DNA of 40,313 bases from a bacterium (GTDB lineage: Bacteria; SAR324; NAC60-12): the NCBI GenBank assembly GCA_965233585.1, contig CBDDTI010000164.1, positions 1 through 40,313 on the forward strand. Direction: 5' to 3'. This document shows, piece after piece, positions 1-40,313 of this stretch; positions within the stretch are counted from its first letter, which is position 1, and every line of letters begins with the position of its first letter. The notes under the pieces were generated by a model that worked only from the letters and a program-made list of their open reading frames with translations, ran no database searches and was not told the origin of the DNA. A program made the translations under genes and the position numbers.

Positions 1-2
1 AT

Positions 3-1401
3 CTTGTTGGAAGTCCTGGGGAGAAAGTTTGTCTTGATTTTGTCGGTCCTCTTAAACCCACAAAGAAAGGACACACTTCCCTACTCACTGTGGTTGACGT
101 CTACACTAGATGGTTCACCGCCTGGCCGGTCAAGAACCAAAAAGCTGAAACTGTGATCAAATTCCTCGTCAGGGATTACTTTCCGGATCGTGGAGTTCCC
201 TCCGTGGTTCACTCCGATAACGGACCTGCCTTCATTGCGCATGTTTTTCAAGTGGCCATGGCAGCCTTTGACGTCCGAACGACCACTACTCCGGTTTATA
301 ATCCTAAAAGCAATACCGTCGAGCGTTTCCACCGAAGCATGAAACGCAAACTCACTGCTCTGATTCATGAGTTCGATGACGAATGGGATGAAGCTCTACC
401 TGCCACTCTTTTGGCAATGAGAACTTCGGTCAATAGAACCACTGGCTTTACCCCTTTCTACCTCGAACATGGTAGAGAAGCCAGACTACCCGTCGACATG
501 ATCGCCGGACCTCCTCCCATTCAGGCTGAACATCTCGATAAGTATACCGATAAGATTCGGAACCAATTCGCTAAAGCTTTTTCTGTCGTTGCTGAACGTC
601 AAAATTCCTACATAATGCGCCAAAAGGAGCTATATCGGGAAAGGCAACACAAGATCAATATCGATGACCTTGTTTGGCTCTTCACTGACCGAGCCAATCC
701 GAACCTCAACCGAAAATTCCAATCCTTTTGGTCTGGACCTTATAAAGTCATTAGGCAACTCTCCAACACTATCTTCGAGATCGAATCTTATGGAAGATGG
801 ACTAAAAACAAAGTCATCACTTCCGCTGCAGTCGACAGGCTCAAGAAATGTTACATCACTGACCCTGATACCAATCTTGGTGTTCCAGTAGAATTAACTG
901 CTACGGATGTCCGTCCGTACTTTGAAGATCAAGAACTACTGGGTAGGTTACCTGCGTCCGAATTTGCTCCACATGTTTTCGATAAGGAACAAGAACTTCC
1001 AATGACGTTGCCATCGCCTTCTCCAAGGGATGACGTCCCGATAGTCCCGTCAGTTCCTCCAACTGAGGTACAACCTATCGACCCTCCGGTTTCCGCACCG
1101 GTTACAATTCCGGAACCCACAACTACGGTTCCAACAACTATGGATCCGCTTCCGGAACCTCTTCCAGAAACTGTCATCACTCCGAAAACTGAACCCCAGG
1201 GGGTATCAGAACCTCGACGAGGTCGCGGACGACCTCCTGGCAGAGAAGAACAAACCAAAGTCTTGTCCTAACTGCACGCCAAGTGTCCCATGCGTCGATC
1301 ATTGCACACGGTGCAAAACCGGTTCCGCATGTGAACAGCACACTACAAGACAGAGATGTGCTAGATGTACTCGAACTCGTACATGCCCAGCTCACTCATA
1401 A
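3..1401 (+). CDS. pol: Pol C-terminus (integrase core, GPY/F, AT-hook, 3x Cys3His tail); +1 frameshift near 1245
   Basis: CLDFVGP, HSDNGP, VERFH, FWSGPYKV. Removing the extra G in GGC AGA G AAG restores KNKPKSCPNC...CPAHS* ending at 1401, matching element B. Confidence 0.9.
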
Positions 1402-1406
1402 ACGGA

Positions 1407-1442
1407 TATAAAAGGCCTCTCCTTGGATGACCTCTTTCAGTT
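1407..1442 (+). promoter_or_regulatory. Putative internal env promoter (TATA box + Inr), or splice acceptor
   Basis: TATAAAA at 1407 and TCAGTT with its A at 1439 (32 nt apart); same spacing in element B. Confidence 0.6.
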
Positions 1443-1463
1443 TATTTCCTACTTTCGTTTAAT

Positions 1464-4400
1464 ATGAAAGTACTACTACTCTGTTTATCCTTCTTCACTA
1501 TTGTCTTCAGTGAAGAAAAGCCATACTATATTCCTTCTGATTACTACGATCTTTGGACAGTCATTGGTCGTAATTCTTCCGGACAACTTTACTTTAATCC
1601 TACTTCGGATTCCAGACGTGTCTTCATTTGGAAACCCAACAATGGTTCGGTTCCTCCGTCGCTCATCTTCGAAAATCACCCGAAGATTCTGCAAAATAAT
1701 CTTCCGACAACTTCCTCAGGAATTTTTGAGGAAACTGTTTCGCCGAATATTCATAGCACTTCTTCATCAACTCCTGAGAAGATTGAGGAAACGCTTTCCA
1801 CCGCACGTTCTTCCGTACCACCTTCAATTAACCCTCCAACAACTTCGGCATTAGAACTTCCTCCGAAAAGGAAACCCAAGAACGTTACTACAAGACAAGC
1901 AGGTACGAATTTTTTGCAATTGCATGAAACTCTGAGACGTGCTAAGTTGGCAAGCAAGCTTAATCGGCAACCAAGTGCCCATAATCTTACCCTTCCTCAG
2001 ACCAGAAATGGTACTCATGAACTCCCTTCGCCTAGCACAGACAAAATTGTCTACGCTAAAGACGAAGTTAGCCTTACCAAAGAGAGTTCTCGTCTTTCTT
2101 ATCTTCGGAAAACGAAACGACGAGTCAAGCGGCAAATCTCTCCTGATGTTGCAACTGAGCTCAACCTCAACGATGCCCAGTTGAATAGCTTGCAGGCTCA
2201 AGTCAATCGAAGATTCCTTGTATGCTACGATTGCGCTAATCCTCAAGAGGTAAAACCTATAAGCTCTTTTATTAGAGATCCCTGCGAACCCATAGCGGAT
2301 GATCAACAAGACAATTATGAGATTGATGATGCTGCACAGTATCAAATTGTTCAATATGAAACCCGAAGGGAATTCAAAGGCACCCGGTGTGAACGTTTCA
2401 TCACGCAATTTACTTATTACTGTGGAAACGCTGACCATTCCAGTCCATATCCGCAGGAGACGTTTTACCATAAACCAAAAGCCCTTCATTGGGACCAATG
2501 CAAGGAACTTGCCACTTTAGGGCGTTACATCGCCGGTGACGACCAGACTTATGAAGTTGCGATTAACACCCGGACCGAAGTCCCGTACTTTGCCTTCGGA
2601 TCCGCCACCGCCTACACAGGGATCGCGGGAAATCAGATCACATGTTCCGGTCACACCATGATGATCGATGGCAAGGAAATCCACCATATGGTCATGTTTG
2701 TCATCGAAGAGATCCTCTACCGAGAAGAAAAATTTGTCACCAGTGACGACGAAGACACCGTTATCGCGCACTACGATAATGTGCGACTAACTTGCCCAAT
2801 TGAAGACCAAAGATGCATAGGCGGCGACGTCTCGTATGTCTGGCGTGTCCCTCTAAAGGAACATTGCCCATTGTACCATATCCGGACATTCAAAGGCCAA
2901 ATGGTTGAACATCAGATCAAAGCTCTTACTATCCAGAAGACCAAGATCGTCATGTCCAACGATCAAGCTCATGTGAGGTTTGTCATTAAAGGAGAAAAAG
3001 ACGAATGCGATCAAACTTTCCTAGCAACCAACTATCCGGATATCCTCATCCGGAAAACCATGGTCAATGGCGTCTTAGATGGTAATCTTGTCAAAAGAAC
3101 TCTACCCAAAGACGAGTTACAATTGAGCAACTTCATTACCAATCGAGACGATTACGTTTTTCATGCTATCAACAGAAAACTCAAACGAGAATTTTTCTCT
3201 GTGATCAGAGATGACTGTCGAGAAAATCTGCGAAAGATGAAGACTGAACATTTTCTGGAGAGACAACTTCCTGGCCTCCACACTTACCGACTCGGTGGCT
3301 CCAATTATCTCACTGCTGCTGGAGAAGTAGCATACTTCTACAAATGTCGACCTCGACTTGTAGCAGCCATACGTGCCGACACTTGCTACGACGCTCTTCC
3401 GGTCGAAATCGCCAGTGAGAATGTCACCTTAACTACCTACTTTCAGGCAGATGGACACGAGGCTACTGTACCCAAATTCTACATAGAACCTCTTACTCAC
3501 AGGCTAACATCTGTAGCCAAGAAGGTACCCTGTTTGTCCAAATTCTTTGCCCGGTATCAGGACATCTTTGGACAATGGTTTGCTGTTACTCCAAGCATCT
3601 CGCCAACAGAACCACCCGGTAAGCTGGATCTGGAAACCCTCCGGAAGAAGGTTAGCTTCAGTGACTCCTTGGATGTCGATCTTTCTCGTGGAGGAATCTA
3701 CGAACCCGAAGCTGTCGATGATCTCATCACTTGGCTTGAAGGAAATAGACGCCAAGAGGTTGTCATGCATCAGATCACCAACCAGGTTGGCAGTCTCAGC
3801 CCAGGTCAATACATCACCCCACGTTTGATGTTTCCACCACATACGTTGCCTGGAGGATCCTGGCACACATTCATATTGGGAAAGCTTTGGGGCGCTATTC
3901 GCGGATTGGGTGAGATCTTTTCCTCTATTTTTGGCCTCTTGATAGTTGGCCGACTTTTTTGGTATTTGATCAAAGTTCTTATGAACTGCAGTTATATCCA
4001 TAGCGTGCACGGTTGCTCAGCCCAGCTCGCTTGGTCTTTCTGTACCGAAGTCTTCTTTACTAGGCTATATAGGAAAGAACAACGATCAACTGCGGAAAGA
4101 TCCGACAATGATCCTAGCGACAAGCCGAATTCTCATGTACGAAATCGTATATTCAACTTCGGCAATATCTTTTCGCGGAACGTTGACGATAACAACAGAC
4201 CCGAAACTCCAAGCGTCGGAATTCCCATTCCGATGAATCCTCTTCGACGCAGTCACTCCATTTCTCATTTGAGGAAAGATACTGTTTCGACTTGCCCGAA
4301 TCGTTTGCAAGCTCAGCTCGATCGAGCTATTGCTGCTTTTCAACCTTGCCCTCCGGGAATGCCAAGGTCACCTTTCCCTCCAGATTATGTAAACGACCAA

Positions 4401-4658
4401 AGGGTCGGATCTCCGTTAGACGGAACTAGGACGACACCGTCCGCTCCGGTTGACACAAACGAAGTCGCCAGAGATGGCATCGAACCACCTCCGTTACCTG
4501 GACGAATCACTCCCGCAGCAAGAACCGTCCGAACTCCTAACCGATTCGCTTTTACTCCCATTCCTGATGCCGTACCAAATATACCTCCTGTTCCCGCTCG
4601 GGAACCGGTCATTAATAGGACGCCAAGTGGCGATCCGCCTCCTCTCCCTGGTCGATAA
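1464..4658 (+). CDS. env: Env-like glycoprotein, chuvirus-G/class III fusion-like
   Basis: Signal peptide, S/T/P-rich mucin-like region, furin-like KRRVKR, YDC...QIVQ...C...YYCG..DH, AAGEVAYFYKC...CYDALPV, TM segment, long Pro-rich tail. Confidence 0.8.
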   Translation: MKVLLLCLSFFTIVFSEEKPYYIPSDYYDLWTVIGRNSSGQLYFNPTSDSRRVFIWKPNNGSVPPSLIFENHPKILQNNLPTTSSGIFEETVSPNIHSTSSSTPEKIEETLSTARSSVPPSINPPTTSALELPPKRKPKNVTTRQAGTNFLQLHETLRRAKLASKLNRQPSAHNLTLPQTRNGTHELPSPSTDKIVYAKDEVSLTKESSRLSYLRKTKRRVKRQISPDVATELNLNDAQLNSLQAQVNRRFLVCYDCANPQEVKPISSFIRDPCEPIADDQQDNYEIDDAAQYQIVQYETRREFKGTRCERFITQFTYYCGNADHSSPYPQETFYHKPKALHWDQCKELATLGRYIAGDDQTYEVAINTRTEVPYFAFGSATAYTGIAGNQITCSGHTMMIDGKEIHHMVMFVIEEILYREEKFVTSDDEDTVIAHYDNVRLTCPIEDQRCIGGDVSYVWRVPLKEHCPLYHIRTFKGQMVEHQIKALTIQKTKIVMSNDQAHVRFVIKGEKDECDQTFLATNYPDILIRKTMVNGVLDGNLVKRTLPKDELQLSNFITNRDDYVFHAINRKLKREFFSVIRDDCRENLRKMKTEHFLERQLPGLHTYRLGGSNYLTAAGEVAYFYKCRPRLVAAIRADTCYDALPVEIASENVTLTTYFQADGHEATVPKFYIEPLTHRLTSVAKKVPCLSKFFARYQDIFGQWFAVTPSISPTEPPGKLDLETLRKKVSFSDSLDVDLSRGGIYEPEAVDDLITWLEGNRRQEVVMHQITNQVGSLSPGQYITPRLMFPPHTLPGGSWHTFILGKLWGAIRGLGEIFSSIFGLLIVGRLFWYLIKVLMNCSYIHSVHGCSAQLAWSFCTEVFFTRLYRKEQRSTAERSDNDPSDKPNSHVRNRIFNFGNIFSRNVDDNNRPETPSVGIPIPMNPLRRSHSISHLRKDTVSTCPNRLQAQLDRAIAAFQPCPPGMPRSPFPPDYVNDQRVGSPLDGTRTTPSAPVDTNEVARDGIEPPPLPGRITPAARTVRTPNRFAFTPIPDAVPNIPPVPAREPVINRTPSGDPPPLPGR

Positions 4659-5566
4659 CGACTCCAGGAGATCTATATAAATTACAAAGGATCAAAATTG
4701 ACCATAGTAATGATCGTAAAATAATAATAATCTTAATAATAACATCAACAATCGAAACCAATCATCAACAAGTCGAAGTTCTTTGAAGTCTGACGAACAC
4801 GATCCGCTCTGAGTCTACCTGTAATCAACATAGGCAAAGCCCGGACCTGATCACCCGGCAGATCCTTCATCCAGTTTCAACTTTTCAACGTGGAGAACAT
4901 TTCCCGTTTACATGATTTCTTTTCTTCACCATTGACTGACTTTTCAATGGCCCGTTACAAAAGAAAAACATTCACAAAGGGGAAATCAAGCCCTATCCTG
5001 GTTCAGCGCATGCACTGTGTTCCTTAACACTTCGTCAGCGTACGATATAGTTTCCCTCGAGAGTTAAAGTAGCATCATTCCAGTTTTCTGAAAATCAATG
5101 CACCACCCACGCTCAAGCAGACAAACTACAACGACTTCAAACGCGTACTTGCTTAGCATCTACAGCCTCTTCCTCAGTGACCCTCACGCCTCACTGCACC
5201 GAAAGCCGTTACGATGCGACGCGACGCACTTCGACAATTCACAAATACATCTTCCAAATTGTGCCTCACGCACAACACCCACAAGAATTCAGTTTCTTCA
5301 ACTCCCGTCACACGGCACGGTCATCCGTGTAATCCTGATAATGTCTATTGGGAAACCTCAATGGTAGAAGCTCCAACGTAGACATGGAATTCATCGTCTT
5401 TACGTCAACTTGAATCATTGAAGTCCCTGATTGCTCTTCGTAGATCTTACATACCCTTTCCCGACATTGGGTGTTTCAAGGCCCTTACTCTCCACTTTCG
5501 ACTCCCAGATTGTGATGGTTTGGAAATGGCATTTCAAGAATACATCTCCGAAGACTTCAAGACGTT

Positions 5567-5700
5567 CTAGACCAAGTCTCTGATCCGTCATCCTTGGCTA
5601 GACGCCTTCTCGAACTCCTAGACCAAGTCTCTGATCCGTCATCCTTGGCTAGGTGCCTTCCTCAATTCTAGGGCTGAGTCTCTGATTCGTCATCCTCGGC
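5567..5700 (+). repeat. ~51-bp tandem repeat (about 2.7 copies) in the 3' non-coding tract
   Basis: ctagaccaagtctctgatccgtcatccttggc at 5567 and 5618, degenerate copy at 5668. Confidence 0.9.
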
Positions 5701-6659
5701 CCGACCATTCGCCAGAAGTTACTGTCCAATTGAAGGATTTCAAGCAACACGAGAAATCGATCGAAGATTCCCATGGAAGTTCAGCATTCACAGTATCCGT
5801 TCCTATGAGTCCACATCTTCCTTCATTTTTTCTCTCAGTTCCAACCAGTCTCCGCTCTGGTTGCTCAGCTCCTTCAAACTTTTTCTGGTCTCTCAGGATT
5901 AGGTTGGCATTTACAGAGCAATGGTCCAATTGTCTTTCAAAGGTTTGAGAAGAGATTCAAGCGCCGAAGCCAAAATTACCATGTCCAGCTTCAAGCTTCG
6001 ACCAATTCATCATCCTCGTCTTCTTCGATGTTCTCGTACTCCTACTACTTGCATCCAATAGACCAAGCATTGAGCATTGAAGCATCCTGCCTTACACGCA
6101 TGAGGCCTTACCTTGAGTTTGAAACAGTCCTCCTCCCACTCCGGATGACGGACATCCCTACAATTCTTCAGGGGAAGGAATTCTAGTTGCTGTTAGCTTT
6201 GCTGTTGCTTCCTTTTCTGTTGCTGTCATCGGCTCTGTTGTAATCGCAAATAAGGTTCAAGAGATCAATCGAAGAACGCATACCAGTTCTTCTGCCAGCG
6301 CGAATTCTACAGTTCGCCAGAAGAACACATCTACTCCAAATATGACAACGTAACAAGCTAATGTCTACAAGGTATGGAAATCAGCATAGTGATGTCAAAT
6401 TTGCCTCCAAGACCATACGCTACTCAGGGCTCATGTGCTCCTGGACATCATTCAGAACATTTTCAACGCAAGCCAAGATCCGTCTGACTTGCCAGTTGGC
6501 TCAAGAAGATCATTTTGCAAAGGCGAAGAATCGTATTGCATAATGGGTATCCTATTACTAAGAAGAAATCATGTTAACTTATTGAGGAAGCCTCATATTA
6601 ATTATCTCAAAGCTAATTGTATGTCGTAAGCAACGTCCTTTATCTTCGGACAATTCCGC

Positions 6660-6692
6660 TTCTATTTCCTCAATTTTCTTCTTGGGGGTACA
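6660..6692 (+). other. U-rich tract plus short polypurine tract (GGGGG) before the 3' LTR
   Basis: ttctatttcctcaattttcttcttgggggtaca|TG, identical in element B. Confidence 0.65.
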
Positions 6693-7124
6693 TGAAGGGG
6701 CCAGGTTAATTACCTAAGTTTTATGTTCATAAACTTCCCCCTTCCTAAAAGTGAACTTTTCCTTCTTCTTTTTGTGCTTGCTAAAGCGACACCCAATTAA
6801 CCGCCATGAACCGGTCTGGTTAAAGTCAACTCCCAATTCTTGAGAACTGTTCATCTTCTCTCTTAATGGGGTCACCCATGTAAGAGCTACAACAAGTCCA
6901 CGCCTAGCTACGATGCTTTGTTGTCATATGATCTATACTGTATTTAACAAAAGCATAATGGATATATTTTGCCTCCCACTTTTGCGAGTCCCAACGAGAT
7001 TTCGCAAAACTTGTTTTACTTCGTAAAATGTGAAGTGAAATAAATTCAGATAAGATTTAGCATTCACTTGAGAAAGTCATACGTTATTTCTAGACTCAAC
7101 ATATAAATACCTCCCGACCTTTCA
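6693..7124 (+). repeat. 3' LTR of element A (432 bp)
   Basis: Starts TGAAGGG, ends CCTTTCA; homologous to both LTRs of element B. Confidence 0.92.
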
Positions 7125-8512
7125 ATATGCTTGAAATGTTGAGGTGCATTTCTCCAAAAATTGAAATATATAACTAAATACAGGATAATTGCTTATGACA
7201 ATATTAAATATAAATTTTACTCAATTATAAGAAAACCGAAAAAATCTTCAGCCATTAGCCAAATCAGTTATCGCCGTTCTTTGAACAATGTTCAAATGCA
7301 ATCTCGGTGCCAAAAATGGTTCACTTGTTACCCATGTAACCCTGTACAAAGCAAACATTTTTTTTTACCAAAATTATGAGTAAAAGCAAAATTTTCTCAG
7401 GTTTGTTCATTTGGCACAAAGGTATAGTTGTAAAGCGAAGATTAGTGGAGGCCAATGTCTCAAGTGGCACAAAATTGCCCTTTTTGTCTCATGATTTCAT
7501 TCGCCATCCCAGCAGCGACCTAAAGCTTCCATCTATTCTTGCCTCCTGTCATTTATGAATTTGTGTCCATTCCATCCCTATTTTTATTCTTTTATTATTC
7601 TTCATAAGAGAAAAAGACGGCAAGGAGAATCGATCTCCCAGGTTTTTCTTGTCACATTGGCACTTTTGTGGATGGTTAATATCGTCCAGCTTCAAATTTT
7701 TTGGTCAAGCTGCCTCTCTATCGAGTTTAGGGAATTGGTAGAGCTTGGATTTCATCCAGAGATCCTGAGTTCAAATACTTGCATATTTCTCAGAATATTT
7801 TTATTGCAATGTGCTTTGAAGATTTGTTTATGAATGATATTGCTATATTAATCAAGAAGGTGCCAATAAAAAATGACAAAAGGAAAATCTCGATCCTTAC
7901 AAATGTCTTTAAGACCGTGTTGCTCAACTACCTAGAGCACTTGATGCATGTAAAGCCCATTAAATTCCCCTCAATATTTTTAAATTAAGCAATCAAAATT
8001 TTATTTGTAATTTTAATATACTTTACTGGCATCTTTTAATTTTGTTGCTATTAAAGAATATTAAGCTTTCAAATTAGCCTTTTATGGTATGTAGTAGCTA
8101 TGACGTCATTAAAAAAGTTATGACATATTTGCGAAAATGTTTCAATAAATAAAGAAATATATCTTCTTTTGATGATTGTATTACATTCTGATTGGCCGAG
8201 GCCTCCAGAGAAAGGAAGGGGTGGGATCAATAATCACACTGAGACACTTCACCAATACTATTCTGAGGGGTTATGTACAAGTTCCCGTCCAGTTGTTTCT
8301 TCTTTGCAGCTATGGTCATTCTTCGGTTTAGTCAAAGTAAACAAACCTCCTCTATCTGATTCGTGCGTTGAAATTATTTAGGTATTTTTTTACATGCACG
8401 AACAAGGTTGGTGAATGAAGCAAGCACGTGGAGATTTCCATCCATGAAATTTTCAGCAATTTTCATCTTTTGCAAGACATCGTGGTCGAATGGATGAACC
8501 CTCTTCCTCTTA

Positions 8513-8921
8513 GAAAGGTCGGGAGGGTTTTATAACGAGGCTTAGAAATAACGGACGACTTTCGCAAGTGAATGCTAAATCTAATCTGAATTTATTTCAC
8601 TTCTTTTGATTACGAAGTAAAACGAGTTTTGTGGTCACGAGTTTTGTTCCCACAAAAGCATATCTTATTGATAAGTGAGCATGACAAACAAAGGCAACAA
8701 GTAAGGCGTCGTTGACTGGAGTTGAAAAGTGCTTAAGCGCGTGACACCAGAGTGAGGGGTGAGCGATTCTCGAGAATTGGAACTGACTCTTAACCAGACC
8801 GGTTCATGTCGGGTTAATTAGGTCGTCACTGTAGTTAAGCACAAAACGAGAAGGAAAACTTGCTTTTTAGAAGGGTGGATTTTATGAACATAAAATTTAA
8901 GTAATTAACCTGGACCCTTCA
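8513..8921 (-). repeat. 3' LTR of element B (terminal CA replaced by CT)
   Basis: Near-identical to 22534-22945 apart from a few small indels/substitutions. Confidence 0.95.
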
Positions 8922-8954
8922 TGTACCCCCAAGAAGAAAATTGAGGAAATAGAA
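8922..8954 (-). other. U-rich tract plus short PPT of element B
   Basis: 33-nt identity to 6660-6692, directly abutting the LTR. Confidence 0.65.
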
Positions 8955-10137
8955 ACGGAACGTCCAAGAGTGTTTGGACTTGAGGACGTTGCATATGAGC
9001 TTTGAGAAAAGCTATTGTTCGCATACCGAATTGTTTCTTCTTAAGGGCAAAATATTCAAAAATCAGGATACTCATTATGCACTTCTCAAGATCAATACGA
9101 TTCTTCGCAATGGTGTCTTGAGTCTTGAGGTCTTGAGGTGAACCAAGGCGTTATTTTAACAGTAAACTGAATCTGAGCGTGAATTTTCATCTTCTGATGA
9201 GTCGGACGGTTCCTAGCTTGTCTTGTGGAAGTTATGCTGAATGATGCCCAGGAGCACATGAGCCCTGAGTAGCGCGTGATTTCGGAGGCAAGTTTGACAT
9301 CATTGTTCTAACTTCGGACTTCTACGTTGTCATGTTTGGTGCTGATGAAGGATTCGGCAAATGTTGAATTCGCACTGGCAAGGGAGAACTCTAACTAAGT
9401 ACTCCAAGTGACTTAATGAGGACACCGGAGATGGTGGCTGGTTGATATTTGCAATGGCTTGAATCCTACGATTGATCTCTTGATCCTTATTTGCGGTTAC
9501 AACAGAGACGATTGGTGCAACAGAAAAGGAAGCAACAGCAATGGCAATAGCAACTACCGCTGAGGAAGGTACTAGTCTACGACTTTATACCCAATTGTGC
9601 GGAGAAGCTAGAACTTCTTTCCCTGAGGAATTTCAAGAGGCAGGGCCAGCGAGGCAAATTGCTTCAATGTTCAGTACTTGACCTATTGTGTGAGGCTTGG
9701 AAGGAATCAGAGACCAATGATTTGGACGATGATGAGGAATGGTCGAAACTTGAAGCTGGACATGGTAACTTTGACTTCGGGTGTTCGATAGCCTTATCCT
9801 CAAACCTTTGAAGGACTATTGGAACAGGACTGTGATTTTCGTGCTGACGTAGCTTTGGACGATGATGCATTTGGGTTTCTGGGCGGCCAGAAAACCATTT
9901 GTGAAAAGTTATGAAGGACTTGAGCCACAATACCGAGGATCCATGCTGGAATTGAGACAAAAAATGAAGGAAGATACCGACACGCAGGACCGACTTCAGT
10001 GGCCGTCGATCCCGATGGTCTAACAAGAATCTTCGCGGTTGCCAATCCAGAGGATGCAAGAAGATGTCGCGGCTTAGAATCCTTTAATTGGACAGTAATC
10101 TTCGGACAATTGCTGAGTCAGTGATGAGGAGCTATGA

Positions 10138-10222
10138 CCAAGGATGACGGGTCAGAGACTTGGTCAAGGAGCTTAAGTGAGACGTCTTGCCGAGGATGAC
10201 GGATCAGAGACTTGGTCAAGAA
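10138..10222 (-). repeat. ~52-bp tandem repeat (2 copies), homologous to 5567-5700
   Basis: aggatgacgg(g/a)tcagagacttggtcaag occurs twice. Confidence 0.85.
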
Positions 10223-11052
10223 CGTCTTGAAGTCCTGGGAGATGTATTCTTGAAATCTTTGGTGCCAAGCATATGGAGAACACCTAAGACGTCAGAACCC
10301 AAGGTTTGTTGAAGTGCAAAAGCTGTGAGTGGTCGAAGTTGTCTTCATGTCGAGGCTAAGTTGAGACTTTTCCTTCAATCATTGATGGTTACACGGAAGA
10401 CCGTTCCGTGTGACGGGAGTCAGAGGACTGAGTTCTTGTGAGGCACAATTTGGACGGTGTATTTGTGAGCGTCGAAGTTGCGTCGCGTCGCATCGTGAAG
10501 GCTTTCGGCGCAATTGGGTTTGTAGAGAACTGCTGAGGAAGAGGCTGTAGATGCTAAGCGAGTACGCGTTTGAAGTCGTTGTAGTTTGTCTACTTGAGCT
10601 TGGGTGGTGCTTTGAATTTCAGAAACTGGAATGGGGCCACTTGAACTCTCGAGGGAAACTATATTGTACGCTGACGAAGTGTTGAGAACACAGTGCAGGC
10701 GCTGAATCAGTATAGGGCTTATTTTCCCTTTGTAGATGTCTTCTTCGTTACTGGGTCATTGAAAAGTCAGTCAATGGTGAAGGAAAGAAATCATGTAAAC
10801 GGAAAATGTTCTCCACGTTGAAAGGTTGAAACTGAATGGAGGATCTGCCGGGAGATCAGGTCCGGGCTTTGCCTATGTTGATTCCAGGTAGACTCAGAGC
10901 GGATCGTGTTCGTCAGACTTCAAGTACTTCGATCATTGTTGATGATTGGCTTTTGATGTTGATATTATTATTATTATTATTTTACGATTAGGCTTTTATT
11001 ACAATAACCAATGTTGATTCGTTGTAATTTATATATAAGTCTCCTGGAGTCG

Positions 11053-14000
11053 TTATCGACCGGGGAGAGGAGGAGGATCGCCACTTGGCGTCCTATTAAT
11101 GACAGGATCCCTATTGGGAATAGGAGGAATTCTGGCTTCTGGAGTTACAATCGGAGTGAAAGCAAATCTATTGGGAGTTCGAGTTCGTTCTGGCAATGGA
11201 GGTGGTTCTGGTACGGCTCGGGAAATTTCATTTACATCCACAGGAGCGGATGGTGTTGCTCTAGTTCCGTCTAAGGGAGATCCGACCCTTTGGTCGTTTA
11301 CATAGTCCGGAGGGAAGGGAGATCTAGGCATTCCCGGAGGACATGGTTGAAAAGCAGCGAAAGCTCTGTCAAGCTGGGACTGCAGACGGTTCGGACAAGT
11401 CGATACAGTATCTTTTCTCAGATGAGAAACGGAGTGACTGCGTCGAAGAGGATTCATCGGAACAGGGATTCCGGTGCTTGGAGTTTCCGTTCTGTCAGTG
11501 TCTGCTGACATTCTTTGAGAAAATATTACCAAAGTTGAATATACGGTTTCGTACGGGAACTTTGGTTTGGAAGTAGGGTCATTGTCGGATCTTTCCGCAG
11601 ACGACTTTTGTTCTCTTCTGTATAGTCTAGTGAAAAAGACTTCGGTACAAAAAGACCAAGCGAGCTGGGCTGAACAACCGTGCACGCTATGGATATAACT
11701 GCAGTTCATCAGAACCTTTATCAGATACCAAACAAGGCGGCCAACTATCAAGAGGCCAAAAATAGAAGAGAAGATTTCACCCAATCCCCGAATAGCACCC
11801 CATAATTTTCCCAATATAAATGAGTGCCAAGATCCACCGGGCAATGTGTGCGGAGGAAACATTAACCGTGGAGTAATGTACTGACCGGGACTGAGATCAC
11901 CAACTTGTTTGGTGATTTGATGCATGATAACCTCCTGGCGTCTGTTTCCTTCTAGCCAGGTGATGAGATCATCGACAGCTTCAGGCTCGTAGATCCCTCC
12001 TCGGGACAAGTCGACATCTGAAGAATCATCAAAAGTAGCCTTTTTTATGAGGGCTTCAAGATCAAGTTTGCCTGGTGGTTCAGTTGGTGAAATGCTGGGA
12101 GTGACAGCGAACCATTGGCCGAAAAGGTCTTGATAACGGGCGAAGAATTTCGACAAACAAGGGACCTTCTTGGCTACAGAAGTTAGCCTATGAGTTAAAG
12201 GCTCAATGTAGAACCGAGGTACGATGGCTTCATGACCGTCGGCTTGAAAGTAGGTGGTCAGAGTGTCATTCTGACTGGCAATTTCGACCGGTAACGCATC
12301 GTAGCAAGTGTCGGCTCGGATGGCTGCGACAAGGCGAGGTTGGCACTTATAAAAGTAAGCTACTTCTCCAGCAGCGGTAAGGTAGTTAGATCCACCAAGT
12401 CGGTAGGTATGAAGACCTGGAAGTTGTCGTTCCAAAAAGTGTTCGGTCTTGATTTTGCGGAGAGTTTCTCTACAATCGTCTCGGAGTACGGAAAAGAATT
12501 CTTGTTTCATCTTCCGGTTGATGGCATGATAGACGAAATCGTCACGATTGGTGATGAAGTTGCTCAGTTGCAACTCGTCCTTAGGCATCGGTCGTTTCAC
12601 AAGGTTGCGGTCGACAGCGCCGTTAAGCATCGTATCTCTGATCATGACATCCGGATAGTTGGTGGTAAGGAACGTTTGGTCGCATTCTTCCTTTTTTCCT
12701 TTAACAACAAAACGAACATTAGACTGATCAGTGGATATTACAATCTTATTAGTCTGGACAGTGAGTCCATCTACTTGATGCTTAATCATTTGACCTTCGA
12801 AGAATCGAATGTGGTATAAAGGACAATGTTCCTTTAATGGGACTCGCCAGACGTAGGTGACATCATTACCAACGCATTGTTGTTCCTCAATGGGACAAGT
12901 GAGGCGAACATTGTCGTAATGAGCGACAACAGTATCCTCGTTATCGCGGGTAACGAAAGTTTCGTCCCTGTACAGGATTTCTTCGGTGATGTACATGACC
13001 ATATGATGGATCTCTTTTCCATCGATCAGCATAGTATTTCCAGTGCAGGAAATTTGAGCACCCTGGAATCCCGTGTAAGCTGTAGCTGACCCAAAGGCAA
13101 AGTAAGGGACTTCGGTTCGGGTGTTGCGAGCGACAGTGTACGTCTTGTCGTCTCCAGCGATGTACTGACCGAGGGTGGCCAGATCGCGGCATTGTTCCCA
13201 ACGAAGAGTCTTGGGTTTCTTGTAATAGGTCTCTTGGGGATATGGACTTGCGTGATCAGCATTTCCACAATAGTACGTGAATCTGGACGTACGAAGTTCA
13301 CAGCGAGTTCCTTTAAACTCTCTTCGAGTTTCGTATTGGACGATTTGATACTGCGCTTTGTCGCCAATCTCGTAGTTGTCTTGGTCATTAGCTCCAATCG
13401 GTTCACAAGGATCTTGAATGAATGAACTGATGGGTTTGACTTCCTGAGGATTGGCACAATCGTATCCCGTAAGGAATCGCCGATTGACTTGAGCTTGCAA
13501 ACTGTTCAGCTGGGCATCATTGAGGTTTAGCTCAGTGGCAGCATCAGGTGAGATTTGTCTTTTCAATCGCGTTTTCTCTTTCCGAAGCTGGTAGAGACGG
13601 GATCCTTCCCTCGTCAAATCTATTTCGTCTTTAGCATCGACAATTTCGGCAGTGCTAGGAGGACGAACTGTAGATGTTTCGTTCCTTTGAGGCGGAACAG
13701 GGAGGTTAGGAGTCGCTGGCTGAGGACTCAACGTTTTCATCATTTCTGCAAGTTGCAAGGAGCGATGTAGTTGTAACAAACTCATACCTGGTACGTTATT
13801 GGTAGTATTCTTGTGCTTCACAGGTGGAGGACGTTCTAAGGCTGCTGTTGCAACAGTGTCAGTTGAAAAGTGTCCGGAAGAATGTGTCTGGGGAAGTGTT
13901 TCCTCAATCTCCTCAAGAGTTGTTGGAGGAGTGTTAGGAACATTCGATGAAACAGTTCCCTCAAAAATTTCCGAGGGAGTTGTCGAAAGATCGTCTTGTA

Positions 14001-14226
14001 AAATCTCCGGATAGTCTTCAAAGAAGAGCGTCGGAGGTATTGAGGCATTGTTCGGCTTCCAGATAAAGATCCGTCGTGAATCCGGAGTCGGATTGAAGAA
14101 GAGTCGGCCTGTTGAATTACTCCCAACTACTAACCACAAATCGTAGTAGTCATAAGGAATATAAATAGGCTGTTTCTCGCCCAAGATAATGGCAATGAAG
14201 GATAACCAAAGAAGAGCAATCTTCAT
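11053..14226 (-). CDS. env: Env-like glycoprotein, chuvirus-G/class III fusion-like (start at MKIALLWL)
   Basis: Paralog of 1464-4658; signal peptide begins at ATG 14226; RLKR furin-like site; GYDC; TM segment. Confidence 0.8.
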   Translation of the reverse strand: MKIALLWLSFIAIILGEKQPIYIPYDYYDLWLVVGSNSTGRLFFNPTPDSRRIFIWKPNNASIPPTLFFEDYPEILQDDLSTTPSEIFEGTVSSNVPNTPPTTLEEIEETLPQTHSSGHFSTDTVATAALERPPPVKHKNTTNNVPGMSLLQLHRSLQLAEMMKTLSPQPATPNLPVPPQRNETSTVRPPSTAEIVDAKDEIDLTREGSRLYQLRKEKTRLKRQISPDAATELNLNDAQLNSLQAQVNRRFLTGYDCANPQEVKPISSFIQDPCEPIGANDQDNYEIGDKAQYQIVQYETRREFKGTRCELRTSRFTYYCGNADHASPYPQETYYKKPKTLRWEQCRDLATLGQYIAGDDKTYTVARNTRTEVPYFAFGSATAYTGFQGAQISCTGNTMLIDGKEIHHMVMYITEEILYRDETFVTRDNEDTVVAHYDNVRLTCPIEEQQCVGNDVTYVWRVPLKEHCPLYHIRFFEGQMIKHQVDGLTVQTNKIVISTDQSNVRFVVKGKKEECDQTFLTTNYPDVMIRDTMLNGAVDRNLVKRPMPKDELQLSNFITNRDDFVYHAINRKMKQEFFSVLRDDCRETLRKIKTEHFLERQLPGLHTYRLGGSNYLTAAGEVAYFYKCQPRLVAAIRADTCYDALPVEIASQNDTLTTYFQADGHEAIVPRFYIEPLTHRLTSVAKKVPCLSKFFARYQDLFGQWFAVTPSISPTEPPGKLDLEALIKKATFDDSSDVDLSRGGIYEPEAVDDLITWLEGNRRQEVIMHQITKQVGDLSPGQYITPRLMFPPHTLPGGSWHSFILGKLWGAIRGLGEIFSSIFGLLIVGRLVWYLIKVLMNCSYIHSVHGCSAQLAWSFCTEVFFTRLYRREQKSSAERSDNDPTSKPKFPYETVYSTLVIFSQRMSADTDRTETPSTGIPVPMNPLRRSHSVSHLRKDTVSTCPNRLQSQLDRAFAAFQPCPPGMPRSPFPPDYVNDQRVGSPLDGTRATPSAPVDVNEISRAVPEPPPLPERTRTPNRFAFTPIVTPEARIPPIPNRDPVINRTPSGDPPPLPGR

Positions 14227-14247
14227 GTTAATTGAGAGCGAGAGATG

Positions 14248-14283
14248 GACTGAATGAGGCCTCCCCTCGATGGGCCTCTTATA
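14248..14283 (-). promoter_or_regulatory. Putative internal env promoter (TATAAGA + Inr TCAGTC)
   Basis: T of TATA at 14283 and A of Inr at 14251: 32 nt, as in element A. Confidence 0.6.
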
Positions 14284-14288
14284 TCTGC

Positions 14289-17200
14289 TTATGAGTGAGC
14301 AGGACATGTCCGAGTACGAGTACACTTAGCACATCTTTGTCTTGCAGTGTGCTGTTCACATGCGGAACCGGTTTTGCATTGTGTGCAGTGAGTAACGCAT
14401 GGAAGATTGGGCGTGCAGTTAGGACAAGGTCTGGGCTTGTTCTTTCTGCCCGGAGGTCGTCCTCGACCTCTACGAGATGCTGGCTCCGTTTGGGGTTCAG
14501 CTTTAGGTACAACTGTGACTTCGGGAGGAGCTTCCGGAAGTGGTTCTGCGGTTACCGGAACAGTAACAGCAGGTTCAGGATCTTGCGGGACAGGTACAGA
14601 AACCGGAGGGTCAAAAGACTGTCCGTCAGCAAGGGGAGTGATAGGGACATCATCCCTAGGAGAGGGTGATGGTAACGTCATTGGAAGTTCTTGTTCCTTG
14701 TCAAAGACATGTGGAGCGAAGTCAGAGGCAGGTAGCCTTCCTAACAGCTCTTGGTCTTCGAAGTAAGGACGAACGTCTGTGGCAGTCAACTCTACTGGTA
14801 CGCCCAAGTTGGTGTCAGGATCGGTGACGTAGCACTTCTTGAGTCTATCGACAGCTGCGGAAGTGATGATCTTACTCTTAGTCCACCTTCCGTAGGACTC
14901 GATCTCGAAAATAGTGTTGGAAAGCTGTTTAACAACTCTGTAAGGTCCAGACCAAAAGGATTGGAACTTTCGGTTGAGGCTAGGGTTGGCTCGGTCGGTG
15001 AAGAGCCACACAAGGTCATCAATGTTGATCTTGTGTTGTCTTTCTCGATACAGCTCCTTTTGGCGCATTATGTAAGAATTCTGACGTTCAGTTACAACAG
15101 AAAAAGCTTTCGCGAATTGATTCCGAATCTTATCTGTGTACTTGTCAAGATGTTCGGGTTGAACAGGCGGAGGTCCAGCGATCATGTCGACAGGTAATCT
15201 GGCTTCTCTACCATGTTCAAGGTAGAACGGAGTGAAACCAGTGGTGCGGTTGACTGAAGTTCTCATTGCTAAAAGTGTAGCAGGTAGAGCTTCGTCCCAT
15301 TCGTCGTCGAATTCATGGATCAGAGCAGTAAGTTTGCGCTTCATGCTGCGATGAAATCGCTCAACAGTGTTGCTCTTGGGATTGTAAACCGGCGTAGTGG
15401 TAGTTCGAACATCAAAGGCTGCCATGGCCACTTGAAAAACATGTGCAATAAAGGCAGGTCCATTGTCAGAGTGAACTACTGAAGGAACGCCACGGTCTGG
15501 AAAGTAATCCCTAACTAGGAATTTGATGACAGTCTCAGCCTTCTGATTCTTAACTGGCCAGGCGGTGAACCAGCGAGTATAAACGTCAACGGCAGTGAGC
15601 AGAGAAGTATGTCCTTTCTTTGTTGGTTTGAGAGGTCCGACAAAATCGAGACAAATCTTCTCTCCAGGACTTCCAACAAGGTCATAACCATACGTATGGC
15701 GTTGAGCTTTTTTGTTGGATAGCTTCTGACAGCGAGGACATTTGAATACATATTCCCGGCAAAAGCTAACTAGACGGGGGAATATATACTTTAGCTGTAC
15801 ACAATCAGCCAGAGAATTTCCACCGGCATGATTTTTGCCATGGAAGGAAGCGAGAACCTTATTCCAGAGTTTCTCAGGAAGAGGAATCCGAACATCCTTT
15901 TCATTGGTGAAAGGAATGGGATTTCGAACGAGGAGGCCGGAAGGCAGAATTTCCAGATATTCGAAGCAATCAACATAAAACTTTTCATCTGGGTTGAGTA
16001 GCTTGTACTCTTGTGAGGTAGGTTTGTGCTGTTGTCTGACCCAGGCGGAGATCTTGGATAAAGTGATATCAGTCTGTTGTTTCTCAATGATATCGTCCTC
16101 ATAGGGACCTTGGGGAACCGGAAATTCGGTTTGGTGTGGAATGCGAGGATCAGTGTCATCGGATTCGCTGAGAGAATCCTCGTCTTCAGATTCTTGGCCA
16201 TCATCTTCAGGAGCTTCTCCTAGCAAGAGGATCTGATCATCGGCCAGGATCTCTTGAGCTTCCTTTTCAGAGAGGAAAGGAGCATGAGAGGTTCGAGACA
16301 AAGAATCCGCGTTACCATGCTTGGTACCGGCTCGATGTTGGATGTCGAAATCATAACTGCTGATGATTCTCAACCACCTCATCAAGATACCCTTAGGATC
16401 TTTTTGAGTTTTCAACCAAGATAAGGCAGAATTATCAGTACGGACAAGGAACTTTCTACCAGTCAGGAAGAATTTGTAGGTATCTATAGCGAAGATCAGA
16501 GCAAGTAATTCTCCCTTATGGGAAGCGTACTGGGATTCGCTTGGTTTCAGTCTGCGAGCGTTAAATGAAATGGGTCTTTCTGTCCCATCTTGGATCTGCG
16601 AGAGGACTGTACCTAACCCTTCGTGAGAATAATCAGTATCGACTATGAAAGGTTCGGAGCTATCAAAGTCAGGATAGGCCAACAACTGCGGAGACATGAG
16701 CAATTGTTTTAAAGACTCGAAGGAAGCAATTGCTTTAGGATCTTTTTCCAGGTCCAACTTGCGTGAACTTTCACTGGCACCTTTGAGATGGGCCATTAAG
16801 GGTGAAGCAATAATCGCAAAATTTTGGAAGTGACTTCGGTAATAGTTGCACTTTCCGAGAAAGGCTCTGAGATCCTTCAAAGTCTTGGGCAATGGCCAAT
16901 CCTTGATGATCTGAGAAAATTCAGGAGGAACAGATACCCCCTGGTCGGAGATTAGGTGTCCAAGGAATTTCACTTCCGTTTTGACCCAATCGGTCTTTTC
17001 CATATTGAGCCTTAACCCAGCCTTTTGTAACAGGACAAAAACCTGTTTAAGGGTATCAACATGTGTAGTTAGGTCAGGAGAGTGAATAAGAAGATCGTCA
17101 AAAAAGACGATGAGCTGAGATTTCGGAATCTCATGTAACACCTGAGTGACCAGTCGTGCCCAAGTATTAGGAGCACTGGTTAGCCCGAAGGGCATTCGAC

Positions 17201-18725
17201 AAAATTGATAAAACTTATCTAGAGCACAAAAAGAAAGCTTTTCGCGGTCAACTTCGCGAACGGGAATGGAGTGAAAAGCTTGGGCAAGATCCAGAGAAGT
17301 GAAAATTTTGCTTTTCCGAAGATAGCTTAAAAGCTCGATGATGTTTGGGATAGGAAAGGAGTCTTTTCGAGTGACAGAGTTAAGAGCTCGAAAATCAACT
17401 ACCCATCTCCATTTTCCATTCTTTTTTCGAACTGGGAGAAGAGGAAAATTCCAGGGAGAGACTCCTCCGGAACGAATAACACCATCTTTTAGCCATACGG
17501 CTATCTGTTCTTTAAGAGACTCCGTCAAACCAGGGTTGATCGGACGGTTCTTCAAGCGAATAGGTGGAAGTCCTTTGGGAGTGTAAACGGGATGCTCAAT
17601 GACATCAGTTCCACCGCAATTTCCTTCTCTATAGAAGACATCCCAAAAACTCATAATCAAATCAATTATTTGTCCAGAGGTGCGAGGGTTCTTCTGTAGG
17701 ATAGGATTATCGCGAAAGTTCAACACTTGTCGAATGTGTTCGCGTCGCTTCTCATGGGATGCGGGAGTTAGTTTACTGGTAGGAATATTGCTCATCCAAT
17801 CGGACGGTTTTGAAGGTTTTTCTGTAATGGTCATAACTTTAGTCATATTTATGACAGAGCGATGATGTTCTGGAATCAAGATAGTGCCAATATCACAGTT
17901 ACTGCTAATAGTCACGGAATGCGGAGATTCATTGAAAAAGTATACTTCGACCTCGTTTGTGTCGGAGATAGAAGTAATTTGTTCTAAAGAATTCAGACCG
18001 AAATAGATGTCATCCTGATCAGGATGAAGACTATTTATTTTGCGGATAAAAGAATCTTTAAAATTGAAAACAGAATCTGTAGGATCGTGTACTTCGGTTT
18101 CTTCTACGCGAACCGGAATAAGTTTCCCAGTTCTGGGTGGAATAGTTTGGCGCATCTTGCTGTAGGCGGTGGTAGATCGGTCGCCAATGGTAACGACATT
18201 AATCTGGGGAACTGAGTCGATTTGCTTCTTGAGACGTCGGCGAGCATGATTGATGTTCCGATACAACGGAAAACGAAGATTCTCTGGACTCTTTGAGAGA
18301 ATCCCTTGAGACAAAATTAAATCCAGGCCATGTTCAACCAAGAAAGGTAAGGAGATGTTGAGGCCGCAAGAAAGATGTTTGACGAGGACAAGTCGGGATG
18401 GTAACACATGTTCCTTCCCGGTGTCGTCAGGAATGTAAAAGTTAATAGAGGGAACAATTCCCACTATATTGATGCTAGAACCGACGGAAGCGGTGCCTAC
18501 TGGAGAACCAGTATATGGCTGATAATCCGTAATCGGGATCTTTTTAGCCACTGACAATGATAATGCGTTGCAGAAACTGTTGCCGCTATCGACAAGAGCC
18601 ATAACTGTTCGTCCATTGAGTCGAACAGGAAGAAGTTTGGGTAAAGAAGAAGAGATAGTCCGGCAGGAACTGATTAGATCCTTTGGGTCTTTTTGAGAGA
18701 AAATACCACTTAATGGCTGCGACAT
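14289..18725 (-). CDS. pol: Pol polyprotein: aspartic protease, RT, RNase H, integrase with AT-hook/Cys3His tail
   Basis: ALVDSG; WRWVVDFRALN, LDLAQAFHSIP, MPFGL, FFDD; FIVDTDYS..GLGTVLSQ; H..H..CPRC, DDE, GPY. Confidence 0.97.
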   Translation of the reverse strand: MSQPLSGIFSQKDPKDLISSCRTISSSLPKLLPVRLNGRTVMALVDSGNSFCNALSLSVAKKIPITDYQPYTGSPVGTASVGSSINIVGIVPSINFYIPDDTGKEHVLPSRLVLVKHLSCGLNISLPFLVEHGLDLILSQGILSKSPENLRFPLYRNINHARRRLKKQIDSVPQINVVTIGDRSTTAYSKMRQTIPPRTGKLIPVRVEETEVHDPTDSVFNFKDSFIRKINSLHPDQDDIYFGLNSLEQITSISDTNEVEVYFFNESPHSVTISSNCDIGTILIPEHHRSVINMTKVMTITEKPSKPSDWMSNIPTSKLTPASHEKRREHIRQVLNFRDNPILQKNPRTSGQIIDLIMSFWDVFYREGNCGGTDVIEHPVYTPKGLPPIRLKNRPINPGLTESLKEQIAVWLKDGVIRSGGVSPWNFPLLPVRKKNGKWRWVVDFRALNSVTRKDSFPIPNIIELLSYLRKSKIFTSLDLAQAFHSIPVREVDREKLSFCALDKFYQFCRMPFGLTSAPNTWARLVTQVLHEIPKSQLIVFFDDLLIHSPDLTTHVDTLKQVFVLLQKAGLRLNMEKTDWVKTEVKFLGHLISDQGVSVPPEFSQIIKDWPLPKTLKDLRAFLGKCNYYRSHFQNFAIIASPLMAHLKGASESSRKLDLEKDPKAIASFESLKQLLMSPQLLAYPDFDSSEPFIVDTDYSHEGLGTVLSQIQDGTERPISFNARRLKPSESQYASHKGELLALIFAIDTYKFFLTGRKFLVRTDNSALSWLKTQKDPKGILMRWLRIISSYDFDIQHRAGTKHGNADSLSRTSHAPFLSEKEAQEILADDQILLLGEAPEDDGQESEDEDSLSESDDTDPRIPHQTEFPVPQGPYEDDIIEKQQTDITLSKISAWVRQQHKPTSQEYKLLNPDEKFYVDCFEYLEILPSGLLVRNPIPFTNEKDVRIPLPEKLWNKVLASFHGKNHAGGNSLADCVQLKYIFPRLVSFCREYVFKCPRCQKLSNKKAQRHTYGYDLVGSPGEKICLDFVGPLKPTKKGHTSLLTAVDVYTRWFTAWPVKNQKAETVIKFLVRDYFPDRGVPSVVHSDNGPAFIAHVFQVAMAAFDVRTTTTPVYNPKSNTVERFHRSMKRKLTALIHEFDDEWDEALPATLLAMRTSVNRTTGFTPFYLEHGREARLPVDMIAGPPPVQPEHLDKYTDKIRNQFAKAFSVVTERQNSYIMRQKELYRERQHKINIDDLVWLFTDRANPSLNRKFQSFWSGPYRVVKQLSNTIFEIESYGRWTKSKIITSAAVDRLKKCYVTDPDTNLGVPVELTATDVRPYFEDQELLGRLPASDFAPHVFDKEQELPMTLPSPSPRDDVPITPLADGQSFDPPVSVPVPQDPEPAVTVPVTAEPLPEAPPEVTVVPKAEPQTEPASRRGRGRPPGRKNKPRPCPNCTPNLPCVTHCTQCKTGSACEQHTARQRCAKCTRTRTCPAHS

Positions 18726-18759
18726 AGTAAAGTGAGAAAAGGAAGGGAATCGTAGATCG

Positions 18760-21700
18760 TTATGACTGAGATTTCCCGAAGCGACTAACGAGCTGCTCGT
18801 ATCGGTCGCGATACCTATGAAGTAGCATCTGAGCCACTGGCAAGAGATTCTGTCGCCTCAGCTGGCGCATCTTCTGGAACGCTTGATGTCCCAGGTTTAT
18901 GTCCAGTGCAGGAGATTCGAATTTGCAGCTCTCCCACCTTCGGGACATTCTCATTAAGGAGTTGTTTCTCGCTAAAACAGCAAGTTCCTCATTGAAGGAC
19001 TTCTTCTCTTCTGGAGTAAGAGAAGCGTAACTTCTTCGGTCTTCTAACGTGAAGCCTAGCCGAAACTTGTCGGAGACGGTCTCGTCAGCGACCAAGGCAG
19101 TCTTATCCAATAGGACATGAGCCCTATGATCCTCAGCTCGGCGATAAGACTCTGCAGGGATCTCGGAGAGGAATGGTAGCAAGGTTTCAAACCTGCGAAG
19201 CCTCCAAGTGGCATCCATCCGTCGGCCGCGGTGACATGTCCGGCACCTAGAGCTGGCGAAGAGGCTAGTGATCTGGGCAACGGAGTTTTTGACCAGATGG
19301 TTGCTGAGATCCTCTATGAACTCGGAGCTCTCGAACTGGAAAGCTTCCTCAAATGCCTGATAAAGGTTACTTATAGCTACCTTGAACTTCGCTTCTAGCT
19401 TCTCTCGGTTGTATCGACTGCTAGTGGGAGTGTCAGTGTCAGGGGACTGTCTAGTGACCTTGACATTAAATTGTTGGATCCGAATGTTTCCTCTCTGTCT
19501 CACTTCATGGAGCTTTTGTTGATCCAAGAAGTAGGCGTGATAGAACAAACTGGGATTGCGCTCAACTTTGTTGCGATCCCAAGTGTCGGCTTCCAATTTC
19601 AGAACTTCTTGGGCGAATCGTTGGTGGTCCTCCAAAATAGAAAGTGCCTGAAATGAAAATTGGATCGGAGTGGTCTTGGGACTTTGGACTTCTCCGGTGA
19701 GAACGTCAATCTCCGAATCCTCTTGAGGGTCTTCTTGAGGAAGTTGAACCGAGAAATCGTCCTTAAGGGTGGAAGAGAGTTGAGCTTCTGCCTGTCTTCG
19801 AGTTTCATTCTCCAATCCGGCCAAATGTGCAATGTTGGCAGGATAGTCAGGAAGTATCTCCACTTTCCTGGGCCCGTTTCCAGAAGGAACGGTAATCCTG
19901 AGGTTCTCCTTCGGGAGAGTGGTTCCAGCGAAAGGAATCGGCACCGGTGATGGAACAGTGTCCTTGGGTTTTCCTCGGCCGATACCACGGACTTTCTGAG
20001 CGTCTACCAGAAAATCAGAAACGGCTCCTGGAGAGCGACGAGTCTGGGAAGGCTCAGAATTGCGGGACGATGAAGACCTGGATCTAGGTCTTGATTTCCT
20101 CCTGGCCTTCTTGGAAGTAGTTCCCGTTGGCACTGCAAAATCCGAACTGCCCTGAGTCTTGGAGTTTGCAGGAGGTTCAATGATGGTGTCATTGGTCGTG
20201 ACAGAAGTTGATGGAGTGTTAGCTGCGGGGGCGGACACGTTGGGGTCAACTTCCGCTTCAGTGTCAGTAGCGGGTAACGGAATCTCCGAAGGGATTACCG
20301 GAGGTACTGCATCCAATGTTGGTTCAGCGGGGACAGGAACCAAATCAGGTTTTGGGACCGCTGATTGGGAGACAACCACATTATGCGGAGGTGGGACCGG
20401 ATAATAGTAAACTCCTCCATAGAGGATGTAGTTCTGGGTGGCTGAACATGCCGTGGCATTTGCATCAGGATTGATGCTGTTAGCAGCTAGAGGAGGAAAC
20501 ACATCTTCTTCCATGGGGGGCTGCTCAGGGGAGAAAGGATTTTGCTCATCCTTGATGGTTGGAATTTGAACGACGGGAGTGTTCATAGTTGAAGTGTTCA
20601 GCAGGGTTGCGTCTAGAGGACTGAATCTTGAAGAATAATCTCCAGTCTTCATCGACATCGGGGAATCTGCTTTTTCCCCTTCCAGTCGCAAACCGCTTAC
20701 CCCTGGACCCAAAGTTCCAGACGGAGTGCATGGATCTAAGAAGACGTTAGACATGTTGATGTCGGGGTCATCTAGTAATGAGTCTGGGTTAAACATCAGT
20801 ATGTGGAGTTCCCCTTCATCTTCATCCGAAGTTCCACTAGAGGCAGGATCGAGTTGCATGAGACTTTGTTCAACGATTTCTTCGTCGTCTGAGCTGGCAC
20901 TCTCAAGAGAAACCCCTTCCGTGTCTTCAATCGAACGCAAAAACTTCTTTTTGTCAGAGGTCGATTTGAATTTCAACTTTCTGGGTTTAGTTTTTCGTTT
21001 CTCAGCTCCCTTGGGACGCTTCTTTGCGGCGGTTTTAGAGCTGGAGCCAGAGGGCGCAGTCTCCTTCTGAGCTCTACAATCGCTGTTGGAATGTTTGTCC
21101 GTTTTATGCAAAGAACACCATTTCTTCAGCACTTGTATTGTGGCTGGAGAATCTTGAGTCTCAATCATCTGAATATGTCCCCTGGGACTCTTGGATGACT
21201 TCGTGTTCAATGGGTTGCTGGCAGATGCCGCCATTTTCCAGGCCATGGACCGTTGTTTCATTATTTGGTCCCCATGGTAAATTGCTGCAGTCATTGACAT
21301 GGCTTTTTCAACCGCTTCACGGAAATAGCTGGGCAAAGGTGGTATGCGCAACTTTTGCTTAACCTCTGTCGAGATTAGACCAGTAATGAAACGATCCATA
21401 AGGAACATAGACAAATCAGGGTTCAAGCCAGGATACGCTCGATAAAACAATTGTTCAATTTTAATCGCATAATCTTGTACAGGCATGTCTTCGCGCTGAG
21501 TAAAACCGTTAAAGAGACCGACCGCAACGATACGATTTCCAGAGGTATTGAAAATACGATCGAGAGTTGTCAGGAGTTCCTGCAAGTTCTGCATCGTAAT
21601 ATTCTGAGAGACATTTTTCGACATTTCTGCGGCTTTGTCTTTCAGCAAATGTAAGGCAATCCTACAAGCATTGGGCTCAGTAGGTTGAAACAAATTAACC

Positions 21701-22476
21701 CCAGACAAGAACTGTGCTACCCATTCGGGAAACTTGCTCATGTCTTGACCAGTAAAAATGTCATACTTAGCGGCGGAGCCGAAAAGTTTGGCTTTTCTAG
21801 AGGCCATGTCGTCGTTACCAGAGAAGGTAACCATGACGTTATTACCTACTTGGTCCATTCTACGAGAGACGGTTCCGTCTGGGTTTTGAATGCTAGGAGT
21901 AAACGTCGCAGGTGCTCCGTAATAACTCGTACCAGCAGTCGGAGGGACTGGCTGAAAAGCAGAGGGCTGCACAGGTACAGAAGCCGAGGCCATTAAGGCT
22001 GGTGGTTCCGTTGCTTGTGAGACCTGAGGTGCCAATACTGGCGCGGAAGGCATAGCTGCCTGAGATTGCGTTGCCATTGTTGGCACTGCAGTAGAAATAT
22101 CCTGAAAAGATTGCGTTGCCACTGCTGGCACTGCAGGAACCCTAGGAACTGGAGCCACAGGTGGCAGTCGTTCCTGTAATACTGTTAATATTTGGTTCAG
22201 CTCATCCCGATTGGAATTTGCTAGGTTAGTAAGACGTGATTGCTCCGATCGGAGTGTTTCATATTTAGACCTATTTAATTCCACAAATTTGAGGATATAG
22301 GTTAACAATTTACGAAAGCGGGGTCCATTTAGACCATGCGCGAGAGAATCGATAAAAGAAGTAACCTGTGCTTCTGAATCTGCAGACAATTGGAGTGTGG
22401 CTAGTACGTCTGAAAGGGTACTAGGTCCAGCTGCTTGGGCCCCTGTTGGGAGTTCCTCATCTCCATCACGTTGCAT
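18760..22476 (-). CDS. gag: Gag-like polyprotein (1238 aa) with long C-terminal extension
   Basis: First ORF after the PBS; capsid-like IFTG..FPEWVAQF, QREDMPVQDYA, DRFITGL; CxxHxxxxHxxxxC knuckle. Confidence 0.88.
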   Translation of the reverse strand: MQRDGDEELPTGAQAAGPSTLSDVLATLQLSADSEAQVTSFIDSLAHGLNGPRFRKLLTYILKFVELNRSKYETLRSEQSRLTNLANSNRDELNQILTVLQERLPPVAPVPRVPAVPAVATQSFQDISTAVPTMATQSQAAMPSAPVLAPQVSQATEPPALMASASVPVQPSAFQPVPPTAGTSYYGAPATFTPSIQNPDGTVSRRMDQVGNNVMVTFSGNDDMASRKAKLFGSAAKYDIFTGQDMSKFPEWVAQFLSGVNLFQPTEPNACRIALHLLKDKAAEMSKNVSQNITMQNLQELLTTLDRIFNTSGNRIVAVGLFNGFTQREDMPVQDYAIKIEQLFYRAYPGLNPDLSMFLMDRFITGLISTEVKQKLRIPPLPSYFREAVEKAMSMTAAIYHGDQIMKQRSMAWKMAASASNPLNTKSSKSPRGHIQMIETQDSPATIQVLKKWCSLHKTDKHSNSDCRAQKETAPSGSSSKTAAKKRPKGAEKRKTKPRKLKFKSTSDKKKFLRSIEDTEGVSLESASSDDEEIVEQSLMQLDPASSGTSDEDEGELHILMFNPDSLLDDPDINMSNVFLDPCTPSGTLGPGVSGLRLEGEKADSPMSMKTGDYSSRFSPLDATLLNTSTMNTPVVQIPTIKDEQNPFSPEQPPMEEDVFPPLAANSINPDANATACSATQNYILYGGVYYYPVPPPHNVVVSQSAVPKPDLVPVPAEPTLDAVPPVIPSEIPLPATDTEAEVDPNVSAPAANTPSTSVTTNDTIIEPPANSKTQGSSDFAVPTGTTSKKARRKSRPRSRSSSSRNSEPSQTRRSPGAVSDFLVDAQKVRGIGRGKPKDTVPSPVPIPFAGTTLPKENLRITVPSGNGPRKVEILPDYPANIAHLAGLENETRRQAEAQLSSTLKDDFSVQLPQEDPQEDSEIDVLTGEVQSPKTTPIQFSFQALSILEDHQRFAQEVLKLEADTWDRNKVERNPSLFYHAYFLDQQKLHEVRQRGNIRIQQFNVKVTRQSPDTDTPTSSRYNREKLEAKFKVAISNLYQAFEEAFQFESSEFIEDLSNHLVKNSVAQITSLFASSRCRTCHRGRRMDATWRLRRFETLLPFLSEIPAESYRRAEDHRAHVLLDKTALVADETVSDKFRLGFTLEDRRSYASLTPEEKKSFNEELAVLARNNSLMRMSRRWESCKFESPALDINLGHQAFQKMRQLRRQNLLPVAQMLLHRYRDRYEQLVSRFGKSQS

Positions 22477-22522
22477 AATGGAGTATTAAGCCAAAGGCTG
22501 TTTCCCCCCGAAAAGGGTTCGC

Positions 22523-22531
22523 CTGCCACCA
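22523..22531 (-). other. Primer binding site, probably tRNA-Leu
   Basis: TGGTGGCAG 2 nt after the LTR end, complementary to the ...CUGCCACCA 3' end of tRNA-Leu(AAG/UAG). Confidence 0.7.
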
Positions 22532-22533
22532 CG

Positions 22534-22945
22534 TGAAAGGTCGGGAGGTATTTTATAACGAGGCTTAGAAATAACGGACGACTTTCGCAAGTGAATGCTA
22601 AATCTAATCTGAATTTATTTCACTTCTTTTGATTACGAAGTAAAACGAGTTTTGTGGTCACGAGTTTTGTTCCCACAAAAGCATATCTTATTGATAAGTG
22701 AGCATGACAACAAAGGCAACAAGTAAGGCGTCGTTGACTGTGGAGTTGAAAAGTGCTTAAGCGCGTGACACCAGAGTGAGGGGTGAGCGATTCTCGAGAA
22801 TTGGAACTGACTCTTAACCAGACCGGTTCATGTCGGGTTAATTAGGTCGTCACTGTAGTTAAGCACAAAACGAGAAGGAAAACTTGCTTTTTAGAAGGGT
22901 GGATTTTATGAACATAAAATTTAAGTAATTAACCTGGACCCTTCA
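22534..22945 (-). repeat. 5' LTR of element B (412 bp)
   Basis: TGAAGGG...CCTTTCA on the minus strand, followed by the PBS. Confidence 0.96.
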
Positions 22946-23151
22946 TTGTAATAAACATAGGTTGGGTTCCTAGGTTTTGGAGCCTTAGGTTGTCGGTGCA
23001 GAGTATAGGTGTCCGACGCCTGCAGCCATTTCTTTATTTTATTTATGGGTATGGTCCCGTTAAAATGATTAAAAACGCGGTTCGGCGATGAAAAAGCAAA
23101 AGGCGAGCCGGGCGAAGTGTAAGCTTTTAAAAATTCGCGTTTAGTAATCAT
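22946..23151 (-). pseudogene. N-terminal fragment of Polinton retroviral-like integrase, truncated by the LTR
   Basis: YTSPGSPFAFSS...IKKWLQASDTYTLHRQP...RNPTYV matches the usual Polinton integrase N-terminus; frame runs into the LTR at 22945. Confidence 0.8.
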
Positions 23152-23569
23152 CCTCGTCGTCGTCGTTGTCGTCCTCAACATAAAACAGCGGTTTTTGTTT
23201 TGTTTTTCTTCTCTTACCGCTTCCTACCGCATGCGTGCTATTTTTTCTCTTGACCGGTCTCTTGGACGCCTGTGCAGGCCTACTCGCCTTACCAGCCAGT
23301 AAGATGTTTCTAGTCGCGGATTTTAATCTCTTTTTCGCAGCGGCTCCAACTGCTTTGCCGTCCAAGGCTTCCAGTGCGGTGTCAATGGCCGCTCGTCCCG
23401 CCTCTTTTTTCAAATATCGTCCCGCGGATCTGACACCCTCGCTTCTCGCAATTTTACCGATTGTCTTTGCGGCGCCCTTCGCCACCGGAACCAACGACCG
23501 GAAAAGACTGCTAAAAATTGAACCTAATCCCGCCCCAGCTTGCACAGACGGACCACGGTGGTATCGCAT
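23141..23569 (-). CDS. Basic virion protein with amphipathic N-terminal helix (adintovirus cupiennin-like)
   Basis: QAGAG|LGSIFSSLFRSLVPVAKGAAKTIGK; K/R-rich C-terminus. Confidence 0.7.
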   Translation of the reverse strand: MRYHRGPSVQAGAGLGSIFSSLFRSLVPVAKGAAKTIGKIARSEGVRSAGRYLKKEAGRAAIDTALEALDGKAVGAAAKKRLKSATRNILLAGKASRPAQASKRPVKRKNSTHAVGSGKRRKTKQKPLFYVEDDNDDDEDDY

Positions 23570-23575
23570 ACTTTA

Positions 23576-24295
23576 TCAATTTTCAATTTTTTTGACGCAC
23601 CTGCTTAAGGCCATCGGACTAACGCCTAATTGCTCGGCTAAACGCGATAAGCTTTTCGGCTTTTCCTGATCAACCCTACTCCGTTGTTCTCTTAAAAAGA
23701 CGTGCGCGCATGCCGCGATTAGTGTTTTTGGCGAAAAAACAAACTTTTTTTCGTGTTGCTTTACTTTCTCTCTAATTTCCTTCAACTCCTTGTAGCTTAG
23801 ATTTAAAGAGTGAAGAAAATATTCGCACATTAAATTTGGGCTGTAGAAAGAGTCGTCGTTTTTAAGATATTGCCACACTTTGTCCTGCTTGACGCCGGTT
23901 ATGGCACATAAATCTTTCATCGGTCGCGGCACCCCCGACTCTATAAGCGCGGTGTAGATGCACATTACCGCTAAACTTTCTAAACAAACACCTCTTTTCC
24001 CTCTTTTCCCGCTAGCGTCCCATTTTTTGGCGATGACGCGTTTTAAATCCGCGCATTCGATATTGCACTTATAGCATACCCTTTGCATTGTCTCATCAGT
24101 AAAATTGTTTTTGTCGCAAGTCACATCCTCGCTCATTTTCTCCGTTTTAATCGATTCGAGCCGATAGTCGTACGGGGCATATAGCCGATCATGCATCACG
24201 AGCCCGCAATCTGTACATACTTCACACCCGTTTGAAAAATCATCCACAATATTGTAATGAGAACAAGTCCTGTTGAAATTATGAAAACGAGGCAT
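23576..24295 (-). CDS. TFIIB-like transcription initiation factor
   Basis: Zn ribbon CSH...DFSNGCEVCTDCGLV; cyclin-fold motifs CIYTA...VPRPMKDLC, SPKTLIAAC, LAEQLGVSPMALSRC. Confidence 0.85.
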   Translation of the reverse strand: MPRFHNFNRTCSHYNIVDDFSNGCEVCTDCGLVMHDRLYAPYDYRLESIKTEKMSEDVTCDKNNFTDETMQRVCYKCNIECADLKRVIAKKWDASGKRGKRGVCLESLAVMCIYTALIESGVPRPMKDLCAITGVKQDKVWQYLKNDDSFYSPNLMCEYFLHSLNLSYKELKEIREKVKQHEKKFVFSPKTLIAACAHVFLREQRSRVDQEKPKSLSRLAEQLGVSPMALSRCVKKIEN

Positions 24296-24320
24296 GTTTA
24301 TTTCTCCGCACGCGCTGCAA

Positions 24321-24356
24321 AACTGAAACGCGAATCAACTATCGATCGCTTTTATA
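24321..24356 (-). promoter_or_regulatory. TATA + Inr promoter of the TFIIB-like gene, overlapping the TBP 3' end
   Basis: TATAAAA (T at 24356) and TCAGTT (A at 24324), 32 nt apart; ATG at 24295. Confidence 0.6.
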
Positions 24357-24899
24357 TTGTTTCAAAAAATCTATAATAAAGTCCAAACTATGTTTGACCG
24401 CATCTTCGGACTTGGCCCCGATGATTACCATCTTGCCTGTGGAAAATATTAAAACCGTGTTGGCTTCAAAAGTCACAAACATGCCTGGGAAACGTTCGGG
24501 ATTGAAGCGTACTTTTTTCACGTAGCTCTCCTTCCGAAGTTTATCAAAAACGTCCGGCAGCGGTATCTCAAAGCCCGCACGAAAGGAACAAGTTAAATTG
24601 TTTATTTCCCATGTTTGCACAAAGAAACGATTGCTGATAATGTCCGTCAGCAGACTTAACGATATTTTTATATCCGCTCGCGATGGCACTTTGGTAATAT
24701 TGACATGATATGATTTGTTGTTTCCGCGGGTCTTGAAAATGGTGTAGACGTATTGTTTCCTCACTACCGTAAAATTACTAAAAACTTTTTGTGACACATC
24801 TTTATTTAAGGATAACGGCCCCTCATCCGTAAGAATAATTGTGCAGCTAAGCTTTATATTTGTCACAGTGACGTGCTCCGTGTTGTCTAGAAATGTCAT
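24339..24899 (-). CDS. TATA-binding protein (TBP)-like, core domain only
   Basis: VTNIKLS, INNLTCSF, RFNPERFPGM, VLIFSTGKMVIIGAKSEDAV. Confidence 0.9.
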   Translation of the reverse strand: MTFLDNTEHVTVTNIKLSCTIILTDEGPLSLNKDVSQKVFSNFTVVRKQYVYTIFKTRGNNKSYHVNITKVPSRADIKISLSLLTDIISNRFFVQTWEINNLTCSFRAGFEIPLPDVFDKLRKESYVKKVRFNPERFPGMFVTFEANTVLIFSTGKMVIIGAKSEDAVKHSLDFIIDFLKQYKSDR

Positions 24900-26233
24900 C
24901 GTTGATTAATGGCGGTGTCGGCGGTTTAAATGTGGATTTCAATGAATTGCAGGGTGATAGTTTGAATGCGCATGCGACCCCCCTCGAAGACACGGATTTA
25001 ATATCAGGTCGTACTGTGCTATATAGTAGCGTGACTCCCGTCGAAGATTTAGAAGATGTTACGTTTTCAATTCCTTCCGACCCCGAATGCGCTTTTGTTT
25101 TAAATCAGACAAGGCTAGAGGGTTACTTTGTGGTAAAGACCGACAGCGGCGAGGGTGTAACAGACACTGACACGCCAACAATTACTAACCATTATTGCGC
25201 CGCATTATTCTCGCAAATTGAAGTCCACCTTAACGGAACTCAAATATGTGATTTGAGTGCCCCTCTTTCTTATTCGTACAAACACCACATTGACTTTCTC
25301 CTGTCCTATAACAATAATGTATTAACAAATGTGGGACGGTCCGAAGGCTTTTGCCGAACGCACCACGACAAATGCTTTGACAATATTAGCACGACCGGTA
25401 AAATGTGCCAATGCATCGCGGAGAATCGTGCGAAAATAATAAACGACAAAAAAGTTTATTTTAGCTCAACTTTGCCCGCAGATATTTTTTACACCGACAA
25501 ATATTTACCTCCGAATGTGGAAATCACTGTTGTATTACGCAGGTTCAACCCGTGTTTCGGGCTGCTTCAAGATAATCCGAACAAAGTCTATCGCATTCGT
25601 TTAAAGGAATTAAAACTTCGCATGAGAAAAGTGTTACCGTGCGAGCGTGTGCGAAACAGGCTAAACGCCGAACTGCTAAAAGGTCGACCATTTTTTCTGC
25701 CTTTTAAAGACACGCAGATGAAGCATTATCTGATCCCGTCTGGTTCCCTTAGTTTCTCTGCAAATCACATCAACAATAGCGAGATGTTGCCGCAACAAAT
25801 TATTTTCTGCATGCTTCGAAGCGACCTTTTTGCCAAGGGACCGAGCGATCAATTTCCCTTTAAATTTAAACACGCCGATTTAGCATCCGTCATTTTAAAA
25901 AACAATGGAAGACTTCTCATGCCTAGACCTATAGAATGCAAGATACTTACAGGCGATTATATGGAATTGTACGACCATTTTCAAAGCAACGTCGGCGGCA
26001 GAAATTGTATTTCACCCCAAGCTTTTACAGAGGGTCAGATGTTTCTCGCGTTCGACCTGACTCCGGATAAATGCCTATCCTTTCACAATCACGTCGGAGT
26101 GCCCGGAAATTTAGAACTAGACTTGACTTTTAACACCCCCACCAGAACCCCCCTAACCCTGATTTCTTACGCTATTTATAATGCTGCCATTTCCATCGAC
26201 AGCAACCTTCAGGTTACCAAAATAAAATATTAA
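24893..26233 (+). CDS. Major capsid protein (hexon-like double jelly-roll), paralog 1
   Basis: FSIP..LNQTRL, ALFSQIEVHLNG, YSYKHHI, DKYLPPNVEI, LPQQII, FLAFDLTPD. Confidence 0.8.
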   Translation: MSSLINGGVGGLNVDFNELQGDSLNAHATPLEDTDLISGRTVLYSSVTPVEDLEDVTFSIPSDPECAFVLNQTRLEGYFVVKTDSGEGVTDTDTPTITNHYCAALFSQIEVHLNGTQICDLSAPLSYSYKHHIDFLLSYNNNVLTNVGRSEGFCRTHHDKCFDNISTTGKMCQCIAENRAKIINDKKVYFSSTLPADIFYTDKYLPPNVEITVVLRRFNPCFGLLQDNPNKVYRIRLKELKLRMRKVLPCERVRNRLNAELLKGRPFFLPFKDTQMKHYLIPSGSLSFSANHINNSEMLPQQIIFCMLRSDLFAKGPSDQFPFKFKHADLASVILKNNGRLLMPRPIECKILTGDYMELYDHFQSNVGGRNCISPQAFTEGQMFLAFDLTPDKCLSFHNHVGVPGNLELDLTFNTPTRTPLTLISYAIYNAAISIDSNLQVTKIKY

Positions 26234-26302
26234 AATTGCACACCACCGACTCCCTCTTTTTAAGAAGAACAGAAAACTACAGACTAGCATGCATTTTCGA
26301 CA

Positions 26303-27637
26303 ATGACTGAAAAGGGCGGCATCGGAGGTCTAGGGTTCGAGCAGGACGATTTGACAGAACAAGCTCTTGATCTGCACGCGCCGCTCGGGGTCGATATAAG
26401 CCTTGAAAAAGGCAATGATGTGGTCTACAACAGCGTTTCCAGCGTTTCAAACACCGGACCGATCGAATTCATCATCCCGCGAGACGAAGAGTGTTCCATC
26501 ATTCTGGATCAGACTAGATTAATAGGGCATTTCGTTGTCAAGACAGCAAAGGATGAAAATGTCGGACCCGACGATCGAGTCTTTTTGGCCAATAATTTCG
26601 CGAGCAATCTATTTAGCGCGGTTGAAATCTACATTAACGGTACTCAAGTCTGCGACTTGAGCACGGCAAATTCCTACCCTTTCAAAAACTTTATCCAGAC
26701 CGAGTTGTCGTTTGATAGAGAGGCCAAACAGAGTCAGCTAAGAGCCGAAGGTTATTTTGAAGAAAAAGAAAACGATATTGGAGCTTGCGAGCCCGGTATA
26801 AATCAGCGTTTAATACACCGTCGAAATCTTATACTTCACGGCAAAAAAGTTTATTTCTGCTCTCGATTGGGGGCGGATATTATGTATACGGATAAGTATA
26901 TGCCACCGAATGTCGACATCAAGATTAAGCTTATTAGAAACAGTCCGACATTCGGTATTCTTCACGCCGAAGATGACAAATCTTTTAAAATCGTTTTAAA
27001 GGATTTAAAGTTGAAAATGAGAAAAGTTTTGCCGGTCGAGCAGCAGAGAAAGCATTTTAGGATGAAAATGTCTCAACAGCCCTGCTATATACCCTTTAAG
27101 CTGAGTCAGTTGAAGGTTTTTGTGATTCCAGCCGGCGTCACATCGTACACCGTTACCAATATTGCCTCACAAATACTGCCCAAACAAGTTATTTTCACCC
27201 TAATTCACAACCAAGCCTTGACGCACGATAGCAAATTCAACCCGTTCGACTTTCAACACTTTGATCTTAATTATTTCAATCTTATTAAAAACGGACAATG
27301 CGTCTTCCCAAAAGCTTTTCAGCCGGATTTTGATGATGATAACTACATGGACCTGTACAGACACATGTACGACAGCACGGGTTTCGGCATTTCAAATAGT
27401 TCTTGCGACATTTCGCCCGCGGTTTTTAAGAGAGGAAGATGTTTTCTAACTGCCGATTTGACCCCCGATCGCTGCAACAGTTTTCACATTCACCCCGACG
27501 AAAAAGGCAAGTTGGACTTGGAATTAGGCTTTAAAACAGCCAAGCCTCACCCCATCTACCTGCTAGCCTACAGCATTTTTAATTCCGGAATTAAAATAGA
27601 GGAGAACGGCCAAGTTGTTAGGGCCGAAGAGCGATAA
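26303..27637 (+). CDS. Major capsid protein (hexon-like), paralog 2
   Basis: GPIEFIIP, NNFASNLFSAVEIYING, YPFKNFIQTEL, DKYMPPNVDIKIKL, NPFDFQHFDL, DLTPD. Confidence 0.85.
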   Translation: MTEKGGIGGLGFEQDDLTEQALDLHAPLGVDISLEKGNDVVYNSVSSVSNTGPIEFIIPRDEECSIILDQTRLIGHFVVKTAKDENVGPDDRVFLANNFASNLFSAVEIYINGTQVCDLSTANSYPFKNFIQTELSFDREAKQSQLRAEGYFEEKENDIGACEPGINQRLIHRRNLILHGKKVYFCSRLGADIMYTDKYMPPNVDIKIKLIRNSPTFGILHAEDDKSFKIVLKDLKLKMRKVLPVEQQRKHFRMKMSQQPCYIPFKLSQLKVFVIPAGVTSYTVTNIASQILPKQVIFTLIHNQALTHDSKFNPFDFQHFDLNYFNLIKNGQCVFPKAFQPDFDDDNYMDLYRHMYDSTGFGISNSSCDISPAVFKRGRCFLTADLTPDRCNSFHIHPDEKGKLDLELGFKTAKPHPIYLLAYSIFNSGIKIEENGQVVRAEER

Positions 27638-28122
27638 TGGCCGGTTTGAGCAACGTATTTCTAGATCGGTTTTTATCCCCACTTTGCAAGAATTTCATCG
27701 GCACCTTTGCAGTCGACACGATACCCTCAAACTTGTGGAACACTAGCTGTTGCGCCATCGTCAATCTTTCGGTTTCAAGCCATCCCGGCAGTCATTTCAT
27801 CGCCTTTTTTATTAATAAGCAAAACTATTTGTATTATTTCGACAGCTATGCACTACCCGTGCCCGCCTATAATCACCACCTCATCCATTTTTTGAAAAAA
27901 TGGGAAAATTGCGGCAGAATAAGACATGTCCTGGACCGATCGATTCAAGCTTTCGATTCATTGTTTTGCGGGTGGTATGCTGCCGCATTCTGCATGTTTG
28001 TCAATGCATACGCAAACGCGAATCCGCGGCACTTTTGCACTTTTTTTAATCCCGTTAATTTACGCGAAAATGAAAAACGCGTCAAACATTTAGTTAATTG
28101 TTTGCAAGTCAAGCTTTATTAG
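27637..28122 (+). CDS. Adenain-like (C5) cysteine maturation protease
   Basis: IVNL...PGSHFIAF, YFDSY, IQ...SLFCGWY give the His/Asp/Gln/Cys set. Confidence 0.9.
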   Translation: MAGLSNVFLDRFLSPLCKNFIGTFAVDTIPSNLWNTSCCAIVNLSVSSHPGSHFIAFFINKQNYLYYFDSYALPVPAYNHHLIHFLKKWENCGRIRHVLDRSIQAFDSLFCGWYAAAFCMFVNAYANANPRHFCTFFNPVNLRENEKRVKHLVNCLQVKLY

Positions 28123-28245
28123 AATATACAGAATTGCCTATAATGTTTTAGTTAATAAAAAGCCGCAAATCTGATTTCTGTTCTGCAGCAAAGCTGCAGT
28201 CGCCGCCGTTGCCGCGGCTGTTGCCGCGGTTGCACACACGCATCT

Positions 28246-29458
28246 TCACTTGCCGCCGAGTTTGGCATTGATGGGGAAATCCAGACCTTGACACAGCTCC
28301 ACCATACCCTCGGTAAATTCATCCAACTTGTGCAGAGGAAAATTCATCCTAATTATCTTGGTGCTGTGGCTTTTGTTGTTGTCGTTATACTGCGGGAAAA
28401 AAGATTTTTTACGCATTTTTCCGCTCAATTTTTTTCTATTTACATTTTTATTTCGCCTTACCTGCTCTTTAGAGACGTAAAATACCGGCCACACGCTAAG
28501 GCCCGCAGCACGCTGGATATGCCTAACGCCGCTAACTCCAATTACCATCCTAGGGTTGGATGCAATCACTTTGCTCATTGGGGCAAAAGGCAAGCTCACC
28601 GATCGCGATGACACCTCCTTGTTTTTAAAAGCCTCAATAAACTTTTTCATGGTGGCTGGATTAGGGTAGATGTACTGTTGAGCAAAACAGTGTGAAAAGT
28701 TTTTTAATTAAAAATACGCTGAGCTGATTTCAAACTGTTTTACTCACCCCGTCGTCTCCAATAAAATATTGTTCGCGATGGCTGTGGCTTTCAAGCCACT
28801 TGGAAAAGTTTACCTCCGCGGTTTTTACGCGCTCGTTAAGATCCCATTTGCAGGGTCGAAACAACTCCTCTTGCTTTTTCCTTGTCAAATTAATCCCATC
28901 CACCTTGGACGAAACCGGCTCCGGCTCGACATAATTTTTCCTCTTTGAATCGGGTAATTTCTTTTTGCCTGAATCGGACCTTGGTCTTTTTTTCGCGCAA
29001 AACGGCTTTCTTTGATCCTCCATCTCCGGTTCTTCAATATCAGTCGGAGCATCGTCATCATCTTCGTCATCATCGTCATCCTCGTTATCATCTTGGGCAG
29101 CATCAGACTCAACATCGTTATCATCGTTATCAGAGCCGTCTTGCATGTTCTCTGAGCCGGATTCTTCAGACTCGTCATCGCTTGAATTCTCGTTGTCTCT
29201 CATGTCCTCATCCTTCTCCATGTCTGAGTCGGAATCTTCTAATTGCTTATGTCCTTTGTTCGCAGATGACGAACGGGATTTGGCAAGTTTACTACTTTTT
29301 TGCTCTTTGGTGTAAACTTTTGACGTTTTTTCAACGTGGCTTTTTTCGAACGGTGTCTTTTTCGCGACCTTTTTATGCGCAGACTTCCCCTTTTTTTTGT
29401 ACAAGATCGTCTTGCTGCCTTTGCCATTGCTTTCAGATGATGTAGCCGGTTTACCCAT
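28246..29458 (-). CDS. Spliced gene: K-rich/acidic N-terminus plus globular C-terminal domain (possibly PC4-like); exons 29458-28748, 28674-28462, 28389-28246
   Basis: GGG|GTGAGT...CAACAG|TAC (73 nt) joins the two ORFs in frame; second in-frame intron CAG|GTAAGG...TTTTCCCGCAG|TAT (72 nt). Confidence 0.65.
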
Positions 29459-30585
29459 GACGCGACCGATGTTTTATCTTAGGTGTGGATGTGAAGCCAG
29501 TCAAACTATTATTGGTGTTTCACCAAAAGCGCAAATTGGCTTTTATACTATTTTGACTTGTATAATGGCAAATGCTAGAATATTCTCGATGAAATTATGG
29601 TCAACTTTTTAACCCATTTTAAGGCAAAAAAAGTTCTAGAAGAAACTAGAAAAATCTAAAAGCAATTATTTTTATAAAGGTTTGAAAAAAATTTAAAAAT
29701 GCTCATTTCAAATTTTTTTTGTCGGTAAAATGACCTAAAATTAGGGCATCTTTTGTAAAATGGAGAATTTTTTCTCCTTTTTAGATGCTGCTCCTTGGCA
29801 CGTGCTTTTTTTTCTCACTTGAGCTAATGGTTTTTCTGCTTAATGGTTTTCAACGCTAATTTTCCTTCCAGAAAATTGTCATTCTTTATTTCTTTGACCG
29901 CAAAAAAGGGTGCAAAGACCCGATTGTTAACCTTTTAATAATTAATCTTTTTTCCTTTTGCTGATTTATTTTAATGGGTGTGCTGCTAAAAAATTGACTG
30001 TTGTTTAAAAGAAAAAACAATTTTTAGCAAACACACTGTCTCATATCTTGTCATTAATTTGCTCCAATTTCGGCGCTTTTGCTTTAAGCCTTAATGCATG
30101 TGCGGAAAAATGAACAAAAATAAAGGAAAATTGCACGGAAAACACAATCTGACGTCAGGTTGCGGGGATAAAAAGGATTTACAAGAAAGGTTAAAATTTT
30201 CTCCAAAATTAATTATCTTTTGAAAAAAACCAGGTTTAATTTTTGCGCCTTTTTCTACTATTAAAAAGTTTACATGAATGACCCTTTTTGAGATAAGGAG
30301 TCATTCCAAAATCTAAACTGAAACCGAAAAGATCCTGGTTTTATCTTTTAGACACTTGAAAAAATCGTAAGTAGACAAAAAAGTCTTTACAATTTTTAAA
30401 CATTGAAGTTTTTTTTAAAAATATTTTTAAACATAAAGTTGGTTAAAGTCTAAAAATTTTTTACACAAATTGAGCTTACGCAAAAAAAAATTTAACAAGT
30501 GCTCAAAGTCTTAAAATTTTTTACCCAAAATTGAGCTTACGCAAAAAATCTTAAACCTGATTTCAACCACCCTGCTTTCTAGACA
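29459..30585. promoter_or_regulatory. AT-rich divergent intergenic control region
   Basis: No ORFs; TATAAAA on minus strand at 29547, CACGTG near 29799, CTGACGTCAG (CRE/ATF) 30149-30158. Confidence 0.5.
30445..30548 (+). repeat. ~44-bp direct repeat, 60-bp period
   Basis: aaagtc..aaaattttttac..aaattgagcttacgcaaaaaa at 30445 and 30505. Confidence 0.85.
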
Positions 30586-31356
30586 ATGCCAAAAAATAGG
30601 GAATCAAGATTGATTGGTTTTAAGAGGTGTGGGCCTTTCCAAATAAAACTGGGAAGAAGGACACCTGTGGAACAAGTCTCGGTCGAGCTCACGTCCGCAT
30701 CTTCCACCGTCGCGCTGCCTTCGAATTCACCGCCCGCTTCCCTTTCCACTTCCTTTATACGAATTAGAACTGAGCCCCTTTTAACCTCGACACCAAACAC
30801 CTCGTTCAGACCGGTGTGTTACAGCCCTCCGCCTTCCCCATCGCCCGTGGCATCACCGGTCTATTCAATGCCGGCTCCCTATCGTCCGCTTCAACCTGGT
30901 TTGTTTTTGCCGGGCCCCCCAACTCCGGCTCCACCGAGACTACCAATTATGTCTCCAACGGCTGTGCCCCTCCCGCAATCCCCAATGTTGTGTGACATGA
31001 GGGCTTTGCGGGCTCAGCTAAGGCCGATCCGTCCGGCACCGATAACAACTCCGCTTCTAGCTGCACCGCCGCGACTCGTCATCCCCGAACCGCAAAGGGT
31101 GGTAAGATTACCGCGCGTGTCGGTAAATGGAGGGGTCATAAGTGAGGGGCTCGACTTGAGGGTAAACCGCCCCTGTCCGGATCCGCAGGTTTTTACGGAA
31201 AAATTGAAAAAAATTTTAAGTAAGGTGTCCCCCTTGCTCGTATTTTACGAGTCGCAAGGGGAAAATTTATTTTTAAACCCTTCCATACGCGATCTGTATA
31301 AAAAAAATTTAACTGAAGTCCAAGAATTTGTAGAAAGTGCAAATAATTTATTGTAA
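30586..31356 (+). CDS. Proline-rich hypothetical protein with helical C-terminus
   Basis: 256-aa GC-rich ORF within AT-rich flanks. Confidence 0.65.
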   Translation: MPKNRESRLIGFKRCGPFQIKLGRRTPVEQVSVELTSASSTVALPSNSPPASLSTSFIRIRTEPLLTSTPNTSFRPVCYSPPPSPSPVASPVYSMPAPYRPLQPGLFLPGPPTPAPPRLPIMSPTAVPLPQSPMLCDMRALRAQLRPIRPAPITTPLLAAPPRLVIPEPQRVVRLPRVSVNGGVISEGLDLRVNRPCPDPQVFTEKLKKILSKVSPLLVFYESQGENLFLNPSIRDLYKKNLTEVQEFVESANNLL

Positions 31357-31451
31357 ATATAACAATTGTTTGTGTGTGTATATATTAAAGATTATAAGAT
31401 ACATCATTTTTTCCTTTTTCAGAAAAAGTTTAAAAGCGAGAGAAAAAAAGA

Positions 31452-32087
31452 ATGACGCACAAGTGTGAAACGTGTCACATATCGTTTTCCAGAAAGAGTC
31501 GTCTTGTCAATCATTTAAAATTAAAACACAGAAATCAAGCAAATCATAGTGGTCGCGACAAGTTAAGAAAGTGCCCGTTTTGTGAACTTAAATACAGTGA
31601 TAAGAACGAGTTATCGTCACACGTAGATTCGAATCACGCGGAATCAAGGGTATTTTCTAAAAGGCAAGGAGCCATTGGCGACAAAGTTTGCATTTTCCAA
31701 CAAGAACTGACTCACCTAAAAAGCTCTTTGCAAGATTTTTGCAACTCTAAGCAAACGATCGAAAATGTGTTGAATCTCGTTAAAAGTCAATTTACACATC
31801 GGGTGGTTTGTCGAATAAGTATAACAATCACGGCAGATTACGAGATACAGGGTTTAGATGAAGAAAGTCAGGGAAAAAGCGTCGACATCGATTCTTTCAC
31901 GTTACGGTCAAAAGGCGTCGCGGTCAACAAATATCAAAGCGATGAGCAGATTCGAGATAGGATAAAGTCACTTTTGGTTGGATCGGTGGAGAGGGAAGAC
32001 GATTTGTTAACTAGAGGTTCAGGCTGGCGATTTGCTCAACTTCAAAGTTGCAGCGTTTTAATCTATGACTGTAGCAGTATTTTTTAA
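31452..32087 (+). CDS. C2H2 zinc fingers + GSGW domain (normally the N-terminal part of Polinton pPolB)
   Basis: CETC...HLKLKH, CPFC...HVDSNH, LTRGSGWRF. Confidence 0.75.
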   Translation: MTHKCETCHISFSRKSRLVNHLKLKHRNQANHSGRDKLRKCPFCELKYSDKNELSSHVDSNHAESRVFSKRQGAIGDKVCIFQQELTHLKSSLQDFCNSKQTIENVLNLVKSQFTHRVVCRISITITADYEIQGLDEESQGKSVDIDSFTLRSKGVAVNKYQSDEQIRDRIKSLLVGSVEREDDLLTRGSGWRFAQLQSCSVLIYDCSSIF

Positions 32088-32089
32088 AA

Positions 32090-35000
32090 ATGAACAGCGA
32101 CTCTGTAAACGTGCCCGAGTATTTATTAAAGTGTCGAAGTGTTTTATGGAACAGAAAATACGATGAAAAGAACTTTCTATATTGTGTCATACGACATCTT
32201 TGGCCGGAAACGGCAAACATCAGACGATGCGAAAAAATTCCCAAGGAGTATGAAAGTAAATTTAACTTGCAAGGTTTAACCTTTCCCCTGCAGTTTAGCC
32301 AGATTAGTAAGTTTGTTCGAATTAACAAGCACCTACCGTTACGTATAAGAGTTCTTTTTGAAGGTGAACATCAACTGAGTGTTTTAGACGTTTTCTCCAA
32401 TAGATCTGGCGAGAAAAATAAGAACAAAAATACGCTAAATTTGCTAATGATTAAAAGTGATTGTCGAATTTCATCGGCCAATAAAGACAGCATTGACGTA
32501 AATGGCATTTCCAACGTAAAAGACCTTGAGCATCAGCACCATTTTTTCACTATTGCTAATTTAAATGGCTTTTTGAACAACCGAAAATCTGCTATGACCA
32601 AAGGAAGACGGCATAGAAGTCAGTTTTATTTTTGTGACAGCTGTTTAAGAGATTTTCGTTCGCACAAGAAACAAAAATTACACGAAAAAATCTGTCAAAT
32701 GGATAAACAAGCGGTGATTTATCCGGAAAAGGGCAGTGTCTTGAATTTCGATAAGCAAAGAAATGCTTTTAAAGCACCTGTAGTGGGATTTGCTGATTTT
32801 GAGTGTTTTATGGAAAAGTCAGAGCAAGAAGCAAAAACATGTAAAACATGCGGAAAAGCGTGGGTGACATGCGAATGTCAAGTGTCGGGATGCACTGAGC
32901 TAAGTAAACATCGAGCTTGCGGCTATTCAATTTGTTTTGTCGATTCGGAAAACGAAGTATTTTATCAAGAAACGTACAGTGGAAAAGACGCTGTGGAAAA
33001 TTTTCTATCAAAGCTGGATTATTTCGAAGAATTAGTGGAAGCGCGAAAGCAACGGTTCAAGAACACATCTCAAATTATAGCGAGCAAACATGATTGGGAA
33101 GAGTACCGCGCCGCCACGCTATGTCATATTTGCAAAAAAGAATTTGATTCAGGCTCGCGATTATATAAAAAAGTGGTTGATCATGATCACGTCACCGGAA
33201 ACATTGTTCAAGCGGCGCATTCTATTTGCAATCTGCAACGACAGGGCCCATTTAGAACACCTATATACTTTCACAACGCCAAAGGGTAAGTACAGACTTT
33301 TTTAATATTTATAATCCTTGACTTGAGGGAAAGTCATTTTAAATTTTTTTAATTTTAAGATATGACATAAATCTACTAGTAGAAAAATTGGACAAAGAGG
33401 CTAATCTGATGGCGAGTAACCAAGAAAAGTTTAGGACAATCACTATTGGAAAATTTCAAATTAGGGATTCTCTAGAGCACGTGCCATCCAGTCTTGATGC
33501 GCTCATGACCGATTTATGCAAGGATGAGACGTTTACCTTTCCGATTCTCAAACAATTCGAGCCTTACAGGAGGCTGTGGACGCGACAAAAGGCGAAAGGT
33601 TTAAAATTATTGAAAAGAAAAGGAGTATATCCGTATGAATACTTTTCATCATATGAGTCAATTAAAAACAGTCAATTTCCACCAAAAGACGCTTTCTACT
33701 CGAGATTGAGCGAAGCCCACATCTCAACCGAAGATCATAAGCACGGCTATGAAGTGTACAAGTTTTTTAATTGTAAAAATATGGACGACTACATGAAGTT
33801 ATATTGCGGACTGGACGTGATTTTGCTGGCTGAGATTTTTGTAAAGTATCGAGAAATGGTGATGAAGCACTTTGAGTTGGATCCCATCTACTATTTAGGT
33901 ATACCTGGCTTGTCATTTGACATCATGCTGAAAATGTTTCAAAATGAAGAAAGAAAAGACGAAGAAGAGATTAGTGCCGATTTTATGTCGAAACCACCGG
34001 GCTCATTGGACTTGTTTCACGATCCGGCAATGGAACAGTTTTTTACACGCGGCATTAGAGGAGGGCAGAGTTTTATAGCTACCAGACAAGCGACGGGTCA
34101 GGCCGATCCTAAAGCGAGCGGCGAGCATTTACTATATGTAGATGGTAATATTTTTTATTAAACGTCAAAGAAAAAAAGATTGATTAAAATTACGATACAT
34201 TTTCAGCTAACAATCTTTACGGCAGCATGGAAACACGCATGCTGCCGGTGGGTAATTTTAAGTGGGTGCCAAAAAAGGTGATAAAAACATGGACGGACAA
34301 GGACATTTTGAATTTGCCTTCGCAAAGCAGGATTGGCTATGCTTTTGAAGTGGATTTGCACTATCCAAAAAAATATCATAAGGTAAAAAAATTTGTTTTT
34401 GCTAAACACCAACTGCTAGAAAAATTTTTTTATTTATTTTGCAGAGAGATGATCAATTTCCTTTGGCTCCTTACACTGACACAATAAACTTTGATGATCT
34501 GTCACCGTTTAACAAACAACTTTTGAAGAAGCACTGTCCGGCTGATTACAAAAACAAACGTTACAGTTCGCGAAAGCTTCTTGCCACATTCTACCCGCGA
34601 CGTAAATATGTCGTCTTGTTAGATAATCTAAAGTATTATTTGAGGCGAGGGCTGAAGCTTACAAAAATCAGACGAGCGGTCAAGTTTGAGCAAAAAGACT
34701 TTTTAAAAAACTTTATCACAAAAATTACAAAATTAAGGTCGGAGGCGAAAACTGATTTTGAATTACGTCTCTTCAAGTTGTTTGCCAATTCCACATTTGG
34801 CAAATTTATAGGTAAAATAAAGTAATGGCTCCCTTTTTTCACAATAAAATGTTTAATTTTTTTTCAGAGAACGCGCGAAACTACATCGAAATCGTGTTGT
34901 GCCACAATGAAAAGAAGCTGAGAAAGACTTGCATGGGTCAGCATGTTTCGAATTTGAAAGTCATAAACGAAAACCTTGTGGCTGTCATGAAAAAACCGGC

Positions 35001-35655
35001 CGTTATTGAAATGAAGAAACCGTTGGCGGTGGGGTTTGCGATTTTGGAACTATCCAAACTCTACATGTATCGATCGTACGACAAATTTAGACGTTACTTT
35101 GGAACGGAGAATCTAAAGTTGTGCTTTTCGGACACAGACTCGTTTCTGTTTCAAGTAAAATGTCAAAATTTAGTTAAAAAGTTAAAAAGAATGGAACACA
35201 TGTTCGACTTCTCAAAATACGATAAAGATCACGAGTTGTTTGACGATAGCAGAGCCAACCATTTGTTTTACTTCAAAGACGAGCTAAAAGGAAAGGCCGC
35301 AATTACTGAATTTATCGGCTTAAGGCCAAAATGTTACAGCATGACGGTCAAGGATTTGAAAACCCGAGGAGCCAGCGTAAAGAAAATTTGTAAGGGCCTT
35401 AAAAAAACTAGTATTAAAAATCACTTGACCTTTGAGGATTACAAAAAATGTTTAAACGAATCAACATTGGTATATAAGCCTCTTGTTAATATTAAATCAA
35501 AGAATCACAGAATGTCAACAACCCACCAACGAAAAATTGCTCTATCTGCCATGGACACCAAACGTTATGTGCTTTCTTGCGGAAAGTGCACTTTGGCCTT
35601 AGGAAGTTGTCATGTAAAAAAATGTTGTAAACATGAATGTAAGGAAATCAAATAA
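32090..35655 (+). CDS. polB: Protein-primed family B DNA polymerase; exons 32090-33285, 33360-34144, 34207-34382, 34445-34811, 34868-35655
   Basis: ExoI FADFE, endonuclease VII-like CHIC...DHDHVTG...HSICNL. Splicing restores FHNAKGYD, YVDANNLYG, YHKRDDQFPLAP, KLFANSTFGKFIEN; motif C SDTDS. Confidence 0.92.
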
Positions 35656-35718
35656 ACGTATTGATAAAAATTGATGGTAATATCTTGTCTCTTTTTTGTG
35701 TCAAGAAAAATTAAAAAC

Positions 35719-36405
35719 ATGGACGGATTTGATTTGCGCTTTAAGCTTCCATCTAACTTACTCGCGGTAGGTCCCACTTCTTGCGGAAAAACGTCATGGC
35801 TAAAAAAACTGGTTGAAGATAGGGCCGTAATGTGCTCGCCCGTTCCGGAATGTATGATTCTATTTTACAAAGAATTTCAACCGGCCTATGCTGATATGGA
35901 GCGAGGGATGAACGATGACGCGCGTGAGAAGAGGTTCTGCAAATTTTCATCCATGCCAGAATCGGTTGAAGAGATGAAAGATATACTGGAAACGTTCCCT
36001 AGAGCTCTTCCAAAAATTGTAGTATTTGACGATTTTCTTGATGAAGTAGGAACGGTGCTAAAGCACTTTTTCACGGTTTTAACGCATCATTATAATTGTT
36101 TGACAGTTTTTTTGTGTCAGAACATGTTTAGCGCCAAAAGCGAACTCAGAATGCTCAGCATCAACTCGCAGTACATGATTTTATTCAACAATCCCAGAGA
36201 CCGTAGCGCCGTCTCGCACCTGGCTAAACAGGTGTATCCGGGTAACGTGCATCGGCTAAACGATGCATATGCGGCAGCAACCGGTGAAAGACCTTATGGC
36301 TATTTACTGCTGGATTTTCATCAGCAGCAGAATAATTTGGTTCGATTAAGAAGTCATATTTTTCCGGACGAACAGCCTACAAGGGCGTACAACGTACGCA
36401 CGTAA
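35719..36405 (+). CDS. FtsK/A32-like genome packaging ATPase
   Basis: Walker A GPTSCGKT, Walker B VVFDD, THHYN, FLCQN, NSQY, PYGYLLLD. Confidence 0.9.
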   Translation: MDGFDLRFKLPSNLLAVGPTSCGKTSWLKKLVEDRAVMCSPVPECMILFYKEFQPAYADMERGMNDDAREKRFCKFSSMPESVEEMKDILETFPRALPKIVVFDDFLDEVGTVLKHFFTVLTHHYNCLTVFLCQNMFSAKSELRMLSINSQYMILFNNPRDRSAVSHLAKQVYPGNVHRLNDAYAAATGERPYGYLLLDFHQQQNNLVRLRSHIFPDEQPTRAYNVRT

Positions 36406-36435
36406 GAATGGCAAAATCGTTAAGTAGAATGGTAA

Positions 36436-36789
36436 ATGACGAAATCACTAGAAAAAGCAGTTTCTCTTTTAAACGCGGTAAAACATTTAAAAGACCGTGA
36501 CTGTTCCAATTTCATTGGATGTTTAAACGAGGAAGGCATCTATACTCTGTGTCGAATAATACACTACGTTTTGAACGGAGAGCTTACTTTTAGTAAGCGC
36601 GTTCGAGCAAGGTTAAGATCGAAAGTCGGGTGTCATCTGCCTGACTTTAAAAAACTGTCAAATTACCCGCGCAATAGTCGAGATATTTGCAAAAAGAAGC
36701 GAATACTGCAAAGAGGAGGCATAATCGGGGTTCTGACGGCTATTGCTAGCGCTGTAATACCTCTAATCACTCAACTTATTACAAAATGA
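36436..36789 (+). CDS. Small virion protein with adenovirus pX-like C-terminus (GasderminX-type)
   Basis: KKRILQRGG|IIGVLTAIASAVIPLI resembles pX RGG|ILPLLIPLIAAAIG. Confidence 0.6.
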   Translation: MTKSLEKAVSLLNAVKHLKDRDCSNFIGCLNEEGIYTLCRIIHYVLNGELTFSKRVRARLRSKVGCHLPDFKKLSNYPRNSRDICKKKRILQRGGIIGVLTAIASAVIPLITQLITK

Positions 36790-38282
36790 AAAAGAAACAG
36801 GAAGAGGACGTATCCACCATGTTTTTGGTGCCGAAACGAATTTACCTTGCCTTGAGGGAGGTCATTAGCGAAGATGACAAGCTTAATCAATTAGATCAAT
36901 TGAATAAAGGTACAAATTATATAGAAGACGCTATTCAATTTAAGCAGCAGAAATCCTACAAGACACAACCGGAAGATTTGAAGAAAACGGTTTCAACTTT
37001 GGTAAATACGTTCAATAACATTGAGCAGCCAGCACAGATGGAAATAAACACCTTGCCTGCTCGAAACAGCGAAGAACTCTCGCAAAATGGTTTTACTTCT
37101 GTCCCTCCATCAAGCGGAAGCCAGCCCGATGGTCCTAATTTCATCTTTCCACCTGTAAATCCAACGGAAGCGGAAAACGTAAAACATCAAAAGGAAATAA
37201 CGCTTTCGCATCAGGAAATTGCATCGGAAAATTTACTTAATAACGAGCCTCAGCCTCAACACTGCGAACCATCAAACATCGACTTGAAAAAGAAAAACAT
37301 CGTTCCGCCAAAACTTAGATGCCCGTTTTGTAACTATGCAACCTACTCAAGGGTATATTTTCTTATGCAACATTTGCGTAATAAACACAACTACCGCGCT
37401 AGTTTGGAAGAAGAAAGATTAGCGAGAGAAACATTGGAAAAGGCCAAAATTGAGCGCAATTCAAACAAAACCAAGGAACCTTTGCCATCTTTTCGCGGCA
37501 AAAGAAAAAACATTAGTGACGAGGATGAAAGCGGCATTCCATCAAAGCGGCGAAAACGTGATTGTTTAACTAAAAATTACGATGAAAATGAACCACTTTC
37601 GAAATTAAGACGCAATGTAAAAAATAAAAAATTAAATGCAAAACCAACAAAGAAAAAGGTAAAAAAGTCAACTTTTGATGAAAACGAGCCACTTTCTAAA
37701 TTAAGACGTCAAGGTGTAAAAACGAAGAAAGAAAAGAAAGAATCAAGAAAATTAACTGTTGATGAAATACCTAAACAAGATGAAAAGGTTTTTAAATTAC
37801 GAAAAAACCCGTTTTACATGAAGCCTTATAAAAAATACAATACGAAGAAAGAAAAGAAAGAATTAAAAAAGTTGACTGTTGATGAAATACTTAAACAGGA
37901 TGGGAAGCTTTTTAAATTACGAAAAAACCCGTTTTACAAGAAGCCTTGTGAAAATTTCGATGAAAATGAACCACTTTCGAAATTAAGACGCAATGTAAAA
38001 AATAAAAAAATAAATGCAAAACCGACAAAGAGAAAGTTAAAAGAGTCGACTTTTGATGAAAACGAGCCACTTTCTAAATTAAGACATCGAGGTGTAAAAA
38101 CGAAGAAAGAAAAGAAAGAGTTAAAAAAGTTGACTGATGATGAAATACAGCTTTTTAAATTACGAAAAAACCCATTTTACAAGAAGCCTTATAAAAATTA
38201 CGATGAAAATGAACCACTTTCAAAATTAAGACGCAATAGTAAAAAAAAAACCCGTTTTACAAGAAGCCATTTCCTAAATTGA
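36786..38282 (+). CDS. Hypothetical protein: C2H2 finger plus Lys-rich repeat tail
   Basis: CPFC...HLRNKH; DENEPLSKLR x5, FKLRKNPFY x3. Confidence 0.75.
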   Translation: MKKKQEEDVSTMFLVPKRIYLALREVISEDDKLNQLDQLNKGTNYIEDAIQFKQQKSYKTQPEDLKKTVSTLVNTFNNIEQPAQMEINTLPARNSEELSQNGFTSVPPSSGSQPDGPNFIFPPVNPTEAENVKHQKEITLSHQEIASENLLNNEPQPQHCEPSNIDLKKKNIVPPKLRCPFCNYATYSRVYFLMQHLRNKHNYRASLEEERLARETLEKAKIERNSNKTKEPLPSFRGKRKNISDEDESGIPSKRRKRDCLTKNYDENEPLSKLRRNVKNKKLNAKPTKKKVKKSTFDENEPLSKLRRQGVKTKKEKKESRKLTVDEIPKQDEKVFKLRKNPFYMKPYKKYNTKKEKKELKKLTVDEILKQDGKLFKLRKNPFYKKPCENFDENEPLSKLRRNVKNKKINAKPTKRKLKESTFDENEPLSKLRHRGVKTKKEKKELKKLTDDEIQLFKLRKNPFYKKPYKNYDENEPLSKLRRNSKKKTRFTRSHFLN

Positions 38283-38453
38283 TTGTTAGAAAGTTTTAAG
38301 AAAAAGAAGATGAAAAGATAAAAATAAAATTTTCATATTTTTGCAATTTCCTTAACTATTTAGTAACAGCATTCCGTTGAAGTTTATTGCAAAAAAAGAA
38401 AAGAAAAACCCCCAAGTTATTGAGCACGTTTCTTCGTCTATGGACCGCTGACA

Positions 38454-38513
38454 TTCTGGTGCCGGGATCTAAAATTTCACGCCAGCGTCAAAATTGAGAT
38501 CCCGGCACCAGAA
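38454..38513. repeat. 60-nt hairpin with perfect 17-bp outer arms
   Basis: ttctggtgccgggatct (38454-38470) / agatcccggcaccagaa (38497-38513). Confidence 0.92.
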
Positions 38514-38564
38514 AAAGTAATGCAGACAAGTAAAATTTTGATGCGTGCATGAAATTTTTAGTGC

Positions 38565-38877
38565 GTGCACCAACTTTTTCATGCCTGCATTAGACAGAGC
38601 AATGCAGGCACCAAACTTTTCATGCACGCACCAAACTTCTCATGCCAGCATTAGACAAAGCAATGCAGGCACCAGATTTTTCGTGCACGCGCCAAACTTT
38701 TCATGCCAGCATTAGACGAAGCAATGCAGGCACCAAACTTTTCATGCACGCACCAAATTTCTCATGCCGGCATTAGACGGAGCAATGCAGGCACCAAACT
38801 TTTGGTGCACGCACCAAATTTCTCATGCCAGCATTAGACACAGCAATGCACGCACCAAACTTTTGGTGCACGCACCA
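38565..38877. repeat. 61-bp tandem repeat x5 built from ~20-bp subunits
   Basis: gcattagac at 38587, 38648, 38709, 38770, 38831. Confidence 0.95.
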
Positions 38878-38946
38878 GAAATCGGTGTGCATTTAGATGA
38901 TTTTAGATTGAATCAGTTGACGTTTTGCTTGCAACGAGAACGCATC

Positions 38947-38997
38947 TAGATGAATTTAGATGAATTTAGAACGCATTTAGATGAATTTAGATGAATT
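38947..38997. repeat. 10-bp repeat (tagatgaatt)
   Basis: Four near-perfect copies around one variant unit. Confidence 0.85.
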
Positions 38998-39100
38998 CGG
39001 GCCGAAAACATCTAAAAACAAGCTTCTGTCATCCGTTTTGAAAATTGGGCCTGTTGTGACAAGTCACTATTTTTTAATTACAGCTCTTTTTCACTCTTCA

Positions 39101-39966
39101 CACCATGTTCCTATTGATGCTAAAGACATTCACAAATGACAATTTTTGAAAGATGCATATCTTCATGATCGGGTAAGTATACTGAATGTTTTTTTAATTA
39201 AAATTCAAGTTCCCTTGTGGCCACAACACCTCCAACTTTATGTACTGCATCACTTCATAGAAGGAATAGGGTTTTGGAGCAAACACATGGAGACACAAAC
39301 TCAAACAGTTTTCAATTTAGGGACCTTCCTTAGTACTGGAGAGTCAAAAAAATTTGAAAAAATATTTTAATCAAAAGTTATCTTGCTTTTATAAACACTA
39401 AATACCATATTATTTTTCTAAGCAGGTCACCGTGTCTTTTGCAGAAACCACTCAGTAGATTCTCAGAAAAACAACTGATATCTCTTCATGTTGGCAGGAC
39501 CCATCTTTTTTGTTTAATGCTTAATCCTTAATCACCTATAATTACATAATAATATGACCCCCTTGCCATGGACCCCAAAAATGGAGACCATGATGGTAAA
39601 AGGTGGTTTATTGGTATAAGCAGCTTCCTGACATTAAGTACTTTAGTAGGCTTATGATGTGATTTGTAAGCCCATCTATTTCTTTATAAACAAACTATTT
39701 TTGCCAATTTTTGGACTCAATGCAATCCTCTGGTCCTGAAGAAGGCCCTCTATATCAAAAATTGTTTCAATTTTTGCATCCATGTGTTTGCTCCAGCACC
39801 CTCCTCTATTAAGTGATGCGGTACTTAGAGGCAGAAATGTTAAAAAGGAGTTATAAGAGAACTTGAACAACAGCAAAAAACAAGCAGTTTACATTCCTGA
39901 TCATGAAAATATGCATCTTTCATGTTGTCATTTGTAAATGTCTTTAGCAGTAATAGAAACATGGTG
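39101..39966. repeat. Diverged long inverted repeat (foldback/MITE-like or inverted duplication)
   Basis: 39101-39173 vs reverse complement of 39896-39966; inner pair tggagcaaacacatgga at ~39275 vs ~39779-39795. Confidence 0.7.
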
Positions 39967-40313
39967 CGTCCCGATGTAATGAAGAAAACCTGAATAGCCG
40001 AAATCTGGGCTCAACTGGATAAAAAAATGAGGCAGCTAAGAGCCCCTTGCTTATGTACATCTCGTCCTTTTATAGTATCTTTGAGGGTCTCTAGACTCCA
40101 GGGACAGGCAATTTCTTCGGTCACACTTTCTTCCAAAAAAGGAAAAATATAAGGAAAAATGCATCTTAATCTTATTTGATGTTGTGCTTCTTTGACCAAG
40201 TAAAGCATGAGATTTGATTTTACGTCCAGGTATTTCTTCTTACAGAAAAAATGTAAATGGCACGCATGAATGAAGAATTTTTTTCCTCTCTTTGAGAGTT
40301 TGCTGCTGCTGTC

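Follow-up and report, generated by a model that had tools for sequence, protein, structure and literature searches.

Env-carrying Ty3/gypsy elements with glycoproteins of the herpesvirus gB type (class III) were described across Metazoa, Cnidaria included, by Chary & Hayashi (preprint 2023, 10.1101/2023.10.26.564294; eLife 2026, PMC13524379). According to the relevant sections of that paper, gB-type env occurs in Gypsy elements of many phyla and diverges in step with pol, a Chuviridae-like glycoprotein adjoins gypsy pol in 114 elements, and this glycoprotein is structurally similar to gB. The elements reported here resemble these "ancient errantiviruses", which are multi-copy Ty3/gypsy elements of non-insect Metazoa with gag, pol and env between LTRs. 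They also share the gB-like, presumably class III-type Env with signal peptide, transmembrane (TM) segment and conserved cysteine bridges; a furin site is not always present in the published proteins (PMC13524379). Anakin of mosquitoes (Dezordi et al., 2020, PMC7642597) is likewise an LTR retroelement with a downstream chuvirus-type env, but it has a BEL/Pao backbone and an insect host, whereas the backbone here is Ty3/Gypsy and the host probably a cnidarian. The Drosophila errantiviruses (gypsy, ZAM, Idefix; Metaviridae, genus Errantivirus) have in common with our elements the Gypsy backbone with env and the proposed life style of infecting neighbouring cells. However, their Env is F-type (class I, like baculovirus/paramyxovirus F), while the env studied here belongs to the family PF24664 and is preceded by a TATA-initiator pair. 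Drosophila errantivirus env is made from spliced RNA. Finally, the glycoproteins of Jingchuvirales and other Monjiviricetes have a fusion core of the same sequence family (E ~1e-50, near-full profile coverage). In contrast to them, the protein described here has a 220-aa variable domain and a furin-like site before the core and a 225-aa proline-rich tail after it, and it is DNA-encoded within a retroelement.

In this study, we analysed a window of 40,313 nucleotides (contig CBDDTI010000164.1, positions 1 to 40,313) from an assembly assigned to a SAR324 bacterium. The window holds two LTR retroelements lying tail-to-tail, element A on the + strand and element B on the − strand, with about 79% DNA identity to each other. 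Very probably, both belong to an env-carrying Ty3/Gypsy endogenous retrovirus-like family of the "ancient errantivirus" kind with HSV/gB-type ENV, whose host, a marine animal, is most likely a scleractinian coral. Element A is cut by the contig start, where the 5' part of its pol is lost; element B is complete (LTR-gag-pol-env-2 kb-LTR). The features are as follows.

3-1271, + strand: 3' part of element A pol with the integrase core and the GPY/F region (rve at E 3.3e-18, Integrase_p58_C at E 6e-4)
1262-1401, + strand: Cys-rich C-terminal tail of element A pol (three-frame translation of 1181-1500 alongside B)
1407-1443, + strand: pol-env spacer of element A with TATAAAAG (1407-1414) and the initiator-like motif TCAGT (A at 1439)
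1464-4658, + strand: element A env, 1064 aa (ORF list, Pfam, hydropathy, motif positions)
4659-6692, + strand: element A post-env region, about 2 kb, with patches conserved in B
6693-7124, + strand: element A 3' LTR, TG...CA (83-87% identity to the B LTR in two blocks)
7125-8511, no strand: AT-rich non-coding DNA between the elements, 1.4 kb, almost unique within the assembly
8512-8921, − strand: element B 3' LTR (final base differs from the 5' LTR)
8922-11052, − strand: element B post-env region, about 2.1 kb (ORF comparison)
11053-14226, − strand: element B env, 1057 aa, layout as in A (PF24664 E 5.9e-53)
14248-14283, − strand: within the 63-nt pol-env spacer of element B, TATAAGAG (14283-14276) and TCAGT (A at 14251)
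14289-18725, − strand: element B pol, 1478 aa (Pfam and matches to solved structures 7q5b and 4ol8)
18760-22476, − strand: element B ORF in gag position, 1238 aa (by position; capsid-like part near residues 200-480)
22514-22531, − strand: PBS-like TGG... sequence, 2 nt past the 5' LTR (sequence reading)
22534-22945, − strand: element B 5' LTR (98.6% identity to the 3' LTR)
22946-39039, no strand: flanking Maverick/Polinton-like element, interrupted in the integrase gene where it meets B

The remaining pol of A is 85% complementary to B pol at 14641-15680, and its tail is out of frame with upstream pol, while the tail of B is in frame. No conserved ORF was found in the 2-kb post-env region of A and B, and an Rfam scan of the whole window gave no match. 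The LTRs have TG...CA ends, and in B a G5 tract (8930-8926), the only polypurine-type tract at this place, lies immediately upstream of the 3' LTR. None of the 116 tRNAs of the assembly matched the PBS-like sequence, the longest agreement being 11 nt, to a bacterial tRNA.

The contig is likely mis-binned animal DNA within a bacterial MAG. The host assignment depends on a single gene, NRDP1, located on a different contig of the bin (C427); it is 96.6% identical to Oculina patagonica and 93.5% to Desmophyllum, against 75% to Exaiptasia and 64% to Hydractinia; this points to a likely scleractinian coral. Of the two host markers looked for, COX1 was present only in a bacterial form and actin only as short actin-like exons. 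For gene mining of such bins it matters that a bacterial MAG rated "high-quality" contains megabases of animal DNA.

The earlier note on this DNA, made from sequence alone, had reported two intact env ORFs of about 1060 aa with a leader, a furin-like site, cysteine motifs and a TM segment, and likened their product to chuvirus G. All of this was borne out in both copies. The lengths are 1064 aa in A and, counted from the MK start at 14226, 1057 aa in B, where the stop-to-stop frame begins at 14325. In A, a leader (1-17) is followed by a variable S/T/P-rich N-domain (18-219), the site RVKR (220-223; RLKR in B), the PF24664 core (249-883) with a TM segment at ~814-840, and the 225-aa tail. The motifs YDC (255-257), QIVQ (294), YYCG (318), AGEVAY (619) and CYDALPV (641) have the same residue numbers in A and B. 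Hydropathy, read with a crude window and no dedicated predictor, shows a hydrophobic leader at the N-terminus and only one strong segment further on, at ~814-840, so that Env has the predicted topology of a type I protein, with signal peptide, large ectodomain and one C-terminal TM segment. The note had named baculovirus F as the match that would speak against its reading; the only match at E ≤ 0.01 is PF24664 (Monjiviricetes_fusion; Pfam), with E 6.4e-49 in A and 5.9e-53 in B. As judged from the scores (166.9 and 180.3 bits, the curated cut-off being 27, with positions 19-617 of the 653 in the profile covered), this match is far beyond chance, and PF24664 is present in all 20 aligned env homologues. 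This alignment extends to homologues with 25% identity; Cys is invariant in 11 of its columns and conserved to at least 90% in three more, which lie in the outer part (C210, C217, C456). Among the Atlas look-alikes, PF24664 clusters of Negarnaviricota come first, before rhabdovirus G and herpes gB. By these profile matches, Env is a member of the Monjiviricetes/chuvirus-type glycoprotein family and not a baculovirus F. A putative class III fold, as in gB, rhabdovirus G and gp64 (five domains, internal bipartite fusion loops and a trimeric central helix), is suggested by this membership together with the published account of the ancient errantiviruses (PMC13524379) and, indirectly, by the rhabdovirus G and gB look-alikes; the available text of the Viro3D paper has no passage on class III or chuviruses. 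Against the PDB, env gave six chance-level matches by sequence (E about 1) and none by profile.

The earlier note had also taken pol to be Ty3/Gypsy-type, and the domain content agrees. B pol carries Asp_protease_2 (33-70), RVT_1 (432-590), RT_RNaseH (688-791), RT_RNaseH_2, Integrase_H2C2 (950-1002) and rve (1020-1116), which is the protease-RT-RNase H-integrase order of Metaviridae/Ty3-Gypsy. Its motifs are DSG (46) in the protease, FFDD (541) in RT, HHCC (962) in the integrase, GPY (1260) and a Cys-rich tail. GPY lies within a weak Integrase_p58_C match (E 1.3e-3 in B and 6e-4 in A, neither of which reaches the Pfam cut-off), and by motif and position a GPY/F module is present at the integrase C-terminus. 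The best solved matches are Ty3 Gag-Pol (7q5b, E 1e-78) and Ty3 RT (4ol8, E 1.7e-60), followed by caulimovirus and foamy virus (~1e-32) and HIV (~1e-11), and named relatives are labelled transposon 412, Gag3-Pol3 or Gypsy integrase. The ORF in gag position has a PNMA match (E 0.0098) below the Pfam cut-off, no Pfam match above it and no PDB match, and no CCHC knuckle was seen in it; Atlas look-alikes at 0.92-0.95 are Retrotrans_gag/Ty3_capsid, which we treat as a lead only. The frame relation of gag and pol is +1 in B and −1 in the copy on contig C408, with no overlap on C11, and a conserved gag-pol frameshift was rejected because the frames differ between copies.

Could the locus instead be a BEL/Pao element like Anakin, or did the assembly wrongly join a viral G to an unrelated pol? 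BEL/Pao elements do occur in the assembly (13 PF05380 matches), and the two flanks of B do not come from a single site, which implies a rearrangement or an assembly joined through the repeat. No target-site duplication was found around B. Read data gave short contigs only; none of the 15 listed joints (of 24) crosses element B, and the loose ends at 22946 are further copies of the flanking Polinton. However, the BEL/Pao pols of the assembly carry Peptidase_A17, DUF5641 and DUF1759 and have no PDB match, whereas these domains are absent from gag and pol in the window and its pol is closest to Ty3. In an RT tree of 43 rows, built with 38 hand-picked sequences of 120 listed homologues and no Copia or GyDB references, the BEL/Pao pols are 5.4 substitutions per site away, and the grouping with Belpaoviridae that the note had set against itself did not appear. 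Moreover, the same gag-pol-env order is found on three contigs, with pol-env single ORFs elsewhere. Pol is thus assigned by domains and matches to Ty3/Gypsy and not to BEL/Pao, and both BEL/Pao ancestry and an artefact are scarcely credible.

Env follows pol directly in all four family copies of the assembly, and each copy keeps it between the LTRs. Several copies are intact. B and the C408 copy, which sit at different loci, are 97.8% identical over 12.6 kb, and clusters of env at 90% identity have 33, 26, 12, 27 and 13 members, many of them full-length. The earlier note had proposed purifying selection on env, and dN/dS between A and B is indeed 0.096 over 1056 codons and lower in the core, a rough value because dS is saturated (1.5). 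Between B and C408 it is 0.10 for gag, 0.043 for pol and 0.04 for the env core. Gag, pol and env are all under strong purifying selection between copies. These data bear on the idea that the elements are ordinary intracellular retrotransposons, with env a passenger kept intact by youth or co-opted by the host. B itself is young, since its LTRs are 98.6% alike (1 mismatch and 4 gaps in 417), and among the four sequencing runs listed, all from one study, none is of RNA. However, the constraint on env is about as strong as that on pol (A against B 0.053 over 411 codons), silent sites being saturated, and the retention of env inside the LTRs speaks against a passenger. Env is also multi-copy and therefore unlike a domesticated gene. 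We consider both forms of this idea very unlikely.

On a reading close to that of the earlier note, a Gypsy element captured G from an exogenous chuvirus separately and fairly recently, and this gave rise to a new, infectious lineage. Several observations fit it: env is a clear PF24664 member, many members of its family are free-standing proteins of ~650-750 aa, the size expected of a viral G, and a 4.1-kb metagenome contig encodes a 697-aa G with no adjoining RT. Dezordi et al. (2023, PMC10084718) report no clear capture by Gypsy among arthropods. However, the wide distribution of gB-type env, its co-divergence with pol and the 114 elements described in PMC13524379 point the other way. In a second Gypsy clade, whose RT shares 49% identity, env is homologous with 25% identity, membrane-proximal tail included, and at least two more diverged Gypsy+G or G remnants (C670, C523) occur in the same assembly. 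The N-domain, furin-like site and 225-aa tail are common to the family, for which 2303 clusters (50% identity) match the env profile at E ≤ 1e-3. A scan of IMG/VR with this profile gave 112 pattern matches, none confirmed, and the JGI metagenomes gave three loci only, among them one G after an unknown ORF and another G followed by gag-pol, with no identifiable exogenous chuvirus. A recent capture is therefore improbable, and the suggestion of an independent event is not supported. Nor is the view that only BEL/Pao elements are known to have captured a chuviral G: gB-type env on Ty3/gypsy is already reported in PMC13524379, so the claim to novelty fails. The combination of Gypsy with a chuvirus/gB-type env is real but was described before in other animals.

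What appears to be new is the host group. In the cnidarian rows of the published catalogue (15 of 16), gB-type env is found only in the hydrozoan Clytia and all 13 anthozoan elements are F-type (PMC13524379), so that a gB/chuvirus-type env on Gypsy in a probable stony coral is likely a first for Anthozoa in relation to that table. In the supplements to that paper, whose elements fall into clades A1-A11, no sequence matched two env motifs, and a literature search on coral Gypsy-env elements returned none.

Two features of env that may relate to its function are also new here: enrichment of PPxY/P(T/S)AP in the tails and the TATA-initiator pair upstream. The cytoplasmic tails of both A and B contain PPDY (972) and PSAP (992). 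We surveyed 150 representatives of the env family; among the 99 with a scorable tail, 37 carry PPxY or P(T/S)AP against 7.0 expected from shuffled tails, an enrichment of about five-fold, and so do 17 of the 20 close homologues whose tail reaches 150 aa or more. Neither cytoplasmic tails nor late domains are mentioned in the consulted text of PMC13524379, and a literature search on late domains in G/Env tails of such elements gave none by title or abstract. The 32-nt spacing of the TATA-initiator pair is common to A, B/C408 and C640, with a weaker pair in C11. This pair may be an internal env promoter; alternatively, the CAG of TCAGT in the spacer may serve as a splice acceptor. A search of the initial 1.5 kb of B and of the C408 copy found no GTRAGW-type splice donor.

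For an "ancient errantivirus" of this kind, Gag and Pol would build a capsid in which the RNA is reverse-transcribed. Env would be cleaved at the furin-like site, and cleavage would release or loosen the variable, receptor-binding-like N-terminal domain from the class III fusion core. With such an Env, particles could pass between cells by exit and fusion, for instance out of somatic cells into germ-line cells, and such transfer would be why selection keeps env. Potentially, transcription of env starts at a TATA-initiator promoter of its own within the pol-env spacer, and the long tail of Env might recruit the ESCRT budding machinery via PPxY and P(T/S)AP. It is tempting to speculate further, although we regard this as rather doubtful, that Env is a self-contained "bud-and-fuse" cassette (own promoter, furin-released head, class III core and ESCRT-recruiting tail), that Env and not Gag drives release, and that the coral family is currently infectious in reef-building corals.

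In summary, this study adds a well-preserved and, as predicted from sequence, probably active example, likely from a stony coral, to the Gypsy elements with a gB/chuvirus-type env, a class recognised recently. It also provides two leads on how such elements work, the late-domain motifs of the Env tail and a possible internal env promoter. If true, a bud-and-fuse Env could explain the repeated occurrence of this glycoprotein family on Gypsy and BEL/Pao backbones.

In this study, we found two LTR retroelements, A and B, arranged tail to tail in the window. The element is real and well preserved, a Gypsy element that carries an env of chuvirus/gB type; elements of this kind are already in print. 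The parts of both copies are as follows.

Element A, + strand, 5' part cut off by the contig start
3-1271, +, integrase part of pol
1464-4658, +, env
After env, +, non-coding sequence of about 2 kb
6693-7124, +, 3' LTR
Element B, - strand, complete
22945-22534, -, 5' LTR
2 nt past the 5' LTR, -, PBS-like TGG sequence
22476-18760, -, ORF in gag position, 1238 aa
18725-14289, -, pol, 1478 aa
14226-11053, -, env, 1057 aa
Between env and the 3' LTR, -, post-env region of about 2.1 kb
8921-8512, -, 3' LTR

The LTRs of B differ by one mismatch and four gaps over 417 positions. No conserved ORF was found in its post-env region of about 2.1 kb, and no tRNA in the bin matched the PBS-like sequence. Gag and pol lie in two ORFs, and the frame of one relative to the other varies among copies. 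The Cys-rich C-terminal tail of pol (window 1262-1401 in A) is out of frame with upstream pol in A and in frame in B. The DNA identity of A and B is about 79%, which makes them two subfamilies and not recent copies of one another. Pol was proposed to be of Ty3/Gypsy type, and its domain set, best solved match and RT tree distance from BEL all agree with this. Pfam detected RVT_1, RT_RNaseH, RT_RNaseH_2, Integrase_H2C2 and rve, and the GPY motif falls within a weak Integrase_p58_C match. The nearest solved structures are Ty3 Gag-Pol (E 1e-78) and Ty3 RT (E 1.7e-60), with foamy virus, MLV and HIV far behind. An RT-RNase H tree was built from 43 rows, namely three copies from the assembly, two BEL outgroups and 38 of 120 listed homologues, picked by hand for spread and names; here the window pol belongs to a clade of 12 rows with full support, and its distance from BEL is 5.4 substitutions per site. 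BEL/Pao elements are also present in the assembly (13 PF05380 matches); their pols carry Peptidase_A17, DUF5641 and DUF1759 and gave no PDB matches. Intact ones have an additional long ORF 3' of pol (572 and 724+ aa), at L017:817-2532 (contig C68, -) and L018:7830-10001 (contig C212, +). Neither has a Pfam match, and both may be env-like genes of a different type.

Both elements keep an intact env ORF, and all env motifs listed in the earlier note are present in A and B at identical residue numbers. The proposed chuvirus-like family is borne out by PF24664 (Monjiviricetes_fusion), which matches both proteins over nearly the whole profile (E 6.4e-49 and 5.9e-53) and is the sole family matched by all 20 aligned env homologues (identity down to 25%). 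In this 20-member alignment, 11 Cys columns are invariant and three further ones, in the outer part of env, are at least 90% conserved. Hydropathy indicates a leader and a single TM at about 814-840. The closest language-model look-alikes are PF24664 clusters of Negarnaviricota, followed by rhabdovirus G and herpes gB clusters; no sequence relative was found in the PDB. A variable N-terminal domain (220 aa, S/T/P 34%) is followed by RVKR/RLKR and then by the conserved core, an order that looks similar to an SU/TM arrangement. Class III proteins need no priming by cleavage. Among family representatives with an N-terminal extension, 25 of 75 have a furin-like site within 60 residues of the core. 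This agrees with the gB-type ENV of Chary & Hayashi, in whose available text the furin site is not always conserved (PMC13524379).

Purifying selection on env, also proposed earlier, was confirmed by a dN/dS of 0.096 between A and B over 1056 codons (dN 0.149; dS 1.55, which is saturated).

dN/dS by region, calculated with our own Nei-Gojobori script
env N-terminal 234 residues, A vs B: 0.30
env tail, A vs B: 0.18
env TM region, A vs B: 0.05
pol, A vs B: 0.053
gag, B vs the copy on contig C408: 0.10
pol, B vs C408 copy: 0.043
env core, B vs C408 copy: 0.04

The C408 copy is a full-length relative of B at a different locus (97.8% identity over 12.6 kb), and contig C11 carries a third intact, more distant copy (env identity 52%). 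Env lies directly 3' of pol in all four family copies of the assembly. In the public collection, env clusters at 90% identity comprise 33, 26, 12, 27 and 13 members, including many full-length ones. The constraint on env, the pol-env order in all copies and the many full-length cluster members show that env belongs to the element and was needed for its spread. Degraded or distant G-bearing remnants were found on contigs C640, C231, C288, C670 and C523. A 1607-aa ORF on C523, at 37070-41890 (L021:5071-9891, +), contains a divergent PF24664 core preceded by about 800 residues of unassigned sequence; the core shares 25% identity with the window env and matches Pfam at E 3e-43, and the ORF is similar to the env part of a clade in which pol and env form a single ORF (P0064). 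The locus on C670 (2336-6980) combines a degraded Gypsy RT, 43% identical, with a G remnant behind it. Thus, several G-bearing lineages coexist in the host. A JGI metagenome contig (L033, 5560 nt) carries a PF24664 env and, 680 nt further on the same strand, gag (Retrotrans_gag) with an RT of Gypsy type. The contig has either one element with the order env-gag-pol or two elements in tandem.

PPxY and P(T/S)AP are classic ESCRT-recruiting late-domain motifs. The 225-aa cytoplasmic tail of env has PPDY at 972 and PSAP at 992 in A and B alike, and motifs of both types co-occur in 0.23% of shuffled tails. Of 20 close homologues whose tails are 150 aa or longer, 17 have at least one such motif and three have none. 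Among the 150 best representatives at 50% identity, a TM and a tail of 60 aa or more allowed 99 to be scored; 37 had PPxY or P(T/S)AP against 7.0 expected (PPxY 19 against 5.1, P(T/S)AP 19 against 2.0), counts that come from a crude TM finder and related sequences. Gag has one PSAP only and lacks PPxY. The short spacer between pol and env has a TATA box and, 32 nt away, an initiator of TCAGT type. This spacing is the same in A, B/C408 and the degraded copy on C640, and the bases in between vary; the C11 copy has a weaker version. Such a pair suggests an internal env promoter. Alternatively, the CAG of the initiator may serve as a splice acceptor; a search of the first 1.5 kb gave no GTRAGW splice donor. 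The tail motifs and the possible internal env promoter are the two mechanistic leads of this study. Their roles and the env layout are what we infer from sequence, and the details may be new.

No target-site duplication was found at B (window 8512 and 22946). Its right side adjoins a Maverick/Polinton copy cut within the integrase gene and its left flank is unrelated DNA. The flanks are not two halves of one site, and uninterrupted Polinton copies differ left of the junction. These features suggest either a rearranged locus or an assembly that jumped from one locus to another within the repeat; the internal structure of B is unaffected, as confirmed by the C408 copy. The Polinton side contains the following.

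22946-39039, Maverick/Polinton-like element of about 16 kb
23576-24295, TFIIB-like protein, sub-threshold match
24339-24899, TBP homologue (PF00352 E 1e-16; best PDB match archaeal TBP, E 3e-17)
24893-26233 and 26303-27637, two 445-aa paralogues without assignment
27637-28122, adenain-like protease, weak (E 0.077)
32090-35655, protein-primed PolB in several ORF pieces
35671-36405, P-loop ATPase

Copies with 84-99.5% identity are present on at least 12 other contigs (C47, C530, C382, C435, C401, C426, C696, C589, C193, C246, C213 and C58). They extend for about another 4.4 kb, as far as an rve+chromodomain integrase and the 61-bp tandem repeats in inverted orientation, which form a terminal inverted repeat. 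A TBP homologue with a TFIIB-like protein is unusual in such an element, and none of the titles and abstracts listed by a literature search dealt with a Polinton that has both.

As described by Dezordi et al. (2020, 2023; PMC7642597, PMC10084718; available text), chuviral G capture was known for BEL/Pao (Anakin) only. The earlier note likewise regarded it as known only there, which does not hold, since the available text of PMC13524379 reports F-type or HSV/gB-type (class III) ENV in Ty3/gypsy elements across Metazoa, including Cnidaria, Ctenophora and Tunicata. There it is argued that env and pol co-diverged since before the bilaterian split. Our data fit such joint divergence: in a separate Gypsy clade with pol and env in one ORF (RT 49% identical), env is homologous at 25% identity, and its alignment with the window env continues past the TM into the first part of the tail. 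An independent capture of chuviral G, as proposed earlier, appears unlikely from these comparisons. The element is probably active.

The bin has 747 contigs with a total of 12.0 Mb. Five that are large and gene-dense look bacterial, one of them with a bacterial COX1; another 731 (8.8 Mb) are short and mostly of low ORF density, and many carry animal genes (cadherin repeats, kinesin motor, TRIM-NHL, GPCRs). Eukaryotic transposons are also present among them. The quality rating of the bin is 92.5% completeness and 2.1% contamination; marker-based scores miss its animal DNA. Contig C427 carries an NRDP1 gene without introns. Its identity is 96.6% with Oculina patagonica and 93.5% with Desmophyllum pertusum, against 88-91% for other stony corals, 75% for the anemone Exaiptasia and 64% for Hydractinia; by these identities the animal DNA is scleractinian. 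Co-binning and repeat families common to several contigs argue that the window comes from the same animal. Its host is likely a stony coral, and likely a new host group. In 15 of the 16 cnidarian rows of the published catalogue, which is limited to elements found intact in the reference genomes available in May 2023, all 13 anthozoan elements have F-type env and gB-type occurs in Clytia only (PMC13524379). A gB/chuvirus-type element in a stony coral, if true, would widen the host range of this env type.

What the first reader, a model, noticed from the sequence alone, without database searches (positions are those of the whole stretch)
23576..24899. Polinton-like virus encoding its own TBP and TFIIB as an adjacent gene pair
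Seen: intronless TBP-core and TFIIB (Zn ribbon + two cyclin folds) ORFs in tandem, tightly packed between the cupiennin-like and capsid genes. Known: viral TBP/TFIIB are features of large DNA viruses (Nucleocytoviricota), many of which also encode an RNA polymerase. They are not part of the standard Polinton/adintovirus gene set. No RNAP is visible in this window. Inference: a small integrating virus that builds its own pre-initiation platform to redirect host Pol II (or Pol III) to viral promoters. The TBP is divergent (FNPERFPGM vs host YEPELFPGL; eroded first repeat), consistent with co-evolution with the viral TFIIB and altered DNA specificity.
Basis: partly seen in the sequence, partly recalled or inferred. 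Interest (0 to 1): 0.92.

Follow-up and report, generated by a model that had tools for sequence, protein, structure and literature searches.

The report
Endogenous virus carrying its own TBP–TFIIB pair
A decaying adintovirus/Polinton-type virus copy in an animal-like genome carries intact neighbouring genes for a divergent TATA-binding protein and a shortened TFIIB but no RNA polymerase, so it probably steers the host's polymerase to its own genes.

Summary
ORF 24339-24899(-) is a two-lobed TBP: Pfam TBP 61 bits, model pLDDT 92, and all listed PDB fold matches from rank 1 to 44 are TBPs. ORF 23576-24295(-) is a short TFIIB with a C-H-C-C zinc ribbon and two five-helix cyclin folds. Its best fold matches are TFIIB chains, and a family profile hits human TFIIB at 5e-31.

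Both genes lie in a Polinton/adintovirus-type element with two DJR-like capsid paralogues, a weak adenain-like protease match and protein-primed PolB. No RNA polymerase, tRNA or Rfam RNA was found. This copy is decayed: PolB is in five frames and the left end is cut by a young LTR retroelement.

The pair is not a one-off capture. There are 34 TBP-like and 28 TFIIB-like relatives. Eight pairs share a contig length, and their divergence correlates (r=0.90). One deletion chimera and one distant natural TBP-TFIIB fusion exist. The TFIIB-like profile finds 770 clusters, the listed ones mostly 205-290 aa.

The TBP-TFIIB contact residues differ on both proteins, and the B-reader/linker region is about 44 residues shorter than in human TFIIB.

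Function as a private initiation pair for host Pol II is inferred, not shown. The complex prediction never ran.

A TBP label in one MELD virus is already in print; I found no report of the pair.

The parts
24339..24899 (-). TBP-like gene, 186 aa. N-lobe is about residues 11-86 (eroded; the H1 helix is absent in the model). C-lobe is about residues 92-185 (canonical).
23576..24295 (-). Short TFIIB-like gene, 239 aa. Zn ribbon with ligands C11, H13, C27, C30. Residues 36-64 are poorly conserved and low-confidence. Cyclin fold 1 is helices 68-144 and cyclin fold 2 is helices 157-238.
24348..24356 (-). TATAAAAGC, a consensus-type TATA box 53-61 nt upstream of the TFIIB-like ATG. It lies inside the last codons of the TBP-like gene.
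   Evidence: Its function is not tested.
24297..24302 (-). AATAAA poly(A)-type signal starting 37 nt after the TBP-like stop codon.
   Evidence: Its function is not tested.
23141..23569 (-). Basic 142-aa ORF with an acidic tail, 6 nt downstream of the TFIIB-like gene.
   Evidence: No Pfam match at E<=0.1 and only a chance-level one at E<=5. The label is unverified.
22947..23181 (-). Start of an ORF cut by the LTR of the neighbouring retroelement. It may be the integrase N-terminus, but that rests only on a recalled motif.
   Evidence: No Pfam match. No continuation was found at 7100-8527.
24893..26233 (+). DJR-like (capsid-type) protein 1, 446 aa. It sits head-to-head with the TBP-like gene, and the two ORFs overlap by 7 nt.
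   Evidence: The Atlas top cluster carries PF21738 DJR-like_dom in 15% of members, which is a lead only. 53 relatives were listed, one of them the window's own protein. No Pfam or PDB sequence hit.
26303..27637 (+). DJR-like protein 2, 444 aa, 39% identical to protein 1.
27637..28122 (+). Probable adenain-type maturation protease, 161 aa.
   Evidence: Only sub-threshold matches: Pfam Peptidase_C5 at E 0.077; PDB 4wx4/4piq 'Protease' at E 0.11.
32090..35655 (+). Protein-primed family B DNA polymerase gene, split over five ORFs in different frames (32090-33289, 33388-34161, 34227-34487, 34439-34825, 34825-35655). The gene is broken. An endonuclease-VII-like motif lies near residue 341-388 of the first piece.
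   Evidence: PF03175 scores 30.4 and 27 bits against a cut-off of 25.8.
35671..36405 (+). P-loop ATPase and candidate packaging ATPase. The family assignment is weak.
   Evidence: Sub-threshold ATPase_2 match only.
8528..22946 (-). Young LTR retroelement (gag, pol, env-like). Its LTR truncates the left end of the viral element. It is context, not part of the virus.
   Evidence: The two aligned LTR blocks are 100% identical.

Best explanation
The window holds an endogenised, partly decayed Polinton/adintovirus-type virus from about 22947 to at least 38300. It carries a cognate pair of general-transcription-factor homologues next to its capsid genes.

Proposed mechanism:
1. The viral TBP binds TATA-like boxes in the viral genome. 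Its canonical C-lobe and the retained DNA-kinking Phe and minor-groove Asn positions support this.
2. The short viral TFIIB docks on the TBP C-terminal stirrup through an interface that differs on both partners. This would make the pair poorly interchangeable with the host factors.
3. The well-conserved zinc ribbon brings in host RNA polymerase II.

The result would be a virus-specific route to initiation that depends less on TFIID, analogous to the late-gene pre-initiation complex of beta- and gamma-herpesviruses.

Shown: gene identity, folds, linkage and co-inheritance, the residue differences, and absence of a polymerase in the window.

Inferred: DNA binding, pairing, Pol II recruitment, and which viral genes are served.
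For: Folds. TBP. TFIIB.

TFIIB-type rather than Brf or TFB.
- With the 92-sequence profile, human TFIIB scores 5e-31. Yeast Brf1 scores 2e-19, yeast TFIIB 7e-19, archaeal TFB 9e-18 and Brf2 1e-10.
- The protein ends with the second cyclin fold, so there is no Brf-type C-terminal extension.
- The ribbon ligands are C-H-C-C. C27 and C30 are invariant, and C11 and H13 are in at least 90% of 92 sequences.

DNA-contact positions kept in the TBP family: F55 26/26, F137 27/27, F152 26/27, N14 20/20, N101 27/27. Position F40 is F, Y or H in 20 of 22.

Interface differs on both sides.
- The family has F-N-P-E-R-F-P-G where eukaryotic TBP has Y-E-P-E-L-F-P-G. N133 is in 26/27 and R136 in 26/27, while the 4 cellular-type TBPs in the alignment have E at 133.
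- Human TFIIB R169 and K188 align with I118 (25/26 in the close family) and Q137.
- Human TBP E284/E286 mediate TFIIB binding (PMC7221094, one passage). TFIIB R169E prevents binding to TBP-TATA, and K188E adds to the effect (PMC6004067, passages).

Linkage.
- 8 of 34 TBP-like clusters share their longest-contig length with one of the 28 TFIIB-like clusters.
- Pairwise identities of the 9 pairs, including the window, correlate with r=0.90. Only 1 of 2000 re-pairings reached that value.
- P0030 is a TBP/TFIIB deletion chimera that appears in both hit lists.
- P0235 (507 aa) is a natural fusion of TBP, Zn ribbon and TFIIB repeat in a distant branch.
- 7 of 53 DJR relatives share a contig length with a TBP-like or TFIIB-like cluster.

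No polymerase or Pol III-type genes. No RNA-polymerase domain was found in the scanned ORFs. There are 0 tRNAs and 0 Rfam matches.

Pol II-style signals. A TATAAAAG box lies 53-61 nt upstream of the TFIIB-like ATG. A[AT]TAAA occurs within 80 nt after the stop in 7 of 15 genes, against about 0.19 expected per gene.
Against: - The region between the ribbon and the first cyclin fold is short. C30 to P123 is 93 residues, against 137 in human TFIIB by the alignment. It is also unconserved and has pLDDT below 50. In cellular TFIIB this region holds the B-reader and B-linker, which are needed for start-site selection and DNA opening (recalled). A full TFIIB replacement is therefore doubtful.
- An unbiased k-mer test on the 100 nt upstream of 14 genes found no motif above the null. 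The TWTAAAAGC enrichment (7 found against 1.5 expected) used a pattern I derived from three of the sites, so it is inflated.
- This copy is decayed: PolB is in 5 frames and the left end is cut. Nothing here shows that the genes are expressed.
- I had no DNA of related copies, so there is no dN/dS and no direct view of synteny. The contig-length matches are indirect, and 26 of the 34 TBP-like clusters had no match.
- The single-sequence Pfam scores for the TFIIB-like ORF are below the curated cut-offs.
- Fold-search TM-scores for the TFIIB model are low, about 0.33, because the domain orientations differ.
Confidence: 0.55

Rival explanations
1. Decoy or shut-off factors. The pair, or the reader-less TFIIB alone, sequesters host Pol II, TBP-binding partners or promoters. 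It would dampen host or antiviral transcription rather than drive viral genes.
For: - The B-reader/linker region is shortened and unconserved.
- The N-lobe of the TBP is eroded and lacks helix H1 in the model. It may therefore have lost host cofactor surfaces.
- No shared viral promoter motif was found.
Against: - The DNA-contact Phe and Asn positions are conserved across the family.
- The contact positions differ from the host pattern on both partners. That points to a private pair rather than to engagement of host partners.
- Linkage is stable, and a natural fusion exists.
Confidence: 0.15
2. Pol III (Brf-like) or Pol I-type initiation factors that drive small viral RNAs.
For: Foldseek also matches Brf1 and Brf2 chains. 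The family profile hits yeast Brf1 at 2e-19.
Against: - Human TFIIB scores far better, at 5e-31.
- There is no Brf-type C-terminal extension; the protein ends at 239 aa after cyclin fold 2.
- No tRNA genes and no Rfam RNA are in the window.
Confidence: 0.07
3. Factors that work with the polymerase of a co-infecting large DNA virus, in the manner of a virophage.
For: In the viral structure library the nearest matches are all TFIIB-like proteins of giant viruses, iridoviruses and ascoviruses. Polinton relatives include virophages (PMC11244446, passage).
Against: - Identity to those proteins is only 11-18%.
- By sequence profile the best match is cellular (human) TFIIB.
- No giant-virus-type late promoter motif was detected.
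- Adintoviruses are described as animal viruses with their own capsid and replication genes (PMC8502044, sections 8 and 10 read).
Confidence: 0.06
4. Captured host genes that are neutral passengers, or an annotation or assembly artefact.
For: This copy is decayed. Several relatives are truncated or chimeric, for example P0010, P0011, P0027 and P0030.
Against: - There are 34 TBP-like and 28 TFIIB-like relatives spanning 98% down to about 33-38% identity, with conserved functional positions.
- The two proteins have diverged together.
- The TFIIB-like profile finds 770 clusters at 50% identity.
- Both ORFs in the window are intact while PolB is broken.
Confidence: 0.04

Closest known systems
Cellular TBP and TFIIB (RNA polymerase II general initiation factors)
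   Same: - The TBP has the two-lobed saddle fold. Its C-lobe is canonical (FPG and the F-S-x-G-K motif) and the Phe/Asn DNA-contact positions are kept.
- The TFIIB has a C-H-C-C zinc ribbon followed by two cyclin folds.
- Human TFIIB is the best profile match.
   Different: - The N-lobe of the TBP is eroded and there is no N-terminal tail.
- The stirrup has N133/R136 where human TBP has E284/L287.
- The TFIIB has I118/Q137 where human TFIIB has R169/K188.
- The TFIIB is about 44 residues shorter between the ribbon and cyclin fold 1.
- The genes are carried by a virus, are intronless, and are adjacent.
TFIIB-like and TBP-like factors of Nucleocytoviricota (giant-virus, irido- and ascovirus TFIIB; asfarvirus C315R-type; poxvirus VITF-3 TBP/TFIIB-like heterodimer)
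   Same: These are virus-encoded homologues of the same two factors. They are the nearest matches in the viral structure library. The poxvirus pair is described as an atypical TBP/TFIIB-like pair (PMC12917281, search listing and abstract start only).
   Different: Those viruses encode their own multisubunit RNA polymerase, and no polymerase is present here. Identity is only 11-18%. The element here is about 16 kb or more, not hundreds of kb.
Viral pre-initiation complex of beta- and gamma-herpesviruses (TBP mimic ORF24/UL87/BcRF1)
   Same: A nuclear DNA virus without its own polymerase uses a viral TBP-like protein to bring host Pol II to viral late promoters (PMC4893493, 10.1101/2025.08.25.672222 and PMC13345323; search listing and abstract starts only). 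This is the closest known analogue of how the pair here may work.
   Different: I neither tested nor expect homology. From recall, the herpesvirus mimic contacts Pol II itself and has no TFIIB homologue. Here a bona fide TBP and a TFIIB homologue are both present.
'TBP' gene labelled in a MELD virus with adintovirus-like PolB (Starrett et al. 2021, Fig. 5 legend)
   Same: A TBP-like gene in a mid-size Polinton-related virus is already in print (PMC8502044 passages and section 10; preprint 10.1101/697771 passages).
   Different: - The text has no mention of TFIIB (0 occurrences) and no discussion of function.
- The figure and supplements were not visible to me. I cannot tell which virus carries the label or whether it belongs to this family.
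TFB/TFIIB homologues of archaeal mobile elements and viruses
   Same: These are small mobile elements without a polymerase that carry their own TFIIB-family factor. Examples are thaumarchaeal conjugative elements (PMC6563490, passages) and a rudivirus TFB among the fold matches.
   Different: They belong to archaeal hosts and are full-length TFB. No accompanying TBP gene is reported in the passages I read.

Membership tests
TBP (Pfam PF00352) | Domain match above the curated cut-off | tested here: met
   61 bits against a cut-off of 22.9, over residues 98-182. Only the C-lobe is recognised from the single sequence.
TBP (Pfam PF00352) | Two-lobed pseudo-symmetric alpha/beta saddle | tested here: met
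   The model has pLDDT 92.2. Listed Foldseek ranks 1-44 are all TBPs with TM 0.55-0.71. The profile aligns positions 3-176 to whole TBP cores (that alignment includes 4 cellular-type TBPs). Helix H1 of the N-lobe is missing in the model.
TBP (Pfam PF00352) | DNA-kinking Phe pairs and minor-groove Asn in both lobes | tested here: met
   F40, F55, F137, F152, N14 and N101 are present in the window protein. F40 is the least conserved (F 12, Y 4, H 4 of 22). The roles of these residues are partly from PMC7221094 and partly recalled.
TBP (Pfam PF00352) | Acidic C-terminal stirrup that binds TFIIB (human E284, E286, L287) | tested here: not met
   N133, E135 and R136, so one of three is kept. The mapping to human residue numbers is mine.
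TFIIB family | N-terminal zinc ribbon | tested here: met
   Ligands are C11, H13, C27 and C30. They are conserved in 92 sequences. The ribbon aligns to human TFIIB 23-46. Pfam Zn_Ribbon_TF scores only 22 bits against a cut-off of 29 for this protein. 55 of 92 family members match at E<=1e-3.
TFIIB family | Two cyclin-fold repeats | tested here: met
   The model has 5+5 helices. Foldseek matches TFIIB chains at E 2e-6. The profile matches human TFIIB 110-288 at 5e-31. The single-sequence Pfam TFIIB repeat is sub-threshold.
TFIIB family | B-reader and B-linker between the ribbon and the core | tested here: inconclusive
   The region is about 44 residues shorter than in human TFIIB, has pLDDT below 50 and is not conserved. 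A minimal reader cannot be excluded.
TFIIB family | Basic TBP-contact residues (human R169, K188) | tested here: not met
   I118 and Q137. In the 92-sequence family the R169 column holds N 26, K 20, I 11 and V 6.
Brf1/Brf2 (Pol III TFIIB-related factors) | C-terminal extension beyond the cyclin core that binds TBP | tested here: not met
   The protein ends at residue 239 with the last helix of cyclin fold 2.
Polinton/Maverick/adintovirus | Protein-primed family B DNA polymerase | tested here: met
   PF03175 scores 30.4 and 27 bits against a cut-off of 25.8 on two fragments. The gene is split over five frames.
Polinton/Maverick/adintovirus | Retrovirus-like (rve) integrase | tested here: inconclusive
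   Only an 86-aa ORF start remains before the LTR cut. It has no Pfam match. The remainder was not found at 7100-8527.
Polinton/Maverick/adintovirus | Double jelly-roll major capsid protein, adenain-like protease, packaging ATPase | tested here: inconclusive
   - Capsid: an Atlas lead only (DJR-like_dom in 15% of the top cluster). No structure was predicted.
- Protease: sub-threshold matches only.
- ATPase: sub-threshold matches only.
Polinton/Maverick/adintovirus | Terminal inverted repeats and target-site duplication | not testable with these tools
   The left end is replaced by the LTR retroelement, and no related DNA was available.
Nucleocytoviricota transcription module | Virus-encoded multisubunit RNA polymerase alongside TFIIB/TBP-like factors | tested here: not met
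   No RNA-polymerase domain was found in any scanned ORF of the window.

The most novel reading that the evidence does not exclude
The TBP plus short-TFIIB module is an old, widespread feature of a large radiation of Polinton/adintovirus-type viruses. This rests on the 770 TFIIB-like clusters and on linkage or fusion seen at two distant points of the family tree. On this reading the module forms an orthogonal initiation pair that lets viruses without a polymerase run a TFIID-independent Pol II programme. It would also be sister to, or the source of, the TFIIB/TBP-like factors of giant viruses, so factor capture would have come before polymerase capture in that lineage.
Probability: 0.2. Interest if true: 0.85.

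Novelty: new variant of a known kind. Interest (0 to 1): 0.68.

Why it matters
Small nuclear DNA viruses are thought to rely on host general transcription factors. Virus-encoded TBP/TFIIB homologues are known mainly from large viruses that bring their own polymerase. A linked, co-inherited TBP-TFIIB pair in a roughly 16-kb-plus integrating virus without a polymerase would be a compact natural system for asking how promoter recognition can be made private to a virus. It would also offer a possibly orthogonal TBP-TFIIB interface with tool value, and a new data point for the origin of giant-virus transcription factors. The large family of TFIIB-like proteins, mostly 205-290 aa among those listed, has no description in the texts my searches covered, and deserves a context survey.

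Tried and rejected
The machine gave no usable answer. No result exists.
I therefore have no accession numbers, names or organisms for the relatives, and the host stays unidentified.
- No eukaryotic DNA collection was open. Synteny could only be inferred from equal contig lengths, and dN/dS, terminal repeats and promoter footprinting could not be done.
- A labelled phylogeny against host TBP/TRF/TFIIB/Brf and giant-virus homologues was not possible, because no named reference sequences were available as ids. I ran only an unlabelled tree of 100 TFIIB-like rows, in which P0235 was cut to its TFIIB part.
- Promoter motif search. The post hoc pattern TWTAAAAGC gave 7 hits against 1.5 expected, all in the viral part. 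The unbiased k-mer test was null. I treat the motif as unproven.
- The DJR proteins had no Pfam, PHROG or PDB sequence match. The ATPase had no meaningful PDB match. No Rfam or tRNA hits were found.
- I looked for the rest of the integrase left of the retroelement (7100-8527) and found none. I also saw no clear target-site duplication at the LTR flanks.
- Literature searches for the pair (full-text library only): adintovirus + TATA-binding protein gave 0 papers. polinton + TFIIB gave 18, and the 15 listed titles are mainly about giant viruses. polinton + TATA gave 31, with only Starrett et al. relevant among the 25 listed; I checked three others by passages. mavericks + TFIIB gave 2. polinton + TBP gave 6. 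adintovir* + transcription initiation gave 2. Figures and supplements of Starrett et al. were not visible and may bear on novelty.
Full report
Observation.

The first ORF is a TBP.
- Pfam PF00352 scores 61 bits against a cut-off of 22.9, over residues 98-182.
- phmmer against PDB matched 35 distinct sequences, all TBPs or TBP fusions, best 1mp9 at 3.1e-17. The matches cover only the C-terminal half of the query.
- A model built on 31 aligned sequences has pLDDT 92.2 and pTM 0.82. It shows two alpha/beta lobes, and the first lobe lacks helix H1.
- In Foldseek against PDB every listed match from rank 1 to 44 is a TBP, with TM 0.55-0.71.

The second ORF is weak by single-sequence tests.
- Zn_Ribbon_TF scores 22 bits against 29, and the TFIIB repeat 14.6 bits against 23.6.
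- Human TFIIB scores 2e-6, with separate ribbon and first-cyclin stretches.
- Its model has mean pLDDT 72, with the core at about 80-90. It shows a small beta ribbon, a disordered stretch at 36-64, and then 5+5 helices.
- In Foldseek the listed matches with E<=0.001 are TFIIB, archaeal TFB or Pol III initiation-complex chains (Brf1/Brf2). Cyclins appear only from E 5e-3. TM-scores are low, about 0.33, because the domain orientations differ.
- A profile of 92 family members hits human TFIIB at 5e-31 across both cyclin repeats. That is ahead of yeast Brf1 (2e-19), yeast TFIIB (7e-19), archaeal TFB (9e-18) and Brf2 (1e-10).
- The zinc ligands are C11, H13, C27 and C30. C27 and C30 are invariant, and C11 and H13 are present in at least 90% of the 92 sequences.

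Context. The window is a mosaic.
- Bases 1 to about 7100 hold a partial LTR retroelement.
- Bases 8528-22946 hold a complete one on the minus strand, with gag, pol and an env-like gene that matches the Pfam family Monjiviricetes_fusion. The two aligned blocks of its LTRs are 100% identical.
- From 22947 rightwards lies a virus-like element. On the minus strand it has an ORF start cut by the LTR, a basic 142-aa ORF, the TFIIB-like gene and the TBP-like gene.
- Diverging from the TBP start, on the plus strand, are two paralogous 446-aa and 444-aa proteins that are 39% identical. Their nearest Atlas clusters are animal-associated 'hypothetical proteins', and one carries DJR-like_dom in 15% of members.
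- Next comes a 161-aa protein with sub-threshold adenovirus-protease matches.
- Further right are several unknown ORFs and a protein-primed PolB. PF03175 is above its cut-off on two fragments, but the gene is split over five ORFs in different frames.
- A P-loop ATPase follows, with only sub-threshold family matches.
- No RNA-polymerase domain was found in any ORF scanned. There are no tRNA genes and no Rfam RNAs.

I read this as an endogenised, decaying Polinton/adintovirus-type copy. Terminal repeats cannot be checked because the left end is gone. I found neither the rest of the integrase at 7100-8527 nor a clear target-site duplication.

Is the pair a one-off capture? No.
- The word-indexed search found 34 TBP-like clusters (98% down to about 33% identity) and 28 TFIIB-like clusters (99% down to 38%). 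All are unnamed.
- Eight TBP-like clusters share their longest-contig length with a TFIIB-like cluster: 38135, 13686, 9421, 11102, 1794, 9991, 3532 and 5462.
- For those eight pairs plus the window, the two matrices of pairwise identity correlate with r=0.90. Only 1 of 2000 random re-pairings reached that value. This shows shared history, meaning linked inheritance. It does not by itself show co-evolution.
- P0030 appears in both hit lists. It is an in-frame chimera of a TBP-like middle part and a TFIIB-like C-terminal part, so it comes from a deleted copy with the same gene order.
- Seven of 53 relatives of the first DJR-like protein share a contig length with a TBP-like or TFIIB-like cluster.
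- The exhaustive profile search with the TFIIB-like alignment found 770 clusters (50% identity level) at E<=1e-3, 166 at E<=1e-10 and 16 at E<=1e-30. The 150 listed are mostly 205-290 aa, shorter than cellular TFIIB.
- 126 of the 146 newly returned proteins have a C-x(1,2)-H...C-x2-C pattern within the first 90 residues, close to the N-terminus in the 40 I printed.
- Of 92 aligned members, 55 match Pfam Zn_Ribbon_TF, 45 match the TFIIB repeat and one matches TBP.
- That one is P0235, 507 aa. It is a natural single-ORF fusion of a TBP-like domain, a zinc ribbon and TFIIB repeats. Its TBP part aligns with the window's TBP over both lobes at 27% identity, E 3e-9.
- In an unlabelled tree of 100 TFIIB-like rows, P0235 lies far from the window's clade.

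Linkage of the two functions is therefore seen at two distant points of the family.

Anatomy that bears on mechanism: the TBP.
- The positions that align with the DNA-kinking phenylalanines and the minor-groove asparagines are kept in the TBP-like family. F55 is in 26/26, F137 in 27/27, F152 in 26/27, N14 in 20/20 and N101 in 27/27. F40 is F, Y or H in 20 of 22. The roles of these residues come partly from a passage of PMC7221094 and partly from recall.
- In the C-terminal stirrup the family has F-N-P-E-R-F-P-G where eukaryotic TBP has Y-E-P-E-L-F-P-G.
- N133 and R136 are each present in 26 of 27 family members. The four cellular-type TBPs in the alignment have E at the first of these positions.
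- By my numbering these are human E284 and L287. A passage of PMC7221094 states that E284 and E286 mediate the interaction with TFIIB.

Anatomy that bears on mechanism: the TFIIB.
- Human R169 and K188 align with I118 (25 of 26 in the close family) and Q137.
- Passages of PMC6004067 state that R169E prevents association with the TBP-TATA complex and that R169E/K188E is stronger.
- Both sides of a known contact therefore differ from the cellular pattern. That is what a private, non-interchangeable pair would look like, but it is inference.
- Against a full TFIIB replacement, the stretch between the ribbon and the first cyclin fold is about 44 residues shorter than in human TFIIB (93 against 137 residues from the last zinc Cys to the conserved Pro-Arg). 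It is also not conserved and has low confidence. From recall, this is where the B-reader and B-linker lie.

Signals in the DNA.
- A consensus-type box, TATAAAAGC, sits 53-61 nt upstream of the TFIIB-like ATG, inside the last codons of the TBP-like gene. An AATAAA lies 37 nt after the TBP-like stop.
- A[AT]TAAA occurs within 80 nt after the stop of 7 of 15 genes, against about 0.19 expected per gene.
- TWTAAAAGC occurs 7 times against 1.5 expected, always in the viral part. I derived that pattern from three of the sites.
- An unbiased k-mer test on the upstream 100 nt of 14 genes found nothing above the null.

The signals fit compact Pol II transcription units, but no shared viral promoter motif is established from this one copy.

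Most likely mechanism (confidence 0.55). The viral TBP binds TATA-like boxes on the viral genome. The short TFIIB binds its altered stirrup and uses its conserved ribbon to bring in host Pol II. This would give the virus an initiation route of its own.

Rivals are decoy or shut-off factors (0.15), Pol III or Pol I-type factors (0.07), factors for a co-infecting large virus's polymerase (0.06), and neutral passengers or artefact (0.04).

Comparison with what is known.
- The nearest structures in the viral library are TFIIB-like proteins of giant viruses, iridoviruses, ascoviruses and an archaeal rudivirus, at 11-18% identity. None is named as a Polinton or adintovirus protein, though several have no name in the table.
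- The Atlas lists a 185-aa TFIIB-repeat cluster whose few classified members are Preplasmiviricota. This hints that such proteins already sit unremarked in databases.
- Starrett et al. [quoted passage not shown] TFIIB does not occur in that text. I could not see the figure or supplements.
- Functionally, the closest precedent is the herpesvirus late-gene pre-initiation complex built on a viral TBP mimic (listing and abstract starts only).
- Archaeal conjugative elements carry their own TFIIB homologues (passages).
- My searches found no paper describing a TBP-TFIIB pair in Polintons, Mavericks or adintoviruses. These searches cover only the held full-text library.

Verdict. The mechanism remains inference, and the claim of novelty needs tempering. 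I rate it a new variant of a known kind, with interest 0.68.

Left open: the host organism, direct synteny and selection in related copies, the predicted or measured TBP-TFIIB interaction, and expression.

Noticed in passing
window 8528-22946 (-) and 1-~7100 (+): Two related LTR retroelements lie head-to-head, and each carries an env-like ORF. The ORFs at 11053-14325 and 1464-4658 match Pfam Monjiviricetes_fusion (viral fusion glycoprotein) at E 6.5e-53 and 6.4e-49. The two aligned LTR blocks of the complete copy are 100% identical, so its insertion is very recent.
   Followed up: partly
window 8500-8530 and 22940-22960: I saw no clear target-site duplication at the flanks of the complete LTR element. 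The 1.4 kb to its left (7100-8527) does not continue the cut viral ORF. The junction may reflect a rearrangement rather than a simple insertion.
   Followed up: partly
window 24893-27637 (+): Two tandem paralogues of the putative double jelly-roll capsid protein (446 and 444 aa) are 39% identical. No obvious separate penton gene was identified.
   Followed up: partly
window 24893-24899: The TBP-like and first DJR-like ORFs are head-to-head with start codons overlapping by 7 nt, so each gene's promoter must lie inside the other's coding sequence. A TATA-like stretch at about 24852-24860 falls in the conserved N-I-K codons of the TBP-like gene.
   Followed up: no
window 32090-35655 (+): The protein-primed PolB gene is split over five ORFs in different frames. 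Its first piece carries an endonuclease-VII-like motif: Pfam E 3.4e-4, below the cut-off, and PHROG endonuclease VII at 2.4e-5.
   Followed up: partly
window 36786-38282 (+) and 38552-38877: A 498-aa lysine-rich ORF has internal 120-nt repeats, a repeated D-E-N-E-P-L-S-K-L-R-R motif and a C2H2-like finger. It is followed by a non-coding array of about 5 copies of a 61-nt unit.
   Followed up: no
window 28730-29458 (-): A 242-aa ORF has a long Asp/Glu-rich tract and basic ends. It is preceded by a second TATAAAAGC box at 29539-29547.
   Followed up: no
protein P0235 (search of protein representatives hit): A natural 507-aa fusion of a TBP-like domain, a TFIIB zinc ribbon and TFIIB repeats occurs in a distant relative.
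   Followed up: partly
proteins P0115-P0260: A large, very divergent family of TFIIB-like proteins has the zinc ribbon close to the N-terminus in the 40 proteins I printed. There are 770 clusters at E<=1e-3, the 150 listed are mostly 205-290 aa, and median terminal branch length is 0.77. Their genomic contexts are unknown to me.
   Followed up: partly

Follow-up and report, generated by a model that had tools for sequence, protein, structure and literature searches.

What does an integrating element of ~20 kb do with a TBP and a TFIIB of its own? The way in which Polintons turn on their virion genes bears on whether the Polintons integrated in animal genomes are latent viruses. The window, i.e. 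the whole stretch of 40,313 nucleotides that was analysed, carries the two genes side by side. A first reading made from the letters of the window (the sequence-only reading) had assigned them to a Polinton-like virus that redirects host Pol II or Pol III to its own promoters.

The element that houses the pair is a true Polinton/Maverick, since it encodes a protein-primed family B DNA polymerase (pPolB) and an rve integrase. The earlier label therefore holds for the possession of TBP and TFIIB and fails in its narrow sense of a Polinton-like virus. The window contains the right 16.1 kb (22946..39039, unstranded) of an element of ~20.6 kb, and this part shares 97-99.5% identity with several further copies in the same assembly (G000). 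The left ~4.5 kb are missing from the window copy; a complete copy lies, for example, at G000:C47:3000-23625. Terminal inverted repeats of ~600 nt were found at both ends of copies C47, C382, C530 and C435, and the right repeat of the window (38438..39039, unstranded), with its 61-nt subrepeats, matches both ends of complete copies. The five copies inspected for target-site duplication had ragged ends and none was evident there. The integrase gene of the window is a 5' fragment (22946..23181, minus strand), cut off at the junction with an LTR retrotransposon, while the intact integrase in C47 has 369 aa with rve and chromo domains (PF00665, E 4e-10). The polymerase occupies several open frames (32090..35655, plus strand; Pfam DNA_pol_B_2, PF03175, E 3e-7). 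They are split by gaps bounded by GT..AG, with breaks at like places in other families, and the gaps are probably spliceosomal introns.

The packaging ATPase (35674..36405, likely start 35719, plus strand) was recognised by a P-loop ATPase match, and the adenain-like maturation protease (27637..28122, plus strand) by a weak match to Pfam Peptidase_C5 (E 0.08). In the relative L021 the ATPase gave weak IVa2/FtsK matches in Pfam and the protease matched Peptidase_C5 with E 0.003. From their size and position, and by analogy with adintovirus hexons, we take the genes at 24893..26233 (446 aa) and 26303..27637 (444 aa), both on the plus strand and 39% identical, to be copies 1 and 2 of the major capsid protein. 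Copy 2 is conserved in all related loci. Together with a 530-aa gene, these genes are conserved at the places expected for the double jelly-roll major and single jelly-roll minor capsid proteins, and searches of Pfam and PDB gave no sequence match for the putative capsid proteins. A 142-aa gene (23141..23569, minus strand; no Pfam match) is conserved directly downstream of TFIIB and is presumably the virion accessory gene labelled 'cupiennin-like' after Starrett et al. The 'GasderminX-like' gene of the window encodes 117 aa, and C2H2 zinc-finger ORFs recur in these Polintons. As the sequence-only reading had noted, no RNA polymerase is visible: none of its families was matched by the 18 window ORFs or by 61 accessory ORFs from 12 loci. 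The latter also matched no TFIIS or VLTF family.

The TBP gene (24339..24899, minus strand; 186 aa) and the TFIIB gene (23576..24295, minus strand; 239 aa) run uninterrupted from ATG to stop and lie 43 nt apart. The 'cupiennin-like' ORF begins 6 nt downstream of TFIIB, and the ATG of the first capsid gene (24893) overlaps that of TBP head-to-head. These coordinates confirm the intronless tandem packed between the 'cupiennin-like' and capsid genes. TBP matches Pfam PF00352 with E 1e-16, and its AlphaFold model (pLDDT 91) is a two-lobed saddle. The proposed fold was borne out by a structural search, in which archaeal, human and yeast TBP aligned over both lobes (165-166 residues, Z 16.5-16.7, rmsd 2.3-2.4 Å) and the best non-TBP row reached Z 8.3. 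Sequence identity is only 18-25% to cellular TBPs and at most 21% to giant-virus TBPs, which are the best viral fold matches. No N-terminal tail is present. ESM Atlas returned the TBP and TFIIB family assignments and nothing further.

The central Asn pair and three of the four intercalating Phe are retained (N14, N101, F55 and F137 in 51/51 TBP sequences, F152 in 49/51). The first intercalating position is F40 in the window and Tyr, Lys, Phe or His in 20, 10, 9 and 7 of the 51 sequences. New residues of the DNA face, K16, H65, N67 and K70, are nearly invariant (50-51 of 51) and give the N-lobe an apparently remodelled surface. The first repeat, which had been described as eroded, is not: it retains the fold and has nearly invariant residues of its own. 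In the C-lobe stirrup, the first Glu is replaced by Asn in 49/51 sequences and the second (E135) is retained in 46/51. Judged from the alignment, the loss of Glu lowers the case for a canonical TBP, not the case for a protein that would work like TBP. Helix H2 has lost its basic patch, with a net charge of -0.5 in the 51 viral sequences against +1.75 in four eukaryotic TBPs. No host TBP was found in the 12-Mb assembly, where all 41 PF00352 matches lie at Polinton loci.

The viral TFIIB consists of a zinc ribbon, a short linker, two cyclin repeats and a terminal helix-turn-helix. It matches human TFIIB in phmmer with E 2e-6, and the profile of its family aligns to human residues 111-284 with E 2.8e-11. 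The ribbon residues C11, H13, C27 and C30 (C-x-H...C-x2-C) are present in 48/48 sequences, while the ribbon scores below the Pfam cut-off (PF08271, E 1e-4) and has low confidence in the model. In the fold search, which used a model of pLDDT 72, the top three rows were TFIIB/TFB (169 residues, Z 8.7-9.0, rmsd 7.0-7.6 Å), in agreement with the TFIIB fold originally proposed. S226 and R232 occur in 46/48 sequences. The B-reader/B-linker region has shrunk to ~25 unconserved residues versus ~64 in human TFIIB, and the B-reader is largely missing. Since the first intercalating Phe position of TBP is variable as well, the activity of the pair could be reduced or unusual.

TBP and TFIIB are adjacent at 41/41 loci of the assembly, with full-length ORFs at 39/41 for each gene. 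Of 81 metagenome or IMG/VR loci examined, 65 extend 700 nt or more downstream, and all 65 have the two genes side by side. Since the loci are related, these counts are not independent events. Both genes are under purifying selection (dN/dS 0.08-0.28 in 9/9 TBP pairs and 0.14-0.28 in 8/9 TFIIB pairs). Trees of TBP, TFIIB, capsid and integrase from 30 loci agree (Mantel rho 0.85-0.95), and the capsid tree reproduces 13/13 supported splits of the TBP tree; the outgroup of the TBP tree held few giant-virus TBPs and no identified animal TBP/TRF. The one-off capture that the sequence-only reading had named as its refutation was not seen, as other copies and a wide clade also carry the genes, with trees that match capsid and integrase. 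A recent host capture is ruled out by the low identity to cellular TBPs and the congruent trees. An IMG/VR scan with the single window TBP found no relative, and five weak IMG/VR loci from a TFIIB-alignment scan were not Polintons. When a TBP-less sister clade was sought in IMG/VR with capsid and ATPase alignments, only the contig of L021 and one 6-kb contig were returned.

Co-evolution of the two proteins had also been suggested, and one contact speaks for it. The Arg that pairs with the stirrup Glu is outside the five commonest residues in 48 TFIIB sequences, so that its loss appears to accompany the change from Glu to Asn in TBP. Judging by these alignments, remodelling has affected residues of the DNA face as well as one salt bridge between TBP and TFIIB. 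The predicted TBP-TFIIB complex scored 0.44 against 0.00 for the best control, with at least 34% of contacts shared between runs and a partner pLDDT of at least 68. The mark applied was passed by 116/157 solved and 2/215 mismatched pairs, and passing scores of at most 0.60 came from only 18 of the 157 solved pairs and from both mismatches. As a like complex has already been solved, the prediction may be memory, and it lends the pairing weak support.

We found a candidate target for the altered DNA specificity that had been ascribed to the viral TBP. The box C[AT]NTAT[TG]T[AT]A emerged from an unseeded motif search of 75 regions that lie upstream of ATPase, penton and GasderminX-like genes. The search used EM in place of plain k-mer ranking, which AT-rich words swamped. 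The commonest form of the box contains TATTTAA, and its density is 4.2 per kb versus 0.35 in the background. Held-out capsid genes carried it in 29/38 cases, and in 1/38 on the opposite strand. It precedes 2/47 TBP, 0/60 TFIIB, 1/16 polymerase, 1/36 protease and 0/9 integrase genes, and only 8/34 'cupiennin-like' genes. Nothing initiator-like was conserved 25-35 nt downstream. A function as a 3'-end signal was ruled out, since no same-strand gene ends near the box of the capsid gene.

In the window, the candidate late box of the first capsid gene is CTTTATTTAAGG (24800..24811, plus strand), which lies 93 nt before the ATG and antisense in the TBP coding sequence. It scores 9.5 bits with a matrix trained on other genes, and the identical sequence is present in C47. 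Candidate variants stand on the plus strand before the second capsid gene (26254..26265, intergenic; only the [TG]TAAG core matches well), the packaging ATPase (35633..35644) and the 'GasderminX-like' gene (36396..36407). For the ATPase, the match to the metagenome consensus is weak and the core recurs at a like distance in other families. The 'GasderminX-like' box is weak here and a clear TAT[TG]TAAG in C579, C593 and C112. In the family of the window, the boxes of these two genes retain only the core. No [TG]TAAG was present within 130 nt of penton and protease genes in the families of this assembly (0/8 each), and none was listed before the capsid ORF of the single-capsid families C579, C112 and C30.

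The upstream regions show a second class of putative promoter, a host-type TATA with initiator, distinct from the virion-gene box. It precedes TBP in only 14/50 loci (shuffles: mean 0.6, maximum 4), and the TBP of the window has none upstream. The TFIIB gene of the window has a candidate early promoter at 24322..24356 (minus strand), composed of TATAAAAG (24356-24349), which sits within the last TBP codons, and the initiator-like TCAGT (24326-24322). In several other families of the assembly, a TATA at -58 to -73 is followed ~30 nt on by an initiator-like word. We infer that 24322..24356 works as an early promoter of TFIIB.

Taken together, the two proteins are probably an orthogonal TBP-TFIIB pair, expressed early, that directs host Pol II to late promoters. 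Both genes would be transcribed by host TFIID and Pol II from ordinary TATA and initiator promoters. The viral TBP would then bind C[AT]NTAT[TG]T[AT]A through its remodelled N-lobe, the viral TFIIB would dock on the C-lobe stirrup, and the helix-turn-helix at its end may recognise the upstream C[AT]N. The invariant zinc ribbon would bring host Pol II to the capsid, packaging ATPase and other virion genes. The pair would thus be the dedicated initiation system of one Polinton/Maverick clade and drive its early-to-late switch. That the two proteins of 186 and 239 aa and a ~12-bp box suffice for initiation by host Pol II without TFIID, TFIIA and host TFIIB is a tentative extension, which we would sooner doubt than believe.

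It is unlikely that the pair is directed mainly against the host. As a decoy or dominant-negative, it would titrate Pol II, the partners of TFIIB or TATA boxes and so damp host transcription, e.g. antiviral or silencing, and the viral boxes would be left to host TFIID unaided. A decoy would fit a box that differs from TATA by only a few bases, and a TFIIB that misses the B-reader while its zinc ribbon, able to occupy Pol II, is invariant. Without the basic patch on H2, host regulators may also fail to evict the viral TBP. However, two observations would not be expected of a decoy: a second class of promoter specific to virion genes, to the exclusion of TBP and TFIIB, and the new invariant residues of the DNA face.

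We give similarly little credence to a reading in which only the TBP recognises the box and its partner is host TFIIB or a different viral factor, e.g. one of the conserved C2H2 zinc-finger proteins, while the viral TFIIB serves a separate or auxiliary function. TFIIB adjoins TBP at every locus with room, is under equal selection and lacks the Arg whose partner Glu is missing from TBP, and all this outweighs for us the retained E135, the recurrent zinc-finger ORFs and the 121 distant TBP representatives in the tree that are known without genomic context. When genomic contexts of these representatives were sought, an alignment scan returned none and a GTDB scan one archaeal match.

Mimicry of TFIIIB, by which the pair would recruit Pol III or guide the integrase to Pol III-like sites, is very improbable: the short B-reader region, BRF1/BRF2 among the fold matches and a position two genes away from the integrase agree with it, but the family profile finds BRF2 only with E 0.38 and BRF1 not at all at E<=1, the protein stops at its second repeat without a BRF-type C-terminal extension, and the boxes stand before long protein-coding genes. 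Of the two polymerases first proposed, Pol II is thus favoured, and its recruitment by the pair is what the sequences suggest. Virophage promoters mimic the late promoters of their helpers. That the element likewise needs a co-infecting giant virus, whose RNA polymerase the pair would adapt, is hardly to be expected. In its favour, the two contigs that IMG/VR yielded had been sorted into giant-virus bins, and among viral proteins the fold search matched giant-virus TBPs best. Against it, the identity to these is low, one of the binned contigs (L021) is a 20-kb Polinton in its own right, and the probable pPolB introns and host-type promoters point to nuclear transcription by Pol II.

Recruitment of host Pol II by a viral pair has parallels in larger viruses. 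Orthogonal viral TBP-TFIIB pairs, with the stirrup residue and its partner Arg changed together, are described in the accessible part of Ravarani et al. 2020 (PMC7221094), and that of PMC12085832 names giant viruses without RNA polymerase, e.g. CpV-BQ1, among the carriers. As far as these texts extend, the pairs of large dsDNA viruses share with ours the two factors, the stirrup/Arg change, an N-lobe regulatory patch that is not retained and a presumed redirection of host Pol II when a viral polymerase is absent. Unlike them, the Polinton pair belongs to a ~20-kb integrating genome, its genes are adjacent, minimal and fixed in a virion-module operon, and its candidate cognate promoter is readable from sequence. 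The late pre-initiation complex of beta- and gammaherpesviruses (KSHV ORF24, EBV BcRF1, HCMV UL87; TATTWAA promoters), in the available portion of PMC6541308, also combines host Pol II with a TBP-fold protein of viral origin and has structural genes marked by a TATT-type box. There, a large TBP mimic, one of six proteins in the complex, itself makes the contact with Pol II and the promoter has a downstream RVNYS, whereas the Polintons have a bare TBP core, a true TFIIB homologue and an upstream C[AT]N. BcRF1 was matched in the fold search with E 1e-3 and 12% identity. We saw no kinship between the sequences, so the resemblance, which includes the TATT late promoters of herpesviruses, probably arose by convergence. 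We claim it as functional only: none of the six vPIC protein families was among the Pfam matches of 79 ORFs, many of which had no match.

With the adintoviruses, Polintons and Mavericks of Starrett et al. 2021 (PMC8502044; 10.1101/697771, both in part), the element shares pPolB, rve integrase, adenain, packaging ATPase, capsid-sized genes, terminal inverted repeats and the Beta-class virion-module 'cupiennin-like' and 'GasderminX-like' genes (PMC8502044). Unlike the adintoviruses of that partial text, the clade of the window holds TBP and TFIIB as core genes. Cellular TBP-TFIIB (1VOL, 1C9B) and archaeal TBP-TFB (1AIS) have the same folds, zinc ribbon and terminal helix-turn-helix; the viral pair differs from them in the missing N-terminal tail and basic H2 patch, the shortened B-reader region and the new invariant DNA-face residues. 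In the literature on such viruses we found only one 'TBP' label. TATA, TBP and TFII are nowhere mentioned in the available text of PMC11161782, 10.64898/2026.06.19.733378 and 10.64898/2026.10.13.758929, and TFIIB in that of 10.1101/2022.05.25.493380 concerns giant viruses.

The clade extends virus-encoded basal transcription factors from genomes of more than 100 kb to a 20-kb element, and it offers a testable circuit, with host-type promoters for the two factors and a separate box for the capsid and packaging genes. If the pair were sufficient, it would act as a late switch built into the integrated animal Polintons of a widespread clade, and these 'transposons' would run a regulated viral cascade. 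It would also provide a compact and orthogonal promoter system for Pol II, as well as a natural model for an altered-specificity TBP and for a TFIIB without B-reader.

The candidate promoters are interlocked in the TBP gene, with the antisense capsid box at its 5' end and the TATA of TFIIB at its 3' end. At 32/50 loci, the box of the capsid gene occupies one homologous site inside TBP. Of 44 relatives, 42 use TTA as the Leu codon there, compared with 296/758 elsewhere, which shows a constraint at the nucleotide level, by which the embedded box would fix the codon. A weaker bias was observed at the Asp/Asn codon of column 30, where 37 codons end in T and 9 in C, compared with 703 and 406 overall.

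The TBP-TFIIB pair in this Polinton is real. Both genes are uninterrupted ORFs on the minus strand, TBP at 24339-24899 (Pfam and fold match) and TFIIB at 23576-24295 (profile and fold match), with 43 nt between them, which bears out the intact adjacent pair of the sequence-only reading. They are flanked by a cupiennin-like gene and by the first of the capsid-sized genes; the start codons of the latter and of TBP overlap. The TBP matched Pfam with an E of 1e-16, and its predicted fold (pLDDT 91) matched cellular TBPs across both lobes (Z 16.5-16.7, rmsd 2.3-2.4 Å). The first TBP repeat, which had been called eroded, is therefore remodelled instead. The single-sequence match of TFIIB was weaker (E 2e-6), and a profile of 28 sequences matched human TFIIB with an E of 2.8e-11. 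TFIIB/TFB ranked first in fold searches, with modest scores; the expected folds were found for both proteins.

The pair lies in the right 16 kb (22946-39039) of a Polinton/Maverick of about 20.6 kb. Complete copies, such as G000:C47:3000-23625 in the same assembly, carry inverted repeats of about 600 nt, an rve-chromo integrase, a 530-aa gene at the penton position, two capsid-sized genes, a protease, an ATPase and a protein-primed polymerase (pPolB). The window copy ends within the integrase, at an LTR retrotransposon (8513-22946) that has near-identical LTRs, long gag and pol, and an env-like ORF of 1084 aa; a second, inverted copy, about 78% identical, occupies the left end of the window (1-7124). 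Labelling genes as capsid, penton, cupiennin-like or GasderminX-like is putative, following gene position and Starrett et al., and no tool match backed these names. The two capsid-sized paralogues (24893-27637) are in tandem and 39% identical; this arrangement is confined to five families, those of C164, C58, C98, C593 and C93, and a single capsid-sized gene is present in the remaining families and in the metagenome loci.

The pair is a core module of the element and not a capture. In the home assembly (G000) there are 41 TBP and 41 TFIIB loci from several families, 29-100% identical. The two genes are adjacent in 41/41, the ORFs are full-length in 39/41 for each gene, and the first-capsid 5' end faces TBP in 40 of the 41 with room. 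A metagenome scan found 99 loci, of which 80 were kept and joined by the IMG/VR Polinton contig L021 (81 loci, not dereplicated). Here TFIIB comes next after TBP wherever there is room (65/65) and the capsid gene faces TBP in 59/60, the gene order being protease and capsid, facing TBP, TFIIB, cupiennin-like gene, integrase and penton. dN/dS was 0.08-0.28 for TBP (nine pairs) and 0.14-0.28 for TFIIB in eight of nine pairs, the ninth value of 0.72 resting on four differences. Among 30 dereplicated loci, out of 41 having all four genes, TBP, TFIIB, capsid and integrase tree distances correlate at 0.85-0.95; the capsid tree repeats 13/13 supported TBP splits and 16/17 TFIIB splits, with one conflict. 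Adjacency, selection and congruent trees all speak against the one-off capture that the sequence-only reading had allowed for. Among the 150 top-ranked representatives (clustered at 50% identity), 107 have the family motif H-x-N-x-T. In a tree of 195 sequences, 172 family members (121 of them chosen by motif) split with a support of 0.999 from 23 others, namely 7 archaeal, 4 eukaryotic and 12 IMG/VR sequences, an outgroup in which most giant viruses are missing and no animal TBP/TRF is identified.

A TATA with an initiator-like word at canonical spacing was found upstream of 14/50 TBP genes (shuffles: mean 0.6, maximum 4), and [TG]CAGT upstream of 25/50 (shuffle mean 8.2). The combination preceded 2/35 penton and 1/34 cupiennin-like genes, and it was absent upstream of the genes for capsid, protease, ATPase, GasderminX-like protein and polymerase. 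In G000 families the TFIIB gene has this combination instead; in the window, the candidate for TFIIB (24356-24322, minus strand) has its TATA inside the last TBP codons, and none was found upstream of TBP. In most metagenome loci (L030-L108) the TFIIB ATG sits about 40 nt within the TBP 3' end, giving a conserved Cys-Leu/Ile in TBP, and at these loci a single transcript may cover both genes; the G000 families differ, their TFIIB having its own candidate TATA promoter.

The virion genes carry a different word. An unseeded EM motif search of 75 regions upstream of ATPase, GasderminX-like and penton genes returned C[AT][CG]TAT[TG]T[AT]A, a TATA-like candidate late box. At 8 bits or more it was present before 29/38 held-out capsid genes (1/38 when the opposite strand was scored), 2/47 TBP, 0/60 TFIIB, 1/16 polymerase, 1/36 protease, 0/9 integrase and 8/34 cupiennin-like genes; its density was 4.2 per kb before capsid genes versus 0.35 elsewhere. 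In 32/50 loci the box for the capsid gene falls at a single shared site inside TBP, in antisense orientation (in the window, a motif match at 24800-24811). Because the Leu codon at this site is TTA in 42/44 cases, versus 296/758 for Leu elsewhere in these TBP genes, the constraint acts on DNA and not on protein. In eight G000 copies, some of them related, [TG]TAAG occurs 30-110 nt upstream of 22/27 capsid, ATPase and GasderminX-like genes (six-letter-word background 0.09 per 85 nt), and anywhere in the 130 nt upstream of 1/16 TBP/TFIIB, 0/8 penton and 0/8 protease genes. Because the loci are related, the promoter counts cannot be treated as independent. Another word resembling the box, CA[CG]TAATTAA[AG], is found on the sense strand inside the TFIIB gene, 170-190 nt before the cupiennin-like gene (L033, L035, L061, L062, L069 and others; mostly below 8 bits), and could be a late promoter of the cupiennin-integrase-penton run.

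From these sequence patterns we consider it reasonably likely that an early-expressed viral TBP-TFIIB pair brings host Pol II to the virion genes via the variant box. Host Pol II would transcribe the TBP and TFIIB genes early; viral TBP would then bind the box, viral TFIIB would dock on it, and the TFIIB ribbon would draw host Pol II to the virion genes. Genes lacking a box could be reached by read-through from upstream. That the pair instead acts as a decoy directed at the host seems unlikely.

Across 51 TBPs of the element, F55, F137, F152 and the two central Asn residues are retained, and the fourth intercalating position is variable. K16, H65, N67 and K70 are found in 50-51/51, where cellular TBPs have V/I, K/R, V and G; from alignment to the saddle strands, we take them to be DNA-facing. 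Helix H2 is without the basic patch (net charge -0.5 versus +1.75). The TFIIB zinc ligands are invariant (48/48), S and R of the last helix are retained in 46/48, and the B-reader region is shortened to about 25 residues. The first Glu of the TBP stirrup pair is Asn in 49/51 and the second is retained in 46/51; the TFIIB positions aligned to human R169 and T176 are mainly N, I or S and mainly S, P or T. According to PMC7221094, the stirrup Glu residues pair with Arg and Thr, co-varying in orthogonal viral pairs; we infer that these are R169 and T176. The predicted TBP-TFIIB complex scored 0.44 versus 0.00 for the best control (contact agreement at least 34%, partner pLDDT at least 68), a mark reached by 116/157 solved and 2/215 mismatched pairs, with scores up to 0.60 within the mark coming from only 18/157 solved pairs and both mismatches, and with a similar complex already solved. 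The model lends weak support to the pairing. A TBP working without viral TFIIB appears unlikely.

The proposed recruitment of host Pol II by the pair has parallels. Large dsDNA viruses encode orthogonal TBP-TFIIB pairs (PMC7221094), also without a viral polymerase (PMC12085832), and ariadnaviruses have TFIIB alone (10.64898/2026.08.29.747986). Herpesviruses use a viral TBP mimic and host Pol II at TATTWAA late promoters (PMC6541308), comparable to the late reading proposed here. In the accessible text of the literature searched, the sole mention of a Polinton TBP is the label "TBP" in a Starrett figure legend (PMC8502044), and no Polinton TFIIB or promoter box was reported, figures and most subscription papers being outside that scope. 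The TBP-TFIIB-box system is unusually testable. Recruitment of Pol III is highly improbable, as the TFIIB profile favours TFIIB (2.8e-11) over BRF2 (only 0.38) and BRF1 was absent among its listed matches. We give equally little credence to a pair serving the polymerase of a helper giant virus. The sequence-only reading had remarked that no RNA polymerase is visible in the window; no RNA polymerase family matched any of 18 ORFs there, or any of the 61 accessory ORFs analysed out of 91 listed for 12 loci.

pPolB is interrupted by AT-rich gaps with GT..AG ends (33286-33360, 34145-34207, 34383-34445 and from 34811). The first gap, 59-86 nt long, has the same position in several divergent families, and metagenome relatives break at similar positions; the viral polymerase gene probably has spliceosomal introns that are conserved. 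Together with the TCAGT initiator, which is typical of arthropods, these probable introns suggest an invertebrate host. A dUTPase gene on the opposite strand within the split polymerase span (L021:3750-4175, L049:16371-16790) is apparently located inside one gap. Two C2H2 zinc-finger ORFs, just before the polymerase (31452-32087) and after the GasderminX-like gene (36786-38282), recur across the clade and could encode promoter-specific regulators. Although G000 is classed as prokaryotic (92% complete, 2% contaminated), dozens of its contigs carry eukaryotic Polintons and retrotransposons. L021:1-20370, a 20.6-kb Polinton contig of the same clade, is filed in IMG/VR within a giant-virus bin, and therefore databases may label some TBPs of the Polinton family as "giant-virus" proteins.
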